Part shown: positions 1 to 64,000 of the stretch, piece after piece | Layout of the letters: each line of letters opens with the position of its first letter | Position numbering within the stretch: position 1 is the first letter of the stretch | DNA from: Clostridia bacterium | GTDB taxonomy: Bacteria; Bacillota; DSM-521; Neomoorellales; JACIYF01 | DNA length: 64,000 bases | Assembly (NCBI GenBank): GCA_014360065.1 | Contig: JACIYF010000002.1 | Location: 17,717-81,716, forward strand | Direction of reading: 5' to 3' | The notes under the pieces: model-generated | What the model was told of the DNA's origin: nothing | Databases searched by the model: none | Seen by the model: the letters and a program-made list of their open reading frames with translations, nothing else | Position numbers and translations under genes: made by a program

Positions 1-415
1 GTTCTTGTAATTGGCGCCGCAACTCCCTGTTTTCTTCCACCAGGTTCCTTTGCTGGAGAGCTCGTTCTATTACCAGGTGTAACTGACTTGCTGTGAAAGG
101 CTTGGGAATATAATCATAAGCTCCGTTTTTTATAGCTTCCACCGCAGACTCGATGGTGGCATAAGCCGTAAAAAATATGACCATGATATCAGGGTCATAA
201 TCCTTGGCGGCCCGGAGAATAGCCATCCCATCCAATCGCGGCATTTTCAGGTCTGTTAAAACTACGTCTGGTTTCTCTTGCCTCAGGACGGCCAAGGCCT
301 GTTCGCCATTTAGGAAAGTGACTACCTCATATCCAAGGGGCATCAATAAACGCCGGCAATTTTCTAGCATGTCTTCCTCATCATCAATGACCATGATCTT
401 CCTTTTTCCTGCCAT
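1..415 (-). CDS. Response regulator, receiver domain. Only the 5' part of the gene is present; it continues past the window edge. The linker looks NtrC-like.
   Basis: My own minus-strand translation from the ATG at 415-413 gives MAGKRKIMVIDDEEDMLENCRRLL..VVLTDLKMPRLDG..YDYIPKPF..LVEENRELRRQLQE, with CheY-type Asp/Lys residues. It is absent from the ORF track because it runs off the edge. Confidence 0.8.
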   Translation of the reverse strand, partial: MAGKRKIMVIDDEEDMLENCRRLLMPLGYEVVTFLNGEQALAVLRQEKPDVVLTDLKMPRLDGMAILRAAKDYDPDIMVIFFTAYATIESAVEAIKNGAYDYIPKPFTASQLHLVIERALQQRNLVEENRELRRQLQE

Positions 416-431
416 TTATCTCTATCTCCCT

Positions 432-1790
432 TCAGGAAGCATCTTTTATTTCCCGTTGATGAGGACTTGATACGGCGGGCTTCGAAGGACCTTGTCCAAC
501 TCTGGCCCCGGCAGCCGGCAGGGTTATTATAAACGTAGCCCCCTGGCCGGGTTGGCTGTTAACCTCAATACGGCCACCGTGATTTTCAATGATACCCTGG
601 GTCACGAAGAGTCCCAGGCCTGTACCTTTACCCACCTCTTTAGTGGTAAAGAAAGGGTCAAAAATCCGCTCTAGGTTTTCCGGAGCAATTCCAACTCCTG
701 TGTCGCTAACTTCTATTTTCACCCAGCCCGGGACAGACGAATAGGACGCAACCCTAATGATGCCTTCTCGTATGATAGCATCCCTGGCATTTTGGAGGAG
801 ATTGATCAGGACCTGTTGCAGGTGATCCGGATTGCCGTATACAAAGGGCAGTTTGCAGTCCAGGTGCTTCTGCAGCTGGATCTGGGCTTTCTCCAATTGA
901 TTACCTAGCAAAGAGAGCACCCCTTCCACTACCTCATTGAGGTCCACGAGTTGGAAGGTTTCCGTTGGGCGCCGGGCAAAGGAAAGAAGACTCTGGGTGG
1001 TAGTAGTTATACGCCGAGCATGCTTACCAATTACCTGCAGGTCTGTAATCAGGGAAGAAAGTTCTGGTTGTAGCCCGTTTTGTAATTCTGACAGCATACA
1101 TTCCAGGCGGGCAAGAATAATACTGGCCGGATTATTGATTTCGTGGGCAAGCCCCGCCGCCAGCTGGCCAACAACCGCCATTTTTTCTGACTGGATTAGC
1201 AGTCGCTCGAACCTTTTTAGTTCCTCGTACCTTTCTACCAGAGCCTTATTTAACTGGTTTATCTCCCGGTTGGCCTCTTCCAGTTGTTGTTTTTCTTTTT
1301 GTAACCTGGCAATTAGCCTGCTTCTTTGGATGGCCAGGCCGGTAAGGTTAGCTATGGCCAGGATTACCTCCTGGTCCTCTAAGGTAAAAACTCCAGGTTC
1401 GGCACTGGCTATGGATAGAACGGCTATAATTTTCTGGTCAACTTTAACGGGGAGGCAGAGATATTTTTGGATGGCCGTCTCTGTCATCAGGTAAGCACAG
1501 TCTTGAGCGCCATTAGAGAGGTTAACTATCACCGGGAAACCATCACGCAGAGCCGGACACTGCCTGGAATTCAGTGCTTCCTGGCAAAGGTTTGTGCGAG
1601 GCTGTGATAGGAAACACCGGTGAGCTTGTAAGGAAAAAGTTTCTCCCTCCAGCAAGAAAAATCGACAACAGTAAGTGGGGAAGAGCTGCCTCATTTCCCT
1701 TACCACCACGGTTGCTATCTGGTCCACTTCCATAGGCAGGTAACCAAAAAGGTTATTTAGTTTAAGCACAGTGGCAAAAGCCTTATTCAC
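432..1790 (-). CDS. Soluble sensor histidine kinase: Cys-rich GAF-like N-terminus, coiled coil, HisKA and HATPase_c.
   Basis: 452-aa ORF with H-box AAGLAHEINNPAS, N/G boxes (LLQNARDA, DTGVGI, GTGLGL) and no hydrophobic TM segment. Its stop lies 17 nt upstream of the response regulator start. Confidence 0.85.
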   Translation of the reverse strand: MNKAFATVLKLNNLFGYLPMEVDQIATVVVREMRQLFPTYCCRFFLLEGETFSLQAHRCFLSQPRTNLCQEALNSRQCPALRDGFPVIVNLSNGAQDCAYLMTETAIQKYLCLPVKVDQKIIAVLSIASAEPGVFTLEDQEVILAIANLTGLAIQRSRLIARLQKEKQQLEEANREINQLNKALVERYEELKRFERLLIQSEKMAVVGQLAAGLAHEINNPASIILARLECMLSELQNGLQPELSSLITDLQVIGKHARRITTTTQSLLSFARRPTETFQLVDLNEVVEGVLSLLGNQLEKAQIQLQKHLDCKLPFVYGNPDHLQQVLINLLQNARDAIIREGIIRVASYSSVPGWVKIEVSDTGVGIAPENLERIFDPFFTTKEVGKGTGLGLFVTQGIIENHGGRIEVNSQPGQGATFIITLPAAGARVGQGPSKPAVSSPHQREIKDAS

Positions 1791-1802
1791 CTTGCCTCGC
1801 CC

Positions 1803-2795
1803 CTATTGTCTTTTGGCTGCCATGAATGCCGTTACATACTCAGGCCGGGCGTCCAGGGGTAGTTCGCAACCAGAGCTGAGGATAAGTTGTTGACCAGGCA
1901 ATTGAGTTAAGGCCTGAACTTCTTCCTGAATCTTTTTTTCTGGTCCTGATACAAAAAGGTAAGGTTTGACGTTACCTATGAAGCAAATGCCAGGTAATAG
2001 TTGCATGGCCTCGACAGGCGAAACGACGTAATCAAGCCCCACCAAATTTACAGGTATCTCTTCCAGGCAGGGAAGGATTTTTCCTACCGGACCGGTAATT
2101 TGCAACCAGCGAATACTAGCCCCCGCAACCGCATAGGCTGAGAATATACTCTCCAGGAGGGGAACAAGATAGCTGTGAAAAGCAGCCGCGGGCAAAACGG
2201 CGAGTGAGCCAGCTGGTTCTAGAAGTACCAGACCATGGGCTCCTGCGGCTAAAAGAGCCTGGCCCTGCAGGGTGCTCACCCGGGCCGTGAAGGCCAGGAT
2301 TTCCTGGAATCTCGCTGGAGCGTCAATTATCAGGTATAAGAGCTGTTCCAGACCCAGTAATTGACCGGCTATTGTCATAGGTCCTGTCACTTTGCCCACC
2401 ACTGGTACCTGGTTTTTCACCTGCCGGCGCAACAAGGCACAGGCCTTAAGAATGACTGGCATTCGCCCCGCCTTTGTAGGTTCAGGCAATCGCAAGGAAG
2501 CCAGGTCGTTAAAACCTAGCCGGCCGATTACATAGGGATAATCATCTTCAGGATATTCCAGGATGGCTCCCAGGGCCTCAGCCTCCACCGAATTATCGGC
2601 CCCTACCAGGAGTAAATCGTATTTGAAACGCCTGTAGCTGGTAAGGAGGCTCTCTGCCATAGCCTCAGCTTCTGTCACATAACGGCGGACTGGAACTCCG
2701 GCTATTCTTGCTGCCCAGGCTAGCACCTGCGGCGCTGCTGGTATTGTTTCTGGCTTTAGCTCAATAGCTCGCATTATCCTCGTGTAGGAATTCAC
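1803..2795 (-). CDS. Uroporphyrinogen-decarboxylase (URO-D) family protein, MtaA/MT2-like methylcobamide methyltransferase.
   Basis: 330-aa ORF with overall URO-D/MtaA-like sequence character. It overlaps the upstream corrinoid protein gene by 4 nt. Confidence 0.65.
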   Translation of the reverse strand: MNSYTRIMRAIELKPETIPAAPQVLAWAARIAGVPVRRYVTEAEAMAESLLTSYRRFKYDLLLVGADNSVEAEALGAILEYPEDDYPYVIGRLGFNDLASLRLPEPTKAGRMPVILKACALLRRQVKNQVPVVGKVTGPMTIAGQLLGLEQLLYLIIDAPARFQEILAFTARVSTLQGQALLAAGAHGLVLLEPAGSLAVLPAAAFHSYLVPLLESIFSAYAVAGASIRWLQITGPVGKILPCLEEIPVNLVGLDYVVSPVEAMQLLPGICFIGNVKPYLFVSGPEKKIQEEVQALTQLPGQQLILSSGCELPLDARPEYVTAFMAAKRQ

Positions 2796-3430
2796 GGTTT
2801 AACCCCCTTCGCGGTACAAAGCCTCAGCGCAGTAAAGACGTCTCTGGCTATCAAATCCACGTTGAGATCTTCGGGGCAGCACTGCTGTACAGCTGCGCCC
2901 CCAGCAATTACTTTTATTCCCTCAAGACCGACTTTTTGGGCGAAGGGCTTGATTTCCCGTACGGTATGAAATGTAGTGGAAATGAGGGTGGAAACGCCAA
3001 TCCAGCTTGCCTGTTCCTGCTGGGCTACAGTAACGAAGGTCTGGGGCGGTACGTCTGTTCCCAGGTCTATTACCCGAAAGCCTGCTGCGGTAAAGATTAT
3101 TTTTACTATGTTTTTGCCTAAGTCGTGGATATCGCCCTGGATGGTGCCTAAGACTATGGTGTCTTGCAGCACCTGCTTCATATTTAAATGACCGTGAGCT
3201 TGTAAAACGTTCATGACGCTCATTACGGCCCGGCCGGCCAACAAGATTTCCAGCAGGTTAAATTCATCGTTGGTACATTTTATGTCCAGGGAACGCAAGG
3301 CATGGGTCAACCCCAGTTCTATCACAGCCTCTACCGGGAGACCGGCTCGCAACAGTTGGAGAGCGATCTCTGCCGCTTCTGCACTGCGGCCTTCCATAAT
3401 AACTGTAGCCAGTTTGTTAGCATCCACCAT
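2792..3430 (-). CDS. Cobalamin-binding corrinoid protein (B12-binding cap plus Rossmann domain).
   Basis: 212-aa ORF with the DxHxxG motif (GDIHDLGKN) followed by a GxxxSxL-type region (GVSTLISTT). The size is typical of methyltransferase corrinoid proteins. Confidence 0.8.
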   Translation of the reverse strand: MVDANKLATVIMEGRSAEAAEIALQLLRAGLPVEAVIELGLTHALRSLDIKCTNDEFNLLEILLAGRAVMSVMNVLQAHGHLNMKQVLQDTIVLGTIQGDIHDLGKNIVKIIFTAAGFRVIDLGTDVPPQTFVTVAQQEQASWIGVSTLISTTFHTVREIKPFAQKVGLEGIKVIAGGAAVQQCCPEDLNVDLIARDVFTALRLCTAKGVKP

Positions 3431-4016
3431 GGCTCCATCTCCTAAAAAGAAAATTAAGCCAAAAAATATAGCACCTTGCTGTACCTAGGCTTGGTATCAA
3501 GCACCTGAAGCCAGGTCACCCAAAGCCTTTTCCTGGAGCCTCTAAATCTGATAACTAAATTTTCTAACGCCTGCTATCCAGGTTTCTTAGCACGAGATAG
3601 GAATAACCGAGCCTTGCAGGCAGATAAAATGCCGCCCATTATCGACATAAGACGGATGCCCGCAGGTCTACTAGTCATGCTTTTAATTCGCCAGACAGGA
3701 AGTATGTTCCTCCCGAGTTCGACAGTTTTGAGGCACATGGGGAAGCGTGGATCTTGCAATGGCGCGGTTTTCGGGGATTTGGATTAGGGAAAACGAGAGA
3801 AGGCGTAGGCACACCATATACGGCCGGGTATCAGGAATATGCGTGGCAGTAGCGAATAGAGTAGGCATGTACATCCGAACTGCGCAGCGCAACAACAAGG
3901 ACCACGCTTACGTCCATGTAATGTAAGGACTTTGTCAGAGTTACTCCCAACGCTCTTCGCCAAAGCATAGACCATATACTGATCAAGGCTCACGTTTTCT
4001 TTCCTATGGCCAGGGG

Positions 4017-4628
4017 TCAAGTGCCGGATATAACTTTTTTACGTAAATACCCAGCGGCGGATTGAAAGGCCCGGGCCCGGTGGCTAATGCGGTTTTTTAC
4101 CATCGGCGGCAGCTCAGCCATGGTGGCCCGGTACCTGGGGACCACAAATAGGGGGTCATAGCCAAAGCCGTGGTGACCGCGGGGAGAAAAGCCAATGTAA
4201 CCTTCGCAACAACCTTCAAACCAGCGCTTTTCCCCCGAGGGGAGGGCAATGCAGATGACGCAACGGAAGCGGGCCCGGCGCCGGGGTTTGGGCACCCCAC
4301 GAAGCAGCGCCAATAGCTTCTGGTTGTTGCGGGCATCGTCCTTGGGTTCGCCGGCAAAACGGGCCGAATGTACCCCAGGAGCACCTCCTAGATAATCCAC
4401 TTCCAGGCCCGAGTCATCGGCTAGGGAGAGCTTACCGGTGGCGCGCAGGGCAAAGTCAGCTTTGAGCTGGGCATTGGCTTTAAAAGTGGCGCCCGACTCC
4501 TTCGGCTCACCCACCCCGGGAAAGTCAGCCAGGCACAAGAGTTCCAGGCCGCTAATGCCTGCGGCCTGGAACAGCTCTTGGTATTCGCGGATCTTGCCTC
4601 GATTATGGCTGGCTATCACTATCTCCAT
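4017..4628 (-). CDS. rdgB: Non-canonical purine NTP pyrophosphatase (RdgB/HAM1 family).
   Basis: 203-aa ORF reading [20 protein letters not shown]...FGYDPLF. It overlaps the rph stop, the conserved rph-rdgB arrangement. Confidence 0.9.
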
Positions 4629-5397
4629 GGCTGGGCTCTCCGTCTGCCTGGGGAATCCACTTCCCCACCAGCTCGGCCACTTCCCCCAGGCATTGGCGCT
4701 GGTAGGCTATCAATTGTTCAATACCTTGCCAGGCAAGGGCCAGCATGGCATCCATCTCTTCTTTGCTAAAGGGGCTGCCCTCGGCTGTGCCCTGGATTTC
4801 AACCAGCTGGCCTCGACCGGTCATGACCACGTTCATATCTACTTGGGCCTGAGAGTCTTCATGATAGTTAAGGTCGAGGAGGATCTCGTCCCCAATCTTG
4901 CCAACGCTCACCGCCGCTACGTAGTCGGTAACCGGCAAGTTCGGCCACCCCTCTTGGTCCGCCAAGGGCTTAAGGGCGTCGACCAGAGCCATAAAGCTCC
5001 CAGTAATGGCTGCGGTCCTGGTACCGCCATCGGCTTGGATGACGTCGCAATCAATCCAAATAGTTCGCTCTTTTAGGGCCGATAAATCCACCACCGAACG
5101 CAAGGAGCGCCCAATTAGCCGTTGAATCTCATAAGTTCGGCCTCCGGGGTGGCCCTTAGCTGCCTCCCGGACCGACCGCACCTGAGTCGAACGGGGAAGC
5201 AACCCGTATTCGGCCGTGATCCATCCCTTGTTCTGACCCTTTAAAAAGGTGGGTACCTTGTCCTCAATGCTGGCAGTACAGATCACCCGGGTATCTCCCA
5301 TCTCCATCAGCACCGAGCCCTCAGGGTACTTGAGATAGGGGCGGATTATCCTCACCTGACGGAGCTCATTGGCTTTGCGCCCCTCCAACCTTTGCAA
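4603..5397 (-). CDS. rph: Ribonuclease PH.
   Basis: The ORF contains [27 protein letters not shown]...[18 protein letters not shown]. The track start at 5430 overlaps murI, so the in-frame TTG at 5397 ([15 protein letters not shown]) is the more plausible start. Confidence 0.9.
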
Positions 5398-6304
5398 GGG
5401 CCATACCCCCCACTTCCAGTTCGGGGCCAAAAATATCGGCCCGAGTCACCGGCCCTAGCCGGCCCTCGCCCACCAGCTGGGTCGCGGTGCGATAGAAAGC
5501 CTCCGGGCTCCCGCTGACATAAAATTCCTGCCGGCAGCAGCATGAAGCATCGGCCAAGGCTTGGTTTTTGGCCAGCAGGGCTTTCACTTCCAGCACCGTA
5601 GCTTCGGCGGGATCAACCAGCTCTACCCCCACCCCCGCTATCTCGGACACCAAGTCGCGTAGGTACGGGTAATGAGTGCAACCGTACACCAGGGTATCAA
5701 TACCTTGTCTCAACAAAGGCTGCAAGTAGCGATATACCGCCTCCCGAGCCCTCAATGAATGGGTTTCCCCGGCTTCGATCAGCGGCACCAGGAGCGGGCA
5801 GGCCTCCATCCATACCTCCGCTTTGGGATTCTCCCGCTTAAGGGCCCGGAGATAGGCCTCGCTCTTAACCGTAGCCTCGGTGGCAATAACTCCAATTTTT
5901 CCCCCTCGGCTGGCCCGCACCGCCGCCTGGGCCCCGGGCTCGACTACCCCTACCACAGGAATTTGGTACTTTCGCTTTAGGCTATCCAGGGCTACCGAAG
6001 ATGTAGTATTGCAAGCATCAATAATAACTTTGCACCCTTTTTCCACTAGAAAAGCAGTGATGGAATCGGCCAAACTAATTAATTCGGCGACCTCCCGCGA
6101 ACCGTAAGGTACGTGGGCAGTATCGCCGAAATAGACGATGGACTCATATGGCAGGTGCTTCCAGAGCTGTTCAACTACTGTAAGGCCCCCTACGCCGGAG
6201 TCAAAGACCCCTATAGGCCGGCACTTTAGCAACGCTCTACCCCTCTTTTCTCGCCTCCCGGCAATTTGCTTCATCATTGTAACAACCACAATCGGCAGTG
6301 TCAA
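5366..6304 (-). CDS. murI: Glutamate racemase.
   Basis: Motifs [18 protein letters not shown] and GCTHYP are present. The exact start is uncertain (alternative M at MMKQIAG). Confidence 0.9.
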
Positions 6305-6312
6305 ACTAGAAA

Positions 6313-6945
6313 CTATTGGCCAATCACCAACGAGTGGTCAGGCGCCAAGGCCTCGGAAACGTCCAAATGGCCGGCCAGGCTCTGGATCTCCTTCCCATCC
6401 ACCAGGATCTTGACTTGCTTGACAGTAGGAAACTGGGCCAAAGTATTGACGATGGAATAAACCGTTAAGGCCTCGCCAGTGGAACCGCCTTTGTGGTTTT
6501 TCACCAACTCCTCCGAGAAATCAACGATGCACAGCCCATCCTTGCGCACATTGATATCTTTTAGCTGGGTACCCTGGGGAATGGTCGGTATCAGCGCCGA
6601 TCCCGGTGCCGGCCCCTTAATCAGCTCTTCGATGGTGGCTCGGGCAATCCCTTCCACCTTGGGGATGGAGCGCTCTTCCTTGACCAATCCTTTCCCCTGG
6701 GCATCGCTGAAGTACAGCACCACCGTCTGCGTCTCTTGGCTGGGAGCTGGTGCCCCTGGTTCCGGAGCCGGCAGAGCTGGAGGCGGGGCAGTGGAAGAAT
6801 TAGATTCCGGCTGGCCTTGGATTTGTTGCTGGATCTCTCTTAAGCGCTCCCCGCACCCGCCCATGCCTGTTACTAACCCTGTGGCCAGCGCGCCCAACAA
6901 TACCCACGATAACCATTTGTTTCCTCTCAGTCGGCCAAAACTCAT
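6313..6945 (-). CDS. gerM: GerM-domain lipoprotein (spore germination protein M-like).
   Basis: Signal peptide with lipobox (LVTGMGGC), a Pro-rich linker, then GerM-like sequence VVLYFSDAQG...TIEELIKGP...TVYSIVNTLAQFP. It sits next to murI, as in Bacillus. Confidence 0.8.
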   Translation of the reverse strand: MSFGRLRGNKWLSWVLLGALATGLVTGMGGCGERLREIQQQIQGQPESNSSTAPPPALPAPEPGAPAPSQETQTVVLYFSDAQGKGLVKEERSIPKVEGIARATIEELIKGPAPGSALIPTIPQGTQLKDINVRKDGLCIVDFSEELVKNHKGGSTGEALTVYSIVNTLAQFPTVKQVKILVDGKEIQSLAGHLDVSEALAPDHSLVIGQ

Positions 6946-7071
6946 AGGTTCTTCCTCCCTTTCCTACTTTTGTTAAATTTATATAGTCAAGCCCTCAAGC
7001 TTATGACTAAATCTGGTCTTACCGAGGGCTAAGGAAAGGAAGGTGGATAGAGTTAGTGACGACTAGGACGA

Positions 7072-8178
7072 CTAGTCGACTTGGCTCAGCACCTTTTCTA
7101 AAGCGGAAACGAGCTTCCGGTTCTCCTCCGGCTTGCCGATACTGATGCGAAGGAAATTGTCCAGGCCGAAAATGTCGCCGGTGCGGGTAATCACCCCTTC
7201 CTTGAGCAGTGCCTGGAACACCTTCCGGCTATCCCGGCCAACGTTGACGAAAATGAAGTTGGCCTGGGTGGGGAGATAGGCTAAGCCCAGCCGAGCCAAC
7301 TCGCCGTAAAGGTACCGCTTTCCTTGCTGGTTGTTCTCCTGGGTACGCTTAACATGCGCGCCATCGCCAAGGGCGGCACAGGCTGCCTTTTGGGCCAGAC
7401 GGTTGACGTTAAAAGGCTCGCGCACTCGGTGAATCCAGCTTATGACCTCCGGATTGCCCACGCCGTAGCCCACCCGCAACCCGGCCAAGCCATAGACCTT
7501 GGAAAATGTGCGCAGCACAACCAGGTTAGGGTAATTGGGCAGAAGTTCCAGTCCCTGGGGGTAATCAGGATCGTCGGCAAACTCACCATAGGCCTCATCC
7601 AGTATGACCAGCACTTGGGGTGGCACTTGGTCTAAGAATTGGACTAGCTCCCCGCGCTTGACTATGGTCCCGGTGGGATTGTTGGGATTGCAGATGAAAA
7701 TCAGTTTGGTGCCATGGTTAATCCTTTTGGCCATGGCCGGCAGATCAAAACGGAACTCGGCGTCTAGCGGCACCGGAACCACCTTGCCGCCCATGAGCTG
7801 AGCGCAGAAATCGTATTCCGAGAAGCTAGGTTGGCCTACTATCACTTCCTCATCGGGCCGCAAGAAGGCCTCGGCAATGAGCTTGATGATCTCATCGGCG
7901 CCATTGCCCAAGATAAGCGATTCCTCGGTAACTTGCAGGTGCTGGGCCAGCGCCCGACGAAGCTCGAAGCAGGTGCCGTCGGGGTAGAGATTTACGCCCG
8001 CTGCTTCCTCCTGGATGGCCTTTATGGCTAAGGGCGAAGGCCCCAAGGGGTTCTCATTGGAAGCAAGCTTAACTACGTCGCTAAGGCCTAGCTCCCGCTG
8101 TACTTCTTCGATGGGCTTACCCGGGACATATGGTTTGATATCGCGAATCGCTTCCCGAATCAATGCTTCCACTTCCAT
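7072..8178 (-). CDS. hisC: Histidinol-phosphate aminotransferase.
   Basis: Motifs ASNENPLGPSP and FSKVYGLAGLRVGY (PLP lysine). I chose the ATG at 8178, which is preceded by GAGGAGG; the track start at 8202 lies upstream of that RBS. Confidence 0.9.
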   Translation of the reverse strand: MEVEALIREAIRDIKPYVPGKPIEEVQRELGLSDVVKLASNENPLGPSPLAIKAIQEEAAGVNLYPDGTCFELRRALAQHLQVTEESLILGNGADEIIKLIAEAFLRPDEEVIVGQPSFSEYDFCAQLMGGKVVPVPLDAEFRFDLPAMAKRINHGTKLIFICNPNNPTGTIVKRGELVQFLDQVPPQVLVILDEAYGEFADDPDYPQGLELLPNYPNLVVLRTFSKVYGLAGLRVGYGVGNPEVISWIHRVREPFNVNRLAQKAACAALGDGAHVKRTQENNQQGKRYLYGELARLGLAYLPTQANFIFVNVGRDSRKVFQALLKEGVITRTGDIFGLDNFLRISIGKPEENRKLVSALEKVLSQVD

Positions 8179-8214
8179 TAGAAAGCCTCCTCGTAAAAAC
8201 ACATGCTCCTAGCT

Positions 8215-8228
8215 GCCAAGCACTCAAC
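8215..8228. repeat. Single copy of the dispersed repeat core (GCCAAGCACTCAAC), in the hisC 5' leader.
   Basis: Direct match to the core GCCCAGCACTCAA with one mismatch. On the minus (mRNA) strand it reads GTTGAGTGCTTGGC, about 37 nt upstream of the hisC ATG. Confidence 0.7.
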
Positions 8229-8376
8229 TTGTTCAACATCAACCAGCAAGGCATTGGCCTATCCGGGTCCGGTTAGACCCCATATCTGTAGTGTCGACTC
8301 GAGTACTGGCTTCGCTCCATAACCCTGCGTGGAGTCGCCACCGGGCCTTGGGCCAAAGCCTGAGCCCAAGGTCCAG

Positions 8377-8808
8377 CTAAAGGCTGTAGAGGGCATCACC
8401 CTCCAGCACCCTAAACCCAGCCTGGCTGAGCTTGGACTGCGCCTCTTCCACCTCTTCCACCCGGAAAATCACCAGCGCCCCGTTACTTCCCCTGCCGATA
8501 AAGGCATACAAGTATTCCACGTTTAGTTGGGCCTGTTCCAAAAGGTCCAGCACCCCTGCCAATCCGCCTGGCTGGTCCGGCATCTCCACCGCAATGACGT
8601 CGGTTTGGCCGACGGTAAAGCCGTCCTCCCGGAGGACACTAAGGGCCCGATCCGGGTCATTGACGATCAGCCGCAGGATTCCAAAATCGGAGGTATCGGC
8701 GATGGATAGGGCCCGGATATTGATTTGGGCAGCCGCCAGGGTACGGGTCACTGCAGCTAGGCGACCAGACTTGTTTTCCAAAAACACGGAAATCTGCTTG
8801 ACGGGCAT
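8377..8808 (-). CDS. ACT domain-containing protein (tandem ACT).
   Basis: 143-aa ORF reading ISVFLENKSGRLAAVTRTLA...IAVEMPDQPGGLAGVL. It sits immediately downstream of the PaaK-like ligase, a common pairing. Confidence 0.8.
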   Translation of the reverse strand: MPVKQISVFLENKSGRLAAVTRTLAAAQINIRALSIADTSDFGILRLIVNDPDRALSVLREDGFTVGQTDVIAVEMPDQPGGLAGVLDLLEQAQLNVEYLYAFIGRGSNGALVIFRVEEVEEAQSKLSQAGFRVLEGDALYSL

Positions 8809-8831
8809 TCTATGCTCCTCCCTCCGCCAGT

Positions 8832-10133
8832 TTATATTTGGCGCCGATCGACTACCCGCACAGCCTTGCCCTCGCTGCGCTGGATGGTTTTGGGCTCCAC
8901 CAGCCGCACCTTGGCGCTGATGCCTAGGGTGCTTTCAATCTCCCGGCGGATTACCGCCTCTAGCTCCTCCAGCCCCCTCACCTTATCGGAGAAGAACTGC
9001 GAGGATACCTCCACCTGGATCTCCAAGGTATCCAGATTGCCTTCCCGATCCACAATCAACAGGTACTGCGGCTCGGTGTAACCGATGGACAACAGCACGC
9101 TCTCCACCTGGGATGGAAAGACATTGACGCCGCGGATAATCAACATATCATCGGTACGCCCGGTAATCCGGCCGATGCGCATGTGGGTGCGGCCGCAATT
9201 GGGGCATTCCCCCTCGATCATGGCGGTGACATCCCGGGTCCGGTAGCGGATCAGGGGAAAGGCTTCCTTGGTAATGGTAGTTATAACCAGTTCCCCCGGC
9301 TCGCCCGGCGCCACCGGTTCTCCGGTCTGGGGATCAATGATCTCGGCAATGAAATGATCTTCAAAAATATGTAGGCCGTGCTTGCCTTGGCATTCCATGG
9401 CCACCCCAGGACCAATAACCTCGCTCAGGCCATAGATGTCATAGGCGTCAATCCCCAGCTTGGCCTCCAAATTGCGGCGCATGTTTTCCGACCAGGGTTC
9501 AGCCCCAAAAATGCCACAGCGGAGTTTGGTCTCTTCGGGCTTAACCCCCATCTCTGCCATCACCTCAGCAATATGGAGGGCATAAGAAGGGGTACAGGTC
9601 AATACGGTGGTCCCGAAATCCTTCATGATCATGACCTGCCGCTTGGTATTGCCGCCGGAAATGGGTATGACTGAGGCCCCAAGACATTCGGCTCCGTAAT
9701 GGATCCCTAACCCCCCGGTGAAAAGGCCATAACCAAAGGCGTTTTGGATCACATCCTGGCGGGATGCGCCTCCACATACTAAAGCCCGGGCCATGAGTTC
9801 AGCCCAGGTAGCCAAATCCCGGCGGGTATAGCCTACCACGGTTGGCTTGCCAGTGGTTCCCGAGGAGGCATGGATGCGAACTACCTCGCTCAGGGGCACG
9901 GCAAACATGTCGTAGGGATAATTATCCCGAAGATCCTGCTTAGTGGTAAAGGGCAAGAGCCTCAAGTCCTCTAGGCTATTGATGTCCTCCGGCCGGACGC
10001 CGATTTCCTGAAACTGCCGGCGATAGTGGGGAACATCGTGGTAAACCCGGCTAACGGTCTGTTTAAGCCGCTCCAGCTGCAGCTCCCGCAGCTCGTCCCG
10101 CGGCATGCACTCGGCCTTCTGGTTCCAGTACAA
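8832..10133 (-). CDS. paaK: Phenylacetate--CoA ligase family protein.
   Basis: 433-aa ORF reading [22 protein letters not shown]...[11 protein letters not shown]...[15 protein letters not shown] start preceded by GGGAGG. Confidence 0.85.
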
Positions 10134-10192
10134 ACCATCGCCTCCCTGGTTTTAATTACGGTTGGGTTCGACACCTGAGGCAGTTTTTCCTT

Positions 10193-11242
10193 TTACTCCG
10201 GGTAGCAAAATTGGCGGCAGATTAAGTGCCCTGCCCGCTCCACCCAGGTTTCTAAATAGACCCGGCGGCGCCAAAGGTAATGGATGTGCTCCAGAGTATA
10301 AGGAAGAAGGCGAAGGTCCAGCGGCCTTCCGGTCCAGCGATGCTGGAGGTACAGGTAACCGCAGCTGCGGTAGTTGGTATCCGCAATCTGTATCGCCGGA
10401 GGGCAGGCCGGCTTTCCCCTAGCCGTTAGAGCCAAGATTTGGGAATCATCGCCTTGCCGGCACAGGCGTAGGTACCCCTCTTCGCCCAGTCGCTCTCGGG
10501 CCCGCTGGGCGATTTCGGCAGCCCAGCGGTAATTCTCCCAGCCTGGCCCCGAAGCTAGAGCCGGCATCTGCCCAAGGCCGAAGGTCTCCTGGCAGATCTT
10601 CCCCTGCCAGTGCAACGCCCACCCCTCATTTAGCCACCAGGTTTCCCGCTCCGCCTCCAAGTACTGCAACTCTGCCCATACTCCTCGGGCTAGGCTCTGC
10701 TCCCATTCTTCCAGACTTTGGGCCTCCTCCAGGATCTGACCCAGGAGGTGCGAGTGGTGTTCCAGCGCTAAGCAAGCGGAGAGGAGGTCTTCCACCGGCT
10801 GCTCCCCCAGGTGCATCCGCCAGCGCCGGGCTTCAGCCGCCAGCACCGGCGCCAAGGCGGGAACCCGCCGCCGTTCCGGTCGCCCCAACCGTTCATGGTT
10901 GTTGATGAAATCGGCATGGGCCAGTCCATGGGCTAGGGCTAAGGCCAAAGCCCAGGGCAGATCTAACCCCAGGCAAAAATAGATCCGAGCTGGCTGGCTG
11001 CCCACGGTTAGCTCCGAGATAAAGAGCTGCCCTTGCTGCTTTTGCCGGCGCAGCCGCTCCAGGCGCATGCCAAAGATCCAGTGGCGAAAACGCCCGGGCA
11101 AACCATAGGCTTCCAGGGCCAAGAGCTCGCCCTGGTGGCAGGGAATGTATTCCACCTCTCCGGGAGCCAGGCCCAAGGCTTGGGCCGTTGCCTCTAACCT
11201 TTGGGTCAGATCCCTCCATCCAACAGTCGCCAAGGTTACCAA
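10193..11242 (-). CDS. spoVR: SpoVR-family protein (short form).
   Basis: Matches SpoVR blocks remembered from B. subtilis: AYGLPGRFRHWIFG, ALAHGLAHADFINN, WWLNEGWALHWQGKI. TTG start with a TGGAGG RBS. Confidence 0.7.
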   Translation of the reverse strand: MVTLATVGWRDLTQRLEATAQALGLAPGEVEYIPCHQGELLALEAYGLPGRFRHWIFGMRLERLRRQKQQGQLFISELTVGSQPARIYFCLGLDLPWALALALAHGLAHADFINNHERLGRPERRRVPALAPVLAAEARRWRMHLGEQPVEDLLSACLALEHHSHLLGQILEEAQSLEEWEQSLARGVWAELQYLEAERETWWLNEGWALHWQGKICQETFGLGQMPALASGPGWENYRWAAEIAQRARERLGEEGYLRLCRQGDDSQILALTARGKPACPPAIQIADTNYRSCGYLYLQHRWTGRPLDLRLLPYTLEHIHYLWRRRVYLETWVERAGHLICRQFCYPE

Positions 11243-11263
11243 GCCTCCAAGAGGTAGAGGACG

Positions 11264-12367
11264 CTATTCTTTCTCAAGAAATGTCTCCAGCCAGGCCCAG
11301 GGGGGTAGGGCAGCCTCCAGGCGCACCAGGCGAAATTTCTGCCCCCCGCCCAGTGAAGGAGTAGCCCCGGCTCTGGCTCCAACCAGCCTTTCGAGGTACC
11401 CCATCCAGCTAGATCGGCTCCTGGATAGACCAGGTTGCTGGCTCAGCTCTCCGTAAGCAAACAGCTGTACCTTGGCGCTAAGAGCCCGGGCCGCTCGCCC
11501 AGCTTCCAGATAGTCGGAAGGAAGGTTATCGCCGTCGCTAAGGTGGAAGAAGTATACTGAGCGCCGCCCGTAGCGGTGGGCAATAATGGCATCCGCAGCC
11601 CGGTATCCAGAGGAGTAACGGGTTCCGCCCCCAGGGAGGAGCGAGAAAAATTCATTGCTGGTAACCTCCCGGCAGTCAACATGGTGAACTAGGAATACTA
11701 TCTCACACCCAGGATAACGCCACTCGAGAAAGCGCGCTAGCGCCCAGAAAAATTTCCGATCTGACCTCTGGGCCAGGCTTTGCGTGGAAGCGGAGATATC
11801 CCGGAGCAGGATCACTACCGGGTTGGCTTCTTCCCTATGCCCAAAAGGAACGCAGCGCCGGCGCCGGTCCCGTAACTGGATGTCACCCACCAGCGGAGCT
11901 TGTGCTTTCGCCCGCCGCCTCAAGTTAGCCTTGAGGGTACGGCGGCGGTCAAGCAGACAAATCTCCTCCTGCCGGCCCAAACCATACGGTTGGTCACCCA
12001 GGGCCAAGGAGAAATCCGCCGGGGAGCTGGCGGCTTGATCTAGACCCGGCAGGCACATCCGAGGCCACCAGGGGCCAGGACCTTGCTCCTTGGGGCGCCA
12101 AGCCTCCCGCATCTCGCCCCCCGGTTTATCGCCGGCCCGGCTGAAGGCTGGACCGGGCGCTGCGGCGGGGCTGTATCGCGAAGGTCCACCCCCATCTTCG
12201 GCTTGGTCGCCGCCCCCGTCTTCGGCAAAGAAAAAGCCGGGGGGACGGAGAAACTCCCAGGGCCCGGCCAACTCCTCCCATCCCACCCGATCATGCTGTC
12301 CCTGCCGCCGGGCCTCATTTAGTTTTTCCCGGTGTCGTACCGCATCGATGCTGGAGTTGGTAACCAT
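11264..12367 (-). CDS. yhbH: DUF444 / YhbH-family (vWA-like) protein.
   Basis: The C-terminal half aligns by eye to YhbH: VVILLRDISAST..FFWALARFLEWRYPGCEIVFLVHH..GGGTRYSSGY..YFFHLSDGDNLPSD..FAYGE. I chose the ATG at 12367 with a GGGGAGG RBS; the track start at 12673 overlaps prkA. Confidence 0.75.
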   Translation of the reverse strand: MVTNSSIDAVRHREKLNEARRQGQHDRVGWEELAGPWEFLRPPGFFFAEDGGGDQAEDGGGPSRYSPAAAPGPAFSRAGDKPGGEMREAWRPKEQGPGPWWPRMCLPGLDQAASSPADFSLALGDQPYGLGRQEEICLLDRRRTLKANLRRRAKAQAPLVGDIQLRDRRRRCVPFGHREEANPVVILLRDISASTQSLAQRSDRKFFWALARFLEWRYPGCEIVFLVHHVDCREVTSNEFFSLLPGGGTRYSSGYRAADAIIAHRYGRRSVYFFHLSDGDNLPSDYLEAGRAARALSAKVQLFAYGELSQQPGLSRSRSSWMGYLERLVGARAGATPSLGGGQKFRLVRLEAALPPWAWLETFLEKE

Positions 12368-12440
12368 GGGCCTGCCTCCCCAAAGGACATTCCCCTGCCT
12401 GGTGCCCGGGTATAGGTGCCAAGTTCCTACCCGGGTAGTT

Positions 12441-14060
12441 TCAGCCCATTTGGTCATAGGCCTGACCGTAAGTAAGGTCGGTTTCCGGAAGGCCGTAAAA
12501 AAGGCGGCGAAATTCCTCAGCGCAAACCTCGCAGAAGTCACAGCGGGACCAAAGATACCTTTTAACCTGGTTCCAGCGTTCCTCCCCGCCAGAAGCCCCA
12601 GGGCAAAGCCAGCCCTGGCCAAGAGCCTGATAGGCCAGGGCCCTGACCGGGTCAATGCCGGGGCCAATACCAAGGCCTGGTCCCGGATAGCTATCCTGCC
12701 CGGAGGTAGCTCTTACCCCCTCCCCTAGCCCAGCTGCCGCCAAAGCCGTCCCCACTACTTGTAGTGTCCGCTCTTGGATATATTCCTGAGCCAAATCCAG
12801 TAGATAAACCAGCCGCTTCTTTTCCTCCTCGCTTTTCTCCCACCAGGCCAGGATGGCTTGCTCCAGGTTCCCCCGAAGCGCCTGCCAGGCCAGGCAGGAC
12901 GACTGGTAAGCGCTGGCCAGCACATCGACTACCCAGCGCGGGCCCACTCCGCTCATGCCCGCCGGCCAAGCCCCAGGGGTGAAAGCCGCATTGGCACCCG
13001 CCCGGCCATCTGCGGCTAGGTGTGGATGCAAGCGTTGCAACAGCTCCGTAGCCTCCCTTTGGCCGTCATCCAATCGGGTTAGCACTGCCCAGGCGGCTGC
13101 CCCTTCCAAGGCCAGGGGCGAAAGGTGCACTCCGCCTAAAAGCTTACGGTAGATCTTTACTTCCGTTTCCGGCGACAAGGCATAAGGTACCGGAACCACA
13201 AACATGCGCGAAGCTAAGGCCTGGTTACGGGGATTGCGGACAAAAGCCACGTACTCGGCCGGGTTGGTGTGGCCAATTACCACCTCATCGGCGCTAATCA
13301 AAGCAAACCGCCCGGCCTTAAACTGGCCTTCCTGCACCAAGCTTAAAAGTGGGTACAGAAACCTTTCATCGCACTTTAAGAGCTCGTGAAACTCCATGAT
13401 CCCTCGGTTGGCGGCGCTGAGTTCGCCATCGAAACAGTAAGCTCGGGGATCGGACTCGCTGCCGTATTGGCCCACGGTGGCAAAATTGACGCTGCCCAGA
13501 AGGTCGGCCAGGTCTTGGCTTTTGGGATCCCCGGGGACGAAGGTACCGATGCCTACCCGTTTGGCTTCCGATATCTCCACTGGTTCCACCGGAAACCTTT
13601 CTGCCTGGCTCTGATATTCCTCCTCCAGCCGAAGCTGACAGCGGGGGCAAAGCCGGCCCTCAATGGTTATTCCCAATTCCTGTTCCCAAAAGGGCCGTTC
13701 TTCTCGGCTGAGCAAGTGAAGCGGTTCCTCGTGCATGGGGCAGCCCTGAAGGCCAAACAGCGCCCCCTCCTCCTGGCGGCTATACCATTCCAAACCGCGC
13801 TTCAGCCATTCGGCAATGGTAGATTTGCCGCTGCCCGGTGGCCCTACCAAAAGCAGAATGCGGTGCCTGACATCCATGCCTCGGGCCGCCGCACCGAAAT
13901 AGCCTTCCACCAGGCGGTCCAAGGTGGTTTCCAGCCCAAACAGCTGGGAGGAGAGATGGGCCCGCCCCCATTTGGTGAGCCACCTGTACAGGCGCCGGTG
14001 CGAAGTCTGAGCCACTTCCGGCCTTTGTCGAACCAAGGCCAGGTAATCGCTAAAAGTCAT
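12441..14060 (-). CDS. prkA: PrkA-family AAA serine protein kinase.
   Basis: 539-aa ORF with Walker A LLLVGPPGSGKST and PrkA-type blocks (GIMEFHELLKCDERFLYPLLSLVQEGQFK, VIGHTNPAEY). RBS AGGAGGGG. Confidence 0.85.
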   Translation of the reverse strand: MTFSDYLALVRQRPEVAQTSHRRLYRWLTKWGRAHLSSQLFGLETTLDRLVEGYFGAAARGMDVRHRILLLVGPPGSGKSTIAEWLKRGLEWYSRQEEGALFGLQGCPMHEEPLHLLSREERPFWEQELGITIEGRLCPRCQLRLEEEYQSQAERFPVEPVEISEAKRVGIGTFVPGDPKSQDLADLLGSVNFATVGQYGSESDPRAYCFDGELSAANRGIMEFHELLKCDERFLYPLLSLVQEGQFKAGRFALISADEVVIGHTNPAEYVAFVRNPRNQALASRMFVVPVPYALSPETEVKIYRKLLGGVHLSPLALEGAAAWAVLTRLDDGQREATELLQRLHPHLAADGRAGANAAFTPGAWPAGMSGVGPRWVVDVLASAYQSSCLAWQALRGNLEQAILAWWEKSEEEKKRLVYLLDLAQEYIQERTLQVVGTALAAAGLGEGVRATSGQDSYPGPGLGIGPGIDPVRALAYQALGQGWLCPGASGGEERWNQVKRYLWSRCDFCEVCAEEFRRLFYGLPETDLTYGQAYDQMG

Positions 14061-14192
14061 GGCATCCCCTCCTCTTTCCCCCGGTTACAGCTTATGCCGC
14101 CAACCCAAGAACCAAGCTCGCTTTATTTTCCCAGCCGATTTGGGTTATAATTAAGGCGTATGTTTCCCAAAACTGGTTGGGAGGGCTTGGAT

Positions 14193-14927
14193 ATGATATT
14201 TCAGCAGGATTTTACTCTGGAACCAGAAGGCCTATTAGCCTTTTCTCCTAACATCATTCATCCTGAGCCTGATATCCGCAGGCTTCGCGATGCAGCCCCG
14301 GTATTAAAGAACCAGCTCCCTTTAGATGACCGCCCTCTCTACTACATGTACCGGGAAGTAACGCGCCAAGGCGATGAGAAAGTATTTCGGGAATATAACC
14401 TCCGCTATGACATTACCGTCCTGGTTCCTGGGCTGCTGGGAGACGAATTTATCAAGACAGTAGGGCACTTCCACCCCCTAAAGCCCCACTCATCGGAAAC
14501 CTACCCGGAGTATTACGAAGTGCTATACGGGGAAGCCATCTACCTCTTGCAGAAAAACGATCGGGCTAGCGAAGCCGAAGAAGTAATTGCAGTGCGGGCC
14601 AAGAAGGGAGATAAAGTCTACATACCGCCCAACTACGGCCACGTCACCATTAACCCCGGCGAAACCCACCTGGTCATGGCCAACTTGGTCGAGAGGAATT
14701 TTAAATCCATCTATGAACCATTTGCCGAGAAGCGAGGAGCGGCCTACTACTACATCCAAGTCAACGATAAAAAGAATGATTTCGTTAAGAATCCGGCCTA
14801 CAGCCACCAGGTGGCCCTAAAAATGGTAGGCGCCCCTAGCCTCCCCGCCCCCGTCGAGGGAATTGAAAACCAGGGCCTATACGAGGCCTTCCTGAAGAAC
14901 CCCGAGGGGTTCAAGTTCCTCGTATAG
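14193..14927 (+). CDS. pgiA: Cupin-type (archaeal-type) glucose-6-phosphate isomerase.
   Basis: Cupin metal motif TVGHFHP...PEYYEVLYGEA...IPPNYGHVTIN. ATG at 14193 preceded by GGGAGGG. Confidence 0.75.
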   Translation: MIFQQDFTLEPEGLLAFSPNIIHPEPDIRRLRDAAPVLKNQLPLDDRPLYYMYREVTRQGDEKVFREYNLRYDITVLVPGLLGDEFIKTVGHFHPLKPHSSETYPEYYEVLYGEAIYLLQKNDRASEAEEVIAVRAKKGDKVYIPPNYGHVTINPGETHLVMANLVERNFKSIYEPFAEKRGAAYYYIQVNDKKNDFVKNPAYSHQVALKMVGAPSLPAPVEGIENQGLYEAFLKNPEGFKFLV

Positions 14928-15000
14928 GCCCATTAACGTGGGCATAGGCCCGCGGGGAGGAGCAGATAGGAAGCCTCGCTTCAGGCCTTAGCCTTAGGCT

Positions 15001-16587
15001 CTAGGAACCGCCACCCTCGCCGCTCTGGCCGCTGCCACCGCCTCCACCGCCTTGGCCGCCGCCACCGGCGCCGCTCTGGCCACCGCCTTGCGCCCCTGGA
15101 GCTGCGCCCGGTCCAGGCGGCTGAGGTTTAATTTGCACGCTCTGGATTTCCCCTTCTACCTCCATGGTGAAGGTCTTGCCATCTTTAGTCTTGATCTGCA
15201 CCAGATTGCGGGGTTTGGGGCCGCCTTGGCCACCGCCAGCCTGGCCACTTTGGCCTTCTCCGCCACCGCCTTGACCGCCCTGGCTGCCGCCTCCAGATCC
15301 GCCGCCGCTTTGGCCGCCGCCTTGGCCACCGCCACCGCCTCCACCGCCTTGGCCGCCTGCTTGACCAGGAGCAGCAGCATGGCGCTGCTGGATGAGGTAG
15401 ACGTTCTCCGGCTGCACCAACCGGGCAGGAACAATCTTGGCAGGCACATCGTAATCTCCTGCCGCCAACTGCTGGTTGTAGCTCCAGTTGGATCGCTGGG
15501 CCAGCTCCCGGGCGGCTTCATAAGCCGTTTGTAAAGCTACATCCGGCTGGGTATCGATCTCAGCTTGTTGGCTTCCCTGGTTGAGGGCGCTGGCCGCATC
15601 TTTGCCCCCACCTACGCCTACGCATATGACCTTGCCGGCCAGGTTATTAGCAACCAGCGCCTGGCTAAGGGAGGAAGCAATCTGATCGTCGGCTGCCAGC
15701 ACTGCACCCAAGGGAAGGTGCTTCTTTAGCAGAGAGAAAACGGTGGCATCGGGGCTCAGGCCGGCCGGGACCTGGTCAGTTATAACCTGTAGCTGGTTAC
15801 CAACTGCCGAGCGTAAACCCGACAGCATCAGGCTGGTCTCCGGCTGAGCGTTACCCCGGCTAATGAAAAGCACCCGAGGGCTGGTCAGGGCTAGGGTTCG
15901 CATGGGGCCGGCCGCTTGGCCAGCTCCGCCTCCGCCCGCGCCCCCACCGCCGGCACCCCCGCCACCAGCTCCGCCGCCCGGGCTACCACCGGCTGCGCCT
16001 CCTCCCTGACCGCCGCCGGCTGCACCTGCACCGCCGCCACCGCCCCCGCCGACGGCTCCCAGCATGGTAGGCGCTGGGGCCTTAGCTTCGCCCCGGCGGA
16101 CTTTCTGCAGAAACTGGCCCTGGAGCTCACCGATGCGTCGGGGATCGGCACCCACATAACCTTGGACTGGTACCCCATCGGGTAAGCGGCCGATGGCCAC
16201 GATGGGCAGCTGCCGATTCAGGGCTTCACGCAGGACGGTGGAGCCCTGCTTAGGATCAACGGGCTCAATGATTAGAGCCTTGATCTCCGATTTTACCAAT
16301 TCGCCCACATCCCGCTCTTGCTGGCTACTATCACCCTTGGCATCTTTTACGATCAGCTGCACCCGGTCCTGCTGCTGCCTAGGCATCAAGGTGCGCTGAA
16401 CCAACTCGGCCGTCCCCCCGACCCCGGCCAAGCTGACCCCAATCTTGGTAGGTGGAGTAATGGGTTTTTGGGAGCCCCGCCGGCTGCAACCGCCCATGCA
16501 GGTACTAACAGCAATGATGATGACGGTAACTGTAACAGCAACAACCGAGATCAGACTAGAACCCCTGGATTTGGCCACGACATCCAC
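15001..16587 (-). CDS. Lipoprotein with a type-1 periplasmic sugar-binding (RbsB/LacI-like) fold, interrupted and extended by poly-Gly low-complexity tracts.
   Basis: 528-aa ORF with TM/lipobox (AVSTCMGGCS) and PBP1-like blocks (IGVSLAG..., ALIIEPVD, PIVAIGR, GYVGADP, VLAADDQIA, VGVGGG). It carries a roughly 48-aa Gly/Ala insert and a 121-aa C-terminal G/Q/S tail. Confidence 0.6.
   Translation of the reverse strand: MDVVAKSRGSSLISVVAVTVTVIIIAVSTCMGGCSRRGSQKPITPPTKIGVSLAGVGGTAELVQRTLMPRQQQDRVQLIVKDAKGDSSQQERDVGELVKSEIKALIIEPVDPKQGSTVLREALNRQLPIVAIGRLPDGVPVQGYVGADPRRIGELQGQFLQKVRRGEAKAPAPTMLGAVGGGGGGGAGAAGGGQGGGAAGGSPGGGAGGGGAGGGGAGGGGAGQAAGPMRTLALTSPRVLFISRGNAQPETSLMLSGLRSAVGNQLQVITDQVPAGLSPDATVFSLLKKHLPLGAVLAADDQIASSLSQALVANNLAGKVICVGVGGGKDAASALNQGSQQAEIDTQPDVALQTAYEAARELAQRSNWSYNQQLAAGDYDVPAKIVPARLVQPENVYLIQQRHAAAPGQAGGQGGGGGGGGQGGGQSGGGSGGGSQGGQGGGGEGQSGQAGGGQGGPKPRNLVQIKTKDGKTFTMEVEGEIQSVQIKPQPPGPGAAPGAQGGGQSGAGGGGQGGGGGGSGQSGEGGGS
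15004..15366 (-). repeat. Low-complexity GGN-codon tract encoding the C-terminal Gly/Gln/Ser tail.
   Basis: Runs of gccacc/gccgcc units are visible in the sequence. The translation is GQAGGQGGGGGGGGQGGGQSGGGSGGGS...GGGGQGGGGGGSGQSGEGGGS, flanking a short beta-like segment (PRNLVQIKTKDGKTFTMEVEGEIQSVQIK). Confidence 0.8.
15910..16053 (-). repeat. Low-complexity tract encoding the internal Gly/Ala insert.
   Basis: Translation is VGGGGGGGAGAAGGGQGGGAAGGSPGGGAGGGGAGGGGAGGGGAGQ, lying between the two PBP lobes. Confidence 0.8.
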
Positions 16588-16743
16588 CCTTTAGCTCATT
16601 CTTCCCGCTCGCTCTTTATTATCCTCAGCTGGGGGATTTTTATGTTTGCGGGCCCCTCCTCCCTCAGGTTTAGGAATTGTCGAAAGTGCGTAGACTATTA
16701 GTGCCCCGCGGGACTGAGCCGCGCAGGATTACGGAGCGGACCT

Positions 16744-16837
16744 AGCACTCAAATCGGGGCTTCCATCGCGAGATCTAGCCTGAATTGGATAGCCAAACCT
16801 TGCCAGTGATGGCGAGCCCGAGATTGAGTGCTGGGCG
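16744..16837. repeat. Inverted doublet of the dispersed repeat core (REPIN-like unit U1).
   Basis: AGCACTCAA at 16744-16752 and TTGAGTGCTGGGCG at 16824-16837 are inverted, with a spacer of about 70 nt. The flank GCGCAGGATTACGGAGCGG (16720-16738) recurs inverted at 42184-42202. Confidence 0.7.
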
Positions 16838-16855
16838 ACCGGAAATAAATGGTTT

Positions 16856-17062
16856 TTGAGGGAGAAAAGGGGAGAGGAAGAGTTGCTGTCCAAGGCCCGC
16901 AAGCAAAAGTCCCTTGAACTCTTCGTTGCCCAAGGGACTGCCTACCAAAAGCTGCTGGAAAAGGTGAACGACCAGGGGCGATACAATCGGGAAATCGCCC
17001 AAGTTCGCACCCAGGTGAAAAAGGCCCAGTATTTCCTGCGGCTGATGGGAAACAGCCGTTAG
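16856..17062 (+). CDS. Small hypothetical protein (59-68 aa, Lys/Gln-rich helical).
   Basis: ORF from the track. The internal TTG (LLSKARKQ) preceded by GGGGAGAGG is an alternative start. It overlaps the queG stop convergently. No recognisable family. Confidence 0.3.
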   Translation: MREKRGEEELLSKARKQKSLELFVAQGTAYQKLLEKVNDQGRYNREIAQVRTQVKKAQYFLRLMGNSR

Positions 17063-18120
17063 GCCTGGCTTTGTTCCTGGCCTAACTTGGCCTCAACGGC
17101 CGCAAGCGCCCACCGGGCGTGGGCGCTAACCACCGGCGACGGGTCTTGGGCCAAGCTCTTCAGCCAGGGTAGGGCTTGGGAAGAACCCCGGTTGCCCAGG
17201 ACAATGGCAGCGTTGCGCCGCAACACCTGGTGTCCCTTCCAATTCATGGCGGTCTGGCCAAGCCAATCTTGAAATTGCTTCCGATCCAGGTTAATTAACG
17301 GTTCTAATTTGATGGTAGGCGGGCTATCGTCAGGCAACGCCAGTCTGGGGTTGGCCGGGCAAGCTTCCTGGCAGCGGTCACACCCCCAGAGGCGATCCTC
17401 AAAGAAGGGCCGCATATCCTCAGGAACTAAACCCCGGCGCTGGGTAAGATAGGAAAGGCAGCGCTCGGGATCAAGGGCATATGGCTCTACCAATGCCCCG
17501 GTGGGGCAAGAAGACACGCAGCGGCCGCACCGGGAGCAAGGCTGGCCCTCACCATTTACCATCAGGGCGCGAGGAAGCGGAACCGCCTCGACGACGCCGG
17601 GCAAATCTACATCCACCGCCAGCTCCCCTAGGTGCACCCAAGTGCCGTATTGGGGGGTCCAGATGAGGGTATTGGGTGCCCAGTGGCCTAACCCCGCCCG
17701 GAAGGCCCAGCGCTTGTCAGCCAGCGGCCCATTGTCAACGCTAACGAAGCCGCCGATGGGCCGACCCACCTGCCGTTCCAATCGGCCTTTGAGCTCCATC
17801 AGCAAAGTGGCAATGAATTGATGGTAGTCCTGGCGAGAGGCGTAGCGGGCAATCACCCCCGTAGGGGCCTTTTCGCCATCGGTAGGTAGGCTTTGCCCTC
17901 GTAGCTCACCCGGTAACGCCTCAGGTAGGTGCTTGATAGGAACAGCTACGCATATAACCCACCGGGCCCCCGCCTCCTGTAAAGCTCGCCACTCTCCAGG
18001 GGCAATCCGGGTGTAGGGAGGTTTAGAACTGGAGGTAGTGGCTTCCGCAGGCACGCGAGCTGCTCCTACTAGAACCCCGTGCTCCTCTGCCCAGCTGGCC
18101 ATGATGCTCGTAAGCGCCAT
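17059..18120 (-). CDS. queG: Epoxyqueuosine reductase.
   Basis: 353-aa ORF with ferredoxin motifs CSRCGRCVSSCPTGAL and CDRCQEACP, plus C-terminal HEAT-like repeats (RRNAAIVLGN...DPSPVVSAHARWAL). Confidence 0.85.
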   Translation of the reverse strand: MALTSIMASWAEEHGVLVGAARVPAEATTSSSKPPYTRIAPGEWRALQEAGARWVICVAVPIKHLPEALPGELRGQSLPTDGEKAPTGVIARYASRQDYHQFIATLLMELKGRLERQVGRPIGGFVSVDNGPLADKRWAFRAGLGHWAPNTLIWTPQYGTWVHLGELAVDVDLPGVVEAVPLPRALMVNGEGQPCSRCGRCVSSCPTGALVEPYALDPERCLSYLTQRRGLVPEDMRPFFEDRLWGCDRCQEACPANPRLALPDDSPPTIKLEPLINLDRKQFQDWLGQTAMNWKGHQVLRRNAAIVLGNRGSSQALPWLKSLAQDPSPVVSAHARWALAAVEAKLGQEQSQA

Positions 18121-18146
18121 CTGTCTTCAGCTCAGCCCGCTTTTCC

Positions 18147-19058
18147 CTAATTGAGCTCCACTATCCGCGGCACCAGCCCCATGCGGTCAATCAAATCCTC
18201 ATAATCTTGGCGCTTAATCTCAGCCAGGGGTTTCTGCAAAAGCGCTACCATTACCGCCTCCATGACGTTGGTGCCAAATGACCGCCCTTCTAGTTCCGGC
18301 GTAGTGGTGACCAAAGTCCGGATCCCGCGCTGGCGCAAGAATTCGATGTCCGCGGCCGTCACCGTATTGGTAACAATTATCCGCCCGGGCAAGCTAGGCG
18401 GCATGTGCCGGCGAATAAAGAGGAAGTCCCCGCCTATGATGTCGGCTTCCTGATAATACTTCCATAGCTTGCTCGATTCGCTATCAGTCTTTTCCTGCTC
18501 GGAACCGGTGGGGTATAACATTTTAAAGGGCAAACGAACAATGATAGGAGCTAGGATACTAGCAGCGATTCTCAGCTGTCTCATGGTTCGGAACGGCAGC
18601 GGGATCTTGAGGGCGAATACCAAATCGGCCATGACTAAGCGGGCACCTTCTTCATCGAAGGCCAGGGCCATGCCATATCGATCCACTGCAGCGGTGATCA
18701 GTACCCTCTTGCCTCGAAAATCCATTCCCTTTTCCCGGGCCAGGTACTTTACTGCCCGGTACTCCAAGATATTCTTTAAACCCCCGCCGTCCACCATGGG
18801 GGTCTTTTGCGCTGCCTTAAGGATCTTGGCCGCATCGCGAATCAGGTAGCGCCGGCTGCCAGTGGTTAAGTACAGATCGGTGCCCCCCATGCCAAAGGCA
18901 TCTACCTTTCCATCTAGCTCCTTGATGAGGGATATGGCCTTATCTATGTCGCCGTCGGTGCCAATCCGTTCAATGATAAATTCCTCGCCTAAAAACTCAG
19001 CCCGAGCCTTATGATCTCGCTTGGAAGAGCCTATGCTCACGCTGACCACGTGCTTCAT
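18147..19058 (-). CDS. Conserved hypothetical protein. This family is often auto-annotated as quinate/shikimate 5-dehydrogenase-like, but the function is unverified.
   Basis: 303-aa ORF reading MKHVVSVSIGSSKRDH...DAFGMGGTDLYL. It overlaps the upstream HTH gene by 4 nt, so the two form an operon. Confidence 0.5.
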   Translation of the reverse strand: MKHVVSVSIGSSKRDHKARAEFLGEEFIIERIGTDGDIDKAISLIKELDGKVDAFGMGGTDLYLTTGSRRYLIRDAAKILKAAQKTPMVDGGGLKNILEYRAVKYLAREKGMDFRGKRVLITAAVDRYGMALAFDEEGARLVMADLVFALKIPLPFRTMRQLRIAASILAPIIVRLPFKMLYPTGSEQEKTDSESSKLWKYYQEADIIGGDFLFIRRHMPPSLPGRIIVTNTVTAADIEFLRQRGIRTLVTTTPELEGRSFGTNVMEAVMVALLQKPLAEIKRQDYEDLIDRMGLVPRIVELN

Positions 19059-19597
19059 AGCTGTTCTCCCTTCTCCCTTTTGATACTGCGGACGAGTGTC
19101 CGCAGCTCAGCTACATCCACCACCTTGTCCTCGGTGATGGGTGAGGTGCCAATTTCCATACCTATGACTTCCCGTCCCAGCAGCGCATTGGATAGCTGGA
19201 TCCGGTAGTTGGACCCGATCATGATTACCGCATCGAAGGTCCGCAAGGAAGCTATGATTTCCATGAGCTCATTCACCAACTGCTGCCCGCTCTTCCCCTG
19301 CGCAAACTGCCAGCGCTCCGCATCGGTAAGGATCAGGGAGTACTCCACCCCTTCCTCCTCCAGAACCTGCAGGACTTCCTCCTTGTTGGCCACCGGAAAG
19401 CCCACCACCGCAATCCGGCTTCCCCGCCGTACTTCCCCCAAGCCCTCCAGGCGAGAAATGAAGCTGCGGTCAATGCCCAAGCGGTTGGCCGCCTCCTGCT
19501 GGGATAGCCCTTGCACCCGAAGTTCAAGGATCTGGTCTATGGCCCGCTGCATTTTGGAGCGGCTAATGAGCTTATCCCCGATGCGGATTAGATCCAT
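19055..19597 (-). CDS. HTH domain-containing putative transcriptional regulator.
   Basis: 180-aa ORF with a sigma-70 region-4-like HTH (LRVQGLSQQEAANRLGIDRSFISRLE). Confidence 0.6.
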   Translation of the reverse strand: MDLIRIGDKLISRSKMQRAIDQILELRVQGLSQQEAANRLGIDRSFISRLEGLGEVRRGSRIAVVGFPVANKEEVLQVLEEEGVEYSLILTDAERWQFAQGKSGQQLVNELMEIIASLRTFDAVIMIGSNYRIQLSNALLGREVIGMEIGTSPITEDKVVDVAELRTLVRSIKREKGEQL

Positions 19598-20036
19598 ATT
19601 TACCTTCCTTTTCGCTCATCCATTAACCCGTCTCTAACAGAGGGCCGGGTAAAGGCATTAATGTTGTGCACAATATGGTGTACAGCTATTTTAGCAGGCC
19701 CATCCCCTACCGTCAATATACAGAAACGCCAACACTAGCGAGCAAGGAGCACAGAAGCCATAAGCAAGCGACCAGGTGAAATAATGCTATTCGGTCATGC
19801 TACCTGAAAAGTTTAGGGCAAGTGGACTTCCTGGGGCTGAGGGTAAGACAGACAAAGCAGGGTCTGGGCCAAGGCGGGGGCCGAGGAAGGCCAAGGCTTA
19901 AAAACTGAAGTGAAGGCTGAAGTACGGTGAGTGGGCAGCTACAAACCAGGGTTAATTTGCAGTATAATGAAATTAACAAGCTAGGCCAACCGCCCACGGC
20001 GTGGCCCCGGCCCTGGCCTTAGGGGGAGGGTACATA

Positions 20037-20696
20037 ATGCTGGTTAAGGACCGCATGACGCCAAACCCCGTCACCATTACCCGGCAGACCACCATTGCTG
20101 AAGCCCTGGAGCTAATGCGCTCCCACAACATTCGCCGCCTGCCGATAATGGATAAGGGGAAACTGGTGGGAATTGTCACCGACCGTGATTTGAGCGAAGT
20201 CTCACCTTCTCCAGCCACATCCTTGAGCATCTTTGAAATCAACTATCTTTTGGCCAAGACCAAAATCGGCGACGTTCTTCCCAAGAAGCAAAAAGTATAC
20301 ACGGTCAGCCCCGATGCTTATTTGGAAGAGGCAGCCCTGGTCATGCGCGATCACCAGGTGGGCGCAGTGCCGGTAGTGGATGCCAAGGGGCAACTGGTAG
20401 GCATCATCACTGAAACCAACCTGTTCGACGCCTTTCTGGATATTATGGGCGTCCGCCAGCCTGGTACCCGGATTCACCTGGCAGTGGAGGACCGCCCCGG
20501 CCTGCTGGCCGATTTGGCGTCGCTAATTAAAGATTATGGTGGCAATATTACCCATATTGTCAGCTATCCCATTAGTAACCCCCGCCCTGGAGCTGACGTG
20601 GATCTGTTAATTCGCTTGAGCTCGGGCAAAAAGCAGGAATTGATTACTGCCTTGCGCCAAGCCGGGTACCAAGTGGTCTCGGTGACTGAGACTTGA
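20037..20696 (+). CDS. CBS-pair plus ACT domain protein (AcuB-like).
   Basis: MLVKDRMTPNPVTI...RRLPIMDKGKLVGIVTDRDL and a second CBS (VPVVDAKGQLVGIITETNL), followed by an ACT-like C-terminus. ATG preceded by GGGGGAGGG. Confidence 0.8.
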   Translation: MLVKDRMTPNPVTITRQTTIAEALELMRSHNIRRLPIMDKGKLVGIVTDRDLSEVSPSPATSLSIFEINYLLAKTKIGDVLPKKQKVYTVSPDAYLEEAALVMRDHQVGAVPVVDAKGQLVGIITETNLFDAFLDIMGVRQPGTRIHLAVEDRPGLLADLASLIKDYGGNITHIVSYPISNPRPGADVDLLIRLSSGKKQELITALRQAGYQVVSVTET

Positions 20697-20698
20697 GC

Positions 20699-21691
20699 TC
20701 AAGTAATCAACCCCAATAACAGCTTTTTTAGTCCAGCTAAGGAAGTTTCGCGGTTAATCTGCTCCCGGAGCCGGGCAGCGCCGGGAAGGCCCTTTAGGTA
20801 CCAGACCAGGTGCTTGCGCATTTGCCGGATGGCTATGGCTTCGCCTTTATCCTCTATGGCCATGGTCAGGTGGCGTAATGCCACGTTTACCCTTTCAGCC
20901 ACCGAGGGTAGCGCTTGTGGCGGAAGGCCTTTCAGCACGGCGTTGGCCTGGGCAAAGATCCAAGGATTGCCGATGGCCCCGCGGCCGATCATCACCGCAT
21001 CGCACCGGGTGGTAGCCAGCATTTTGAGAACATCCTCGGCCTTTCGAATATCCCCATTGCCTATGACCGGAATGTTCAGGGCCGCTTTGACTTGGCCGAT
21101 GATTTCCCAATCGGCGCATCCGGAATAGAACTGGTTGCGGGTCCGACCATGGACGGTTATGGCTTGGAGGCCAGCCGCTTGTAAGCGGCCGGCCACCTCG
21201 ATCGCGTTCACCGAGCCCTCATCCCAACCCTTGCGAATCTTGGCGGTCACAGGCACCGATCCCGGCCCAGACGGACCGCTGCTTGCCCTGACGGCTTCAA
21301 CTACAGCCTGGGCAATAGCCGCTGCCCGGCCAGGATCCCGCATTAGGGCAGCCCCATCGCCATTCTTGACTACCTTGGGAGTCGGGCATCCCATGTTGAG
21401 ATCGACCAGGGCCGCCCCTAGCTCCAAGGCCACCTGGGCCGCCTGGGCCATTACTTCCGGGTCGTGCCCAAAGAGCTGAATTGCTACCGGGCCTTTTTCG
21501 TCCCTGACCCGGGCCAATTCCCGGGTGCGCTGGTTCCCGTGGATGAGGGCCTGGGCGCTGACCATCTCCGTATAAGTTAAAGCTGCCCCCATTTCCCGGG
21601 CCAGTAACCGAAAGGAACGGTCCGTATACCCGGCCATGGGGGCTAAGAAGACTTGCCCGTCAAGCTTAAGGTTGCCTATGCTCCACTCCAT
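20699..21691 (-). CDS. dusB: tRNA dihydrouridine synthase.
   Basis: LAPMAGYTDRSFRLL...DLNMGCPTPKV...ITVHGRTR motifs. Confidence 0.9.
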   Translation of the reverse strand: MEWSIGNLKLDGQVFLAPMAGYTDRSFRLLAREMGAALTYTEMVSAQALIHGNQRTRELARVRDEKGPVAIQLFGHDPEVMAQAAQVALELGAALVDLNMGCPTPKVVKNGDGAALMRDPGRAAAIAQAVVEAVRASSGPSGPGSVPVTAKIRKGWDEGSVNAIEVAGRLQAAGLQAITVHGRTRNQFYSGCADWEIIGQVKAALNIPVIGNGDIRKAEDVLKMLATTRCDAVMIGRGAIGNPWIFAQANAVLKGLPPQALPSVAERVNVALRHLTMAIEDKGEAIAIRQMRKHLVWYLKGLPGAARLREQINRETSLAGLKKLLLGLIT

Positions 21692-21733
21692 GTAACCGCC
21701 TCGCCTTTGCCCATCCCGGGGCCGGCGCCCCGC

Positions 21734-22528
21734 CTAGGAAGCGGGCGGGGCGCCGGCCCCGGCCCGCAGGTTGCGCTCATAGATGAGCCGCAACCCCTCC
21801 AAGGTTAGGTAAGGATCAACGGCATCGATGAGAGGAGATTCTTGGCCAAATAACCGGGACAATCCACCGGTGGCTACCACCGCCGCCTTTCCCCCTAGCT
21901 CCTTTTGCATCCGAGAGACGATGCCTTCGATCTGCCCCAAGAAGCCATAGACAATGCCCGATTGCATGCTGCTAACCGTATTCTTGCCGATGACGGCCCG
22001 GGGCTTGACGATCTCCACCCGCGGCAGCTTGGCCGCATAGCGAAACAGCGCCTCCACCGAAATCCCGATGCCAGGGGCGATGGCCCCGCCTAGGTACTCA
22101 CCCTGGGCGGAAATAGCGTCAAAGGTGGTGGCGGTACCAAAATCTACTACGATCACTGGGCCCCCGTAGCGGTCATAGGCGGCTACCGCATTGACGATCC
22201 GGTCTGCCCCCACCTCATGGGGGTTATCATAGCGGATGGGCATCCCGGTCTTGGTCCCCGGGCCCACTACCAAGGGTCGAAGGTGCAAATACTGCTGGCA
22301 CATGTTCTCGATCACCGGGGTAAGGGGCGGAACTACGGAAGCAATTACGGCAGCGGTAATATCTTTAAAATCCAGCCCCTTGAAGGCAAAAAGTTCCCGC
22401 ACCAGCATCCCCGCCTCATCTTCACTGCGTTCTAGGCGGGTAGAAATCCGCCAGTCGGCCACCAGCTCCTTGTCCCGGTAGACGCCTAACACTACGTGGG
22501 TGTTGCCAATATCGATCGCCAGCAGCAT
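21734..22528 (-). CDS. coaX: Type III pantothenate kinase.
   Basis: [16 protein letters not shown]...[11 protein letters not shown]...GGLS motifs. Confidence 0.9.
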
Positions 22529-22679
22529 TTAATTTTCCTCCCAAAGACCAGTATGTTCCAGATCATCTATGCCGGAGCCTTGATCCTCCGCTCCGCCCAA
22601 CCCTCGACCGTGGACCCAATATAACCAGACCAAGCCTTGGCTACCTGGTCCAGGCAAACTCCGCACCGGCGATGCCGAA

Positions 22680-22691
22680 TTGAGCGCTGGG
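22680..22691. repeat. Degenerate single copy of the repeat core (TTGAGCGCTGGG).
   Basis: One mismatch to TTGAGTGCTGGG. The nearby CCTCCGCTCCGCCCAACCCTCG resembles the CCTCCGCTCCGTAATCCTGCG flank at 42181-42201. Confidence 0.45.
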
Positions 22692-22754
22692 TGCAGAGCC
22701 ACCTAAAGCGCCACCTCAGGCTCCGATGACAGGGGAAACGGCTGACTTCGGCGC

Positions 22755-23798
22755 CTACGCCAGTTGGCTGGCTGCGGGTATTCCTCCGGCAGGCTCGGCC
22801 GCCTCCACCGCCCGGACTATGGCCCGGCCTACCACCTCGGCCGCCAGAGCTCCCACCACCGATACGTCCGCCCCTCCCGGCACCGGGCCGGCATTCGACG
22901 GTTGCCCCCCGTGGAGCTCAGGATCGGCAACCGACAGGGCAAAAACGGCATCTCCATCGAACATGGTATGCACCGGGTTGATGGCTCGGGCCAGGCCATC
23001 GTGCGCCATCTGGGCCACCTTAGTAATTTCCGTCTTGCTCAATGCAGCATTGGTAGCTACTACCGCCAAGGTAGTACTCTGGCCCCACCCCTGCTTCCAA
23101 TCGGGGCGCCTTTGGGCCATCTTGTCCCTGAAAGCAGTTAGGCTCATGGAGCGCAAATACTCCATGGTGGGAACCAGCTTGCCATTCTCAGGACTCCTGA
23201 GCCCAGCCAGCATCCGGCCTGTTTTCCAGTCAAATACGTCGCCAAAGGCATTGACCACCGCCAAGGCTCCTACTATCAGGTCTCCCCATTTTTCCGCCCA
23301 GGTGCCGACACCGCTTTTGGTGGCTTGGTTGATTCCCAAGAGCTTCCCCACGGTAGCGCCGGTGCCGGCGCCCACGTTGCCTTCAAGCACCGGGCCGGGG
23401 CCGGCGGCTAGGCAGGCCTGGTAGCCCATTTCCGCATCCGGATGCTTCACTTCTCCTACGGCCAGATCAAACAGGATGGCGGCTGGAACGATGGGGATCT
23501 TGGCGACGCCGGTATCGTAGCCTATTCCTCGCTCCTTGAGGTAGCGCACCACCCCCGCGGCCGCATCTAGCCCGGGAGCGCTGCCCCCGGCTAGCATCAC
23601 CGCCTGGACTTTAGGAACCAGGTTGGTGGGTTTCAAGAGGTCGGTTTCCCGCGTCCCCGGAGCCGAACCTCTCACGTCAACGCCGGCCACCGCCCCGGCT
23701 TCCAAAAGCACCACCGTCACTCCGGTAAGGGCGGTCAGGTCGGTAAAGTGGCCTACCTTTACTCCAGGAACCGCAGTAATGCTCATTTCCCCATCCAT
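22755..23798 (-). CDS. P1/S58 family peptidase (DmpA / L-aminopeptidase-like).
   Basis: MDGEMSITAVPGVKVGHFTD...VDVRGSAPGTRETDLL...GTNTT-like block (STTLAVVATNA). I chose the ATG at 23798 with an AGGAGG RBS; the track start at 23996 overlaps bioY. Confidence 0.8.
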   Translation of the reverse strand: MDGEMSITAVPGVKVGHFTDLTALTGVTVVLLEAGAVAGVDVRGSAPGTRETDLLKPTNLVPKVQAVMLAGGSAPGLDAAAGVVRYLKERGIGYDTGVAKIPIVPAAILFDLAVGEVKHPDAEMGYQACLAAGPGPVLEGNVGAGTGATVGKLLGINQATKSGVGTWAEKWGDLIVGALAVVNAFGDVFDWKTGRMLAGLRSPENGKLVPTMEYLRSMSLTAFRDKMAQRRPDWKQGWGQSTTLAVVATNAALSKTEITKVAQMAHDGLARAINPVHTMFDGDAVFALSVADPELHGGQPSNAGPVPGGADVSVVGALAAEVVGRAIVRAVEAAEPAGGIPAASQLA

Positions 23799-23848
23799 GG
23801 TTTTGCCCCCGCCTCCTGACCGGCCGAGCCAGGTTGGAGTCTTAGCGC

Positions 23849-24394
23849 CTATGGTTTCACCAGCCCGGCCTGAATGAGGGCCTGGCGCACCGCCAAGGCC
23901 AAACTTGCAGCTATGACCAGTTTCACCAGATCCAAAGCCACATAAGGCACCACTGCCAGCAGCAAGGCTTCCCCTAGGCTGCGGCCAGTCACCCAAGCAA
24001 ATTGCACCGTCCCCAGCGCGTAGGAAGTTAGCATACAGACCACCATGCCCAAGGCATTGGTCCAGAAGGTCGGAGATTTGGCCGCTTCCACTATTTTGCC
24101 CAGGAAGTAAACGCCCAGAACAAAACCGATTAGGTAGCCTCCCGTAGGCCCTACTAGCACCCCCACCCCGGCTTTACCCTGGGCGAAAACAGGAAGACCA
24201 ATAACGCCAAGCAGGATATAGATCACCAGCGCCCAAGTTCCGCCCCGGCTCCCTAAAATAGCTCCAGCCAGGAACACTCCGACCAGCTGCCCGGTGATGG
24301 GCACTCCCCACGGCAAAGGTATGGCTACCTGGGCCAAAACCGCGATTACCGCTGCCATCAAAGCTACCCGGGCCCAAAACTTGATGTCGGTCAT
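23849..24394 (-). CDS. bioY: Biotin transporter S-component BioY.
   Basis: 181-aa polytopic membrane ORF (VPITGQLVGVFLAGAILG...PTGGYLIGF). It overlaps the birA stop by 4 nt. Confidence 0.85.
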   Translation of the reverse strand: MTDIKFWARVALMAAVIAVLAQVAIPLPWGVPITGQLVGVFLAGAILGSRGGTWALVIYILLGVIGLPVFAQGKAGVGVLVGPTGGYLIGFVLGVYFLGKIVEAAKSPTFWTNALGMVVCMLTSYALGTVQFAWVTGRSLGEALLLAVVPYVALDLVKLVIAASLALAVRQALIQAGLVKP

Positions 24395-25470
24395 GACAAC
24401 ATCTCCTCCCCATAGGATGCTTGAGCCATCGGGTTTTCATTGTGGTGCCCAGGGAGGCGAAGCAAGGTCACTTCCCCGGCTATGAAGGCCCGCCGCTCTC
24501 CCCCCTCACCTTCCACCACCAGTGAGCCGTCTTCCTGTAGATCTACCGCCCGGCCCCGGAAGATCTCGCCGCCAACATCGCTGATAGCCACCGGCTCCCC
24601 CAGGGTAACGCTCAAGTTGACCCAGCGTTGGCGCAACACCCCTAGACCGGTGGGGGGGAGCGATAGATAATCCGCCTCCAAGCGGTTGAGGATGTCGGCA
24701 ATTAGCTCGGCCCTGGTAACCGCCGGTTCCGAGCCGTGGGCTTGGCCCAGTTCGGCAGCAATGGAAGTGGCAATACCCCTTAATTCCGGGGGAAAGGCAT
24801 CAGCCGGCTGGCTGACGTTGATGCCCACTCCTACTATGGCGTAGGCCACTGCCTCGGGTTCGGCCCGGAGCTCAGTTAGGATGCCGGCTACCTTACGGCC
24901 CCTGATTAAGACGTCATTGGGCCACTTTATCCCTGCCGCAAGCCCGGTAAGGGAACGAATGGCCTCAGCCACGGCCACCCCCACCACCAAGGTATAGCGG
25001 GGAGCTTGAGCTAGGCTTACCCGGGGACGCAGGATCAGCGACATCCAGATGCCGCTCCCCGGCGGCGAGAACCAACTCCGCTTGAGCCTACCCCTTCCAG
25101 CACTCTGCTGATCGGCCACCACCAGCGTCCCTTCTGGCGCTCCCTTTTCGGCTACCTCCTTGGCTACATCGTTGGTGGACCCCACCAGCGGGTAGTAGAG
25201 GACCTGCCGCCCCAGAAAGCGGGTACTGAGCCGGCGCCGGATCTCCTCCGGGCCGAGTACATCTGCCCTGCCAGTCAAGTAGTAGCCGGCGCGGGAACGG
25301 CCTTCAATGGAGTAGCCCAGCCGCCGTAAAGCTTGGATATGTTTCCACACCGCGGTACGGCTGATCCCCAGCCGCTCAGCTATTTCTTGGCCGGAGATGG
25401 CTTCCGGTGCAGTTTCCAGCAGCTCCAGTACCCGGCTTCTAAGTTGATCTGGTTGGTTCAAGCTCACCAC
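24391..25470 (-). CDS. birA: Bifunctional biotin--[acetyl-CoA-carboxylase] ligase / biotin operon repressor.
   Basis: N-terminal HTH (ISGQEIAERLGISRTAVWKHIQALR) and ligase motifs (GRGRLKRSW, KWPNDV). Confidence 0.9.
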   Translation of the reverse strand: MVSLNQPDQLRSRVLELLETAPEAISGQEIAERLGISRTAVWKHIQALRRLGYSIEGRSRAGYYLTGRADVLGPEEIRRRLSTRFLGRQVLYYPLVGSTNDVAKEVAEKGAPEGTLVVADQQSAGRGRLKRSWFSPPGSGIWMSLILRPRVSLAQAPRYTLVVGVAVAEAIRSLTGLAAGIKWPNDVLIRGRKVAGILTELRAEPEAVAYAIVGVGINVSQPADAFPPELRGIATSIAAELGQAHGSEPAVTRAELIADILNRLEADYLSLPPTGLGVLRQRWVNLSVTLGEPVAISDVGGEIFRGRAVDLQEDGSLVVEGEGGERRAFIAGEVTLLRLPGHHNENPMAQASYGEEMLS

Positions 25471-25559
25471 TTCTTTGGCCTAACCCTTCTACCCCAAGCG
25501 GATCTCCTTTGTCCCTCTCTAACCGGTTCCAGGTTTCTTCCAACCCCCCTGGGCGCCTA

Positions 25560-25592
25560 TTGTTAACCCATAATGGCTCGTAAGGTTAACAA
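25560..25592. promoter_or_regulatory. BirA operator (bioO) upstream of birA-bioY.
   Basis: Perfect palindrome TTGTTAACC-N15-GGTTAACAA, matching the known Firmicute BirA site architecture. On the minus strand a TATAAT (25594-25599) lies immediately upstream. Confidence 0.8.
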
Positions 25593-25617
25593 TATTATAT
25601 TACGCCCTAGGGAGGAA

Positions 25618-26001
25618 TTATCCTGCCGTAAAAGGTGCCTCCAAGGAAGCAATTCTTTCAATGCGATTACCTTCGTCCACAAACACTACCTGGGGCCGGT
25701 GGCCTTTAATCTCCTCGTCGCTGTAGATGCCATAAGAAATAATGATAACGATGTCGCCCGGTTGGGCCAGCCGCGCTGCCGCCCCGTTCAGGCAAATAAC
25801 GCCGCTTCCCGCTTCGCCAGCAATTACATAGGTTTCTAGCCGGGCACCATTGTTATTGTTAACCACCTGGACCTTCTCGTAGGGAAGGATTCCGGCCGCC
25901 TCAAGGAGCTGGCTATCGATAGTTATGCTTCCTACATAATTGAGGTCAGCCTGAGTGACTCGGGCCCGGTGGATCTTGGATTTCATCATGGTTCGCAGCA
26001 T
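25618..26001 (-). CDS. panD: Aspartate 1-decarboxylase.
   Basis: [29 protein letters not shown] (self-processing Gly-Ser site). ATG at 26001 after GGGGGAGGTG. Confidence 0.9.
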
Positions 26002-26127
26002 AGTTTCACCTCCCCCAAACCTACACTTCCACAGGCCGCTGGTTGCCCACTTTACCCAGCCCTCAACCGTGGGCTCAAAATATCCCTCGCTTTTTGCACC
26101 TAATTGCAAAGCTTAGCCGCGCATGGC

Positions 26128-26973
26128 TTAAGGTGCTACCACCAAGTTATCGATGAGCCGGGTTTGGCCCACAAAAGCCGCTACCGCCAGCAGGACTTCT
26201 CCGTCGATGGTGGAGACGGGCTCGAGGCTTTCCGGATCCCGCACCTCCACATAGTCAATGCGAACTCGAGGATCGCTGCCAAGGGTTTCGGCCATAGCCT
26301 GCCTTATCTTTTGCGCCTGGCTTTCTCCGCTACGAATCAGGGCTTCTCCCTGCTTCAGCGAACGAATCAAGGCCAGGGCGCTCTTTCGCTCTTCCGGGCT
26401 CAAGTAGGCGTTGCGGGAACTCATGGCCAGACCATCTGGCTCCCGAACCGTAGGGACCGTTACTATGGTCAATGGGAAGTTTAGGTCCCTCACCATGCGC
26501 CGGATGATCAGCTGCTGCTGGAAGTCCTTTTGGCCAAAATAGGCTCGATCGGGCTGGACGATGTTAAATAATTTGCATACCACCGTAGCCACGCCGCGAA
26601 AGTGCCCGGGCCGGGATTGGCCGCACAGCCCCTGACTAAGCCTTTCCACTTCCACATAAGTGGCGTAGCCGGGCGGATACATCTCCTCAGGAGTTGGAGC
26701 AAAGATGGCATCCACCCCCACCTCGGCTGCCAGCCTTTGATCCCGATCGAAGTCCCGAGGATAACGGTCCAGGTCTTCGTTGGGTCCAAATTGGGTAGGA
26801 TTGACGAAAAGGCTTACTACCACCACGTCGTTGTCCTGTCGGGCGGCCCGCATCAGGCTTAAATGGCCCTCATGAAAATATCCCATGGTAGGTACCAGGC
26901 CAATTGATGCCCCTTGGCTACGCTTCTCCCGCAGGTAGGTTCGCAGGGGCTCAACCCGAGAGAATATCTCCAA
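26128..26973 (-). CDS. panC: Pantoate--beta-alanine ligase.
   Basis: [15 protein letters not shown]...SLFVNPTQF...[10 protein letters not shown] motifs. Confidence 0.9.
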
Positions 26974-27000
26974 ACTAAAGACACCTCCGTATCCAGCCGG

Positions 27001-27933
27001 CTAATTGGTGGAAGCAGTGTCAACTGCTTCGGCCCGCCGGCACTCGGCTATCTCGTACTGCTTCTCGTATCGATGCAAGAGATCTTCCAAAAGGGCTGCC
27101 TTTCTCCGGTCTAGGGTGCCCTTACGCAGCGCCACTTCAATAGTATGCCGGCCCAAGGCAACATACAGAGGAATGAGCTGGGGACAAGCTTCCCCCATGC
27201 TGTGCAAGTGATCGCTTATGGTGATCACATCGCCGCGGGATATAGGGCCGGTCAAGGCTTTGGGTATGCCGATCTCCTCCACATTGGCTAGGGTCCCCTT
27301 GACCAAAGGCAGGAGGGCCGGTAAGAACAACCTTTCCGGCATCCCGGTTGCCTGCATCAGCTTTTGGCTGAGATCCAAAAGCGCCACTAGGTAATTGGAA
27401 GCTACGGCAGCAGCAGCATGGTATAGCACTTTGGCTTCCCGATCAATGTGGAAGGCTTCTCCCCCCAAGTCCTTAACGATCTGTTCCGCTACCGGGTAGG
27501 CTTCCCTGTCTCCCTGGATAGAGAACACCGAGCCGGGCAAGTTGGTGATGGCTCTTTCGGCGCTGGCGCAGGATTGCAGAGGGTGAATGGATACTACTTT
27601 GGCCCCTAAATCAGCTACCGGCTGAAGGACGTCGGTAGTAAGGGACCCGCTCATATGGACTACCGTGTGCTCACGCCCCACCGCTCGGTGGCGAGCCAGC
27701 TCTTTGGCTACTTCACCGATGGCGGTATCGGAGGTAGTGATGAAAACCACCTCTGCCGGCCGGGCCACTTCCGCCGGCGATCCTACCGGGCAGCGGAGGC
27801 GTTCGGCAGCACGGGCGGCTGACTCCGGTGTGCGGCTGGCCACACCTACCACCTGGTACCCCTGGCGCTGAAGCAGCACGGCCACCCCGGTGCCTACGGA
27901 TCCAGCTCCAATGACGGCAATCTTAAAGCCCAT
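27001..27933 (-). CDS. Rossmann-fold NAD(P)-binding protein with a DUF2520-like C-terminus (possible ketopantoate reductase substitute).
   Basis: MGFKIAVIGAGSVGTGVA sits at the N-terminus when started at ATG 27933 (RBS GGAGGGG). The track extension to 28104 would place the Rossmann motif 57 aa inside the protein. Confidence 0.7.
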   Translation of the reverse strand: MGFKIAVIGAGSVGTGVAVLLQRQGYQVVGVASRTPESAARAAERLRCPVGSPAEVARPAEVVFITTSDTAIGEVAKELARHRAVGREHTVVHMSGSLTTDVLQPVADLGAKVVSIHPLQSCASAERAITNLPGSVFSIQGDREAYPVAEQIVKDLGGEAFHIDREAKVLYHAAAAVASNYLVALLDLSQKLMQATGMPERLFLPALLPLVKGTLANVEEIGIPKALTGPISRGDVITISDHLHSMGEACPQLIPLYVALGRHTIEVALRKGTLDRRKAALLEDLLHRYEKQYEIAECRRAEAVDTASTN

Positions 27934-27970
27934 GTTTTCCCCTCCATTGGGAAGCCGCTTTGCCCCGACG

Positions 27971-28011
27971 ACAAACAAAAAGCCTTCCGGCCCGCAAACG
28001 ATCCAGAAGGC
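27971..28011 (-). terminator. Intrinsic terminator-like hairpin inside the leader of the DUF2520-panC-panD operon (possible attenuator).
   Basis: Minus strand reads GCCTTCTGG-N12-CCGGAAGGC followed by TTTTTGTTTGT, only about 40 nt before the ATG at 27933. Confidence 0.55.
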
Positions 28012-28157
28012 GTAATCTGCCTGTCTTTGGCCGTCTCGGTCCTGCACATGATCCAAGCGGCGCCCCACAGTATTAAAATCATCTTTCCACACAGTCCAAA
28101 CCATTGTGATTCAGGTCGTACGGCTCGCCCGCAAGCGATGCCGTCCCCGGCATAACT

Positions 28158-28186
28158 ATTCTAACACCTTCTTAATGCCGGCGCAA
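28158..28186 (-). promoter_or_regulatory. Putative sigma-A promoter for the pan leader.
   Basis: Minus strand reads TTGCGC-17 nt-TAGAAT with a TGT extended -10. It would give a leader of about 220 nt. Confidence 0.45.
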
Positions 28187-28249
28187 CAATTGCTTGGCAA
28201 TTACGGCTGGCAAAGCCATGGCGGCGGAAGGACTGAGCCAGAATGGTCT

Positions 28250-29122
28250 TCAGGGGCGATAAAGGCGAATGCTGTCGGGCCCGGAGGGCAAAGCGGCCAG
28301 GCGCTCTTCTACTGTCACCCCACTGGGCAGGCGTAGATTAGGTTCCAAGTCGGCCAGAGGTTTGATGACGAATATCCTTTCCTCCAGGCGAGGGTGGGGG
28401 ACCTCTAGGCCTGGCTCATCCAGCCTCTGGTCTTGGTAGAGCAAGAGGTCGAGGTCAATGGTGCGCGGGCCCCAGCGCACCGTGCGCACCCTTCCCAGCG
28501 CCGCTTCCGTGCGAAGGAGCTCCTCCAAGAGTTCCCGGGGGCCAAGGTTGGTGGCTAGCTCGGCCACGGCGTTTAAGAACCAACCCTGGTCGGTCATGCC
28601 CACCGGCGCCGTTTCATATAAAGGCGAGGTCCGGAGGACTACGATTTGCGGGTGAGAAGCAAGCTTCTCCAGGGCTTGCTGAATGTTGGCCTCACGATCT
28701 CCTAGATTACTTCCCAGGCCCACGTAAACTCCTCGGCGCCAAGTACCCTCTCCACGAGAGCGACGGATCTCCACTCCTACCGAACGCCAGCGGCCTGGTA
28801 GCGGCGCCTGGGGTTTCTCTACCCGTACTGTCAGTGCCTGGAGGCGGGAGAAAGTGTTCAGCAAGCTATCGGCTATCCGCGCCGCTAGGGCCTCGATGAG
28901 GTTGTACCTCTCTCCTTCCACTAACTCCTTTACCGTCTTCTGAACCGCAGCATAGTCGACGGTATCCTCCAGGGCATCACTTTGGCCCGCCTTGGCCAAG
29001 TCCAACTCCAAGATTAAGTCCACCAAAAACTTTTGGCCCCTGGACTTTTCCTGAGGGTAGAGGCCGTGGTAACCGTAAAACTCCATGCCAGTAAAAAAGA
29101 TGCGATCCGGGCTGTGATCCAT
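28250..29122 (-). CDS. folBK: Fused dihydroneopterin aldolase / HPPK (FolB-FolK).
   Basis: N-terminal FolB (MEFYGYHGLYPQEKSRGQKF) plus C-terminal FolK (VYVGLGSNLGD...TSPLYETAPVG...RWGPRTIDLDLL). Confidence 0.85.
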   Translation of the reverse strand: MDHSPDRIFFTGMEFYGYHGLYPQEKSRGQKFLVDLILELDLAKAGQSDALEDTVDYAAVQKTVKELVEGERYNLIEALAARIADSLLNTFSRLQALTVRVEKPQAPLPGRWRSVGVEIRRSRGEGTWRRGVYVGLGSNLGDREANIQQALEKLASHPQIVVLRTSPLYETAPVGMTDQGWFLNAVAELATNLGPRELLEELLRTEAALGRVRTVRWGPRTIDLDLLLYQDQRLDEPGLEVPHPRLEERIFVIKPLADLEPNLRLPSGVTVEERLAALPSGPDSIRLYRP

Positions 29123-29124
29123 AC

Positions 29125-30342
29125 TTATGCTTCTGCCTCCGCTTGCAAGCGCCGCCGGACAATGGCATCCGCCATCCGCGCTACCCGCACCATGGCGGCC
29201 ACATCGTGAACCCTGACAATATCAGCTCCGAAAGCAATTCCCAGAGCCACCGTGGCCGCAGTCCCTTCCAGACGCTGGTCCACCGGCAGGCCCAAGGTGT
29301 TGCCAATAACCGACTTGCGGGAGGTGCCCAGAAGAATGGGGTATCCCAGCACTTTTAACTCCTTCAGGCGGGCTAGGACTTCCAGGTTTTGGTCGGTAGT
29401 CTTGCCGAAGCCGATGCCGGGGTCAGTCACGATTTGCTCCTCCCCTACCCCGGCCGCCTTGGCCGTCTCGATGCTCCAGCGCAGAGAAGTAAGCAAATCC
29501 GCCATTAAGTCCTGGTATTCAGTTCCATCCTGGTTGTGCATGAGGATTATGGGTGCACCGGCCCGAGCGGCTACTTCCGCCAGCCTAGGATCCTTTTTTA
29601 GGCCCCAGATATCATTGATGATATGAACCCCCTGATCTAGCGCCCACTGGGCGGTTTCGGAACGGTAAGTATCGATGGATACGGGCCTAGGGAGCTCCTG
29701 GACCAGCCGCTTGAGGACCGGAGCCAGCCTCTCCCTCTCCACCTCGCTGGTCACGGGTACATGGCCGGGCCGGGTAGATTCGGCCCCTACGTCGATGATA
29801 TCCGCCCCGTCTTCCACCATTTGGTGAGCATGTTCCAGGGCTCGTCCCGGGTCCAGCCATAGGCCGCCATCGGAAAAGGAGTCTGGAGTCACGTTAAGAA
29901 TTCCCATGACCAGGGTGCGCTCCCCTAAGGTTAAAACCTGATCCCTCGCCCGTATCTGCCGGGCTCGGCCAGCCTTGTCCCAGTTGTCCAAGGCCGAGCG
30001 CAACTCTCGAGCCAAATCCTTGAGCCCAAAGGGCTGAAGCAAAAGCTTACCGATGGCCTGGTGATATTGCTTTACCGTACCCATGAGCAGAACATCGGTG
30101 GTGGAATCGCGAAACCGGCTGGCGCCTTCGGAAACCGCTGCCTCAGCTCCTACAGCCAGCATTTGCTGCTTAAGCAAGTTGGCCGCCTTAACTGAAAGGC
30201 CACGAACCCAAAACTGGCGGAATACCCCCTTGGGAGCCATCAACGGCACTCCCCGGGCATCCACCTTAATTTGCCTCAAGGCCGCCTCTACCTCGGTCTG
30301 ATCTTTGAGCTCCACGATCCGCACCTGGTTCACCTGGTCCAT
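29125..30342 (-). CDS. folP: Dihydropteroate synthase with an extra N-terminal domain of about 135 aa.
   Basis: LVMGILNVTPDSFSDGG...DIIDVGAESTRPG...SIDT..INDI motifs. ATG at 30342 preceded by GGGAGGG. Confidence 0.85.
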   Translation of the reverse strand: MDQVNQVRIVELKDQTEVEAALRQIKVDARGVPLMAPKGVFRQFWVRGLSVKAANLLKQQMLAVGAEAAVSEGASRFRDSTTDVLLMGTVKQYHQAIGKLLLQPFGLKDLARELRSALDNWDKAGRARQIRARDQVLTLGERTLVMGILNVTPDSFSDGGLWLDPGRALEHAHQMVEDGADIIDVGAESTRPGHVPVTSEVERERLAPVLKRLVQELPRPVSIDTYRSETAQWALDQGVHIINDIWGLKKDPRLAEVAARAGAPIILMHNQDGTEYQDLMADLLTSLRWSIETAKAAGVGEEQIVTDPGIGFGKTTDQNLEVLARLKELKVLGYPILLGTSRKSVIGNTLGLPVDQRLEGTAATVALGIAFGADIVRVHDVAAMVRVARMADAIVRRRLQAEAEA

Positions 30343-30416
30343 ATGTTGTCCCTCCCAGAAACCAACCGGTCTTTCCCAAACCGGCTGCACGGCTCGGCAA
30401 AAGCTACCCCGTAAAG

Positions 30417-30950
30417 CTAAGCCTGCTTTAGAAGTAGCCCCACCCGGTCTAGCTCCTTCTCAATCGCTTCGAGCACTTGCTCGTCGCTTGCCTCCACCGT
30501 ATGTAGGTGCACACCTGAAGTCAAGGCCGAGAGAGGCTGAGCACCAGATCGGACCAGATTGTCGCTGAAGCGCCGCACCTCAGCCTCATTGTGCAACATC
30601 AGCATGCCCTTGAGCTCACCATAAAGGGGATGCTCCACTACTACATCTATGACCCTACCGCCCAGGCTCACCATGAGATGCAACTCCTCATACAGCCGGT
30701 CCATGCCGTGCTGCACAGCAAAGGTGCGCCGGGGAAAGCGCACCGCCTCTTCCATGATTATATATCCCTGGGGAGTAGCTAGAATACCGGCTCCCCGTGC
30801 CCTAAGCAAAGCAATATCCTGAACAATCACCTGGCGGCTGACTCCCAGGCGGCCAGATAGCTCGTGACCGGTGAGCGGTGCATTAGCCAAGCGCAACAGG
30901 CGCATAATCTCTGCCCGCCGCGCTTCCGCTTCCATGGGTAGCGCCGGCAT
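30417..30950 (-). CDS. niaR: Transcription repressor NiaR (HTH plus 3H domain).
   Basis: HTH (LTGHELSGRLGVSRQVIVQDIALLR) and 3H-domain His residues (VQHG, VVVEHPLYGEL, GVHLHTV). The start is ambiguous between ATG 30950 and ATG 30935. Confidence 0.75.
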   Translation of the reverse strand: MPALPMEAEARRAEIMRLLRLANAPLTGHELSGRLGVSRQVIVQDIALLRARGAGILATPQGYIIMEEAVRFPRRTFAVQHGMDRLYEELHLMVSLGGRVIDVVVEHPLYGELKGMLMLHNEAEVRRFSDNLVRSGAQPLSALTSGVHLHTVEASDEQVLEAIEKELDRVGLLLKQA

Positions 30951-30988
30951 ACCCCTTGGGCACCCCCTCAAGCAGGTTTCTCCTTAAT

Positions 30989-31438
30989 TTAGCTGTAAAT
31001 CCACTTCTCTACATCCCGGGTATATTGGCAAATCTCACTGGCATCGAAGTAAAGGTTAATCTCGCGCTCAGCGCTGGCCAGAGAATCCGACCCATGGACC
31101 ACATTGCGGCTGATGTCGAGGCCCAGGTCACCGCGGATGGTGCCCGGAGCTGATTTCTGCGGATCGGTGGCCCCCATCATTTGTCGAACCCCAGCCACCG
31201 CGTTAGCGCCCTCTACCACCATGGCCACTACCGGACCTGAGGTTATGTATTCGACCAGGTCTTCAAAGAAATCTTTGCCCCGGTGTTCGGCATAGTGTTT
31301 TTCCGCCTGGCTGCGGCTGATGGCTAGTAACTTCATGGCCGCCAAACGGTAGCCGCGCCGCTCCAACCGGGAGATTACTTCTCCCACCAGGCCCCGTTGG
31401 ACCCCGTCTGGCTTGACTAGGACTAGAGTACGTTCCAT
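30989..31438 (-). CDS. ndk: Nucleoside diphosphate kinase.
   Basis: [26 protein letters not shown]...NVVHGSDS (active-site His). Confidence 0.9.
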
Positions 31439-31473
31439 ATTGCATCTCCTCCAAGCAACCATTTACTTCTGCC

Positions 31474-31574
31474 CCCAGCACTCAACCCAGTGCTCAACAC
31501 AACCCGACAAGGTGTTGGTTGTTGTCCGGTCCGGCTAGACTCCGCGCCTACAGCCCCGATTTGAGTGCTGGGCC
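31474..31574. repeat. Inverted doublet of the dispersed repeat core (REPIN-like unit U2), in the ftsH-ndk intergenic region.
   Basis: CCCAGCACTCAA at 31474-31485, an adjacent variant CCCAGTGCTCAAC, then TTGAGTGCTGGGCC at 31561-31574. AGCCCCGATTTGAGTGCT equals the reverse complement of 16744-16761. Confidence 0.75.
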
Positions 31575-31675
31575 TTTTCCGCTGGCCCTTTCCTTTGACC
31601 CTATGGGGGCCCGACTTATAAAAAGAAAGGCCTTCGGGCGGACCTCTCCTCTCCCCTCTGAAGGCCTTTCTTTCT

Positions 31676-33685
31676 CTACATCAACATCAACAGCCACTGA
31701 CTATTGTTGCTCCAGAAATTCATCTTAATCGTAGGAAGTACCGGAGCCGGACTAGGTTCTTTCCTCTCCTTCTCCCTTTCCGGGGCCCGAACCGGCTCGG
31801 CCGCCTTCTCCTCGCTGGCGGCAGCCACCGGCAGCTCGGTTCTTTTCACCACTTCCTCCAGCACCGACTCCGGATCCCGACCAGCATCGACCGCCTGCAG
31901 AAGGGCCTCAAACTCTTCCGCCTCAAGGGTTTCCTTCTGCATCAAGGTCCGCGCCACCAAATGCAGCTTGGCCATGTTCTCCTCCAGGACCTTTTGGGCT
32001 CGGCTGTAACACTCATCCATGATCCGCCGCGCTTCTTTATCGATGCTGTAAGCTACGGCTTCGCTGTAATTGCGGTCTCGAGCCAAGTCCCGGCCCAAAA
32101 ACACTGCTTCCTGCCGATAGCCAAAGGTCATCGGTCCCAATTCCTCGGACATGCCGTATTCGGTAATCAACTTGCGCACCAGCTCGGTGGCCCTCTCTAG
32201 GTCGTTTTGGGCTCCAGTGCTGACTTCCTTCAACACTAGCTCCTCCGCCACCCGGCCGCCGAGAAGCATAGTAACTTGATCAAGGATCTGCGATCGAGTC
32301 ATATAGCGCCGATCTTCCTTGGGCAAAAGCAGCGTGTAACCGCCCGCCCTGCCCCGCGGTATAATAGAAACCTTATGGAGCGGGTCGGTATGGGGCAGAT
32401 AATGGCCCAAGAGAGCGTGTCCAGCCTCATGATAAGCTACCAACTTCTTTTCAAAATCGCTGATCACCCGCGATTTCTTCTCCGGACCGGCAATGACTCG
32501 CTCGATAGAGTCCTCTAGCTCACGCATGCCAATCCGCTTCTTGCCCCGCCGCGCCGCCAGCAGAGCACCCTCGTTGATCAGATTGGCTAGATCCGCCCCG
32601 GTGAAACCAGGGGTCCTCCGGGCCAATATATCCAAGTCGACATCATTGTCGAAGGGCTTGCCCCGAGCATGCACCTTGAGGATCTCCCTCCGGCCAGTGA
32701 CATCCGGGATATCAACCACAATTTGGCGGTCAAATCTCCCCGGACGCAACAGGGCCGGGTCCAATATGTCCGGCCGGTTGGTGGCCGCCATAATAATAAT
32801 GCCCTCGTTGGCACTAAACCCGTCCATCTCTACTAGCAGCTGGTTTAAGGTTTGCTCCCTCTCATCATGGCCACCGCCTAAACCAGCGCCCCGCTGCCGG
32901 CCTACGGCATCAATTTCGTCCACAAATACGATGCAGGGAGCATTTTTCTTGGCCTGCTCGAACAGGTCGCGTACCCGCGCTGCCCCCACGCCCACGAACA
33001 TCTCCACAAAGTCGGAGCCGCTGATGCTAAAGAAAGGCACGCCAGCTTCTCCCGCCACTGCCCGAGCCAGAAGGGTCTTGCCGGTACCTGGCGGTCCGAA
33101 CAGCAACACCCCTTTGGGAATTCGAGCGCCAATCTCGTTGAACTTGCGGGGATTCTTGAGGAATTCAACTACCTCCTCCAGTTCCTCTTTAGCCTCATCC
33201 ACCCCAGCCACATCGGCAAAGGTTACTCGCTTCTTATCCTCCGTATGCAGCCGAGCCCGGCTTTTCCCAAACTGCATAACCCTGCTGCCGCCGCCCTGGG
33301 TCTGCTGCATCATGAAGAAAAACAGGCCCACCAAAAGGAGAATGGGGAAGATTGTCCCCAGCATATTGGTCCACCATGGAGTCTCTGGAGTTGGCTTAGT
33401 TTCCACCTGCACATTATGCTGGGCCAGGTAATCACCTAACCCGGGATCCTGAGGCGCGTTAAGGGAAAAAGTCTTGCCGTCTTGGAACGTGCCCTGGATC
33501 TTCCATATACCCGACTGGCTGGTCATGACTACCTCTTTAACCTGCTTCTGCTCCACTGCCTCCCGGAACTGGGTGTAATTGAGTTCTGACACTTGGGCTG
33601 GGGCTTGGGAAGTCATATGGACCAAAGAAACGGCTATGAGTACCAAAAGCAGGTATATGGTAAGATTCCTCATAAGACGCGGCAT
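31676..33685 (-). CDS. ftsH: ATP-dependent zinc metalloprotease FtsH.
   Basis: 669-aa ORF with Walker [12 protein letters not shown] ([19 protein letters not shown]) and the HEAGH zinc motif. Confidence 0.95.
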
Positions 33686-33830
33686 GACTTCACCCTCCTT
33701 TCCTTTAATGATTTGCCCTGGCTATCTAATCGGCATATCTAATCCGCGTGCTATGCCGGTTGTATTCCCTCTAAATTCTTGCCAGAGCCAAGCATGGCTA
33801 ACCCTCTCGCCAACGGCCCCATGGCTTTGG

Positions 33831-33859
33831 ATTGTACCATAGTATCATGATAATGACAA
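33831..33859 (-). promoter_or_regulatory. Putative sigma-A promoter of ftsH.
   Basis: Minus strand reads TTGTCA-17 nt-TACAAT with a TGG extended -10, about 140 nt upstream of the ftsH ATG. Confidence 0.5.
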
Positions 33860-33876
33860 CTGCAAGAAATTCCAGA

Positions 33877-35361
33877 CTATCCGTTATTCCCCTCGGTGGG
33901 GCCACCTGCTTCCCTTGCTTGGAGGTTATCACATTTAAGTAGCTCTAGCTGAAGTACGCGACTAGTATCAGGGGTTACTTTCCACCGGTCGTCCAGGCGC
34001 ACCCCGCCCACCCAGATGATGCCTTGGGCCGATGCAATTATGGGGATCTGTAGTCGCTTTTCGGAAGGGATTTTAGCGTCCACGAATAAATCCTGAACCT
34101 TCTTCCTTCGTCCTCCCATCCCCAGCGGACACATCCAGTCCCCCGGCTCCCAGGTGCGAACCCAAAGCGGGAGTTCCACCAAATCTAAATCCACATAGGC
34201 CCGCTCGGGTGGCGCCGAAACGATTTCCTTTTCCACCGGCGCAGGAGCCTGGCGCTGAAATATGTCCACCGCCACCATTATACCAAGCTCAGGGACATTA
34301 GTTCGACCCTTAAGCCCCAAAAAATGAAAAATTTTTTGGGGCGGGGATATTTCTTCGACTTGCTCATCATCCTTTTCCGCTCTTATGTAAAGCCGATCGC
34401 CTGAGGTTCTAGCTTCCATTTTTCCTGGCAACTTGATGGTACCAGATTCGTCTTGGCGGATTAGGTATCGCACCATTTCCACATGCTCAAAATCTAAGCT
34501 GGGCTTATGTCCCCTTTCCCAGGAAGCCTGGCGGGCATAGAGCCGCCGAATGACCCGGCGCTCCAGGGCTTCCGGCAGCAGGGCCAACTGCCTGCGGTTG
34601 ACCGGCAGTTCTCCCAGCTTCGAAAGAGCTGCTTCCGCCTGCTCTTCCATCCAATCATCTTCAGCAGCCAAGATGGTGGCAGTGCGGTTTAAAGCCGGGA
34701 CGATGGCGGGGTTAAAGTTTTGGGCCAACCAAGGAAGCAGTTGCCAACGAATGCGGTTGCGCAGGTAGGCAACGTCGAAATTGGTACTGTCTTGAATAAA
34801 CGGCAACCCGTGCTCCCGACAGTATTGCTCAATTTCTGGGCGAGTAACCTCCAGCAGAGGCCGGATGATTCGGCCTCGGCGAGGGGCCATGCCCCGCAAG
34901 CCCTCGGTCCCGCCTCCGCGAATCAGGTGCATTAGCACTGTCTCGGCCTGATCATTGGCGTGATGAGCCACCGCAATCTTGGCAGCCTGAACTTTGGCAG
35001 CCGTAGCCTCTAAGAACTGATAGCGAGCCTGGCGGGCAGCCTCCTCCAAGGAGACGCCGCTTTCAGCTCGAAGCCGGGGAACATCGACCCGTCCCACCTG
35101 GACGGGGATACCCAACTTTTGCCCCAACTCTAAGACCAGCTGTTGATCCCGCTCAGCTTCTTGGCCTCGGATAAGGTGATTGAGGTGGGCGGCCACCACC
35201 TTGATGGCCCACACTTGAGAAAGCTGGTACAAAACGTGAAGCAGGCATACTGAATCCGCTCCCCCCGAAACTCCCACTAGAACCGTTTCGCCCGGGGCGA
35301 GCAACTGGTAACGCTTGATGGTTAAGCGCACCTTGTTCACCAGCGTCTCCGGCACCCGCAC
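33877..35361 (-). CDS. tilS: tRNA(Ile)-lysidine synthetase.
   Basis: PP-loop VGVSGGADSVCLL, about 490 aa, immediately upstream of ftsH. Confidence 0.9.
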   Translation of the reverse strand: MRVPETLVNKVRLTIKRYQLLAPGETVLVGVSGGADSVCLLHVLYQLSQVWAIKVVAAHLNHLIRGQEAERDQQLVLELGQKLGIPVQVGRVDVPRLRAESGVSLEEAARQARYQFLEATAAKVQAAKIAVAHHANDQAETVLMHLIRGGGTEGLRGMAPRRGRIIRPLLEVTRPEIEQYCREHGLPFIQDSTNFDVAYLRNRIRWQLLPWLAQNFNPAIVPALNRTATILAAEDDWMEEQAEAALSKLGELPVNRRQLALLPEALERRVIRRLYARQASWERGHKPSLDFEHVEMVRYLIRQDESGTIKLPGKMEARTSGDRLYIRAEKDDEQVEEISPPQKIFHFLGLKGRTNVPELGIMVAVDIFQRQAPAPVEKEIVSAPPERAYVDLDLVELPLWVRTWEPGDWMCPLGMGGRRKKVQDLFVDAKIPSEKRLQIPIIASAQGIIWVGGVRLDDRWKVTPDTSRVLQLELLKCDNLQAREAGGPTEGNNG

Positions 35362-35431
35362 CCCACTCCCCCGTCGAACTTTGAGGCTGTATGTTCAGTA
35401 TAGCACATGGCTGGGCTGGAGGAGCCGAAAA

Positions 35432-38173
35432 CTATTCCAACAAGGCCACCACTACGGTCATATCATCGTAAGCTACCCCGCGGGCATGGTTGAGAGCTTC
35501 CTGAAGAATCACTTGGGCCATGGCCTGAGCATCGGCCGGGGGCAGGTCCCTAAAAAAGGTTGGCAACCATTCTCCCCCGCCTCCGCCCTTATCTTCACCG
35601 TTCCCCCAATCCGCCTCCATCGTAGCGCTAAGGCTGGCTACCCGAGGGCTAGTAGCGGAAGGGCCCGTGGCCGGAGGGCCAACCGCCAGCGAGCCAGCTG
35701 CCGGGGACCCGTTGGCAACCCTGTTGGCCCGGTCGGAATGATTGTGCCGAGCCGCATCCAGAACCCCGTCGCTAAACAGGCAAAGGATATCTCCGCTCCG
35801 CAACCGATAACGAACCGGGTGGATCTCAATCTGGTCCAGGATCCCGGCTGGCAGGCTGGGGGAGCGCACCATGGCCACCCGTCTCCCCCTCTTCACCAGG
35901 CTGGGCAAGGCGCCAACTTTAATAAACTCCCCCTCGCCGGAATGCAGGTTCAATATCACCAGATCGATGGTGGCAAAGCTATCCTCCTGGGAAGTAAGCA
36001 GCATAGAACCATTAGCCAAGCGGACCGCGGTCTCGGCAGGCAATCCCGCCTCCAGGAACTCTCTGATCAGGCCAATGGTCTTGGCGCTCTGCTGGGCCGC
36101 TTCGGATCCCGACCCCATGCCATCGCTTACGACCAAGGCCCAACGTCCTGACCCTAACGGAAAGCTGGCCCAATTGTCCCCGCAAAGTTGCTTGCCCTCC
36201 CGACAAGCTTGGGCGCCGCCAACCTTCACCTTGAGCGGCGGTGCAGCTACGATGGAGAAATTGCAAGTAGAAGGGCCGCAAGCCCGGTTGTCCAAGGTCA
36301 TAGGTTTACCTACCAGTTTGCCGACCAGGGGAACAATTTGGCTTAAGCATAGCCCGCTTTGGCCGCAAAGCCTTCCTGCGGCTCCTTCCTGGCCACCCTC
36401 CGTATCATTAAGCCCCGGCGCTGCCGGGACTGGCCCGGGTACCTCCAAACCCACTATTATCTCCAAAGGCTCCTTCAGCACCTTAACTTCGCTCACCGGT
36501 AGTCGCCGTTCCTTGAGTTGGGCCGATATTCCTTGCTCCCAATCAGCATCGAACTCAACCTCGGACTGAACTTGAGTAGCAGCCTGCTCCAGGAAGCTGG
36601 CCATGCCTCCAGCTTGGTAGGCGAGAATGCGCCGACCTTCATTTACCTTCTGCCTCCACCACCGCTGCTGCTGCCAGCTTTCTCGCCACCACTCCGCCAG
36701 CCAAAGCAGTTCCCGAGTGCGTGAGCAACGCCGGGCGATGTCCTTGTCTAGATGCTTCTCTTCCACCGGCCCCATCCGGGCAGCAGCCAAAAGGCCTAGA
36801 AAGGCCCGATAAGTGTCGTAATAGTTTTTCTCCCAGCACAGGCGATAGAGGGTGCAAGGGCGACAGATCTCCCGCTCCAAGCGTTCCACTCCTTGGGTGA
36901 GCTTGTCCTCCTCAGCGCCGGTGACCACTGCATCCTGAAAAGTCCGCCTGAGTTCATCCATGGCTCGGGCCGAGCGCCGGAGGCGTTGCCCCACTATCCA
37001 CCGCCATTTTTTACCCTCGCTAGAAGCCTTCTTATTGGCAGCTGGCAGACCGGCGCTAGACCGCCAACCCAGCCCGGCCAACAATCGCCCGGGAAGGGCT
37101 AAAAACAGAGCCACAGCTACTACGGTTTCCCCCAAGAAGCCTAGCAGAGTGACCCGGTCAGCCGCATAGGGAGAGAGCGTGAGGGTGCCGATGATAAAAG
37201 CCAAAGCCAGCCCCCATTTACCATAGCGGCGCAAGGCGCCAGCCAAAAGCCCTATTAGGGCATAGTAGCCTATGGCCGGCGATAGGATTAAAGATGAGAG
37301 GGAAGGAATTAGGCCCACCGCCGCCCCTACGCCAGCTCCTGCTCCACTGCCTCCGGCAGCCGCAGCTAGGAGAATCAGCAACCGGCCGGCTACCCCTAGG
37401 GCAGAAATCCCTCCCCACTCCCAGCCGCCGAGGCCGGAAACCATACCCAAGGCTAGAATCAGAAGAGCTACCACCTCCTCTCCAGCCAAGCGCTGATCCT
37501 TAAGCCGGTATATAGCCTCGGTAGCCGCCAAAAAGGCTACCGCTAAACCACCCGCTAAACCAGCTTCCAGTACCACCTTCCCAAGCCAAGCTAGATCGAT
37601 TCCCCTCAGAGCGCCCACCCCGGAATTTAGGCCTGAGGTTAGGACTCCTTGCCCCTCTGCCCCTAAGGGCAACGGGGCAATGGACCTGGCTTGAAACATA
37701 TGGATGGCCAGCTCTCCCACTCCCTGGGTAATCAAGGTGGATATAACAACCAACCCCGGCACCATCAGCCAACGGCGGTCGAAAGGCAGGTTAGCCCGCC
37801 GCAGCATAACGGCTAGCAGAACCAAGTTTACTAGGCGGGGCCAAAGCTGCGGCCCCTGGGCAGCGGAGATGGTGCCGGCCAGGCTTCCCAAAAGTATCGG
37901 TCCGGCCCGGGAAGGGTTAAAGGCTATGGCTGCCGCCAAAAAGGCTGGCCCCATAGGAAAGAGCTGGTCTTGAATGCTGGCCCGGCTAAGCAGGAACGCA
38001 CTGAAAGCCCAAGCCAGCACCCGGGCCACATCCGCCCAAGTAGGCCCGGCCCGCTCTAGGTTGGTAGGTGTAGACCTGCCTCTTGCCATCTTGCGCGCCC
38101 GCTGTCGCCGCCAGATAACTGAACTCTCATACCCAGATGGCCGAGATTCGAGCACCGGCATCGCCCCCAGCAT
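35432..38173 (-). CDS. spoIIE: Stage II sporulation protein E (membrane-anchored PP2C phosphatase).
   Basis: 913-aa ORF with a long polytopic N-terminal region and a C-terminal PP2C/SpoIIE domain (CGDNWASF...VVSDGMGSG...FATIDL...LFSDGV...DDMTVVV). Confidence 0.85.
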   Translation of the reverse strand: MLGAMPVLESRPSGYESSVIWRRQRARKMARGRSTPTNLERAGPTWADVARVLAWAFSAFLLSRASIQDQLFPMGPAFLAAAIAFNPSRAGPILLGSLAGTISAAQGPQLWPRLVNLVLLAVMLRRANLPFDRRWLMVPGLVVISTLITQGVGELAIHMFQARSIAPLPLGAEGQGVLTSGLNSGVGALRGIDLAWLGKVVLEAGLAGGLAVAFLAATEAIYRLKDQRLAGEEVVALLILALGMVSGLGGWEWGGISALGVAGRLLILLAAAAGGSGAGAGVGAAVGLIPSLSSLILSPAIGYYALIGLLAGALRRYGKWGLALAFIIGTLTLSPYAADRVTLLGFLGETVVAVALFLALPGRLLAGLGWRSSAGLPAANKKASSEGKKWRWIVGQRLRRSARAMDELRRTFQDAVVTGAEEDKLTQGVERLEREICRPCTLYRLCWEKNYYDTYRAFLGLLAAARMGPVEEKHLDKDIARRCSRTRELLWLAEWWRESWQQQRWWRQKVNEGRRILAYQAGGMASFLEQAATQVQSEVEFDADWEQGISAQLKERRLPVSEVKVLKEPLEIIVGLEVPGPVPAAPGLNDTEGGQEGAAGRLCGQSGLCLSQIVPLVGKLVGKPMTLDNRACGPSTCNFSIVAAPPLKVKVGGAQACREGKQLCGDNWASFPLGSGRWALVVSDGMGSGSEAAQQSAKTIGLIREFLEAGLPAETAVRLANGSMLLTSQEDSFATIDLVILNLHSGEGEFIKVGALPSLVKRGRRVAMVRSPSLPAGILDQIEIHPVRYRLRSGDILCLFSDGVLDAARHNHSDRANRVANGSPAAGSLAVGPPATGPSATSPRVASLSATMEADWGNGEDKGGGGGEWLPTFFRDLPPADAQAMAQVILQEALNHARGVAYDDMTVVVALLE

Positions 38174-38390
38174 TATCTGGCGCTAATTATAGACACCATC
38201 AAGCAAAAAGCTTGTCGGTAAAACTGCCAGGGGCAAGTCAACTTTCGACGGCCAGAAACTATTAATTTTTCGCCGGTGACCATAGCGCGAAGGATTAAGC
38301 TCTTTGTCAAAGCGTCACTAAATTTATAGTCTCGCTCGCAACGTCAGGGTTACAGGCCAGCAGGCGGAAGCACTACCAAACTCCATGCGG

Positions 38391-38434
38391 CAAAAATAAA
38401 AGAGCCTACCGCAAATGTAGGCTCTTTTTGTTTT
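38391..38434 (-). terminator. Intrinsic (bidirectional) terminator between tRNA-Met and spoIIE.
   Basis: AGAGCCTAC-N7-GTAGGCTCT is a perfect 9-bp stem flanked by T-runs on both strands (TTTTGTTTT on plus, TTTATTTTT on minus). Confidence 0.75.
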
Positions 38435-38437
38435 CCC

Positions 38438-38513
38438 GGTAGCGGTGGTAGGATTCGAACCTACGACACTACGGGTATGAACCGTATGCTCTAACCAGCT
38501 GAGCTACACCGCC
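38438..38513 (-). tRNA. tRNA-Met (anticodon CAU), elongator type.
   Basis: Minus strand reads GGCGGTGTAGCTCAGCTGGTTAGAGCATACGGTTCATACCCGTAGTGTCGTAGGTTCGAATCCTACCACCGCTACC. The cloverleaf folds by hand. It lacks the three G-C pairs of an initiator anticodon stem. Confidence 0.9.
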
Positions 38514-38725
38514 ATCCTGCCACCGAAACCACGTTAAGCAATTATATTATGGCCAACTTCCACCCCGCTGTCAAGAACCTGCGGTCGCCCAAACTTGCCC
38601 ACACCTAGGGTTCTGATCATGACAACAGCCTGTCGGTTTTTTTGGAGGCAGGATTCAGGCTTTAGCTGTCTAACCTAACCCAAGGAAACAAGTAGCTTAA
38701 GCTTAAGGTTATGGGGGCATAGTTG

Positions 38726-39535
38726 ATGCAGAAATTGACTGAACTCTTTGACCGCCTTCGGAGTTTAGAATCGGTCCTTGTGGCCTTTTCGGGAGGGGTA
38801 GACAGTACCTTTCTCCTTTGGGCGGCAGTTCAAGCCTTAGGCCCCAAGGTGCTGGCGGTAACTGCTAGCGGCCCGGCCCGGCCACCGGGAGAAGAAAAGG
38901 AAGCGGAAAAGTTGGCTCGCCAACTAGGGATCGAGTTTATGGTAATCCAGGGCAGAGAGCTCAACTTACCAGAGTTTACCGCCAACCCGCCCAGCCGCTG
39001 CTATTTTTGCCGGCGCAACCTTTATCAGCAGCTGAAGCAGATAGCCAAAAGCCGAGGGCTGAATCAGGTTATCGATGGGACCAATTTCGATGATGGGTCC
39101 GACTACCGCCCCGGGATCCGCGCCGCCAAGGAGGCAGGTATTATCAGCCCTCTAGCTGAAGTCGGCCTCACCAAGGCCGAGATCCGCCAATTGGCTCGCC
39201 AGGCGGGGCTACCCATCTGGGATAAACCAGCCGAGCCCTGCCTAGCTTCCCGCATTCCTTATAATCAGCCCATTACCGAGGAGAAACTGCGCCAGATAGC
39301 GCTGGCTGAGGCCCATTTGCGACAACTGGGTTTCGTCCCCTGCCGAGTACGACACCACGGCGATACGGCTCGCATCGAAGTGGAGGCTTCCCAGCTGGCA
39401 GAAGTGACAAAGAAGGCCAGCGAATTGGTTACCTTTCTAGAAAACCTTGGCTTTACCTACGTCACTTTGGATCTCAAGGGCTTTCGTAGCGGCAGCTTAA
39501 ACGAGGTTTTGGAAATCCAGGCCCTAAAACCCTAA
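38726..39535 (+). CDS. larE: PP-loop ATP-utilising enzyme, LarE-like (TIGR00268-type sulfur transferase family).
   Basis: FSGGVDSTFLL PP-loop, and CLASRIPY near the C-terminal third (LarE-type Cys). Confidence 0.7.
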   Translation: MQKLTELFDRLRSLESVLVAFSGGVDSTFLLWAAVQALGPKVLAVTASGPARPPGEEKEAEKLARQLGIEFMVIQGRELNLPEFTANPPSRCYFCRRNLYQQLKQIAKSRGLNQVIDGTNFDDGSDYRPGIRAAKEAGIISPLAEVGLTKAEIRQLARQAGLPIWDKPAEPCLASRIPYNQPITEEKLRQIALAEAHLRQLGFVPCRVRHHGDTARIEVEASQLAEVTKKASELVTFLENLGFTYVTLDLKGFRSGSLNEVLEIQALKP

Positions 39536-40192
39536 TTCCTGCCCTACTATGATTACGTGATAATCCCTGGATCCTGAGCCATCCTGGGGGCGGCGGTGGA
39601 AGATGACCGTGACGTTGCAGATCCGGTCGGGGCGCTGGCAATCGCTGCAGCGGCCCAGCTCGACGCAGGGGGTATCGCACTTGAGGCGAGCGGCGTTCAT
39701 TACCCCCGCCACCCCCCGGGACCGGCTCAACGCGTCCTCCAAGGTGGGCACCAGCTTGTTGATCCCAGCTACGATGATCACCTTTTTAGGGCCAAAGATG
39801 CTGGAGGCAACCCGGTTGCCGGTGCCATCCACATTGACGATCTGTCCGTCCATGGAAATGGCGTTGGCGCTAGTAATAAAAACATCGCTAGTAAGCTGCC
39901 GACGTAGGGTAAGGGCCCGTTCCTCTCCGCTAAGCTCAGGGTTCCAATGGTCAAAAACCTCATGGCCCCGCTGGCGTAGAGCCTCAGGAATTCTCATTTC
40001 CCTGATGGTGATGCTGCCACCCACGCCCACGCTGGCTCCTGCCGGTATGAGCTCTAGGATCTTCTGGGCAGCTTCTTCAGCCCTGGCAAAATACCAGGCA
40101 TCATAGCCCTTGCGCTTCAGCGCCTGTACTACCGCGTTGCCTCTAACTGCTAGAGCTATCTCCTTCACCGTCGGATTCGACTCCTGCGCCAT
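39524..40192 (-). CDS. LUD (lactate utilisation, YkgG/LutC-like) domain protein with a Cys-rich C-terminus.
   Basis: 222-aa ORF reading VGVGGSITIRE...FITSANAISMDGQIVNVDGTGNRV...IIVAGINK, with C-terminal CDTPCVELGRCSDCQRPDRIC. Confidence 0.65.
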   Translation of the reverse strand: MAQESNPTVKEIALAVRGNAVVQALKRKGYDAWYFARAEEAAQKILELIPAGASVGVGGSITIREMRIPEALRQRGHEVFDHWNPELSGEERALTLRRQLTSDVFITSANAISMDGQIVNVDGTGNRVASSIFGPKKVIIVAGINKLVPTLEDALSRSRGVAGVMNAARLKCDTPCVELGRCSDCQRPDRICNVTVIFHRRPQDGSGSRDYHVIIVGQELGF

Positions 40193-40399
40193 GTCTTGCT
40201 ACAACCTCCAATCTCTAGATGTTATATGACCACGCCTACCATATGTAAATTATACCAACACTAAACCAGACTGGCTGTCCTCGGCTAAAGCTGGAGCTGG
40301 ATTGGTTGCGCCCTTCTGCATACTCAAGCTACCTAAAGGCGAAAAATACTACCAAGGAAAATCGAGGTGCTATACGCCAACCAAGCTAGGAGCGGGGCC

Positions 40400-40849
40400 A
40401 TGGTAGGAAATGTGGAAATAGCTGTTCGTTTGATCGGGGCCTTTATCCTGGGCACCATTATTGGGCTAGAGAGGGAGCGGCGGCAAAAACCAGCCGGGCT
40501 AAGGACCCATGCCCTGGTATGCTTGGGTTCGGCCCTCTTTACGGCAGTCGGTTCCTATGGGCTCATCAATTCTGGACTGCTCACCCCTGCCACTAGTGCT
40601 GACCGCATCGCCGCCCAGATCGTATCCGGGGTGGGCTTTATCGGCGCCGGACTCATCTTTAAAGAGCAAAGCCACGTCCGCGGCCTGACTACCGCTGCCA
40701 GCATCTGGCTGACCGCTGCCATCGGCATGGCCATCGCCATCGGTTTCTATGCGCCCGCTCTGATCGGTACTGCCATTGGCTTCCTGGGACTGCGCCTGCA
40801 CCACCTTTTGCGCCGCTTGGGGCTGGAGATAGGCCCCGAGGAAGACTAG
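40400..40849 (+). CDS. MgtC/SapB family membrane protein.
   Basis: GLERERRQKPAGLRTHALVCLGSALF...GVGFIGAGLIFK...GLTTAASIW motifs. ATG at 40400 after AGGAG. Confidence 0.8.
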   Translation: MVGNVEIAVRLIGAFILGTIIGLERERRQKPAGLRTHALVCLGSALFTAVGSYGLINSGLLTPATSADRIAAQIVSGVGFIGAGLIFKEQSHVRGLTTAASIWLTAAIGMAIAIGFYAPALIGTAIGFLGLRLHHLLRRLGLEIGPEED

Positions 40850-40869
40850 AACTTGGCCGACCAATCTTA

Positions 40870-41508
40870 TTACTTGAGCAGATCCGCCAAAGTCTCTTCC
40901 TCCACTACCTCTACCCCGGCAATAATGCGCACCTTCACTTTTCCCCGGCTTATGAGATAGCGCAGCAGGCTGGGTGACAGGCTGTACCTTTTTAGTGCCT
41001 CCGGTATAGTGATCCACCCGCTGGGGATAGGCTGGTGCTCCACGGCATCCTCCCCCTCTTCCTGCATCACTATCAGCGGCCAGCGCCGGGAGTCCAAGCC
41101 CAGCAAGGTTGCCAACTTTTCGGTCATCCCTATGACCTGATAGCCTTGGCGGTAGCGGGACACCACAAACCCCATTTCCCGTAATTCCTTGACGTAGCGC
41201 TCAATGGTCCTGAGGCTGCAACCGAATTTTACCGCCAAGACCTCAGTGGACATGCGCCGGCGTGCCAGCATAAAAAAAAGGGCCAACACTGAAGGTCCTT
41301 TTCGAGAAGCAATTTCCGGAGGCATGAGGAAAGTATTGGCCGTGGTAAGGTTATAGTCGACTGGGGCATCATATACCGAGGGAAGCTCTTCCTTGCTAAT
41401 CCTCAGCCTTGCCAACTTTGCCTGTACCTCATCAGCATTCCCTGCTGCAATCCTGGCCACCAAGCTACCCCTCCCGGCATTCCCTACCAAAACTGGTATG
41501 GCACGCAT
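40870..41508 (-). CDS. Putative HTH transcriptional regulator (central HTH_11-like domain plus a C-terminal excisionase/MerR-like HTH).
   Basis: MSTEVLAVKFGCSLRTIERYVKELREMGF, and a C-terminal ITIPEALKRYSLSPSLLRYLISRGKV. Confidence 0.45.
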   Translation of the reverse strand: MRAIPVLVGNAGRGSLVARIAAGNADEVQAKLARLRISKEELPSVYDAPVDYNLTTANTFLMPPEIASRKGPSVLALFFMLARRRMSTEVLAVKFGCSLRTIERYVKELREMGFVVSRYRQGYQVIGMTEKLATLLGLDSRRWPLIVMQEEGEDAVEHQPIPSGWITIPEALKRYSLSPSLLRYLISRGKVKVRIIAGVEVVEEETLADLLK

Positions 41509-41679
41509 TGGCCCTTTACATAGATAATTCGTATCAATACCTAGAAATCCGGGGTTATCACCCCTCTATTTTTATATTCGGCACCAATTGCTCCGATCTG
41601 AATGTTGACCATGACAAAATTGCCGAACAAAAGGCCCGGTGCTATCAATTGTCGGTTTACTTGGCAGGAATTGTCATCC

Positions 41680-42132
41680 CTAGTTGAGCATTACTTTGGC
41701 ACCCGCTGCCAGGAGACCGAGGCCCACCAGCTTCATCCAAGTAAAAGGGATGGTTTTCAGCCCAAATAGACCAAAATGATCGATGATCAAGGCGCAAGTA
41801 ACCTGGCCGACAATGATGGCCGTGGTCGCCCAAGCCACGCCAATTTTGGGAATGCTGAAGGCCACCGCATAGATAATACCGACGCTAATAATTCCTCCCA
41901 AGTAGGCATACCAAGGGCCAGCCCAAGCTCGGGCCCAGGTAATCTTCTCCCAACCGGCCACAAGAATAGCTAAACAAAGCAAACTGCTAGTGATGGTGCC
42001 GATCAGGTGGACGGCCAGTGTGGCCATCAGGGTGCTAGTAGCTTTGCCAAGGGCCGAGTTGAGCGATCCTTGGATGGCCATGCTGGCACCCGCCGCTAGA
42101 GCTATCAAAAGAGCTACCCAGGTTCCCAGCAA
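41680..42132 (-). CDS. DMT-superfamily DUF606 (YdcZ-like) membrane protein.
   Basis: Hydrophobic ORF of about 150 aa (GSLNSALGK...). The track start (TTG 42150) lies inside the GGAGGAGG RBS motif, so I chose the TTG at 42132. Confidence 0.65.
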   Translation of the reverse strand: MLGTWVALLIALAAGASMAIQGSLNSALGKATSTLMATLAVHLIGTITSSLLCLAILVAGWEKITWARAWAGPWYAYLGGIISVGIIYAVAFSIPKIGVAWATTAIIVGQVTCALIIDHFGLFGLKTIPFTWMKLVGLGLLAAGAKVMLN

Positions 42133-42202
42133 ATTAGCTTCCTCCTCCAAAAAACATATATTTCCAGCTGGGGCGCTGTTCCTCCGCTCCGTAATCCTGC
42201 GC

Positions 42203-42215
42203 GCCCAGCACTCAA
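42203..42215. repeat. Single copy of the repeat core (GCCCAGCACTCAA) in the DUF606 gene leader.
   Basis: Exact core, preceded by CCGCTCCGTAATCCTGCGC, which is the inverse of 16720-16738. Confidence 0.75.
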
Positions 42216-42490
42216 TCCTGGACTCAACCTAGTCTCATTAAAGCTCTACCTTGGTCTCCGGTGACAGGGGCACTCCTAAGGCGAAATTGAAAAAGTAGCT
42301 GTCGTAAGAGCAGCTCGCCAAATTAGTATTCCCATGGCCAGCGTGGCCAATTAGCGCTTTGCCACTAGGCCGATTTGGAGCGACCTGATTTTACCGCTTA
42401 TAGAAACAGGTGCGAAGCACATTCTAATTTACGGAAGTAACCTAGCCGGCATTTAGCCTGGGCCGCACCTGGGCTAGAGTGAGGGTAACC

Positions 42491-43522
42491 ATGCGAGCCA
42501 GCCGCCGCCAAATCTTAAGTAATAAGTTGTTGCCCTTAGCCTTATCAGCCATAATGGCCGGGGCTTTCTTTGCCAGCCGCCTTTGCCAACTGGCCTGGGC
42601 TCATTCGCCATCCCCTCCGACTGCCCGCACAACTCAGATCGTTACTTGGGGTAGCCTGGGGGGTTGCGATTGCCGAGGACAGATCCTTAAGCCAACTCCT
42701 GAACCCCACCAAAAGGGGTTGGATGTGGAGGAACTGCAGCAACGTTTGCGTGAGCTAGGTTACTATTTCGGACCCATAAACGGCGTTTACGGGCCGGACA
42801 CTTGGAAGGCGGTACGGCAGTTTAAGGCCAACCTGGGTTTGCCTCCGGATGCAGTGGTAGATGAAGCTACCTGGGAAGCCCTAGGGTACGGGATTGAAAT
42901 CCCGATTTCTAAAGATCCCCTCCCGCCTCCTGAAGAGCCAATCGCCATAACCATCGACACCGACCGCAAGCGCCTGATGGTCTACAGCAAGGGCGATCTA
43001 TACTCAGAGTTCCCGGTGGCAGTTGGCAAGCCGGAAACTCCTACCCCTCGAGGAGAATGGAAGATAATATACAAAGGAAGGGACTGGGGCGGGGGCTTCG
43101 GTACCCGGTGGTTAGGGTTAAACGTCCCCTGGGGCATCTATGGCATCCACGGCACTAATAAGCCCTGGTCCATAGGCACGGCAGCCTCCCACGGCTGCAT
43201 TCGCATGTTCAACCATCACGTGGAACAGCTCTGGGAGTGGGTAAAAGTGGGCACACCGGTAACTATCGTTGGCCCACCCGGTTTTCCCGATTACTGGAGC
43301 TTCCGTACCATTGAACCCAAAGCGGTGGGTCCCGATGTGGTGGAAGTACAGAAGCGGCTCCGCCAGGAAGGGCTCTATTGGTCCTGGATTGATGGCTCCT
43401 ACGGGGATGCGACCATACGGGCGGTGAAGTACTTCCAGGCCCTGCAAGGTTTACCCATCACCGGGGTGGTGGATCGCAAGACCTATCAGGCTTTAGGCCT
43501 AAAGATTATCGAGTGGGATTGA
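42491..43522 (+). CDS. L,D-transpeptidase (YkuD) flanked by two peptidoglycan-binding (PG_binding_1) domains.
   Basis: VEELQQRLRELGYYFGPINGVYG..., catalytic SHGCIRM, and a second PGB repeat VVEVQKRLRQEGLYWSWIDGSYG. Confidence 0.85.
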   Translation: MRASRRQILSNKLLPLALSAIMAGAFFASRLCQLAWAHSPSPPTARTTQIVTWGSLGGCDCRGQILKPTPEPHQKGLDVEELQQRLRELGYYFGPINGVYGPDTWKAVRQFKANLGLPPDAVVDEATWEALGYGIEIPISKDPLPPPEEPIAITIDTDRKRLMVYSKGDLYSEFPVAVGKPETPTPRGEWKIIYKGRDWGGGFGTRWLGLNVPWGIYGIHGTNKPWSIGTAASHGCIRMFNHHVEQLWEWVKVGTPVTIVGPPGFPDYWSFRTIEPKAVGPDVVEVQKRLRQEGLYWSWIDGSYGDATIRAVKYFQALQGLPITGVVDRKTYQALGLKIIEWD

Positions 43523-44567
43523 AACTAATTAGCATCCCATGGAGCAACCCGGTATCGCTGACAATCACCTGGCCGACACCTAGGACCAGAAGCACAGCAT
43601 AAAGGATCATGGCTCCGGCCGTAATGATCTCTGCTCGCGGCGGATCAAAGGCTAGGAGCTCTTGCCGCTCGGCCGGGGCAGCCAGGGCCAGCCTCTCCCA
43701 CCACTCTTTGACCGCACTACGCCTCAGGATATGCCCATGCACCTGGCCGGGATCATAGCTCTTAAGTCCAAGGTCCATAGCCCCCAAGGCAGTTATGGTG
43801 CCACCGATCCCGATCACCGGCCGGCTAGCGGGAGCAATGTCACTGGGGGGCAGCCGCATCCCCGTAGCTACCAAGCCATCTTCCAGCAAGGCCTGGGCCT
43901 CGGCCAGGGTGGTAGCGACTCGGGTGCACCGCACCGACCCCAAAGGGAAACTTAGAGCCTGAAGCTCCGGCCCGCCGCCAGGCTTGCTAGCAGTAATTTC
44001 GGTGCTGCCCCCACCGATATCTATAACCACGGGCGGCAAGGTCAAAGCGGCTTCGTCCCACCCTGCCTGCGCCCACGTTCTTCGCATCCGCTCTTCTGCC
44101 AATACCAAGGAAGCGCCCCGGTACCCCAGCTCACCTTCCCGAGCACCATCGATGATTTCGACCGCAAAACCGGTTTCTTTAGCAATGGTCACCAGAACTT
44201 CTTCCCGATTGGCAGCTTCCCGCAGGGCACTGGTCCCCACCGCCCAAACCCCAGCCGGCCGGTAGCTAGCCACTATCTCTTGGTATTCCTTGAGAGCAGC
44301 AACTGTCCTTTCCAGGGCAGCCAGAGAAATAAAGCTAGGGCCGAGCCCGGCCCGGAAGCCGGGCTCGGCCCTAGCCACTTGCCTTTCTCCCAAACGGGTG
44401 GTGCGGATCTCAGCCCGCAAGCGCCGGATCTGCCAATTGGCACAGCTTCCCTGGTTAAGCCCGGGGCCGGCACTCCCGCGCTGCCTCGGCAACCGCTCCA
44501 CCTCGGCTATCAGCAATCTTACCGTGTTGCTACCCACGTCGATGGCCGCCAAGGTCTGTCCGCCCAT
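43506..44567 (-). CDS. Ppx/GppA family phosphatase.
   Basis: AAIDVGSNTVRLLIAEV...VIDIGGGSTEI motifs. Confidence 0.8.
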   Translation of the reverse strand: MGGQTLAAIDVGSNTVRLLIAEVERLPRQRGSAGPGLNQGSCANWQIRRLRAEIRTTRLGERQVARAEPGFRAGLGPSFISLAALERTVAALKEYQEIVASYRPAGVWAVGTSALREAANREEVLVTIAKETGFAVEIIDGAREGELGYRGASLVLAEERMRRTWAQAGWDEAALTLPPVVIDIGGGSTEITASKPGGGPELQALSFPLGSVRCTRVATTLAEAQALLEDGLVATGMRLPPSDIAPASRPVIGIGGTITALGAMDLGLKSYDPGQVHGHILRRSAVKEWWERLALAAPAERQELLAFDPPRAEIITAGAMILYAVLLVLGVGQVIVSDTGLLHGMLISFNPTR

Positions 44568-44608
44568 TTCGGTAACCTGAACTAACCTCCTGACTTATAA
44601 CCCCTGGC

Positions 44609-45028
44609 CTAGCCATGAATCAGCTTGGGCAGGCAGCGGGCGCAAGCCCACCTCTCCCGGCCGCGAAAGCGGACGGGGAAGAGGTAAACTATGCTGTCGT
44701 TGGCCTGGCAGAATAGGCAACGGGCCTCCTCGCCGCCGCCCCAGCTCTGGGCCTGGACTGGGGATGGCGCTGGCGCCGCCCAGGCTAGCCCTGCCGGCTC
44801 GGCCTTGGCAGCCTTGGGATCAAAAGGCGGAGCTTCCCGCTCCTCCAGGCTTAAGGCGCCGGTAGGGCAAACGCTCAAGCAAACGCCGCCGCCATCACAG
44901 ATCTCCTCTCGGAGCACCTTGGCCTTGCCGTTTACCAGGGTTATAGCTCCTTCCACGCAAGGGCTAATGCATTGGCCGCAACCGTTGCATAGCTCTTCGT
45001 CGATCTTGACGATAGTGCGCTTCACCAT
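44609..45028 (-). CDS. 2x[4Fe-4S] ferredoxin-domain protein with a C-terminal CxxC...CxxC tail.
   Basis: [11 protein letters not shown] and [12 protein letters not shown], with C-terminal CLFCQ...CARC. ATG at 45028 after GGAGGTG. Confidence 0.7.
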
Positions 45029-45119
45029 GGTTCCCACCTCCAGGAACCATTATACCCCGGTTTTGGCCCCTGATCGGTGAGCTGCATCACACTACCGCCT
45101 TGGCTCCCGAGGCCGCCGC

Positions 45120-46001
45120 TCATCCTGCTAGCAATCCATGCCGCACCAGGGTGGGAATGGGGCTCACCAGGTGCTTTTTCAGCCAGCTCCGGGCCGGCTC
45201 CATGCCCATGGCCAAGCCCACCAGCTCAGTAAAATACACCACCGGCAGCCCAAAGTCCTGCCCGGAAGCCCTGGCGATCTGCGGTTGCCTGAGTTCCAAG
45301 TTGGGCTGGCACAATGGGCAAGCCGACACTATCAATTCTGCGCCCTCAGTTTTGGCTTCACTCAAGATATGGCCCCCAAGCCGATAGGTAACCTCGGGGG
45401 CAGTAATGCTATAGGACGCCCCGCAGCAATCGGTCTTGGCTCCCCAAGGGGCTACTTCCGCTCCCAAGACTTCCAGCAAGCGATCTAAGCTGCTAGGATT
45501 GGTGGGGTGATCGAATTGAGCTACTTTCTCCGGACGGGTCAGCAGGCACCCGTAGTAGGGAACCACCCGTAAGCCGTTTAGCGGCCGCTTAATCTGGTTG
45601 GCCAAAGCATCCAGGCCCACTTGGTTCACTAATAGGTCCAGCGAGCTCCGAACTTGCACCCGGTTGTTAAAGGTCTGCCCGATTACTTCCTCGATCTGGC
45701 GCACCCCTTCTTGGTCCTCAGCGTAGATTTTGGCTGCCCGCAGGTGGCTAAAACAAGCCGCGCAGGGCGTCATCACCTGCTCCAGCCCAGCCTTTTCCGC
45801 CAGGACCAAGTTTCTGGCGCTGAGGCAAGCGCTGAGGAGGGCGCTTTCCGCATAGGCAGGGGTTGAACCGCAGCAGTTCCACTTAGGTATTTCCACCAAG
45901 TCTACCCCCAGGGACGCAAATACCGCCCGGGTGGAGGCATCGTAGCTTCGAGCCATGCCATGGGCCGAACAACCAGGATAATAGCCAACTCGGATAGTCA
46001 T
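45120..46001 (-). CDS. hdrB2: HdrB-like subunit (two CCG domains), second copy.
   Basis: MTIRVGYYPGCS...WNCCGSTPAY...CPLCQ. The ATG at 46001 overlaps the upstream stop (ATGA). Confidence 0.75.
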   Translation of the reverse strand: MTIRVGYYPGCSAHGMARSYDASTRAVFASLGVDLVEIPKWNCCGSTPAYAESALLSACLSARNLVLAEKAGLEQVMTPCAACFSHLRAAKIYAEDQEGVRQIEEVIGQTFNNRVQVRSSLDLLVNQVGLDALANQIKRPLNGLRVVPYYGCLLTRPEKVAQFDHPTNPSSLDRLLEVLGAEVAPWGAKTDCCGASYSITAPEVTYRLGGHILSEAKTEGAELIVSACPLCQPNLELRQPQIARASGQDFGLPVVYFTELVGLAMGMEPARSWLKKHLVSPIPTLVRHGLLAG

Positions 46002-46615
46002 GACGCTTTTTCCACCTGCCTTACCCTCATTAAGATTCGCCTGAGCTCCTCCCCTTCCGCCGACGTCTGCCGCCGGATGCCGGGCAAGCCTAGGCTGCCA
46101 GCGGCTCGCCACATATCACCGATCCGCACCATCCCCCGCTGAAACAACTTGATCCCCAGGGGCAAATCCTGAAATGGCTTCCCGCTTTTCAAGTCATATT
46201 CCAACATTAGCCCTATTTCCTCCACCCGGCCAGTGGCCATCATGTTCTCCAGGAAGAGACGGTTAAAGCGAACAACACTGGCGTCTGGAGCCCCATAACC
46301 CTCATGCCGAGCCATTTCCCGCAAGGTTTCATTGACCCGGTACATGGCAAACCCCGAAGGGCAGTTGGCCTCACAGGTAGCACAGCCCAGGCATAAATAG
46401 ATGGCCCGACTGGCAAACAGCTTTTCCTTTTGCCCATCCACAATCATTTGCACGATCTGGTTGGGAGGGTAATCCATAATTGATCCCAACGGGCAGCCGC
46501 CCGAGCACTTGCCGCACTGGTAGCACTCGTATACCTTTTGGCCACTCCTCCTCTCCACTTCATTAAGGAACCAAGTCCCTTCTTGGTCCTGCTTGACCGA
46601 TATTCGCACAGGCAC
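45998..46615 (-). CDS. hdrC2: HdrC-like 2x[4Fe-4S] subunit, second copy.
   Basis: CYQCGKCSGGCP and CLGCATCEANCP. GTG start after AAGGAGG. Confidence 0.7.
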   Translation of the reverse strand: MPVRISVKQDQEGTWFLNEVERRSGQKVYECYQCGKCSGGCPLGSIMDYPPNQIVQMIVDGQKEKLFASRAIYLCLGCATCEANCPSGFAMYRVNETLREMARHEGYGAPDASVVRFNRLFLENMMATGRVEEIGLMLEYDLKSGKPFQDLPLGIKLFQRGMVRIGDMWRAAGSLGLPGIRRQTSAEGEELRRILMRVRQVEKAS

Positions 46616-46651
46616 CCGACCTCCTTTGCCGAATCTTTGCGGCAGTTTGGA

Positions 46652-47095
46652 CTAACCGCTTGCTCCCGCTAGCCCCGGGCGCGACCCCTCCACTGCGGCT
46701 TGGCGAGCCTTCTGGGCCCGAGCCTTAGGGCAATCAAACTCTCGCCTAAACTCCCGGTCTATGGGGCGATAATCAGGCTCAATGCCCTGCTTCAAGGCTA
46801 GCTGGCGCAATACTGCCATTAGGCGCGCAACATTGATGCCGGCTGGACAATTGATGCTGCATTCATGGCATTTCTCGCAATACCAAATGGCGCGGCAGTT
46901 CAAGACGCGACCTTCAAATCCATCCAGTATGCTCTCCACCAATTGCCGGGGAGTAAGATCAAACTCGGCTCCTTTTGCGCATGAACCGCCACATTTAGAG
47001 CATTGTAAGCAAGATCGCAGGTTAATGTGAGCTTCCCGCTCCACTTCCTGTCGGAAGCTCTCCTCAGGGCCAAATGGGTCCAACAACAGGCGCAT
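46652..47095 (-). CDS. Small HdrC-like di-cluster protein, in the 'hyp' position of sHdr-type clusters.
   Basis: 147-aa ORF with CLQCSKCGGSC and CEKCHECSINCP. Confidence 0.6.
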   Translation of the reverse strand: MRLLLDPFGPEESFRQEVEREAHINLRSCLQCSKCGGSCAKGAEFDLTPRQLVESILDGFEGRVLNCRAIWYCEKCHECSINCPAGINVARLMAVLRQLALKQGIEPDYRPIDREFRREFDCPKARAQKARQAAVEGSRPGLAGASG

Positions 47096-47139
47096 GTTTT
47101 CTCCCTACTCTCTTCCTAAGAACTAGCTACTCCCGGCCC

Positions 47140-47152
47140 GCCCAGCACTCCA
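47140..47152. repeat. Single copy of the repeat core (GCCCAGCACTCCA), between hdrA and the 147-aa gene.
   Basis: One mismatch to the core. It lies in a 78-nt intra-cluster gap. Confidence 0.6.
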
Positions 47153-47173
47153 CCCTTGACGCAGGGACATTGC

Positions 47174-48211
47174 TCACTTTTGGCCGGCCAAGTAGCCCAG
47201 CACTTCTGCCGCCGCGCTCCCGGCTTGGGCAACCGCCTGGCTGATTTCCATAGGTGCCAGGCAGGAGCCAGCTAGATAGATCCCTGGCCGAGAAGAGCGA
47301 ACTGGTTGGGTGTTGTAGTCGGCCTCTTGGAAGAACCCGTACTCATCGCAGGCTAAGTCCAGCATCTCCGCCAGCTGGCGGGAGTCGGAGCCTGGCTCCA
47401 TGGCCGAAGCCAAGACTACCAAGTCGGCTTCCAGTTCCACTGGATTGCCAATAAGGGAATCCTCGGCCCGAACCGTCAGTTTACCGCGGTTGGGAACAAC
47501 CTTAGCCACCCGGCCCCGGATGTAGCGAACGCCATATTCTTCGATGGCGGAGCGCACCAGCTCCTCATAGCCTTTACCTAAAGCCCGGATATCGATGTAG
47601 AACACAAAGACTTGCGCTTCGGGAATCTGCTGCTTGATGAGGATAGCCTCCTTGGCACAGTAGGAGCAGCAGATCTTGGAACAATAGCGATAGCCCTTGG
47701 CCCGGTCGCGAGAACCGACACAATGGACCAAGGCCACCACCGGCCTCGAGCCGGCGCCGAGGTATTGGGGCAGCTGCCTCGTTTGCAGAAGCCTTTCCAG
47801 CTCCAAGCTGGTGATAACTGATTTTAGCCGGCCGTAGCCATACTCGGTGTAAGCGGTGGGCTCAAAGTATTTAAACCCGGTGGCCACCACCACTGCACCC
47901 ACCGTTTCTTTGCGGGTGCCGTCTGGACCTTCAAGCACCGCCTCGAAGTTACCAGCCTGGCCGCTAAGCTGTTTGAGCTTAAACCCGGTCAGGATGGCAA
48001 CCTGAGGGTCGGCTTGCACGGATTCAAGTTCTTGCTTCAGCATAGCCTGGGCATCCTGGAGCCGCGGGAAAGTCATGGATATATCCCGCATATGCCCGCC
48101 CAGCTGGGACTCCTTCTCCACCAAGACCACCGGAACCCCACCAGCAGCAATTTTCTGAGCCGCTTTGATGCCGGCGATGCCTCCCCCGATAACTAGAGCC
48201 TTCCTCTCCAT
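47174..48211 (-). CDS. hdrA: Short HdrA-like FAD flavoprotein with one [4Fe-4S] motif.
   Basis: MERKALVIGGGIAGIKAA...LVEKESQLGGHM; HCVGSRD...YCSKICCSYC. About 345 aa from the ATG at 48211 (RBS GGAGGAGG). Confidence 0.75.
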   Translation of the reverse strand: MERKALVIGGGIAGIKAAQKIAAGGVPVVLVEKESQLGGHMRDISMTFPRLQDAQAMLKQELESVQADPQVAILTGFKLKQLSGQAGNFEAVLEGPDGTRKETVGAVVVATGFKYFEPTAYTEYGYGRLKSVITSLELERLLQTRQLPQYLGAGSRPVVALVHCVGSRDRAKGYRYCSKICCSYCAKEAILIKQQIPEAQVFVFYIDIRALGKGYEELVRSAIEEYGVRYIRGRVAKVVPNRGKLTVRAEDSLIGNPVELEADLVVLASAMEPGSDSRQLAEMLDLACDEYGFFQEADYNTQPVRSSRPGIYLAGSCLAPMEISQAVAQAGSAAAEVLGYLAGQK

Positions 48212-48247
48212 GTTCTGTCCTCCTCCAAAAAACATTTACTTCCAGCC

Positions 48248-48260
48248 ACCCAGCACTTAA
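48248..48260. repeat. Single copy of the repeat core (ACCCAGCACTTAA), between hdrB1 and hdrA.
   Basis: Two mismatches to the core. In mRNA sense it is followed by CTGGAAGTAAATGTTTTTTGGAGGAGG. Confidence 0.6.
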
Positions 48261-48304
48261 CGCAGAGCAACTCCACTCTCGCAAGCCGCCTATTGCCTAA
48301 CTCC

Positions 48305-49273
48305 TCACGCTACTCCTGGCCTGCCCACGGGATGAGCTGCCCGCTGGTTGAGCCGCTCAAAAATGGCTTTGAGCCGCTCGGGACCGCTAATGTGAGCTTT
48401 GAAGGCCAGGCGGTTTTCCGGGACGCCCAAGGCCAAACCCACCAGCTGGGCTAAGTGCACCACCGGCAGGTGGAAGTCGGTCCCTTCCCGGTAGTTCAAC
48501 TGCTGCTGCATCCGATCCAATTGGCTGTGGCAATAAGGGCAAATCACCACCACCATGTCCGCGCCTGAATCCTTGAGGCTGTTCAATTTACTCCGGCTGT
48601 GGTTCAGAGAATACTCCTTGAAATTGATGACCTGGGTAAAGCCAGTGCCACAGCATTCCCGGTTGGCGGGGTAGGAGGCCACTTCCCCACCCATAATTTC
48701 AATTAATTCCTCCAAAAAAGTAGGGTAATTAGCATCATCGATGGCTACGTACTTGCCGCCGCTAAGGTAATGGCAGCCGTAGTGGGTAGCGATCCTAAAG
48801 CCCGTAAGCGGGCGACGAACTTTTTCGGCAATCCGGTCCTTTAAGCGGTAAGCCATTTCCGCAAAATGAAATACCTTGCTAGTGCCCTTATACTCGTGCC
48901 CCATCATGTGCAGCATCATGTTGACGCTGGCCCGCGGTTCCGGATTGTGGTTGAGGAAATGACCAAACTCAGTGAGGAAAGTCCAACAACCATTGCAGAC
49001 CGCCACTATATCTAGCCCTTGCTCTTCCGCCAAGGCAATGTTTCTGGCCACCGCCGGCATGGAAGCGGTAGGCGGGGCCACATTGGCAAAGGTAACGAAA
49101 CCGCCGCAACAGGTCTGGTCATCGGTTTCGTAAGTATCCACGCCCAACTGGTGCAGCACATCCACAGCGCTAGCCTCAATTCCCGGATACTTATTGCTGG
49201 CCACGCAGCTACGGAAAAAGAATATTTTCTCAGGGATGGGGATGGCGGCAATCTTATCAGATCTTACGGGCAA
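48305..49273 (-). CDS. hdrB1: HdrB-like subunit (two CCG domains), first copy.
   Basis: FFFRSCVASNKYPG...DDQTCCGGF...ECCGTGF...CPYCH. TTG start overlapping the hdrC1 stop by 17 nt. Confidence 0.75.
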   Translation of the reverse strand: MPVRSDKIAAIPIPEKIFFFRSCVASNKYPGIEASAVDVLHQLGVDTYETDDQTCCGGFVTFANVAPPTASMPAVARNIALAEEQGLDIVAVCNGCWTFLTEFGHFLNHNPEPRASVNMMLHMMGHEYKGTSKVFHFAEMAYRLKDRIAEKVRRPLTGFRIATHYGCHYLSGGKYVAIDDANYPTFLEELIEIMGGEVASYPANRECCGTGFTQVINFKEYSLNHSRSKLNSLKDSGADMVVVICPYCHSQLDRMQQQLNYREGTDFHLPVVHLAQLVGLALGVPENRLAFKAHISGPERLKAIFERLNQRAAHPVGRPGVA

Positions 49274-49970
49274 CTACTTCACCCCCCGGAACTCCATAGT
49301 TGAAGAAGCGGTTCTTGGTAGCCACTTTTCCGACCTTCCTGGGCACCACTTTCTCCCGGCACTTCCTCTCCACCTCAGGAGTACAAACAGCGCACTCCTG
49401 CTTTTCTACCCCACCTATGGACTTGATGAAAGCAGTCATGCCGGATAGATCAGAAATCAAATTGATCTCGGCCAAGGCCCGCTCGGATACCCGCCGTTGC
49501 CTCGGCAGGCCCGCTTCCTCACGAATGCTAGCGATATCCCCACGGTGTTCCTGGATATAGGGGTTGCGCTCATGAGTGTTGACAGTAATACCGTTTACTA
49601 GGTAATCCTTTTCCGCGTAAGCTTCCAGCCGCTTTACGTCCTCCCAGCCATAGCCCTCGCTCATGGCCGCCAGCCGGAGCATAAACACGAAAAAGGGGAA
49701 ATTGATGTCCATGGGACAAGCCGCGTAGCAACCGCTGCAGAAAAAGCATTGCCATAGCTCAACGCTGGAAAGCAAGCGCTTGATGTTACCAAAAACTAGA
49801 TCGCGGATGAGCTTTCTGGGGTTGTAGCTGGGGGTGACTGCTGCCGCTGGGCATTGGCCGGTGCATTTGCCGCATTGGATACACTTTTCCGCCTCGTTTA
49901 CAAAACCCATGGCAATAGGCTTCCAGCGCTCGTAGAATTCAGGATCCCAATCCTTTACTTCCTCTAACAA
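49257..49970 (-). CDS. hdrC1: HdrC-like 2x[4Fe-4S] subunit, first copy.
   Basis: CIQCGKCTGQCP and CFFCSGCYAACP. TTG start after AAGGAGG. Confidence 0.7.
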   Translation of the reverse strand: MLEEVKDWDPEFYERWKPIAMGFVNEAEKCIQCGKCTGQCPAAAVTPSYNPRKLIRDLVFGNIKRLLSSVELWQCFFCSGCYAACPMDINFPFFVFMLRLAAMSEGYGWEDVKRLEAYAEKDYLVNGITVNTHERNPYIQEHRGDIASIREEAGLPRQRRVSERALAEINLISDLSGMTAFIKSIGGVEKQECAVCTPEVERKCREKVVPRKVGKVATKNRFFNYGVPGGEVVARKI

Positions 49971-50019
49971 TGGCAGTACCTCCTTTGGGGCTAACCGGAG
50001 CTGACTTCACGCAAACCGG

Positions 50020-50265
50020 TTAGCTAGCCTTCTTCTCTCCCAAGCCCAAAGCCTTCTTGATCATCGGGGTCATCTCGGGCGCAAAGCGCACCAGGTCGCG
50101 GCGGCAATCTGAGCCCTTGAGCGCAAATTTCACCATACCCGGCATCATCTTCACCATCCGGCCCAGGGGCATCTCCAAGCTGAAGAGCTGGGTGAAGAAA
50201 CCTAGCACCTGCTCCCCCACCTGTTTGCCCGACCGCGATCCATAGCTCTTTAGGTAATCGCTCAT
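50020..50265 (-). CDS. Small hypothetical protein (81 aa), first gene of the hdr-like cluster.
   Basis: ATG at 50265 preceded by GAGGAGGTGAGGAGA. The product looks helical with no recognisable motif (no TusA CPxP, no lipoyl-Lys motif). Confidence 0.45.
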   Translation of the reverse strand: MSDYLKSYGSRSGKQVGEQVLGFFTQLFSLEMPLGRMVKMMPGMVKFALKGSDCRRDLVRFAPEMTPMIKKALGLGEKKAS

Positions 50266-50374
50266 TCTCCTCACCTCCTCGAAACAAACCTTTTACTTCC
50301 ACCACCAGCCCTGGCCCCTACCCTTGCGAACCTCGGTAGGGTTAGGTGGACAGGGACCGGCTTCCGCAAATTGT

Positions 50375-50403
50375 CTTATACTGTTATGAATATATGCTCA
50401 CAA
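50375..50403 (-). promoter_or_regulatory. Putative sigma-A promoter of the hdr-like cluster.
   Basis: Minus strand reads TTGTGA-17 nt-TATAAG in the AT-rich gap. The -35 overlaps one of two direct repeats GCTCACAA(A)TTG (50396-50406 and 50422-50433). Confidence 0.35.
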
Positions 50404-50432
50404 TTGTATTAGCGAAACAAGGCTCACAAATT

Positions 50433-50466
50433 GAGGCCAGGAGAAAAGGATTGGGCTCCTGGCCTC
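50433..50466 (-). terminator. Hairpin downstream of terC (possible terminator, weak U-tract).
   Basis: GAGGCCAGGAG-N12-CTCCTGGCCTC is a perfect 11-bp stem. The minus strand follows it with AATTTGTG. Confidence 0.4.
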
Positions 50467-50599
50467 ATGAAACCTCTGTGAAAAATGGAACGTTGTCTTT
50501 CCTACTTAACTTCGAATTCTTTTTGCTGATATTGTATATCGCATAAAAGCCAACTGCAACCCTTTTAGCAAAATTTTTTGGTTTCTCGGCGATGGTTCA

Positions 50600-51334
50600 T
50601 CATTGGTGGCTGCCGCTGCTCGCCGCTGATCGGCCAGAGCCAGCGGTGGCGGCAGTCTCTACCGCTCCCGATTGAATTCTAGCTTGCTGGTGGCGGTAAC
50701 GTCCCCAGGCCCAGATAAATACCAACCCTGCCGCGACCCAGGGTATGAGGGTTGCCGCCATGTGACCAGTATAGGCAGGCAGGTTGAGCCCTTTATCGTC
50801 AAAGAACATGGCGAAGGAAGTATGGGCTAACACCGCGCCGCCGACGAAGATGATGACCGGATAACGGTTCATTAAGGTGGCAAGCCAATTGCTCCCAGCC
50901 ACCAAGATGGGAATGCTTACTGCCAGTCCAAAAATAACCAAAAGAATGTTGCCGTGGGCAGCCCCAGCTACTCCCAACACGTTGTCAAAGGCCATAGACA
51001 AATCAGCTATGATGATAGTGCCCACAGCCGCCCAAAAGCGGGTGGCAGCGTTGACATGCTCATCCTCTTGGTTATCGCCAGAGATCAGCTTCCAGGTAAT
51101 CCAAACCAGGATTACCCCACCAACCGCATTGACATAGGGAATCCTGGTAAGCATAGTGGCCAGGATAGTAAGTAGCACCCTAAGAACGATGGCGCCCCCA
51201 GCGCCTATCAGCGCAGCTCTGCTTCTTTGCAGAGGAGGCAAATTGCGGATGGCCAGACCGATCACTGCTGCGTTGTCACCAGAAAGGGCAAGGTCGATGA
51301 TGGTTATGGAGAGAATAGCGCCGATTAAATGCAA
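50600..51334 (-). CDS. TerC/YjbE family integral membrane protein.
   Basis: DLALSGDNAAVIG...ADLSMAFDNVLGVAG motifs. TTG start after GGGAGG. Confidence 0.85.
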   Translation of the reverse strand: MHLIGAILSITIIDLALSGDNAAVIGLAIRNLPPLQRSRAALIGAGGAIVLRVLLTILATMLTRIPYVNAVGGVILVWITWKLISGDNQEDEHVNAATRFWAAVGTIIIADLSMAFDNVLGVAGAAHGNILLVIFGLAVSIPILVAGSNWLATLMNRYPVIIFVGGAVLAHTSFAMFFDDKGLNLPAYTGHMAATLIPWVAAGLVFIWAWGRYRHQQARIQSGAVETAATAGSGRSAASSGSHQ

Positions 51335-51551
51335 GAAAGGTACCTCCCTGTGGCTAAATATGGACGTTAATCAAATGTAGGCTCGCCTTTACTAGAAAAT
51401 CCACTGCTTGTCCAAAATGCTTTTGGATTACCCGTCTTAAACCAAAGTGGTCTCCGGAGTTAGTCCTTAAGCAGATCCCTGGCTACCTTTTACCCAACTG
51501 TAAAAGCAGCAGACGGGCTCGATGCTGATTATACTCCTCGGTTGCACAGAG

Positions 51552-51647
51552 TTAAAGGGGACAAGCGGTGAAACGGTGGGAACCTTGACATAGCCAGCTA
51601 TGGCCAGTGTGCTGGTAAGCCAGGATTCACCGACCGCTGTCTTTAAG
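51552..51647 (+). promoter_or_regulatory. Structured 5' leader: a long bulged closing helix enclosing two hairpins. It carries two yybP-ykoY-like sequence blocks, but class assignment is unconfirmed.
   Basis: TTAAAGGGGACAAGCGGTG...CCTTGACATAG[CCAG]CTATG-GCCAG[TGTG]CTGGT-AAGCCAGGA...CACCGACCGCTGTCTTTAA. Closing helix TTAAA/TTTAA plus GACA/TGTC plus GCGG/CCGC. It lies 28 nt before ATG 51676. Confidence 0.3.
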
Positions 51648-51675
51648 CGTAAAATACAGGCAGGAGTGGATAAGG

Positions 51676-52182
51676 ATGGCGCCGGAACCATCTTTAGATA
51701 AGAATAGAGGAAATAAAGACAGAGACTTAAGTCGGGACGAAATAGAAATCGTCATTAATGGCGTGACTATGCGGGTGCGCCGCCAAACCAGCTTACCCTG
51801 GCCTCACGAAGTCACGGCAGTCATCCCCCGGGCGGAGCTGCGCCAGCGTCGCTATCAAGATGGCCAGCTGGTTTCGGAAGATGAACTCATCCTTAATAGC
51901 ATCACCATCGTCCATGCCCCCAGGCACCCATTGGCCGGAGAGAAGCCGCCCGCACCCGCGCTGCCTGGCTCTCCAGGCGGATCTTTGCCCAGCCCCGGGC
52001 CTGGGCCTGGCTCGGGACCTGGACCTGGGCCCAGGACTAAGCCTGGACCTGGTCCTGGTCCGGGGCCTAAGCCGGCATCGGCAGCCCCAGTTGAACCCAG
52101 GCCTACACCAGCTCCTCGGTACCGGATCACTCTCCCTTGCCCCAGCCATCCCCGCCAGCGGCCGAAAGCCCCTGACACCTAA
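51676..52182 (+). CDS. Hypothetical soluble protein with a Pro/Gly-repeat C-terminal half.
   Basis: 168-aa ORF with an AGGAG RBS and an intrinsic terminator downstream. The tail contains PGPGPGSGPGPGPRTKPGPGPGPGPKP. No family recognised. Confidence 0.5.
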   Translation: MAPEPSLDKNRGNKDRDLSRDEIEIVINGVTMRVRRQTSLPWPHEVTAVIPRAELRQRRYQDGQLVSEDELILNSITIVHAPRHPLAGEKPPAPALPGSPGGSLPSPGPGPGSGPGPGPRTKPGPGPGPGPKPASAAPVEPRPTPAPRYRITLPCPSHPRQRPKAPDT

Positions 52183-52252
52183 GCCGGCTAAATCGCATAT
52201 ACATCTATCAGCAGTAAAGGGTAACGGGGCAATGGAGCCCCCTGAAGGCAAT

Positions 52253-52286
52253 GGCGCCTAACCTTTCGGTGGGGCGCCTTTTTGTT
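52253..52286 (+). terminator. Intrinsic terminator after the 168-aa ORF.
   Basis: GGCGCCTAACC-TTTC-GGTGGGGCGCC followed by TTTTTGTT. Confidence 0.7.
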
Positions 52287-52348
52287 CGCTTTCGCCACCA
52301 CCGCCGGTGGAGCTCATAACTGAGACGAGAGCAAGGGGGTAAGGCTTC

Positions 52349-53070
52349 ATGTGCGGAATTGCTGGCTGGGTGGACTGGGAAATCAACCTCAGTAAGGAGA
52401 CAAGAATCCTTGAGGCTATGAGTAAAGCCTTGGCCTGCCGGGGGCCCGACGCCTCCGGGATCTGGTTGTCACCCCATGCTGGCTTGGCCCATCGCCGTCT
52501 AACGGTAATCGATCCAGAAGGGGGAAGCCAGCCCATGATTGGCCAGCAAGGTGACCATGCCTTGGTCATTGTCTACAACGGAGAGCTCTATAATACCGAG
52601 GAATTGCGCCAGGAATTGCGGCTTAAGGGCCACCGCTTCTTCGGCTACAGCGACACCGAGGTGTTGCTCAAAGCCTATATGCAATGGGGAGCGGAGTGCC
52701 TGGAGCGCTTAAATGGAATCTTTGCTTTCGCAATCTGGGGTGAAAAGGATCAGACTAGGGAATTTTGCGGCAGGCGCTTAAAGGGGTACTGCCGCCGCAG
52801 GTTTTGGCCCGCCCCAAAAGCCCTTACCCCAAAACCCACCACCCTGAGTATCTCGAGGCAGTCCGAAACTGGTTACTTCACATTCTAAGTGACCCAACCT
52901 CCCCTTTGCAGGGGCTGGTAGATGGGCCGACTGTGCGCAGGTTGGCCTTATCCGGAGCCGATCAAATCAATCTGCCCTGGTACGGTCAACTCATGACTGG
53001 TCCACAACTGTTAGCCTATCTGATCCAAATCGACATTTGGTTGAGGGAATACCGGGTCAGCATCGGCTAA
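52349..53070 (+). pseudogene. asnB: Asparagine synthetase (glutamine-hydrolysing) remnant. The N-terminal GATase part is joined out of frame to the C-terminal roughly 100 aa; the synthetase core is deleted.
   Basis: ORF 52349..52888 starts MCGIAGWVDW...GIFAFAIWGEKDQT, then becomes nonsense. ORF 52765..53070 (another frame) is an AsnB C-terminus (LKGVLPPQVLARPKSPYP...). The junction is near 52750-52765. Confidence 0.75.
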
Positions 53071-53291
53071 ACTCCTAACCATCCCCGTGGGCCAAAAGAA
53101 GGGGGCGGAGCCAGCGACGGAACTAGCTGGGTAAAGAAAGCCAGGGAGTCCCCCGTGCCGCTCACAAGTAGCATCACCAAGGAAGAAAATAGCCCAGGTA
53201 ATAATGGGGGCTGGCATGGAGTGCTAGTTGGCTCCGCCGAGGATATGGAGCAAGGGGCCAGCACCGCAGGTGGCATGCGATAGCAACCGGT

Positions 53292-53320
53292 TTGTCAGCA
53301 ACCCAAGAATGTGCTAAAAT
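53292..53320 (+). promoter_or_regulatory. Sigma-A promoter of tRNA-Sec.
   Basis: TTGTCA-17 nt-TAAAAT with a TGC extended -10. The -10 ends 24 nt before the tRNA 5' end. Confidence 0.6.
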
Positions 53321-53344
53321 GGGCTCGCTGTTGGAGGAACTTGC

Positions 53345-53443
53345 GGGGGTGGATGGGTCCTGGTGGGTTCCCTGGACTTCAAATCCAGTGGCGCTCAGGC
53401 CACTCCTGGGCGCGGTGGGTTCGATTCCCACACACTCCCGCCA
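53345..53443 (+). tRNA. selC: tRNA-Sec (selenocysteine, anticodon UCA), 99 nt with encoded CCA.
   Basis: Hand fold: acceptor GGGGGTG(G)/(A)CACTCCC; 6-bp D-stem with a 4-nt loop (GGGTCC-TGGT-GGGTTC); anticodon arm CTGGA-CTTCAAA-TCCAG; 9-bp variable arm GCGCTCAGG-CCACT-CCTGGGCGC; T arm GTGGG-TTCGATT-CCCAC; G73-CCA. Confidence 0.8.
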
Positions 53444-53488
53444 AACGTTTTCAAGGGCAACAGTGCAGGGGCTCTAGGACTATTTTGG

Positions 53489-54694
53489 CTAGGCTTCTAG
53501 GAAGCGTTTGATTATGGGGGTAACTTTATTGGCTTCCAAAAGGAACGCGTCATGCCCGTATAATGAAGCCAGATTAAAGTAAATTACCGATTTGCCAGCT
53601 TTCTTTATAGCCCTGGCCAGTTGCTTAGTCTGAGCTGGCGGGTACAGCCAATCGGAAGAAAAGGACAGCAAAAGGAATTGGCTTTTTGCTCGGATGCACG
53701 CCCTTACCAGATCCCCTTCGCCCCAACTGGCGGCATCATAGTAGTCCATAGCTTTGGTTATGTAAAGGTAACTATTGGCATCAAAGCGCTCTACAAAGGA
53801 ACGCCCTTGGTGCTCTAAGTATCGCTCCACCTCAAAGTCAAGGTTAAAACCAAAGCTAGGCCCGCCTTTGTGGCAGTATCGCCGTCCAAATTTCCAGCCC
53901 ATGGATGTTTCCGAGAGATAAGTTATGTGTCCCAACATGCGGGCAATGGCCAGCCCCCTCTCAGGACCGCGCTCCCCGTAGTAGTCGCCTCCTCGAAAAC
54001 CGGGGTCATTGATTATGGCCTGCCGGGCCACCTGGTTAAAGGCGATGCCTTGGTCGCTAAGCCGAGCTGAGGAGGCGAGGATTATGACTTTTTGCACCCG
54101 CTCCGGGTACGCCAACGCCCACTCTAAGGCCTGTTGCCCTCCCAGCGAACCCCCCGCCACCGCCCACAGCCTTTCGATCCCCAGGTGGGAGACGAGCCGT
54201 TCCTGGAGGCGCACCCAGTCGCCCACTGTAACCACGGGAAAGCGCAGCCCATACGGCCTGCCGGTAGCTGGGTCGACTGATCCCGGCCCGGTAGTCCCGT
54301 AGCAGCCGCCCAAAACATTGGAGCAAATGACAAAGTATTTCCTGGTGTCAAAAGCCTTCCCCGGCCCCACCATGGAGTCCCACCAGCCCGGCCGGTCCAA
54401 CCGCCAAGGCCGGCCATATTCTCGAGCACTGGCATCCCAGCCAGCGACATGGGCGTCTCCCGACAGGGCATGGAGAATAAGAATGGCATTGCTAGCATCT
54501 TGGTTTAGCTGGCCGTAGGTCTCGTATTCAACTTCCACCGGAGCAAGGCTCCCTCCACCCTCCAGCGGCAAGGGGTTAGTAGCATCGGCCAACTGCACCC
54601 TCTGGGGAAAAGTCCACCCTACCGAGCCAGGTGAATCCGGAACCTCAAATCTCGATGACTTTTTAGCCGGAAGCAAGTTCAAAGGGTCGCTCAT
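53489..54694 (-). CDS. metX: Homoserine O-acetyltransferase.
   Basis: 401-aa alpha/beta hydrolase ([13 protein letters not shown] nucleophile elbow). It overlaps the metY stop by 4 nt. Confidence 0.9.
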
Positions 54695-56010
54695 CGGGTT
54701 CCCTCCTGTTGGCTAGCCGCAATCGCTTGGTCCAGGTCAGCGATGATGTCCTCAACTTCTTCTAGGCCAACCGACAACCTGATATAATCGTCAGTTACTC
54801 CGGCTGATAACCGTTCCTCCTGACTCAACTGCTGGTGGGTAGTGGAAGCCGGGTGGATGATCAGGCTCTTGGCGTCGCCAATATTGGCCAGATGTGAAAT
54901 TAGCTTAACCGATCGGATCAGCTTCACCGCCGCCTGGTACCCGCCCCGGATCCCAAAGCCAATGATGGCCCCTTGACCCCGAGGCAAGTAGCGCTTGGCT
55001 CGCCCGTAGTCGGGATGATTGGGTAAGCCAGGGTAGTTGACCCAGGACACCTCCGGGTGCCCCGCCAACCACTCTGCCACCGCTTGGGCATTCTGACAAT
55101 GGCGCTGCATCCTCAGGGGAAGGGTTTCTATCCCCTGCAGGAAAAGAAAGGCATTGAAGGGTGAAAGGGCAGGGCCCAGATCCCGAAGCAGCTGGACTCT
55201 GGCCTTGACAATATAGGCAGTACTTAGCTTTGCATCGGCGGCCTTGGCCCCAAACAGCTCCCAGTAACAAAGGTTGTGGTAGGATGGGTCGGGCTCGGAT
55301 AGCTCCGGGAACTTGCCGTTATCCCAGTTAAAGCGTCCTGACTCCACTATGGCCCCGCCAATGGAAGTGCCGTGACCATTTATAAACTTGGTTAGCGAGT
55401 GGACGACAACATCGGCACCGTGCTCAAAGGGCCGCAATAAGTAAGGTGTAGTGACGGTGTTGTCCACGATCAAGGGAATCCCGTGCCGGTGGGCAACGGC
55501 AGCAATTGCCTCAAAGTCATCCACGTTATTCTTGGGGTTGCCAATGGACTCCAAGTAAACCAGCCGGGTCCGGCCGTCGATGGCAGCTTCGATATGGCCG
55601 GGGTCAGAGGAGTCCACAAAGCGAACCTCAATACCTAGACGAGCTAGGGTATAGTGAAAAAGATTATAGGTCCCCCCATAGAGGCAGCTGCTGCTGACGA
55701 TGTTTTGGCCCGCTCGAGTTATGTTTAGGACCGCCAAGGTTATGGCCGCCTGCCCCGAGGCTACCGCCAAAGCCGCGCTTCCCCCTTCCAGGGCAGCCAA
55801 TCGCTTTTCCAAGACTTCGGTGGTGGGATTGGCGATGCGGGCATAGACGTAGCCCGGCTGCTCGAGGGCAAATTGGGCTGCTGCTTCCTCAGCGGTATCA
55901 AAGACATAGGAGCTGGTTTGGTAGATGGGCACCGAGCGAGCTTTGGTCAAAGGATCCGGCACCTGCCCGGCATGGATGGATAAGGTTGAAAAGCGTTGGG
56001 CATTAGTCAT
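54691..56010 (-). CDS. metY: O-acetylhomoserine sulfhydrylase (PLP-dependent).
   Basis: 439-aa ORF with a Cys/Met-metabolism PLP fold ([10 protein letters not shown] with the PLP Lys). Confidence 0.9.
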
Positions 56011-56040
56011 TTTATCGTAGCCTCCTAGCAGACGATAATT

Positions 56041-56069
56041 AAAAACCCTCTTCGATAAGAAGAGGGTTT
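56041..56069 (-). terminator. Expression-platform terminator of the SAM riboswitch.
   Basis: Minus strand reads AAAACCCTCTTC-TTATC-GAAGAGGGTTTTT. The 5' arm can alternatively pair with the riboswitch P1 3' strand (AGATAAGAAGGGG). Confidence 0.8.
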
Positions 56070-56077
56070 TCAGCTTA

Positions 56078-56205
56078 GCCCCTTCTTATCTTTCCGGCCG
56101 TTGTTATCCAACGCCGGCAGGAGTTGGCACCTTTCAGGCGCTAGCCGCCTGGAGGTTGCCGAGGTTCATCGGGCCTTTCCCTCCCCTACTCTGGATAAGA
56201 AGTGA
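56078..56205 (-). promoter_or_regulatory. SAM-I (S-box) riboswitch controlling metY-metX.
   Basis: Minus strand reads TTCTTATCCAGAGTAGGGGAGGGAAAGGCCCGATGAACCTCGGCAACC...GGTGCCAACTCCTGCCGG...GGAAAGATAAGAAGG. This matches the S-box consensus blocks (CTTATC.AGAG.GG.GGAGGGA..GGCCC.ATGAA.CC.GCAACC / GGTGC.AA.TCC / AGATAAG). Confidence 0.9.
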
Positions 56206-56267
56206 TGCAACTTGGTATGCAGTTGGTTTAGTACGACAATTCCGAGTGAGTTGATAAGATTTTAAGT

Positions 56268-56297
56268 CATTATAGACTCCCCATCTTTACTTGTCAA
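56268..56297 (-). promoter_or_regulatory. Sigma-A promoter of the SAM riboswitch and met operon.
   Basis: Minus strand reads TTGACA-18 nt-TATAAT; both hexamers are consensus. Confidence 0.7.
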
Positions 56298-56353
56298 CAG
56301 TTATTTGGCTTCGGTACATTTTGGGCTGCCTTGATGTTCAATCGTCATTGATA

Positions 56354-57511
56354 TTACCTTCCCTGATACATGGCCCGAAATCGTTCCAGCATCTTTCGCG
56401 GCGTCACCGTAGGCCTCTCGTAGCGAGCCAGCTCCTTCTCGATCCCGGCCAGGTACTTAGCGATGCCCTTTAGGCTTTCCAGGTCGTAGCGGGACATCAT
56501 GGTGATAGTCTCCATCTGGGGGGAGCCGCCCCCGTGCAGCCCGGCCACCTGCATCACCCCGGCCAGGTCGGAAACCAGGGAGCTGATCTGTTCCTCGGTG
56601 ATCCCTGCTTTTCTCAGGGCCGGAATGATATTCTTAAAGAGGTGGGTGGGATGCCACTCGGCTATGAGCGGAAGCGCCACCTCTGGAAGGGCAAAGGGTC
56701 GACCCAGCCAATGGGCAATGGTATCGTGGGAGATCATAATTTTGTCGCCGTAGCCAATGCCAATGAGTCCAATAATGCAGGCATACCTCTCCCTATCCAT
56801 GGGGCACCCTACTAAGCCCTGGAGGCCCATGCGGTCAAAGCCAATGTAGACACCCTGGTTAAGGACGTCCAAGTGGTAACGAATATCGGTGTTATCGCTC
56901 ATATGCCCGATCATGATGCGGCTGGGATCGGCGCCCTCGCGGAGCAAGAGGTCGGCCTGTTCCGGACCCATGGTTCCTTCCTGGGTGTGGGTGATAATGG
57001 GTACGCCGGTTTCCTTCTGGGCTTTGGCGGCCGCCCGGAAAAATGCCTTTTCGTAATCGGTGATCATCCCCTTGCTGGAGGCTAGCTTTATGACTCCTGC
57101 CCTTATCCCCGTCCTGCCAATGCCCTCGGTGATTTCCTTCACGAACATCTCGTAAATCTCGGCGATGATGTCGGCAAAGTTGCTCCGGAATTTGAAGTAG
57201 GCTGGAGCTCCTTCCTCCTCGTAGTAGAAACCAGTAGCGCAGATGATGTTGACCCCGGTCTTCTCCGAAATCTCTCGATATAGCTCGGGGTCGCGACCGG
57301 CCTCGTTGGGAGTAGCATCCACAAAGGTCTTAACCCCATAATCTTTGAGCTGTTGCATTAGCTCAATACCAGCTTTGAGCGCTGCCTGGCGGTCAGGCGG
57401 GGCCAGGGTGGCATCCCCATACCAACCGGGATAGCCAAAGACGATGTGTTCATGCATGAGAGTAATCCCTAAATCCTCTGGCGATACGGGACCTAAAACC
57501 GTATTGACCAT
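56354..57511 (-). CDS. Phosphotriesterase-related (PTE/PHP family) amidohydrolase with a C-terminal extension of about 75 aa.
   Basis: GITLMHEHIVFG, the VKTFVDATP region, and other TIM-barrel metal ligands (ITHTQ, GHMSD, ISHD). Confidence 0.8.
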   Translation of the reverse strand: MVNTVLGPVSPEDLGITLMHEHIVFGYPGWYGDATLAPPDRQAALKAGIELMQQLKDYGVKTFVDATPNEAGRDPELYREISEKTGVNIICATGFYYEEEGAPAYFKFRSNFADIIAEIYEMFVKEITEGIGRTGIRAGVIKLASSKGMITDYEKAFFRAAAKAQKETGVPIITHTQEGTMGPEQADLLLREGADPSRIMIGHMSDNTDIRYHLDVLNQGVYIGFDRMGLQGLVGCPMDRERYACIIGLIGIGYGDKIMISHDTIAHWLGRPFALPEVALPLIAEWHPTHLFKNIIPALRKAGITEEQISSLVSDLAGVMQVAGLHGGGSPQMETITMMSRYDLESLKGIAKYLAGIEKELARYERPTVTPRKMLERFRAMYQGR

Positions 57512-57630
57512 TTACTTAGCCCTCCTTTTCCCTAGAAAGAAGCTTCCGAAACGTTCCCTATGCCAGGTCGCTGCCGCCGGCTCCGGATGGCCTCGCCGGC
57601 AATCCGTATGGCTCCCCCTCGCCCTCCGGC

Positions 57631-57729
57631 GCCCAGCACTCAGCTGACTGACCCTAGCTTGGGTTCCACACTATGCGCAGCAAGCTGTTTGTGGGGGCTG
57701 CAGTCTCGCGGTTGGTTGAGTGCTGGGCG
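57631..57729. repeat. Inverted doublet of the dispersed repeat core (REPIN-like unit U3).
   Basis: GCCCAGCACTCAG at 57631-57643 and TTGAGTGCTGGGCG at 57716-57729. Confidence 0.75.
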
Positions 57730-57763
57730 ACCAATTCGACCTCCTGTCTCAAGAGGCCGGCCT

Positions 57764-57860
57764 CCCCAGCACTCAACCACAAAAAATACCATGGCCCATG
57801 GACACTCGCTTTCTGGGCAGGGTAACCCCATTACCGGGTTCATAAGTTGAGTGCTGGGTC
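57764..57860. repeat. Inverted doublet of the dispersed repeat core (REPIN-like unit U4).
   Basis: CCCCAGCACTCAACC at 57764-57778 and TTGAGTGCTGGGTC at 57847-57860. In addition, 57714-57778 forms GGTTGAGTGCTGGG-N37-CCCAGCACTCAACC. Confidence 0.75.
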
Positions 57861-58007
57861 GGGCCCGCCTCCGGACTCGGTTTTGCTAGCGTCTCGCGAG
57901 GCTCGCCCAAAGTCGCCTTGCGCCAGAGCACCCGGCATTTTCATACTTCTTTCGGGTGTACCCCTGGAAACATTCGACGTCCAGCCTGAGATACTGCGCC
58001 TTCGCGA

Positions 58008-59242
58008 CTAGCTCTTTTGGGCCGCCCGTTCCTTTTCCCGCTGCTGCAGTTCCCGCCAGAGGATCTTGCCGGCCCCGCTCTTCGGCAGAGCCTCCACCAA
58101 CTCCACCATCCGGGGGTACTTATAGGCGGCCATCTGCTGTTTGGACCAGTCGATGATCCCCTGGGCAGTCACCTTATCCTTAAACTCAGGCCGGGGAACT
58201 ATAAACGCCTTGACGTTTTCAATGCGCTCAGGGTCAGGTACACCCACCACGCAGGCTTCGGCCACGGCCGGATGCCGGTAGAGAATGGCTTCCACTTCCG
58301 CCGGCCAAACCTTGAACCCGGCGGCATTGATCATCCGCTTGGAACGGTCGATTACGTAAAAATAGCCATCCTCATCCATGCGGCAGATGTCTCCAGTGCG
58401 GAAAAAGCTTTTGCCATCGAGTTCGATGAAGGCTTCCTTGGTCTCCTCCGGCTTATTCCAGTAGCCCTTGAATACCTCGGGGCCATTTACTACCAGCTCC
58501 CCTTCTTCCCCTACTTCCAGCTCCTTAAGAGTTTCCACATCGACAATGCGGGCATCCACCCCAAAATCGGGAATGCCTATGCACTGGAGCTTGGCTCGAT
58601 CGGGGGGGTTGAAGTGAGTCTGAGAGATGGTCTCGGTAAGGCCGTAGCCCTCAATGTAATTAAGCCCGGTTACCTGGTTCAGCCTTTCGGCTACTGCCGC
58701 CGGCATAGGTGCCCCGCCCCCGCCCACCGCCACCAGCGAGCTCAGGTCACGGCTGCCAATGGTGGGAGAAGCCAAGAGGTCGATTACCATGGTGGTAATG
58801 TTGACCCAATGGCTGCAGCGGTAGTTTTCGATGGCCGCCAAGGCCGCTTCCCGATCCCAGCGAGTTAGAAGTACTATGGTTCCGCCGGCAATGATGGGAG
58901 CGTTTAGGCTATGAACCATTCCAGTTACATGAAAAAGCGGCAGGGAAGCCAAGTTCACGCTGGAGGAGGTAGCCGCGAGCCAATGATACGAACTTAAGGA
59001 ATTGGAAATGACCGTGGCTGGCAACTCTCCCATAGCTCTGCATAGGTGATGGTTTTACCATAGTAAATCACCGCCGCATGAGCCGGAAAGCGCCGGGCCG
59101 ACGCCTCCAAGAAATCAAAAAGCGGCACCTGGGGGTAAACCAAGGTCTTGGGTAAGCGGGCCGGCCAGTAAGGAAAATGGCGCTGGTTCATAAGATACTG
59201 GTTCCTCCTTTCCGGGTAACCCGGTTGGTCTTGGCCAACCAA
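58008..59242 (-). pseudogene. Long-chain acyl-CoA synthetase (AMP-binding family) remnant with an internal deletion plus a frameshift.
   Basis: The N-terminal ORF (58994..59242) ends at ...KTITYAELWES. The second ORF (58008..59033, another frame) resumes at ...LPLFHVTGMV through to the C-terminus (GDICRMDEDGYFYVIDRSKRMI, GKILWREL). The segment that should carry the YTSGTTGxPKG P-loop is missing. Confidence 0.75.
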
Positions 59243-59387
59243 CCCTACGCCCTGCCCAAGCTGCCTAGCCTTAGCCTGACCAAGGGGCTTTTATCCTAAC
59301 CGCCGGGAGTGCCGTGGCCCGGGGCGGGCTTGAGCACGGTTAGTCATAGCCGGGCATGGTTGGCGTCGATTGACACTGTCGCCATTA

Positions 59388-59403
59388 TGCAATCTGAATG
59401 CCA
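59388..59403 (-). promoter_or_regulatory. Sigma-54 (-24/-12) promoter facing the acyl-CoA synthetase remnant.
   Basis: Minus strand reads TGGCATTCAGATTGCA, i.e. GG-N10-GC with TGGCA and TTGCA blocks at exact consensus spacing. It is divergent from the sigma-54 activator gene. Confidence 0.65.
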
Positions 59404-59488
59404 ATGGCAGGATGGCAAGGCTGGGGAGACCCATCCCCTCCCAAGTGTCCCAGGATAGGACGCCCGAGTTTAAGCTGGGTGTAGGAAA

Positions 59489-60709
59489 ATGAGCCGGCCA
59501 TGGGTCAGGCTCAAAGGCATAACCGTTTGGGAAGCCAATTTGCCCGCTCGTCTAATCCTTGCCCCCACCCGCCTCACCGATAAGATGGCCAATCTCCGCA
59601 CCCGGGCCGGAACCGTTAGCTTTAGCCTCACCACCAGACCATTGGTCTCGGCCTGCGGAAGGCGAGTGGGCACGGTGCTGGTCCTCTCCGAGGCCAAGCG
59701 CCTGCATAGGTGGCTGAACGAAGCCATGGGCAGCCGGGCCAGGATTACTTTTGCCGACTTAGTTGGGGAAAGCCGCGAGTTCATTGTGGCCAGACACCTG
59801 GCCATGATGGCCAGCTGCTCGGACAGCAACATTCTGCTTACAGGTGAAACAGGAACCGGAAAGGATGCCTTGGCTCAGGCCATTCACAATGCCAGCTCCC
59901 GCAGCCAAGGTCCGTTTGTGGCCCTCAACTGCGCCGCCATCCCCCGCGAATTGATTGCCAGCGAGCTTTTCGGCTACGCCTACGGGGCCTTTACCGGGGC
60001 GCGCCGAGGCGGCTACATGGGCAAGTTCCTTTTGGCCAACGGGGGCACGCTATTCCTGGACGAAATCGGGGAAATGCCCTTAGATATGCAGGCAGCATTG
60101 CTCCGGGTGCTAGAGGATAAAGAGGTTACCCCGGTAGGAAGCACGGAGACCATCTCCCTCGACGTCCGAGTCATCGCCGCCAGCAACAAGGACTTGGCCC
60201 AGGAAGCCCGAAAGGGTAATTTTCGGTCAGACCTATATTACCGGCTAAACGTAATCATCATCCATTTGCCTCCGCTCCGGGAAAGGCGCCTGGATATTCC
60301 CCTCCTGGCCAGAGCTTTCGTGGAGAGGTTCTGCCGCCGAAACAAGAGGGCTATGGCTCAGATCAGTAGCGAAGCCATGGAAATTCTAAGTTCTTATTCC
60401 TGGCCTGGCAACATCCGCGAGCTCCAAAACGTTATCGAGCGGGCTTTAGTCTTGTGCCAGGAAGGGGAAATTGGGGTCGGCCACCTCCCGCCCCATCTCC
60501 AGCTCAGGGATAAGGTGACTGGAGCCAACAGTGCCTTCCAGTCACCACCGGAAAAGCTGCCCCTTAGATCCCTGGAAGCTGAGGCCATCCGCGCTTGCCT
60601 AGCCCGCTGCAGCGGCAACCGGGCATTGGCGGCCAGGGAGCTGGGCATCGCCCGTAGCACCCTATACCGCAAGCTCAAAGCTATGAGTAATGCCCCGACT
60701 AGGGTTTAG
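59489..60709 (+). CDS. Sigma-54-dependent transcriptional activator (AAA+ plus Fis-type HTH) with only a vestigial N-terminal sensor region.
   Basis: Walker A GETGTGKD, GAFTGA loop, Walker B LFLDEIGEM, RVIAASN, and a C-terminal HTH (ALAARELGIARSTLYRKL). Only about 90 aa precede the AAA+ core, and an in-frame TAA lies 18 nt upstream of the ATG. Confidence 0.85.
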   Translation: MSRPWVRLKGITVWEANLPARLILAPTRLTDKMANLRTRAGTVSFSLTTRPLVSACGRRVGTVLVLSEAKRLHRWLNEAMGSRARITFADLVGESREFIVARHLAMMASCSDSNILLTGETGTGKDALAQAIHNASSRSQGPFVALNCAAIPRELIASELFGYAYGAFTGARRGGYMGKFLLANGGTLFLDEIGEMPLDMQAALLRVLEDKEVTPVGSTETISLDVRVIAASNKDLAQEARKGNFRSDLYYRLNVIIIHLPPLRERRLDIPLLARAFVERFCRRNKRAMAQISSEAMEILSSYSWPGNIRELQNVIERALVLCQEGEIGVGHLPPHLQLRDKVTGANSAFQSPPEKLPLRSLEAEAIRACLARCSGNRALAARELGIARSTLYRKLKAMSNAPTRV

Positions 60710-60773
60710 GCAAAGGCCGTACCACTGCTTAGCCAGCGCGACATCCTGCCGGTAAGCAATGGGGGAAGTAAAA

Positions 60774-60799
60774 GGCTGCCCTCAATAAGCAGGGCAGCC
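60774..60799. terminator. Bidirectional intrinsic terminator between the convergent activator gene and fhs.
   Basis: GGCTGCCCT-N8-AGGGCAGCC is a 9-bp stem. T-rich tracts follow on both strands (TTAGTTTCC on plus, TTTTACTT on minus). Confidence 0.6.
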
Positions 60800-60869
60800 T
60801 TAGTTTCCTTGCCAGGCCGGGTAACTGGTAGGTGCCCAGCGGCATAAGGCTCAGCTTCAGGCTTGCGCC

Positions 60870-62573
60870 TTAGAACAGGCCCAAGGTGCGGCCGTTCTCG
60901 TCGATATCCACCTTGAAGGCGGCCGGCTGCGACGGTAGGCCCGGCATGGTCCGCATGGCACCAGCCAGCGGGTAGACAAAGCCAGCCCCTACTGAAGCCC
61001 GGATATCCCGGATGGGAAAGATGTAACCCGAGGGGACACCCTTCCAGTTGGGGTCATGGCTAATGGAGAGGTGGGTCTTGGCCATGCATACCGGTAGCTT
61101 GCCCAGGCCCATGTCCTCGAACTGCTTGATCTTCCGCTCCGCCAGCGGCTCATAACGAACCCCATCGGCGTTGTAGACCACCTTGGCCAAGGTTTCGATC
61201 TTCTCCTTGAGGGAAGCACTGTCCGGATAAGTGAACTGGAAGTTGGAAGGCTTCTCGCAGGCTTCCACCACTGCCTTGGCCAGCTCGGTGCCGCCCTCGC
61301 CGCCGTCAGCCCAAACCGTAATCGGAACTGCCGTCTCGGCTCCGGCCTCCACCGCCTTCTGGCGAATCAGCTCTACCTCAGCATCGGTATCGGCAACGAA
61401 CCGGTTCACCGATACTACCACCGGCACCCCGAAGGACTTGGCCAGCTTGACCATGTGGGCTAGGTTGACGCAGCCTTTCTCCAGGGCGGGAAGGTTCTCC
61501 TTGGTCAGCTCCTCTGGTAAAGGCTTGCCGGCCACTACCGTTCCCAGTCCGCCGTGCATCTTGAGGGCGCGCACGGTGCAGGTGATGACTACGCAGCTCG
61601 GGCGCAAACCGGACTGGCGGCATTTGATGTTCATGAACTTCTCCATGCCCAAGTCAGCGCCGAATCCGCTCTCCGTTACTACGTAGTCAGCCAGCTTGAG
61701 GGCGATTCGGTCGGCCAGCACCGAGTTATTACCATGGGCAATATTGGCAAAAGGACCGGCGTGCATGAAGCAGGCCTGTCCCTCCAGGGTCTGAATCAGG
61801 TTGGGCTTTAAGGCTTCCTTCAAAAGCACGGTCATGGCTCCCGCCGCCTTCAGGTCCTCGGCGGTAACCGGCTTGCCATCATAGCTGTAGCCAATGACAA
61901 TCCGGGCCAGGCGCTGCCGCAGATCCTTAAGGCTGGTAGCCAGGGCGAGGATGGCCATCACTTCTGAGGCTACCGTAATGTCAAATCCAGCCTCGCGGGG
62001 ATAACCGTTCTCGCGGCCGCCCAACCCAATCACTATGTTCCGCAATGCCCGGTCGCTGATGTCCACCACCCGGGGCCACATAATGGTCAAGGGGTCAATG
62101 TTGAGAGGGTTACCATGGAGGATAGAAGCATCAATCATGGCCGCCAACAGATTATGAGCCGCCCCCACGGCATGGATATCCCCGGTGAAATGCAGGTTGA
62201 GGTCTTCCATGGGCACCACTTGCGAGTAGCCGCCGCCAGCCGCTCCCCCCTTGATGCCAAACACAGGGCCCATGGACGGTTCCCGCAAGGTGCAAACTAC
62301 CTTCTTGCCAATTTTGCCTAGGCCCTGGGTCAAGCCAATGGTAGTGACGGTTTTGCCTTCACCCAAGGGGGTGGGGGTTATGGCAGTAACATCGATAAGC
62401 TTGCCGTCGGGGCGATCCTTAAAGGCCTCCAATACATCCAGGGAAACCTTAGCCTTATACTTGCCATAATAGTCCAGGTACTCTTCGTCCAACCCTATGG
62501 AAGCTGCAATTTCCTTGATGGGTATCATCTTATGAGCTTGGGCTATCTCCAGATCACTAGGAACCGTTTTCAC
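60870..62573 (-). CDS. fhs: Formate--tetrahydrofolate ligase.
   Basis: SDLEIAQ...PTPLGEGKTVTTIGL...EPSMGPVFGIKGGAAGGGY. I chose the GTG at 62573, 7 nt after GGAGGG; the track TTG at 62603 is upstream of the RBS. Confidence 0.95.
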   Translation of the reverse strand: MKTVPSDLEIAQAHKMIPIKEIAASIGLDEEYLDYYGKYKAKVSLDVLEAFKDRPDGKLIDVTAITPTPLGEGKTVTTIGLTQGLGKIGKKVVCTLREPSMGPVFGIKGGAAGGGYSQVVPMEDLNLHFTGDIHAVGAAHNLLAAMIDASILHGNPLNIDPLTIMWPRVVDISDRALRNIVIGLGGRENGYPREAGFDITVASEVMAILALATSLKDLRQRLARIVIGYSYDGKPVTAEDLKAAGAMTVLLKEALKPNLIQTLEGQACFMHAGPFANIAHGNNSVLADRIALKLADYVVTESGFGADLGMEKFMNIKCRQSGLRPSCVVITCTVRALKMHGGLGTVVAGKPLPEELTKENLPALEKGCVNLAHMVKLAKSFGVPVVVSVNRFVADTDAEVELIRQKAVEAGAETAVPITVWADGGEGGTELAKAVVEACEKPSNFQFTYPDSASLKEKIETLAKVVYNADGVRYEPLAERKIKQFEDMGLGKLPVCMAKTHLSISHDPNWKGVPSGYIFPIRDIRASVGAGFVYPLAGAMRTMPGLPSQPAAFKVDIDENGRTLGLF

Positions 62574-63113
62574 TAAACATCCCTCCACTTTTCCAGTTTG
62601 CAACCTATGGTACCGTCAGCCAGCCCATTTCACTACCAACTCCACCCTACTAGCGCTCCGGCCTAAGCTCAAGGCCTACCTTAGGCTCAAGCCCCTTATC
62701 AACCCTAAGATCCTTTCTGCCCTTCACCCCCTATTTCAACGGTTGCATGCCCACCTGCTACCGTTGGCTCGATAACTTTGTGATAATTTTCTCTATCGCT
62801 TTAAATATAAAAGTTCGCATAACTAATCATCCACGCCAACGTTAAGTGCCAGCACCCCATTTCCTGTTTGTAAACCCAACCTGCGTCGACCTACTGTCAT
62901 AGTGAGCCAGCAAGGGTGATTAACCTCAATCGCCCTGATGGAGCTTGTGGTTTGTGTTCTAACAGATTGTATTTTCTACCTAGGGTACTAATTTCCTGCT
63001 TTGGTCATAAAAAATTAACCTAACCCCAGGCAACTTTTTGGCCGGATGCTCCGTCAATATCATTGGAGGGGACAGGAGGCTAACAACAACTGACAACTAA
63101 GGTTGTGACCAAA

Positions 63114-64000
63114 ATGACCAGCTTCCTCAACCGGTGGCGTCAGATCTCCCCAAGACCATTCCTGTGGCGTTTGCTTCCCATTCTGGCCTTTTTTATCTGG
63201 ATCGGTTTCCCAACCGGATGGGAGTGGATCCTGGGAGCGCTCCGATTCGGCGCCAGCTCACCCAGTGCCCTAGCGCTGGCTTCTTTGGAGACATGGCCAG
63301 GGGAGGCTTTACCTTCGTGGCTTCCAGCGCCAAGCCCTGCTCCGCCACTAGAACCGCCAAAGCCTTCCCCACCCAAGCCTCAGCCAACTAGTAATTCGGA
63401 GCCTAAGGCCGGACCCATCCAAGACCAGGGAACCCAATCTCGTCCGGCCCCTGCGCCAATAGCCGAAGCCAGCCCCAAGCCGAGTTCCGACCCAGCCGGC
63501 CAACCCTCTCAGCCACCCAAAATGGCCGGCCTGGCCTTAGGTTCAGTTTCCCAAGCCGGTAAGAAAATTGCCCTCACCTTTGACGACGGCCCCAGTGAGG
63601 CTTGGACGGCCAAGTACCTGGAGGTGCTAAAGGAGTACCAAGCGCCAGCTACTTTCTTTCTAATCGGTAAGCACTCCCAAGCTCATCCAGAGCTGGTCCG
63701 GTTAATCGCCTCCACCGCCGTAGAGGTGCCTTGGTGCGCCGCCGCCCAACCCACGGTTGCAAGCAGTAGTCCGGCTCCAGATCAGGGCAACGCCAAGGTG
63801 CCCGGCTCCCAGATAAAAAGCCAGCGGGTGTTTATGGAAATCGGGGCCCATTCCTGGTCGCACCAGAACCTCCGCAAGGCCAGCCCTTCCGCCATAGAGG
63901 CTGAGCTCAACCAAACCTCCCAGCTGCTTGGCCGCCTGATGCAAAGGCCGGTTACCCTGTTTCGTCCCCCGGGCGGCAACTACAATCAGACCTTGATTGC
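63114..64000 (+). CDS. Polysaccharide deacetylase (NodB/CE4) family protein with an N-terminal TM segment and Pro-rich linker. The 3' end lies beyond the window.
   Basis: My own translation in the frame of ATG 63114: MTSFLNRWRQISPRPFLWRLLPILAFFIWIGF...KIALTFDDGP...ATFFLIGKH...EIGAHSWSHQNL...LFRPPGGNYN. It is not in the ORF track because it is open to the window end. Confidence 0.8.
   Translation, partial: MTSFLNRWRQISPRPFLWRLLPILAFFIWIGFPTGWEWILGALRFGASSPSALALASLETWPGEALPSWLPAPSPAPPLEPPKPSPPKPQPTSNSEPKAGPIQDQGTQSRPAPAPIAEASPKPSSDPAGQPSQPPKMAGLALGSVSQAGKKIALTFDDGPSEAWTAKYLEVLKEYQAPATFFLIGKHSQAHPELVRLIASTAVEVPWCAAAQPTVASSSPAPDQGNAKVPGSQIKSQRVFMEIGAHSWSHQNLRKASPSAIEAELNQTSQLLGRLMQRPVTLFRPPGGNYNQTLI

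Follow-up and report, generated by a model that had tools for sequence, protein, structure and literature searches.

A tightly packed cluster of eight open reading frames occupies the minus strand of the 64-kb stretch of Clostridia DNA analysed here (the window). All eight genes described in a first-pass annotation were recovered at the same positions, and its motif calls match Pfam and NCBIfam (Table 1). The C1/B1 and C2/B2 reading frames overlap by 17 and 4 nt, respectively, while the remaining gaps measure 36–93 nt, and independent gene calls on metagenome contigs 99% identical to the window give the same products. The operon is flanked by TerC and Ppx and the remainder of the window is housekeeping; the presence of SpoIIE, SpoVR, GerM, FTHFS and tRNA-Sec bears out the earlier description of the host as a spore-forming anaerobe. 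A putative sigma-70-like promoter, TTGCAG-17-TATACAAT, and a hairpin, CCCTACC...GGTAGGG, can be read from the leader sequence. A consensus promoter scan did not return the TTGCAG-17-TATACAAT site, and the leader matches no Rfam family and contains no Rex box.

Table 1. Features of the Hdr-like operon (positions are those of the window)
Feature	Position	Strand	Remarks
Leader/putative promoter region of the operon	50266-50599	minus	read from sequence
orf81, 81 aa	50020-50265	minus	ATG start and GGAGG ribosome-binding site
HdrC1-like, 237 aa	49257-49970	minus	Fer4 di-cluster domains (Pfam, NCBIfam)
HdrB1-like, 322 aa	48305-49273	minus	two CCG domains (Pfam, NCBIfam)
Short HdrA-like	47174-48211	minus	345 aa from ATG at 48211; 353 aa from first ATG
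Third HdrC-like di-cluster protein, 147 aa ('hyp' in the first-pass annotation)	46652-47095	minus	Fer4 di-cluster domains
HdrC2-like, 205 aa	45998-46615	minus	Fer4 di-cluster, 2x CxxCxxCxxxC
HdrB2-like, 293 aa from MTIRV	45120-46001	minus	two CCG domains
Tailed ferredoxin, 142 aa	44609-45037	minus	Pfam Fer4 families

No gene for LbpA, DsrE, TusA or lipoate ligase was detected in the 64-kb window by tblastn with proteins from genuine sHdr loci (nothing at E<0.1). Pfam searches of essentially all window ORFs of at least 90 aa gave only housekeeping genes and no lipoate or sulfur-carrier partner, the ORFs below 90 aa being covered by tblastn. The single BPL_LplA_LipB match in the window turned out to be BirA. 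The earlier observation that such partners are missing from the 64 kb thus holds, and it extends to 17 related loci, where no LbpA, DsrE, TusA or lipoate partner is linked to the cluster either.

Affinities of the Hdr-like subunits

The HdrA-like protein consists of a thioredoxin-reductase core with the GGGIAG and CVGSRD...CSKICC motifs, on which Pfam and NCBIfam agree with the motif calls, and represents a minimal HdrA with an FAD-binding core and one [4Fe-4S] site (CVGSRD...CSKICC). Its residues 9–103 and 111–344 align to residues 139–233 and 317–556 of the 643-aa HdrA 8rvv_A; it has no N-terminal domain, and both ferredoxin domains, the inserted and the C-terminal one, are missing. The protein scores 246 bits against the thioredoxin-reductase core of solved HdrA versus 197 bits against sHdrA (6TJR). 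In our trees, which are neighbour-joining trees with limited sampling, a split with 98% bootstrap places the window HdrA clade with the HdrA of methanogens, the short HdrA of Syntrophomonadaceae and the long HdrA of Anaerolineae, and sHdrA on the opposite side. The equivalents of E356 and K409 are kept in the window HdrA, while the K409 position is N or L in the two context-verified sHdrA. This Lys and Glu have been proposed as marks of bifurcating HdrA (PMC12054007), a criterion that is a proposal only, both residues being present in most HdrA. On present sampling the window HdrA groups with the methanogen/anaerobe side and not with sHdrA.

HdrC1 matches positions 28–190 of the 192 in the NCBIfam hdrC_Methbact model with 78.8 bits, which is under the cut-off. 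It has two CxxCxxCxxxC motifs and a clade-specific C-terminal extension with three invariant cysteines, and its identity across relatives is 72–78%. HdrB1 scores 250.6 bits against TIGR03288 (cut-off 345) and 187–220 bits over its full length against methanogen HdrB (phmmer; 36–39% identity), compared to 67 bits and 21–23% identity for sHdrB1. All 10 CCG cysteines, as required to ligate two noncubane [4Fe-4S] clusters, are kept within its 322 aa, whereas sHdrB1 is 454–466 aa long and has 7 of the 10. By these measures HdrB1 is a canonical HdrB rather than a long sHdrB1 with degenerate cysteines.

The 147-aa protein matches TIGR03290 (60 bits) and qmoC (50 bits), in both cases over its N-terminal ferredoxin-like domain, and nine cysteines are invariant in the alignment with its relatives. 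It has no similarity to sHdrH by blastp and an hhalign probability of 0.3%; it is a third HdrC-like di-cluster protein (HdrC'), an HdrC paralogue unrelated to sHdrH. In HdrC2 all eight cysteines are invariant among relatives, and HdrB2 has two complete CCG motifs with 10 cysteines. HdrB2 scores 159 bits against NF042965 (SdhE) and 158 bits against TIGR03288, and belongs to a clade with 100% support that includes an Anaerolineae HdrB (48% identity), Syntrophomonas B2 (43%) and sHdrB2 (31–35%).

The first-pass annotation had proposed an sHdr-type, sulfur-oxidising complex whose carrier would be something other than lipoylated LbpA, perhaps orf81 or the tailed ferredoxin. It was right about the gene order: C1-B1-A-x-C2-B2 together with a ~345-aa HdrA is exactly what type I sHdr has. 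In addition, B2 shares its clade with sHdrB2 and a rhodanese is found nearby in two relatives. We nevertheless reject the sHdr label because HdrA, B1 and the middle gene fail on homology: HdrA lies off the sHdrA side of the split with K409 kept, B1 is only 22% identical to a much longer sHdrB1, and the middle gene is not sHdrH. Furthermore, LbpA, DsrE and TusA are adjacent in both of the genuine sHdr loci retrieved as references (L085 and L094), yet missing from the window and its 17 relatives, and orf81 is disfavoured as a sulfur carrier since it has no conserved Cys able to carry sulfur. The hosts are strict anaerobes that include sulfate, metal and selenate reducers, and a GTDB-wide HMM survey found only type II sHdr in Bacillota, with the exception of Sulfobacillales (PMC11094781). 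Judged by homology the sHdr reading is largely refuted, and we attach hardly any probability to it. The subunits do not fall into a well-characterised non-sHdr family either, an outcome by which the first-pass annotation would have given up its proposal; the nearest is canonical HdrABC, with every subunit below the curated NCBIfam Hdr equivalog cut-offs.

A seven-gene module and its neighbours

The module orf81-C1-B1-A-HdrC'-C2-B2 is kept in 17 related loci from Desulfitobacterium, Paradesulfitobacterium, Desulfosporosinus, Acididesulfobacillus, a Thermincolia MAG, Selenihalanaerobacter and Ca. Frackibacter, a spread that covers Desulfitobacteriaceae, the one Thermincolia MAG and Halanaerobiales. 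Both orf81 and the tailed ferredoxin had been put forward as specific partners. This was confirmed for orf81, which lies directly upstream of C1 in 17/17 loci and is a constant, specific partner of the Hdr-like module. The ferredoxin, in which an Ala/Pro-rich linker joins an N-terminal 2x[4Fe-4S] domain to a CxxC-x24-CxxC tail, is missing from this place in 16 of the 17. Only the congener (locus L096) has it, with 73% identity, both domains kept and a variable linker; it is an accessory of the window's lineage (the window species and this congener) and not a general partner. A small protein with eight cysteines is encoded upstream of orf81 in 15 of the 17 loci.

The orf81 protein is rich in Met and Pro, with 21–23 invariant positions (FSxEMPLxRMMKMMPGMxK...FxPxMxPMxK) and neither a conserved Cys nor a conserved His across relatives. 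It matches no Pfam or NCBIfam model and has no signal peptide; its family amounts to 63 clusters among 5.8 billion, all annotated 'hypothetical', and the fold predicted by AF2 has three helices (mean pLDDT 70).

Several genes recur beside the cluster in relatives: a CsoR/RcnR-family repressor in nine loci, a Trx-TrxR fusion that passes TIGR01292 in six, Rex in three, and in two loci each a rhodanese and PhsA-like and YeeE-like genes. None of these is present in the 64-kb window itself, and within Desulfitobacteriaceae some of the associations may be due to inherited synteny instead of a functional link. As they stand, these neighbours hint at reductive thiol or sulfane-sulfur chemistry.

The repressor could instead suggest a response to metal or metalloid stress (Cu, Se, Te or similar) in which it acts as the sensor, orf81 and the 8-Cys protein bind the metal and the Hdr-like complex reduces or repairs. 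The many MxxM/MxM motifs of orf81, the frequent 8-Cys gene and the adjacency of TerC in the window would fit such a role, as would the hosts: judging by the taxa, many of them respire metals or selenate, or tolerate metals (D. metallireducens, P. ferrireducens, S. shriftii). However, in place of the Cu(I)-ligand His the repressors have Tyr, and none of the curated metal-sensor equivalogs matches them; TerC is adjacent in the window's lineage only, and no metal transporter recurs consistently across the loci. In addition, orf81 has no signal peptide, and Met-only Cu sites in the cytoplasm are unusual. We consider this explanation decidedly improbable.

Another possibility is that the CCG subunits do not act on thiols and that menaquinone or an organic acid would react at one arm (most likely C2B2) of a soluble or membrane-associated dehydrogenase, on the model of the CCG proteins in SdhE-type fumarate reductase anchors, LutA, GlcF and GlpC. 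The near-equal scores of B2 against the SdhE membrane-anchor and HdrB models, the helical and Met-rich orf81, which could be amphipathic, and the CoA-transferase-like genes that follow related Syntrophomonadaceae-type clusters are in line with it. On the other hand, none of the loci has a linked GlcD-, LutB- or SdhA-type flavoprotein dehydrogenase or a linked membrane subunit, LutA, GlcF, GlpC and TfrB models score far below HdrB, B1 is clearly HdrB-like and both HdrB proteins have ten cysteines in the HdrB pattern, which makes this alternative unlikely.

A proposed reductive complex and its relation to known systems

The best explanation, which we hold with moderate confidence, is that the operon encodes a cytoplasmic Hdr-like iron-sulfur flavoprotein complex of an undescribed lineage found in a few anaerobic Firmicutes, which derives from canonical HdrABC stock and not from sHdr and most likely works reductively. 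From the motifs and the solved HdrABC architecture we infer a dimer of minimal HdrA, with FAD, one [4Fe-4S] cluster and both residues, Lys and Glu, by which bifurcating HdrA contacts flavin N5; the dimer would carry two different HdrC-HdrB arms, C1B1 near methanogen HdrBC and C2B2 of bacterial type. Each HdrB has all ten cysteines needed for two noncubane [4Fe-4S] clusters, from which two competent disulfide-type active sites are predicted. HdrC' and, in this lineage, the tailed ferredoxin plausibly stand in for the lost ferredoxin domains of HdrA and link the flavin to a low-potential carrier, a branch that must be called hypothetical because the inserted ferredoxin domain is missing. The Met-rich orf81 may be either one more subunit or an assembly factor. 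In such a complex, ferredoxin and/or NAD(P)H-linked partners would supply the electrons, possibly by way of bifurcation or confurcation at the flavin (FAD) of HdrA, and disulfide, persulfide or polysulfide-type substrates would be reduced at B1 and B2. The genes that adjoin the cluster in relatives suggest a role in thiol-disulfide or sulfane-sulfur homeostasis or in the reduction of sulfur compounds.

Type I sHdr (sHdrC1B1AHC2B2-LbpA, e.g. in Hyphomicrobium denitrificans) is defined by the order C1-B1-A-x-C2-B2 and a short HdrA (PMC11094781). The window cluster shares with it this order, with one gene between A and C2, the minimal HdrA of ~345–350 aa with FAD, one [4Fe-4S] and no ferredoxin domains, a B2 of the same broad HdrB2-type clade and, as predicted by analogy, an asymmetric A2(C1B1)(C2B2) complex. 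It differs in an HdrA that is 31–33% identical to sHdrA, across the 98% split and with K409, and in the middle gene: sHdrH has 245–282 aa and no cofactor motif, whereas the HdrC-like proteins of the window family have 127–165 aa and no detectable homology to it. LbpA, DsrE, TusA and lipoate-maturation genes are not linked, the window family adds orf81 and, in most loci, the 8-Cys protein, and its hosts are strict anaerobes. Type II sHdr (shdrC1B1AHB3-etfAB-emo; Bacillota, Actinobacteriota, Chloroflexota) likewise occurs in Firmicutes with a short HdrA, but its fused HdrB3, EtfAB, EMO and LbpA are absent from the window and related loci.

Methanogen HdrABC is the electron-bifurcating H2/formate:CoB-CoM heterodisulfide, ferredoxin reductase (PDB 5ODC, 8RVU, 7BKB, 9SFI). 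Along the whole length its HdrB is 36–39% identical to B1 and has the same Cys ligands, its HdrC is matched by C1 over nearly the full length and its HdrA core is 38–41% identical to that of the window, with E356, K409 and the four cluster cysteines kept. By contrast, the window HdrA lacks the N-terminal domain, both ferredoxin domains (inserted and C-terminal) and the Cys197 region. The cluster has no linked Mvh, Fdh or F420 module and includes a divergent second HdrBC pair as well as a third HdrC-like protein. To our knowledge, CoM and CoB are not expected in bacteria of the window family.

Syntrophomonadaceae, Syntrophales and some Desulfosporosinus have C1-B1-A-C2-B2 clusters (L005, L010, L012 and L017) whose HdrA clade is sister to that of the window (85% bootstrap, 44–46% identity). 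They lack the third HdrC-like gene, orf81, the 8-Cys protein and the 3-Cys C-terminal extension of C1, and their neighbours are CoA-transferase-like genes. Like the window cluster they have a short HdrA with K409 and E356 and, identically ordered, two complete HdrBC pairs. The window cluster itself belongs to a small, so far undescribed Hdr-like family of anaerobic Firmicutes.

Gene content and setting of the Hdr-like cluster

All eight minus-strand ORFs that the first-pass annotation had assigned to the cluster were found (8/8), and Pfam and NCBIfam agree with its motif calls on the HdrB-, HdrC- and HdrA-like and di-cluster proteins. Neighbouring genes overlap or lie 36-93 nt apart, and gene calls made independently on metagenome contigs of 99% identity give the same products. 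Genes of this kind are named by PGAP either 'CoB--CoM heterodisulfide reductase subunit family protein' or 'hypothetical'. Neither a Rex operator nor an Rfam element was found in the operon leader. The flanking genes, TerC and Ppx, are uninformative as to function, and the remainder of the 64 kb is housekeeping (SpoIIE, TilS, FtsH, folate and pantothenate genes, BirA, SpoVR, PrkA), with MetXY behind a SAM riboswitch, tRNA-Sec and FTHFS also present.

Features of the Hdr-like cluster, of its surroundings in the window and of related loci
Feature	Location	Strand	Basis or remark
orf81	window 50020-50265	minus	ORF
C1	window 49257-49970	minus	di-cluster ferredoxin fold (Pfam, NCBIfam)
C1 C-terminal extension	window 49257-49400		DCxxC-x7/8-C ... 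RF(F/Y)NYG
B1	window 48305-49273	minus	two CCG domains (Pfam, NCBIfam)
A	window 47174-48211	minus	HdrA-type thioredoxin-reductase core (Pfam, NCBIfam)
HdrC' ('hyp'), 147 aa	window 46652-47095	minus	di-cluster ferredoxin fold (Pfam, NCBIfam)
C2	window 45998-46615	minus	di-cluster ferredoxin fold (Pfam, NCBIfam)
B2	window 45120-46001	minus	two CCG domains (Pfam, NCBIfam)
Tailed ferredoxin, 142 aa	window 44609-45037	minus	ORF
8-Cys protein	L083:7646-7897
8-Cys protein	L086:7798-8043
8-Cys protein	L087:1690-1950
8-Cys protein	L088:3643-3903
8-Cys protein	L001:7659-7937
CsoR/RcnR-family repressor	L081:2883-3167		C...Y...C fingerprint
CsoR/RcnR-family repressors	L086:788-1066 and 7322-7603		C...Y...C fingerprint
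CsoR/RcnR-family repressor	L087:6967-7239		C...Y...C fingerprint
CsoR/RcnR-family repressor	L001:7069-7359		C...Y...C fingerprint
CsoR/RcnR-family repressor	L093:7990-8268		C...Y...C fingerprint
Sister clusters C1-B1-A-C2-B2	L005:8414-14485; L012:2969-8466
URO-D/MtaA-like methyltransferase region	window 1803-3430	minus
Ppx/GppA ORF	window 43506-44567
Terminator-like palindrome	window 44333-44376	minus	perfect 20-bp stem, then T-run
Palindrome half-site	window 29958
Palindrome half-site	window 33249		one mismatch
Pro/Gly-rich ORF, 168 aa	window 51676-52182	plus	PGPGPG runs, no Pfam hit
Asparagine synthase remnants and tRNA-Sec	window 52349-53443	plus	GATase-domain ORF 52349-52888; Asn_synthase C-terminus, other frame, 52765-53070; tRNA-Sec 53345-53443
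metX	window 53489-54694
metY	window 54691-56010
SAM riboswitch	window 56083-56201	minus	82.9 bits
AMP-binding ORF	window 58008-59033	minus	C-terminal half of PF00501 only, plus AMP-binding_C

Several features of the surrounding DNA may be recorded in their own right. The SAM riboswitch stands upstream of metY and metX, and the three form a methionine operon of the ordinary S-box-controlled type, some 3 kb away from the cluster. The broken remnants of an asparagine synthase gene are followed directly by tRNA-Sec. The terminator-like palindrome is situated inside the Ppx/GppA ORF, in the N-terminal stretch ahead of the Pfam match, and its half-site recurs twice in the window. The Pro/Gly-rich ORF has a counterpart in a 172-173-aa gene called at the same position on contigs L089-L092 and on that of the window's congener (L096). 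Truncation or a frameshift probably explains the partial AMP-binding ORF. Towards the start of the window, a GAF histidine kinase neighbours the URO-D/MtaA-like methyltransferase and an adjoining protein with a B12-binding domain; these two may make up a corrinoid methyltransferase system, which would suit an acetogen-like or methylotrophic anaerobe.

The order orf81-C1-B1-A-HdrC'-C2-B2 is constant in the 17 related loci that share this module, wherever the contig allows. That the cluster has small specific partners, as first proposed, thus holds for orf81, which is kept across these loci, while the tailed ferredoxin, encoded after B2, is limited to the window and L096. The orf81 protein has 21-23 invariant positions with no conserved Cys or His, and its AF2 model is a three-helix fold of moderate confidence (pLDDT 70, pTM 0.40). 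Only 63 clusters among 5.8 billion make up its family, every one annotated 'hypothetical', and the protein is a genuine, specific companion of the Hdr-like module. We rejected a function as thiol carrier because its only Cys is not conserved. Immediately before orf81, 15 of the 17 related loci encode a protein of 81-92 aa from another unannotated family, with eight invariant Cys (CxxC...CxxC...CxxC...CxxxC); in the Thermincolia MAG a 64-aa ferredoxin gene in turn immediately precedes it. This 8-Cys protein is missing from the window and L096, the two loci with the tailed ferredoxin, and it is conceivable that the two proteins are functionally equivalent. The idea that the ferredoxin tail is a fused homologue of the 8-Cys protein found no support in hhalign (probability 0.07%).

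Relation to the sHdr system of sulfur oxidisers

To our knowledge, sHdrA of H. denitrificans (6TJR) is the sole sHdr component with a solved structure, and in PDB searches with the window HdrA it ranked sixth. Its residues 96-337 were rebuilt from the phmmer alignment and served as a query for true sHdr loci; a protein identical to this segment (P0124) led to the locus L085. Here DsrE3C is followed by sHdrC1 (247 aa), sHdrB1 (466 aa, with a faint CCG signal), sHdrA (349 aa), sHdrH (282 aa, no Pfam match), sHdrC2, sHdrB2, a hypothetical gene and LbpA (GCV_H), then TusA and SoxT. A second, more distant locus with the same hallmarks, L094, has the order TusA, two DsrE, sC1, sB1 (454 aa), sA, sH (245 aa), sC2, sB2, LbpA, Trx, DsrE, LbpA and a radical-SAM gene. 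These two reference loci make up the sHdr side of our comparison; a tblastn search of plasmids for an annotated sHdr cluster returned nothing but unrelated HdrA-like genes.

Type I sHdr is defined, in a GTDB-wide HMM survey, by the syntenic core shdrC1-B1-A-H-C2-B2 (PMC11094781). The gene types in the window follow this order, so that the sHdr gene order noted at first stands as a layout, but blastp, hhalign and Cys alignment show that two of the six positions, B1 and H, hold non-orthologous proteins. Window B1 is only 21-23% identical to sHdrB1 of L085 and L094. Moreover, sHdrB1 has about 450-466 aa and carries Ser/Ser/Asp at three CCG Cys positions, whereas window B1 has 322 aa and 10/10 Cys. 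The middle gene was rejected as an sHdrH (no blastp hit, hhalign probability 0.3%) and is instead an HdrC paralogue with nine invariant Cys; no sHdrH homologue was found in the window or any of the 17 related loci. With B2 the picture is more nuanced: it forms a clade with sHdrB2 at 100% support and is nearer to Anaerolineae HdrB (48%) and Syntrophomonas B2 (43%) than to sHdrB2 (31-35%).

The window HdrA shares 33% identity with sHdrA (201 bits) and scores 197 bits against 6TJR versus 207-246 bits against methanogen HdrA. In neighbour-joining trees of limited sampling (341 columns), a 98% bootstrap split separates the window clade, itself supported at 100%, from all sHdrA-side representatives and places it together with methanogen HdrA, Syntrophomonadaceae short HdrA and Anaerolineae long HdrA. 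The phylogenetic placement recommended in the first-pass annotation therefore does not put the window HdrA with sHdrA, and with B1 not an sHdrB1 and the middle gene not an sHdrH, its sHdr-type label is not supported.

Its remark that lipoate and sulfur-carrier partners are lacking near the cluster was borne out. By tblastn, LbpA (or any GCV_H-like protein), DsrE and TusA had no match in the 64-kb window or the 17 related loci, whereas LbpA is adjacent to the cluster in both L085 and L094. A search of the window for lipoate maturation genes (sLpl, LipS) yielded a single BPL_LplA_LipB protein, which is BirA; window ORFs below 90 aa were screened by tblastn alone. Sulfur oxidation of the sHdr type, for which the layout would speak, is in the light of these subunit and partner comparisons highly improbable. 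A likeness confined to layout also agrees with the GTDB-wide survey, according to which Bacillota have only type II sHdr, plus type I in Sulfobacillales (PMC11094781); indirectly, this suggests that clusters of the window type were not counted as sHdr there.

Subunits, sister clusters and the minimal HdrA

B1 shares 38-39% identity with methanogen HdrB along its full length, at 187-220 bits. B2 likewise has 10/10 CCG Cys, and the window proteins show the features that define canonical HdrABC in these subunits, an HdrB with two CCG domains (10 Cys) and an HdrC with two [4Fe-4S] motifs. All NCBIfam equivalog cut-offs are nevertheless missed (HdrB 250.6 vs 345, HdrA 287 vs 1100, HdrC 79 vs 270), and none of the input modules MvhADG, FdhAB, F420-binding or FlxABCD was found in the window or the annotated related loci. 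A role outside thiol chemistry, with a quinone or an organic acid as substrate, might be read from the match of B2 to the SdhE model (159 bits, cut-off 500). This was the exception among the LutA, GlcF, GlpC, TfrB and SdhE models, which otherwise gave 25-76 bits versus 158-250 for HdrB models, and no cognate dehydrogenase subunit of the GlcD, LutB or SdhA type is linked to a window-type cluster; we consider such a role quite unlikely.

The C-terminal extension of C1 has three invariant Cys in the window and its homologues, and may be an extra metal site. Syntrophomonas-type C1 lacks it. Clusters of a sister family, with the order C1-B1-A-C2-B2, are present in Syntrophomonadaceae, Syntrophales and Desulfosporosinus (L005, L012, L010, L017). 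Like the window, they encode a short HdrA that has K409 and E356; unlike it, they have neither the third HdrC-like gene nor orf81. In L005 and L012 the cluster is followed by two ORFs of about 327-329 and 263-264 aa, which by eye look CoA-transferase-like.

Canonical HdrABC contains a five-domain HdrA of ~650 aa, while the window HdrA has no N-terminal, inserted or C-terminal Fe-S domains: it aligns to the thioredoxin-reductase core of 8rvv_A and skips residues 1-138, 234-316 and 557-643. Among the matches listed, the closest homologues are 55-63% identical and all of 336-346 aa, with hosts comprising a Thermincolia MAG, Desulfosporosinus, Desulfitobacterium, Paradesulfitobacterium, Ca. Frackibacter and Selenihalanaerobacter; a scan of genome contigs gave at least two loci of the window's clade among the matches listed. 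K409 and E356, residues at the flavin proposed to tell bifurcating from non-bifurcating HdrA (PMC12054007), are both kept in the window HdrA and in 6/6 aligned clade members, whereas the K409 position is occupied by Asn or Leu in the two sHdrA verified by context. With both residues kept, flavin-based bifurcation or confurcation by the window complex is conceivable.

A putative thiol/disulfide oxidoreductase

Further indications come from the neighbours of the cluster in related loci. A CsoR/RcnR-family repressor, in which Tyr replaces the Cu-ligand His, is encoded beside the cluster in 9 loci (in Selenihalanaerobacter on the opposite side), and these proteins fit no curated NCBIfam equivalog (CstR, CsoR, FrmR, RcnR). 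The family could suggest a role in metal or metalloid stress, which we regard as very unlikely given the replaced ligand. The C..Y...C fingerprint by itself, set against CsoR and CstR sequences, suggests that these repressors may be persulfide-type (CstR-like) sensors. Rex lies near the cluster in 3 loci, all from Halanaerobiales, and 6 loci encode a thioredoxin-thioredoxin reductase fusion. Two loci have a PhsA-like molybdoenzyme together with a YeeE-like protein, and a single-domain rhodanese is seen in 2 relatives only. Together these neighbours hint at reductive chemistry on thiols, disulfides or sulfane sulfur that is under redox control.

On balance we lean towards a reductive Hdr-type thiol, disulfide or persulfide oxidoreductase distinct from sHdr. 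The solved (HdrABC)2 architecture and the asymmetric AA'C1B1C2B2 arrangement predicted for sHdr suggest, by analogy, a minimal HdrA homodimer with a single arm of each kind, C1B1 and C2B2, which would provide two noncubane-cluster active sites; HdrC' plus the ferredoxin or the 8-Cys protein could form an Fe-S wire replacing the lost HdrA domains. A bolder and rather doubtful proposal is that a bare bifurcating or confurcating HdrA sits between two competent HdrBC sites, with a ferredoxin-like branch and the Met-rich 81-aa subunit, and that C1B1-A-C2B2 is ancestral to sHdr. If true, such an enzyme in anaerobic Firmicutes would link ferredoxin to two couples of the thiol/disulfide or persulfide kind, and the sHdr of sulfur oxidisers would be a later specialisation of its architecture.

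Hdr-like clusters lacking characterisation are common in anaerobes. The interest of this one lies in its misleading sHdr-like layout, a minimal HdrA with bifurcation-type residues, double catalytic arms and two obligate small partners, orf81 and the 8-Cys protein, which mark two tiny unannotated families as obligate Hdr companions. It is possibly an anaerobic route for disulfide or sulfane-sulfur stress. In the searchable literature we found no description of this Firmicute cluster, and a prior mention in Appel et al. 2021 or Ernst et al. 2021 is possible. If active, the complex would have the smallest known HdrA retaining bifurcation-linked residues, serving two different noncubane-cluster sites, and would offer a simple system to ask which HdrA domains bifurcation needs and how sHdr evolved. 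Calling sHdr by gene order alone is not valid, since the same layout occurs in strict anaerobes, where C1B1-A-x-C2B2 and a minimal HdrA are built from canonical-type subunits without the lipoate proteins; the sHdr-like order is a likeness of layout and, compared subunit by subunit with true sHdr, not membership.

Follow-up and report, generated by a model that had tools for sequence, protein, structure and literature searches.

The gene for an HdrA-family flavoprotein (hdrA-like) is preceded by a short leader module that recurs upstream of other genes in the 64-kb stretch of DNA analyzed here, referred to as the window. The module consists of a 12-nt core, TTGAGTGCTGGG, and a tail of about 25 nt with the pattern RGAAG-N4-TG-T-rich, which reaches up to a GGAGG Shine–Dalgarno sequence (SD) and is specific to this Moorellales-like lineage. 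A sequence-only reading had described five copies on the minus strand, in the leaders of hdrA, the DUF606 gene, hisC, ndk, and the first gene of the hdr cluster, and all five are present at the positions it quoted. Gene identities were checked by Pfam or homolog names, and the genes concerned (hdr, ndk, hisC, an exporter, and panD) are functionally unrelated, in agreement with that reading. A sixth copy that it had missed, TTGAGTGCTGGGCGACCGGAAATAAATGGTTTTTGAGGGAG (16824-16864), lies on the plus strand upstream of a small conserved ORF, e16+. Additionally, the panD leader may hold a degenerate seventh copy, judging from its sequence (Table 1).

Table 1. Repeat-bearing leaders and related features in the window
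Leader or site	Positions	Strand	Elements
hisC (histidinol-phosphate aminotransferase)	8186-8309	-	degenerate 94-bp inverted-repeat unit (8216-8309) and tail; left arm CCAGTACTCGAG 8298-8309 (decayed); right arm/core 8216-8227; tail 8186-8210
e16+ (small ORF 16856/16886-17062, 58-68 aa, conserved)	16741-16864	+	95-bp unit 16741-16835; core 16824-16835; tail GGAAATAAATGGTTTTTGAGGGAG 16841-16864
coaX, upstream	22596-22691	+	degenerate inverted-repeat unit (CCCAACCCTCGA ... TTGAGCGCTGGG)
panD	26020-26066	-	core variant TTGAGGGCTGGG 26055-26066; tail-like GGAAGTGTAGGTTTGGGGGAGG
ndk	31446-31572	-	99-bp inverted-repeat unit 31474-31572; core 31474-31485; tandem degenerate 12-mer 31486-31497; tail 31446-31470; downstream of ftsH terminator
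DMT_YdcZ (PF04657, former DUF606)	42141-42215	-	core 42204-42215; insert 42170-42203 (34 nt); tail 42141-42169
Fer4_17 gene (46652-47095), upstream	47141-47152	-	solitary core variant TGGAGTGCTGGG
hdrA-like (HdrA-family flavoprotein)	48219-48243, 48249-48260	-	solitary core TTAAGTGCTGGG, 1 mismatch, 48249-48260; tail GGAAGTAAATGTTTTTTGGAGGAGG ending in SD, 48219-48243; ATG 48209-48211
First hdr-cluster gene (small 81-aa protein)	50274-50300, 50305-50360	-	different hairpin 50305-50360; tail GGAAGTAAAAGGTTTGTTTCGAGGAGG 50274-50300
Rex-like box of first hdr-cluster gene	50384-50403		conserved, with a -10
Tandem units	57632-57727, 57765-57858		two inverted-repeat units, no tail

The similarity among the copies exceeds chance. 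The 25-nt tail pattern gave two matches at up to three mismatches compared with none in 100 shuffles, and the 12-nt core gave 18 matches at up to two mismatches compared with 7.4 ± 2.6 expected. The tails of hdrA and DUF606 are identical at 27 of 29 positions (93%). A profile built from the module copies was then run with nhmmer against 1.0 Mb of sequence (the window and all fetched loci). It recovered the six training copies, all in the window (E values from 1e-5 to 0.08), together with their duplicates in contigs of the same species; no further module copy was found by this profile in the 1.0 Mb, where the next match had E = 1.4. The shared module described from the sequence is real, and the six copies in the 64-kb window compare with none in about 940 kb from other genomes.

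The module is a composite of two separable parts, the core, which is the end of a hairpin element of about 95 bp, and the 25-nt tail. The core forms one arm of a 12-bp inverted repeat that is invariant and has CCCAGCACTCAA as its opposite arm, and in the window it occurs mostly in inverted pairs of the form CCCAGCACTCAA-N70-75-TTGAGTGCTGGG, spanning 94–99 bp with poorly conserved interiors. Four such pairs are present, at e16+, at ndk, and as the two tandem units, with a degenerate pair at hisC. The tail occurs without the core at the DUF606 and hisC genes of a sister species, and the core stands without the tail at most other sites, in the window and elsewhere. The description of the module as one unit therefore had to be given up; it is the junction of two small repeated pieces of DNA, neither an ordinary promoter nor a regulator site with proof behind it.

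The placement of the tails is uniform. All six in the window and five in the sister species are oriented toward the adjacent gene, and a start codon lies just 3′ of every tail for which downstream sequence is available (the DUF606 tail of the sister species meets the end of its contig). The distance from tail to start codon is 6–9 nt in most copies and about 20 nt at e16+. In predicted folds, the core pairs with its partner arm and closes a large stem-loop at ndk, e16+, and hisC; the first hdr gene has a separate predicted hairpin. In these folds, the tail and SD remain mostly unpaired.

Corresponding leaders in relatives

Four contigs of the same species (L001, L127, L130, and L131) share 94–100% nucleotide identity with the window, and three contigs of a sister species (L122, L126, and L133, about 37 kb in all) share 76–79%. 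Calderihabitans (L123) and a Thermincolia MAG (L128) were used as outgroups; by its FtsH sequence (79% identity), the organism falls near Calderihabitans and Moorellaceae. Three independent contigs of the same species break at the repeats, with L001 and L127 beginning inside the hdrA core and L130 at the left arm of the ndk unit. The layout of the hisC leader is identical in L131.

Gene junctions that contain 70–240 nt of repeat DNA in this lineage are tight in the outgroups. The ftsH-ndk junction measures 29 nt in Calderihabitans, and the hdrB-hdrA junction 17 nt in the Thermincolia MAG. Between panC and panD, the 108 nt of the window, with the core variant and the tail-like stretch, compare with 2 nt in Calderihabitans. 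The polarity of the indels is based on outgroups only for ndk, hdrA, and panD, and the other four indels are two-species comparisons.

The sister species carries its own variant of the tail upstream of ndk, Fer4_9, hdrA, DUF606, and hisC, and the tails of the window and the sister species together give the consensus RGAAG-N4-(Y)TGTTTWY-GGAGG. In the hdrA leader, the SD-proximal GGAGGACAnAnCATG is orthologous and nothing else aligns, the sister species having other inserts and a tail-like stretch there. The DUF606 leader of the sister species contains the tail (GCCCCAGCTGGAAGTGAGCTGTTTACGAGGGAG) but no core; in the window, about 135 additional nt, among them the core, lie directly upstream of the tail. 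The hisC leader of the sister species lacks the unit and keeps a variant of the tail, and its ndk leader shows a rearranged core with a diverged tail. The reverse arrangement was also observed: a unit follows the DUF2520 gene in the sister species at a position occupied in the window by a spacer of 27 nt.

The two clearest indels are those at e16+ and at the first hdr gene. A block of about 150 nt at e16+, composed of flank, unit, and tail, is absent from the sister species; it ends at a purine run (GAGGGAG versus GGGGGAG), and the sequence upstream of it is conserved (TATTAGT/TATTAAT). At the first hdr gene, a block of about 85 nt, composed of the different hairpin and the tail, is likewise absent from the sister species. 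On its upstream side are the -10 and the Rex-like box, both conserved, and on its downstream side is a purine run in alignment with the SD of the sister species. Since both blocks are downstream of conserved promoter or operator sequence, they are probably located in the 5′ UTR. The sequence-only reading had proposed that a mobile element delivers a ready-made ribosome-binding site or promoter. The repeated, inserted nature of the DNA is supported by these comparisons, and the sigma-70 promoter is unsupported. Because the SD purine run at these two indels aligns with the SD of the sister species, the proposed delivery of a ribosome-binding site is not established either.

Tail identity within the window averages 0.73. 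Between the two species it is 0.57–0.67 for orthologous pairs and 0.60 for non-orthologous pairs. As the tails of the window resemble one another more than orthologous pairs do, they appear to have been copied or homogenized within the genome and not simply inherited. Substitutions in the tail were seen even between near-identical strains.

These comparisons also bear on whether the module reflects nothing more than an accidental likeness of SD contexts, or ordinary promoters passed down vertically. All genes here use GGAGG-type SDs, often with A/T-rich sequence on the 5′ side, and some resemblance would follow from that. However, the shuffle and profile statistics and the 27 of 29 identical positions between two unrelated leaders go against chance, the sequence is wholly absent from the outgroups, and orthologous copies are no closer than non-orthologous ones; we therefore regard this explanation as barely credible. 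Presence and absence differ at several sites among orthologous leaders, and with the tight outgroup junctions this excludes vertically inherited promoters, the outcome that the earlier reading had said would overturn it.

Promoter, operator, and other signals in the leaders

The main rival to the interpretation preferred below is an outward hybrid promoter, in which TTGAGT from the inverted-repeat arm would serve as -35 and TAAATG from the tail as -10, giving a very short leader beginning at the SD. Hybrid promoters formed from an outward -35 box at a transposon end are known from IS elements and Correia elements. Its rank as main rival comes from ndk, which is preceded by a terminator and must have a promoter of some kind. 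The arrangement TTGAGT-N16-TAAATG/CATGTG is present at hdrA, e16+, and hisC. However, the two hexamers are 14 nt apart at ndk and 51 nt apart at DUF606, the putative -10 TAAATG lacks the conserved T at position 6, and neither hexamer occurs in the tails of the sister species. The tail of the first hdr gene follows a different hairpin without TTGAGT, two of the blocks lie downstream of conserved promoters, and the hdrA and panD copies are intercistronic. Hexamers near TTGACA and TATAAT at 16–18 nt were not found at the modules, nor is such a promoter kept in the orthologous leaders of relatives; a sigma-70 scan flagged none of them, although canonical TTGACA/TATAAT promoters exist elsewhere in the window. 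The hybrid promoter is thus an unlikely explanation. The variation of 14–16 nt between TTGAGT and TAAATG had been correctly noted from the sequence, and the argument then drawn from it against a simple -35/-10 promoter stands.

A common translational operator had been suggested as well, on the grounds that the GGA-rich motifs recall CsrA-type sites. A CsrA-like protein or a small RNA would bind RGAAG ... GGAGG and co-regulate the genes, and the similarity of tails within the genome would reflect co-evolution with that factor. The two purine boxes, about 14–17 nt apart and one of them the SD, fit such a site, as does the direction of each copy toward its gene and its position beside the start codon; paralogous tails that are more alike than orthologous ones would also be expected. 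On the other hand, the upstream GGA is missing at ndk (AGAAG) and in two copies of the sister species (AGAAC and AGAAG), the tail is predicted to be unpaired so that the upstream box is not in a hairpin loop, and the genes are functionally unrelated. The tail also diverges fast between species, with the strain-level substitutions already mentioned, and no regulator gene was identified. The CsrA-type site is thus not upheld, and an operator of any such kind appears very unlikely.

The remaining suggestion, an RNA processing or stabilizing element, is compatible with the predicted anatomy of hairpin, unpaired U-rich spacer, and free SD and with the probable placement of the modules in 5′ UTRs and between cistrons.

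Several other signals were considered and rejected. An intrinsic terminator does not fit, as the T-rich stretch is 14–21 nt from the stem and a terminator scan lists none at any module. By eye, the sigma-54, sigma-H, and sporulation-sigma consensus sequences have no match, the -12 GC being absent and no GAAT lying at the right distance. A leaderless mRNA beginning at the ATG of TAAATG would have no -10 at the right distance, and this ATG is absent at the first hdr gene and in all tails of the sister species. A mini-ORF from the GTG of the core (MLGGWK*) is in frame in only two copies and has no SD. Finally, sequestration of the SD is contradicted by the lack of CCUCC in the leaders and by the SD being predicted free.

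The inverted-repeat unit in other genomes

An exact-match scan with one genome per species found at least 120 loci with the inverted-repeat unit. Among the matches listed are several Bacillota MAGs, Desulforudis (including a complete genome), Ammonifex, Moorella, and Thermacetogeniaceae, the isolates Pelotomaculum propionicicum and Sporotomaculum syntrophicum, and contigs labeled Thermotogae, Bipolaricaulota, KSB1, Acidobacteriota, and others, these provisional labels being taken from MAG bins. The 159 distinct units are 80–124 bp long, mostly 94–102 bp. Their arms are complementary in 96–100% of cases over exactly 12 positions; complementarity drops to 67% one position further inward and to 49% at the second, and is at background outside. 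Variant arms often change on both sides together, at positions 0, 3, and 11. The interiors are variable and show no unusual structure (folding of the interior, mean z = -0.5; symmetric pairs are few), and units nest in each other in the order L-L-R-R.

Inverted termini of 12 bp, small size, lack of an ORF, and the high copy number (at least 120 loci) are features that the units share with MITEs. The target-site duplication of MITEs was not seen: flanking direct repeats of 1–9 nt are no commoner than in shuffled pairings of 158 units. Pairs of the inverted repeat 200–3500 bp apart, the size of an insertion sequence, were not found in about 0.9 Mb of loci, and no mobilizing enzyme was found among the loci examined. 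Integron attC sites offer another likeness, as they vary in length (about 60–140 bp) with only the ends conserved and inverted, and ACTCAAC/GTTGAGT fits RYYYAAC/GTTRRRY. In contrast to attC, position 13 is C/G in no more than about 36% of copies, the block of conserved sequence reaches 5 nt further out, and the units are scattered in housekeeping leaders and RNA genes and not in cassette arrays beside intI. An invertible promoter was also rejected, since the interiors keep one orientation relative to the flanks in MAG044 and units occur inside rRNA genes.

The tail did not accompany the unit elsewhere. In 860 kb from other unit-carrying genomes the core is never followed by the tail, and the core end has in each genome its own small set of recurrent flanks, such as TGGTTCCGGCTTGTCCGGGTTAGGAGG, sometimes followed by ATG, in MAG163 and CAGGCGAAGTTTTTCAACAG or TCGTTTTTGAACAG in Desulforudis. 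On the basis of these genome-specific flanks, the system is a mosaic in which the tail is a lineage-specific module. A scan of viral contigs gave no match, and a scan of JGI metagenomes for core plus tail returned only the same ndk locus. No Rfam family matched at the modules, in a search of the whole window at the gathering threshold and in a search of 41.9–50.7 kb at E ≤ 1, and none matched the unit in a search of unit-rich loci at E ≤ 1. A literature search on the sequence strings retrieved only unrelated eukaryotic primers; no paper naming this inverted repeat was found, and keyword searches for such an element yielded nothing.

In taxa other than that of the window, units also occur within genes for structured RNAs, at helices that tolerate extension; the 12-bp helix lengthens or takes the place of a helix of RNase P RNA, 16S rRNA, or 23S rRNA. 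In RNase P RNA, P12 carries the unit in L039 and L064 and as the variant CCCCGCAC in L011, P3 carries it in L109 and L011, and further cases are L094 and L047; here the units replace G+C-rich hairpin stems beginning CCC...GGG. The 23S rRNA gene contains the unit in L020 (near the 3′ end) and L046 (in the 5′ domain), and the 16S rRNA gene of P. propionicicum (L088) contains units at two positions. An expanded 5S rRNA in L020 is without the inverted repeat. Since the 12-bp repeat is invariant across distant lineages and also found in RNase P RNA, 16S, and 23S genes, a conserved sequence-specific factor is implied.

For oversized 16S genes with insertions, PMC4817712 uses the words "characteristic of some Desulfotomaculum," and PMC7812874 reports expanded 5S rRNAs in Clostridiales and Thermoanaerobacterales. 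The rRNA insertions, intervening sequences, and expansion segments of Desulfotomaculum, Pelotomaculum, and Thermoanaerobacter concern the same taxa and the same phenomenon as the units in rRNA. The accessible portions of PMC4817712 and PMC7812874 describe neither a shared 12-bp inverted repeat nor the same unit in intergenic leaders.

A further rival is a target-site effect, in which the tail would be an older native leader motif and hairpins would insert preferentially beside it, for example at a CCAGCTGG/GCTGG boundary that resembles the elements' own ends. No cassette would then exist, and the adjacency of core and tail would be a by-product. The DUF606 and hisC tails, which both species possess although only the window lineage has the inverted-repeat unit, agree with such an order of events, as do the few recurrent flank families that follow the core in other genomes and the replacement of CCC...GGG stems in RNase P RNA. 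However, the indel blocks of e16+ and the first hdr gene include the tail itself, a tail is lacking at most core ends, and the 93% identity of the hdrA and DUF606 tails needs recent copying. A target-site effect is therefore improbable as the explanation of the module.

Origin and likely effect of the leader modules

Our preferred interpretation, held with slightly better than even confidence, is that the module represents the gene-proximal edge of a family of small noncoding insertion sequences with mosaic structure, and not a single regulatory element; these sequences would be co-transcribed as a leader hairpin followed by an unpaired U-rich spacer. One component (module A) would be the hairpin unit bounded by CCCAGCACTCAA...TTGAGTGCTGGG, spread across many anaerobic and thermophilic lineages; the other (module B) would be the lineage-specific tail that runs up to the SD. 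Both would have been inserted, duplicated, or homogenized into transcribed 5′ leaders and into formerly tight operon junctions, directly 5′ of the SD. Upon transcription, module A is expected to fold into a stem-loop closed by the 12-bp helix, with module B remaining unpaired and the SD free. The likely consequence would be generic: a loss of translational coupling between neighboring cistrons where junctions were once tight, a structured barrier or processing site, altered mRNA decay or processing, and a change in ribosome loading, possibly for the better. Control by a specific factor showed no sign.

From the two cleanest indels, which lie downstream of conserved promoter or operator sequence, and from the three intercistronic copies, we infer that the modules are most likely transcribed; a mechanism of mobility and any effect on expression are likewise inferred. 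The exact ending of the tail at the SD may result from targeting, from selection, or from gene conversion between leaders. Counting against the preferred interpretation, the ndk copy is separated from upstream transcription by a terminator, so that its expression would depend on read-through or on a promoter within the inserted DNA.

The module belongs with the small interspersed mosaic repeats found in leaders. Correia elements are small, noncoding, multicopy sequences bounded by inverted repeats that lie near gene starts, are co-transcribed as hairpins, and alter the promoter activity or mRNA processing of their neighbors. The units described here resemble the Correia elements of Neisseria (CREE/NEMIS, about 100–155 bp) in size, bounding inverted repeats, lack of coding sequence, copy number, and proximity to gene starts. 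Correia elements differ in their 26-bp inverted repeats, their TA target duplication, their IHF site, and their restriction to a single genus; the units here have a 12-bp repeat, no target duplication, a variable interior, and a distribution over genomes labeled as many phyla. BIME/REP sequences of enterobacteria and BOX/RUP sequences of pneumococcus are similarly mosaic, with a short conserved unit in alternating orientation, a limited number of flank motifs, tandem arrays, and intergenic or intercistronic sites; the effects on mRNA stability are those of these known elements. In contrast to the palindromic REP unit and to REPINs, which form one long hairpin, the 12-mer here is non-palindromic and the interiors are not especially self-complementary. 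Rickettsia palindromic elements (RPEs) also are small repeats in functional and RNA genes, where an extra hairpin is tolerated, but they are genus-specific and often in frame in proteins, whereas the units here are in RNase P RNA, 16S, 23S, and leaders. As the Correia, BIME/REP/BOX, and RPE families, its nearest analogs in function, each fail on a defining feature, the module is a variant among the leader mosaic repeats.

A wider proposal can be made more tentatively and is, in our view, possible rather than probable. The 12-bp unit may be an undescribed, phylum-crossing mobile hairpin, moved by a sequence-specific enzyme that keeps CCCAGCACTCAA constant as the interiors drift; it would colonize or replace the tips of helices in RNase P RNA and 16S/23S rRNA, which would explain the oversized rRNAs of the Desulfotomaculum type, as well as leaders. 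Here, together with the tail, it would form a portable 5′-leader cassette that lands at the SD, opens gene junctions, and is kept uniform in each genome.

If the preferred interpretation is true, about a tenth of the gene starts in the window have leaders made of repeat DNA, and the ftsH-ndk, hdrB-hdrA, and panC-panD junctions, tight in relatives, have been opened by repeats. The window would then provide a concrete example of how selfish or mosaic repeats reshape translation-initiation regions. There are practical consequences for annotation and assembly. Because the tail contains an in-frame ATG or GTG, start-codon calling is misled, and the program-called starts of hdrA, ndk, and hisC precede the true position by 24 nt. 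The repeat also causes breaks in assemblies. The less ordinary part of the system is the 12-bp repeat itself, which does not vary between distant lineages even though the interiors drift. A single short inverted repeat connects unexplained insertions in rRNA and RNase P RNA genes, in several anaerobic lineages, with an interspersed repeat family, and this link may matter more than the leaders, as it offers a testable handle on the origin of insertions in RNA genes.

Contig breaks and start codons at the modules

Independent short-read assemblies of the species represented by the window were found to break exactly at the modules, in which one arm of the 12-bp inverted repeat (the core) is joined to a tail ending at the Shine-Dalgarno sequence of the downstream gene. 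Two of the same-species contigs, L001 and L127, both begin at window position 48256, L127 ends at approximately 42187, and a third, L130, begins at the ndk unit's left arm. Such breaks are expected where a multi-copy repeat exceeds the assembly k-mer in length. Examination of the tails upstream of hdrA, ndk and hisC identified an in-frame ATG or GTG exactly 24 nt 5′ of the start codon served by the Shine-Dalgarno sequence, and longest-ORF calling therefore begins these three genes 8 codons too early.

The mosaic comprises more modules than the core unit and the tail. An additional small repeat family, GAAGTATGAAAATGCCGGG, is present at 57931-57949 (minus strand) and in the sister species (L126, ~3925; L122, ~3340), and GGGGGAGCCATRCGSATTGCCGGC recurs beside cores in either orientation (57595-57618; L122, ~11681). 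The sequence CGCAGGATTACGGAGCGGA lies at 16720-16740, with an inverted copy at 42183-42203. In the sister species (L126, ~5600-5674), a tail-bearing insert lies 5′ of Fer4_9, and the Fer4_17 ORF before the insert continues through it, encoding 165 aa compared to 147 aa in the window; there, repeat DNA now forms a C-terminal extension of the Fer4_17 protein.

Other features of the window

The hdr-like cluster is preceded by a Rex-like operator at 50384-50403 (minus strand), TTGTGAGCATATATTCATAA, and TATAAG follows the operator. The operator is kept in the sister species (L126, ~1806-1825), and on the basis of this conservation, redox (NADH/NAD+) control of the cluster is suggested. A 528-aa protein (15001-16587, minus strand) combines a periplasmic-binding domain with long Gly-rich tracts encoded by GGC-rich repeats of 9-nt period. 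A 66-nt indel makes its length different from that of the sister-species protein, and the two species share a highly conserved leader of ~150 nt (16590-16700) for this gene. Finally, a 20-bp hairpin (G-T pairs allowed; 15 pairs G-C) followed by a T-rich stretch (44333-44376, minus strand) lies just within the Ppx-GppA ORF (43506-44567) at its 5′ end, near a site where the window and the sister species differ by an indel.

Coordinates of features in the window and in loci of other taxa (L-numbers)
Feature	Locus	Position	Strand
In-frame ATG/GTG in tail, hdrA	window	48235	-
In-frame ATG/GTG in tail, ndk	window	31462	-
In-frame ATG/GTG in tail, hisC	window	8202	-
SAM-I riboswitch, upstream of 54691-56010 gene pair	window	56083-56201	-
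Selenocysteine tRNA	window	53345-53439	+
tRNA-Met	window	38440-38513	-
Unit in RNase P RNA	L039	1674-1768	
Unit in RNase P RNA	L064	2202-2310	
Units in RNase P RNA	L011	1506-1604, 1690-1791	
Units in RNase P RNA	L109	838-938, 1266-1365	
Unit in RNase P RNA	L094	3001-3110	
Unit(s) in RNase P RNA	L047	1688-1962	
Unit in 23S rRNA gene	L020	5379-5484	
Unit in 23S rRNA gene	L046	1041-1138	
Units in 16S rRNA gene	L088	79-164, 1503-1600	

Inverted-repeat units inside structured RNA genes

The 12-bp inverted-repeat units were also identified inside RNase P RNA (in P3, P12 and elsewhere) and within genes for 23S and 16S rRNA. Several taxa carry them in this way, among them the isolates Sporotomaculum syntrophicum (L020) and Pelotomaculum propionicicum (L088). 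The 5S rRNA gene of S. syntrophicum spans 190 nt (L020, 5726-5915) compared to the 120-nt model, indicating an insertion of ~70 nt. The 12-bp inverted repeat is absent from this insertion, which agrees with expanded 5S rRNAs already described (PMC7812874). The 12-bp inverted-repeat units may explain the oversized rRNA genes described as "characteristic" of Desulfotomaculum-type bacteria.

Follow-up and report, generated by a model that had tools for sequence, protein, structure and literature searches.

Short repeats of the REP, BIME, and REPIN type are known, together with the RAYT transposase, from Enterobacteria and Pseudomonas. A REP is an imperfect palindrome of 20 to 40 nt with a conserved tetranucleotide (GTAG or CGTC) at one end, and a REPIN consists of two inverted REPs; the RAYT gene is flanked by REPs, and described REPINs codiverge with the RAYT of their host. 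Stem-loops of about 100 nt are also known as the classical intervening sequences (IVSs) of rRNA, which are removed by RNase III, leaving the rRNA in fragments, and lie at helix 25 or 45 in Salmonella, Campylobacter, Leptospira, and Coxiella. Insertions in rRNA have further been reported for Desulfotomaculum, Thermoanaerobacter, and Clostridium paradoxum, with the work on 16S and 23S rRNA dating from the 1990s. Rickettsia palindromic elements (RPEs) insert in frame into protein-coding genes, and integron attC sites carry R″ and R′ boxes (RYYYAAC and GTTRRRY) at their outer ends and go with cassette arrays and the IntI integrase.

A 64-kb stretch of DNA from a Clostridia bacterium MAG (the whole stretch is referred to here as the window) contains a family of dispersed hairpin repeats that shares features with several of these systems. 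We lean toward reading the repeats as a small nonautonomous hairpin element that settles on the tips of hairpins or takes their place and leaves no target duplication.

Hairpin units and solo arms in the window

With up to 2 mismatches allowed, the core TTGAGTGCTGGGC has 15 matches in the window against 2.66 expected, and none of 100 shuffled sequences reached 15. Left and right arm matches (at most 3 mismatches per arm and 4 in total) were paired across gaps of 55 to 95 nt, which gave six units in the window and none in 50 shuffles. The layout is CCCAGCACTCAA, 70 to 75 nt, and TTGAGTGCTGGG, with a total length of about 95 to 100 nt (Table 1). Measured from arm to arm in this pairing, the six units span 8216-8310, 16741-16835, 22596-22691, 31474-31572, 57632-57727, and 57765-57858. 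The repeat family proposed in an earlier, sequence-only reading of this DNA is therefore real, and the four doublets named there were placed correctly to within 1 to 4 nt, including the two in tandem at 57.6 to 57.9 kb, which a 35-nt spacer separates. The second shared block that it described was also recovered, as an exact copy at 16720-16740, an inverted copy at 42183-42203, and a degenerate copy at 8311-8332. Other parts of that description need amendment. Among the copies listed as single, those at 42203, 47140, and 48248 are true solo arms, but those at 8215 and 22680 are arms of doublets with a degenerate partner. All copies had been called intergenic, and 14 of the 15 core matches are indeed noncoding; the exception, at 37970, lies inside spoIIE and is probably a chance match. 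The spacers had been thought not to be conserved, which holds for the tandem units, whose interiors are unique, but not for four others: the interior is homologous in units 8215-8311, 22595-22692, and 31473-31573 and in the reverse complement of unit 16740-16836 (subfamily A).

TABLE 1 Positions of hairpin units, solo arms, linker blocks, and the 5′-UTR module in the window
Feature	Position	Strand	Remarks
29-nt conserved 5′-UTR module	48218-48246	-	GCTGGAAGTAAATGTTTTTTGGAGGAGGA on gene strand; adjoins the 48248 arm; includes Shine-Dalgarno
Hairpin unit, interior subfamily A	8215-8311	+	left arm GCCAAGCACTCAA; degenerate right arm TCGAGTACTGGC
Hairpin unit, subfamily A	16740-16836	-	orientation opposite to the other three members
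Hairpin unit, subfamily A	22595-22692	+	degenerate left arm CCCAACCCTCGA; orthologous site in L122 also filled
Hairpin unit, subfamily A	31473-31573	+	interval between ftsH terminator and ndk ribosome-binding site; orthologous L122 site also filled
Hairpin unit, unique interior	57631-57728	.	first of tandem pair
Hairpin unit, unique interior	57764-57859	.	second of tandem pair; 35-nt spacer after first
Degenerate solo arm	26054-26066	-	TTGAGGGCTGGGT; panC-panD spacer; L122 has the same arm
Inverted linker block 2 (42183-42203) fused to solo arm (42203-42215)	42183-42215	-	5′ of YdcZ-family gene
Solo arm	47140-47152	-	TGGAGTGCTGGGC on gene strand; 78-nt spacer within Hdr-like gene cluster
Solo arm	48248-48260	-	TTAAGTGCTGGGT on gene strand; 37 nt 5′ of FAD-oxidoreductase gene ATG
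Linker block 2	16720-16740	.	CGCGCAGGATTACGGAGCGGA; exact; inverted exact copy at 42183-42203
Degenerate linker block 2	8311-8332	.	TTCGCTCCATAACCCTGCGTGG; abuts unit 8215-8311

The genes that flank the window copies are ordinary housekeeping genes (including aminotransferase, ndk, ftsH, coaX, Hdr-like CCG/Fer4, AMP-binding enzyme, and phosphotriesterase [PTE]-family protein). Unit 8215-8311, which separates an ACT-domain gene from that of the aminotransferase, is about 37 nt 5′ of the ATG of the latter, and unit 57764-57859 is flanked by the genes for the AMP-binding enzyme and the PTE-family protein. The left arm of unit 31473-31573 is doubled, with its second copy at 31486-31497, and that of unit 57631-57728 ends in G, which gives a G·T pair on the plus strand. 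The solo arm at 26054 is 5′ of the true start of panD (called gene of 127 aa) and is thus intergenic. Further copies of the 29-nt 5′-UTR module were found at 42140-42168 and 8185-8213, with a weaker one, identified by eye, at 31447-31472. Three window arms lie 36 to 37 nt 5′ of start codons, as read from the sequence, because they share this module and not because of a regulon rule.

When four window units were folded on both strands, the arms formed the closing stem, with z scores of −1.8 to −5.0 and 6 of the 8 folds at −3.4 or lower. The gene (minus) strand gave the better fold for three subfamily A copies and the plus strand for one unit, and the strands did not differ for two others. The best-strand minimum free energy of real units was not below that of the same arms placed around random genomic interiors, a control that is richer in GC. 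At Rfam gathering thresholds, the window yielded only a SAM riboswitch, tRNA-Sec, and tRNA-Met, and the units matched no family.

Anatomy of the unit

The anatomy of the unit was determined from 83 units with nonredundant interiors, selected with a filter (at most 2 mismatches per arm) that does not favor double changes. Twelve stem positions were paired in 94 to 100% of these units, and the 12-bp arms were almost invariant. The pairs at stem position 1 were C:G in 77 of the 83 units, T:A in 5, and A:T in 1; position 4 was A:T in 72 and C:G in 4, and position 12 was A:T in 69 and G:C in 10. As tallied from the pair counts of the 83 units, there were 20 compensatory double changes and 15 one-sided ones. 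The arms are either selected for pairing or copied from each other.

Inward of the stem, pairing fell to 72% and then 60%, after which the register was lost. Outside position 1, it halted sharply and gave way to a mere R..Y preference, and the flank logos of the 83 units showed a weak Y-N-R preference on each side. No direct flank repeat of 4 nt or more, as would be left by target-site duplication, was found in the 83 units, and shorter matches were near the level of shuffled controls. The interior is variable, usually AT-richer, and about 55 to 85 nt long, and it folds on itself. The arm CCCAGCACTCAA (12 to 13 nt) has no internal dyad and pairs only with the other arm of its unit; the arm is a 12-nt half-site, so that a whole unit makes up a single hairpin rather than a pair of inverted REPs.

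Distribution in other genomes

One genome per GTDB species was scanned for exact CCCAGCACTCAA-N55-85-TTGAGTGCTGGG. At least 120 stretches matched, where the calculated chance expectation for 24 specified bases is about 0.1 matches, and the stem, which recurs in many anaerobes, was present in at least 31 assemblies; with exact cores required, the copy numbers and host range should be read as minimum values, and as biased ones. Among the matches listed, most were from Bacillota, mainly of the Desulfotomaculia and Moorella types and from several classes of the phylum. Bacillota carriers listed were MAG044, MAG163, MAG002, Thermoanaerobacteraceae Yes71-27, Desulforudis, Ammonifex, Moorella, Pelotomaculum propionicicum, and Sporotomaculum syntrophicum; the rest were MAGs labeled Thermoanaerobaculum, KSB1, Thermotogae, Spirochaetaceae, and Portnoybacteria, among others. 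The window's own genome was absent among the matches listed. The family had been taken to belong to this lineage, a view that is contradicted by the identical 12-bp stem in several Bacillota classes, Spirochaetota, Acidobacteriota, KSB1, and other MAGs.

At least 62 units were found in 302 kb of fetched loci from MAG044. Arms in the fetched loci nearly always occurred as left…right pairs with starts 70 to 100 nt apart, and no copies were found on IMG/VR viral contigs. Interiors were AT-richer than their genomes, and interior GC content tracked that of the host (r = 0.65, 31 assemblies). Only 12 of 170 units were located within an ORF of at least 150 aa, compared to 76% of random segments. All 12 of these ORF locations proved to be spurious ORFs or leaders, with no convincing coding insertion, and the sole candidate for an in-frame protein insertion (RNase R in L037) falls 5′ of the first domain. 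The distances of the 170 units to gene starts and ends were scattered, with more units near gene ends.

Units inside structured RNA genes

Searches against Rfam placed units within bacterial RNase P RNA class A at five loci (L011, L046, L054, L062, and L105). In covariance-model alignments, the arms formed the stems of P3, P12, and P14, and the unit of L105 filled the P18 loop region. With the units removed, the RNase P RNAs were 59 to 67% identical to each other, except for L046 and L054 (88%), which places the same 12-bp stem in deeply divergent lineages. Units were also found in rRNA genes. In P. propionicicum MGP, two are located in the 16S rRNA gene (L085) and another in the 5′ region of 23S (L045), and the 23S rRNA of S. 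syntrophicum (L019) carries one near the 3′ end, in what we take, by comparison with Escherichia coli, to be the helix-98 region. One unit each is also present in a glmS ribozyme (L086; 379 nt long, versus 167 nt for the model) and in a T-box leader (L092; E = 3e-11, under the gathering score).

On a Spirochaetaceae contig (L109), a unit stands in place of the variable arm of a tRNA, and ARAGORN called this gene as tRNA-Ser(CGA) only after the unit was excised. The contig is genuinely spirochaetal, with all named best matches of the adjacent DnaX from Spirochaetales, Spirochaetia, or Spirochaetaceae. In two spirochaete relatives (L125 and L127; DnaX 79% and 74% identical), the orthologous tRNA-Ser(CGA) has variable-arm insertions of 88 nt and 118 nt with different closing stems, which indicates that a giant arm is old and tolerated in these spirochaetes. 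Only L109 among the three has the core described here, a pattern consistent with the swap of one hairpin for another.

The sense strand folded more stably in all 16 units located in RNA genes (mean difference, −8.8 kcal/mol), not all of which are independent, as L046 and L054 are related. Such a strand difference is expected if these units belong to the folded RNA. Intergenic units oriented by codirectional flanking ORFs showed no sense bias (6 versus 9).

Nested copies, hairpin-tip sites, and companion repeats

The units of MAG044 fall into a few interior subfamilies of near-identical copies, and some copies are nested, with roughly 12 nt of the outer unit's apex replaced by an inner unit. 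Two loci with flanks that are 94% identical (L008 and L115) differ by an extra unit and a 17-nt spacer in L008, and one unit subfamily occupies the same slot in opposite orientations at L083 and L117. Another aspect of orientation is seen in glmS, T-box, and mutS-mutL contexts, where one interior subfamily keeps a constant orientation to the host transcript.

Empty sites were searched for as places where the flanks of filled sites are found close together. The filled site TCCCGGTGGCGA-unit-TCGTGAACGACT has an empty counterpart …GGCGA-CGATGAATCG-TCGTG…, of which the small palindrome has several variants, and the filled site GGATGCTCA-unit-CTCCGCTCCG has an empty counterpart …CTCA-CGTACTTCTATGTACG-CTCCG…. 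In these filled and empty repeat flanks, the unit is exactly at the place of a small apical hairpin, such as CGATGAATCG or CGTACnnnnnnGTACG. The replacement of hairpins could be due to gene conversion between paralogous repeats, or to later trimming, instead of primary insertion.

A second dispersed repeat of about 200 to 330 nt serves as a scaffold with several unit slots in MAG044, MAG163, MAG002, and CTOTU1356 and has no match in Rfam. Linker block 2 of the window (CGCGCAGGATTACGGAGCGGA) is homologous to a scaffold segment (..ACGGAGCGGAG) located just before a hairpin slot in related MAGs, and CCCGGTGGCGA, beside unit 8215-8311, matches another scaffold flank. The window therefore holds eroded pieces of the same mosaic, and the arrangement of units, linkers, and scaffolds is like that of E. 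coli BIMEs.

Age of the window copies

The unit-bearing intergenic spacers of a close relative (L122) are about 95 to 98% identical to those of the window, and units 31473-31573 and 22595-22692 are present at the same sites. In a more distant relative (L124), the ftsH-ndk spacer holds just a solo arm. The interiors of the window copies are diverged and show no similarity, beyond the arms, to units in the fetched loci. Divergence of the interiors together with the orthologous copies in L122 indicates that the window copies are old. They are probably immobile relics, with a modest present effect that is likely limited to stable stem-loops or possible double-strand RNase sites in a few mRNA leaders and intercistronic spacers.

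Search for a mobilizing gene

No transposase family was found by Pfam searches in the called genes at about 7 to 38 kb and 47.5 to 57.5 kb of the window or in the scanned flanking ORFs, in agreement with the earlier statement that no RAYT gene is present there; no integrase family was found among the Pfam matches of the retrieved window gene calls. Clustering of 3,160 ORFs from 940 kb around units in 31 assemblies revealed neither a Y1/RAYT gene nor any other recurrent gene family beside the units, and no small ORF in these 940 kb is flanked by arms. Left- and right-arm pairs 0.3 to 4 kb apart were inspected in the fetched loci for a parent insertion sequence (IS); none encloses a transposase-like ORF, and the intervals between unusual arm pairs contain housekeeping genes.

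Interpretation of the repeat family

Under the hairpin-element reading, a factor encoded elsewhere would recognize the folded single strand through its closing stem. Next, the unit would be set on, or swapped for, the tip of an existing hairpin or palindrome without target duplication; both steps are suggested by the anatomy. A unit folds as a self-contained helix extension and would therefore be tolerated wherever a helix tip is free, as in intergenic spacers, UTRs, peripheral helices of rRNA and RNase P RNA, the tRNA variable arm, and glmS and T-box leaders. Units would pile up side by side and inside the second repeat and so give rise to BIME-like mosaics, in which block 2 would be one linker. 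The data show dispersal in noncoding DNA, covarying arms, no target duplication, units at hairpin tips and in RNA genes, and amplification in some genomes; a dedicated trans-acting factor and a folded single-strand intermediate are inferred. Two results speak against this reading: no mobilizing gene was found beside the units, and viral contigs hold no copies. Conservation of the exact 12 bp in RNase P RNAs that are about 60% identical, along with interiors that track host GC content, is explained by a sequence-dependent cellular role of the stem no less well than by transposase recognition.

In an alternative that we consider possible but not probable, the 12-bp duplex would be an RNA-level signal, bound or processed by a conserved factor specific for double strands, for instance an RNase III-type enzyme or some binding protein. 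Units would in that case serve as intervening sequences or expansion modules, either cut out of stable RNAs and mRNA leaders or adorning them, with their spread secondary, which is compatible with a hairpin element. Why the sequence of the stem persists in the divergent RNase P RNAs, beyond its pairing, while interiors have drifted to host GC content would be better explained in this way, and the RNase III-processed stem-loops of classical IVSs offer a precedent. The positions in 16S and 23S rRNA, RNase P RNA, tRNA-Ser, glmS, and T-box RNAs, the uniformly better folding of the sense strand in RNA genes, and the subfamily with constant transcript orientation also point to RNA. The intergenic units, which show no sense-strand bias, do not, however, and subfamily A occurs in the window in both orientations relative to codirectional genes; the many near-identical and nested copies of MAG044 resemble selfish amplification. 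A canonical REP/REPIN family, moved by a single-copy RAYT (Y1, IS200/IS605-like) encoded elsewhere in each genome, was the interpretation offered by the sequence-only reading, and we now regard it as improbable. What stands of it is a dispersed, hairpin-forming family without target duplication, confined to noncoding DNA, with alternating units and conserved linkers in REP/BIME-like mosaics, and a single-copy RAYT gene could easily be missed within a 64-kb window. The arm alone is not palindromic, however, and the GTAG/CGTC tag is absent beside the arms in the flank logos of the 83 units. The 940 kb around units also lack an arm-flanked small gene or recurrent family, and the identical arms across phyla and in RNA genes differ from described REPINs; units in structured RNA genes are not predicted by the REPIN model.

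It is far less probable still that the arms are binding sites of a regulator, integron attC sites, or invertible promoter switches, a group of readings already largely refuted by the positions in RNA genes, since copies located within genes for rRNA, RNase P RNA, and tRNA cannot act as operators or promoters. The 36- to 37-nt distance of three arms from start codons would suit a regulon, but this spacing stems from the shared 5′-UTR module, and neither the scattered distances of the 170 units nor the copies inside RNA genes fit a regulon with fixed promoter-relative positions, a possibility that had been raised against the family. Promoters were considered and rejected as well: with the arm as a −35 element of a sigma-70 promoter, the spacing to a −10-like TAAATG is inconsistent (14 or 16 nt), and the GG/GC spacing in the 5′-UTR module is wrong for sigma-54. 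The presence of one subfamily in both orientations at one slot recalls a switch, and the inner ends of some units match attC R boxes (ACTCAAC … GTTGAGT); the conserved stem, however, continues on the outer side of the putative R box, GTT does not keep its G, and there are no cassette arrays. An assignment to integron attC sites or CALINs was rejected on similar grounds, with position 13 being C:G in just 32 of 83 units, the stem lying outside the putative R box, and copies in the window spaced 5 to 10 kb apart.

A broader proposal, which is speculative, is that the 12-bp duplex offers a sequence-specific handle to a widespread factor that acts on folded nucleic acid and that the units represent a new structure-targeting class of element that grafts onto hairpin tips. 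Grafting might proceed at the RNA level, with units first entering abundant structured RNAs and then being copied back to DNA, or by way of single-stranded DNA. If this proposal is true, bacteria would owe to the units "expansion segments" of their rRNA, RNase P RNA, tRNA, and riboswitch leaders, and the units would spread like archaeal bulge-helix-bulge (BHB) introns, with another motif and other machinery. The 12-bp duplex, as RNA or DNA, could serve as bait for the responsible enzyme, and the origin of expansion segments in bacterial structured RNAs becomes testable. The 12-bp stem is also a searchable signature that explains genes missed or underscored in covariance-model and tRNA scans, such as the tRNA-Ser gene that ARAGORN detected only with the unit taken out and the T-box leader under the gathering threshold.

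Comparison with known systems

The terminal inverted repeats of a miniature element (MITE) are present as the 12-bp arms. Derivation from a DDE insertion sequence was rejected, as fixed-length target-site duplications are absent and no full-length parent IS with the same ends was found in the fetched loci. RPEs and the MITEs of Coxiella are similar in being selfish palindromes that survive in functional genes by folding away from the core; unlike RPEs, the present family avoids coding DNA and occupies RNA helix tips. Likeness to integron attC sites lies in a conserved paired base, a terminal structure of variable form and length, and recognition as a folded single strand, the last of which would apply here under the hairpin-element reading; the 12-bp stem, however, follows a sequence logic of another kind. 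Archaeal BHB introns, found in tRNA and rRNA genes of Thermoproteales, are likewise short, mutually related inserts that occupy many sites in stable RNA genes and are defined by a structural motif at the base. The present units differ from them in having no bulge-helix-bulge at the base, in their bacterial hosts, and in the intergenic location of most copies, and we know of no splicing endonuclease for these bacterial units.

The closest resemblances are to the repeats and insertions described at the outset. With REPs, BIMEs, and REPINs, the family shares short noncoding hairpin repeats without target duplication, located among housekeeping genes and alternating with linkers in mosaics; it differs from REPINs in having a single large hairpin with 12-nt nonpalindromic arms, a variable interior of 55 to 85 nt, and copies in structured RNA genes. 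With rRNA IVSs, it shares stem-loops of about 100 nt on the tips of peripheral rRNA helices and a patchy distribution. These rRNA-tip stem-loops are those of relatives (two units in the 16S rRNA gene of L085 and the 23S units of L019 and L045), and the window copies are intergenic. In contrast to IVSs, the family is also dispersed over intergenic DNA, where a genome may hold tens of copies, and it enters RNase P RNA, tRNA, glmS, and T-box RNAs. Searches of full-text literature, with the arm sequence itself included as a query, found no description of the element. Expansion segments of 5S rRNA have been described as insertions in the same taxa (Desulfotomaculum and Thermoanaerobacter groups) in a paper that does not describe this core (PMC7812874). 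What appears to be new is that rRNA insertions are part of a single dispersed family whose 12-bp stem is invariant and which is present across phyla in intergenic DNA, RNase P RNA, a tRNA, and cis-regulatory RNAs as well. Such a family would join dispersed intergenic palindromes with the puzzling rRNA insertions of thermophilic and syntrophic Clostridia, two subjects so far treated apart, and would widen the scope of both so as to include RNase P RNA, tRNA, and cis-regulatory RNAs.

Leader module and scaffold repeat

A conserved 29-nt module (gene strand, GCTGGAAGTAAATGTTTTTTGGAGGAGGA) was found in the window between solo arms (single stem halves) or terminal arms of the hairpin repeat unit and the start codons of downstream genes that were unrelated to each other. 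The ribosome-binding site falls within this module, which therefore looks like a 5' UTR shared or transduced among unrelated genes. Most direct-repeat families of the window came from long low-complexity Gly-rich repeats in the periplasmic-binding-protein-domain ORF.

Units also stood alternatively in place of small hairpins, several of which are carried by a second dispersed repeat (the scaffold) of ~200 to 330 nt that was present in the assemblies MAG002, MAG163, and CTOTU1356 as well as MAG044. The scaffold had no match in Rfam. Some copies contained, at the gene-proximal end, a TATAAG-like box and a Shine-Dalgarno sequence immediately upstream of genes. Elsewhere in MAG044, a group II intron 3' end (domains V-VI; L026, positions 3645 to 3718) lay ~60 nt upstream of a mosaic of units and linkers (conserved segments between units).

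An independently assembled Logan contig (SRR12572866_989; 9530 nt) matched roughly 48.2 to 57.7 kb of the window. By gene coordinates, its two ends apparently lie within ~100 to 250 nt of the repeat copies at 48.25 kb and 57.6 to 57.7 kb, so short-read assemblies may be interrupted at the repeats and their linkers.

Coordinates of features in the window and in loci from other genomes
Feature	Sequence	Position	Strand	Remark
29-nt module	window	8185-8213
29-nt module	window	31447-31472		weaker copy
29-nt module	window	42140-42168
29-nt module	window	48218-48246
Periplasmic-binding-protein-domain ORF	window	15001-16587	-
tRNA-Met gene	window	38438-38513	-
tRNA-Sec gene	window	53345-53443	+
SAM riboswitch	window	56083-56201	-	upstream of O-acetylhomoserine sulfhydrylase gene
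Scaffold copy	L023	760-960		MAG044
Scaffold copy	L059	5750-6150		MAG044
Scaffold copy	L097	5450-5900		MAG044
tRNA-Ser(CGA) with variable-arm insertion	L125	1070-1215		ortholog of L109 gene
tRNA-Ser(CGA) with variable-arm insertion	L127	215-395		ortholog of L109 gene

Insertions in structured RNA genes

The tRNA-Ser(CGA) genes of L125 and L127, spirochaete relatives of L109 (the Spirochaetaceae locus in which a unit replaces the variable arm), contained variable-arm insertions of 88 nt and 118 nt, with closing stems unlike the CCCAGCACTCAA core. ARAGORN called none of these three genes. The giant variable arm seems to be conserved in this lineage, and the L125 and L127 insertions may be hairpin elements of other core families.

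The 5S rRNA gene of Sporotomaculum syntrophicum (L019, positions 5726 to 5915) was likewise expanded, at 190 nt versus 120 nt in the model, and lacked the CCCAGCACTCAA core. This expansion agrees with the 5S expansion segments reported previously (PMC7812874).
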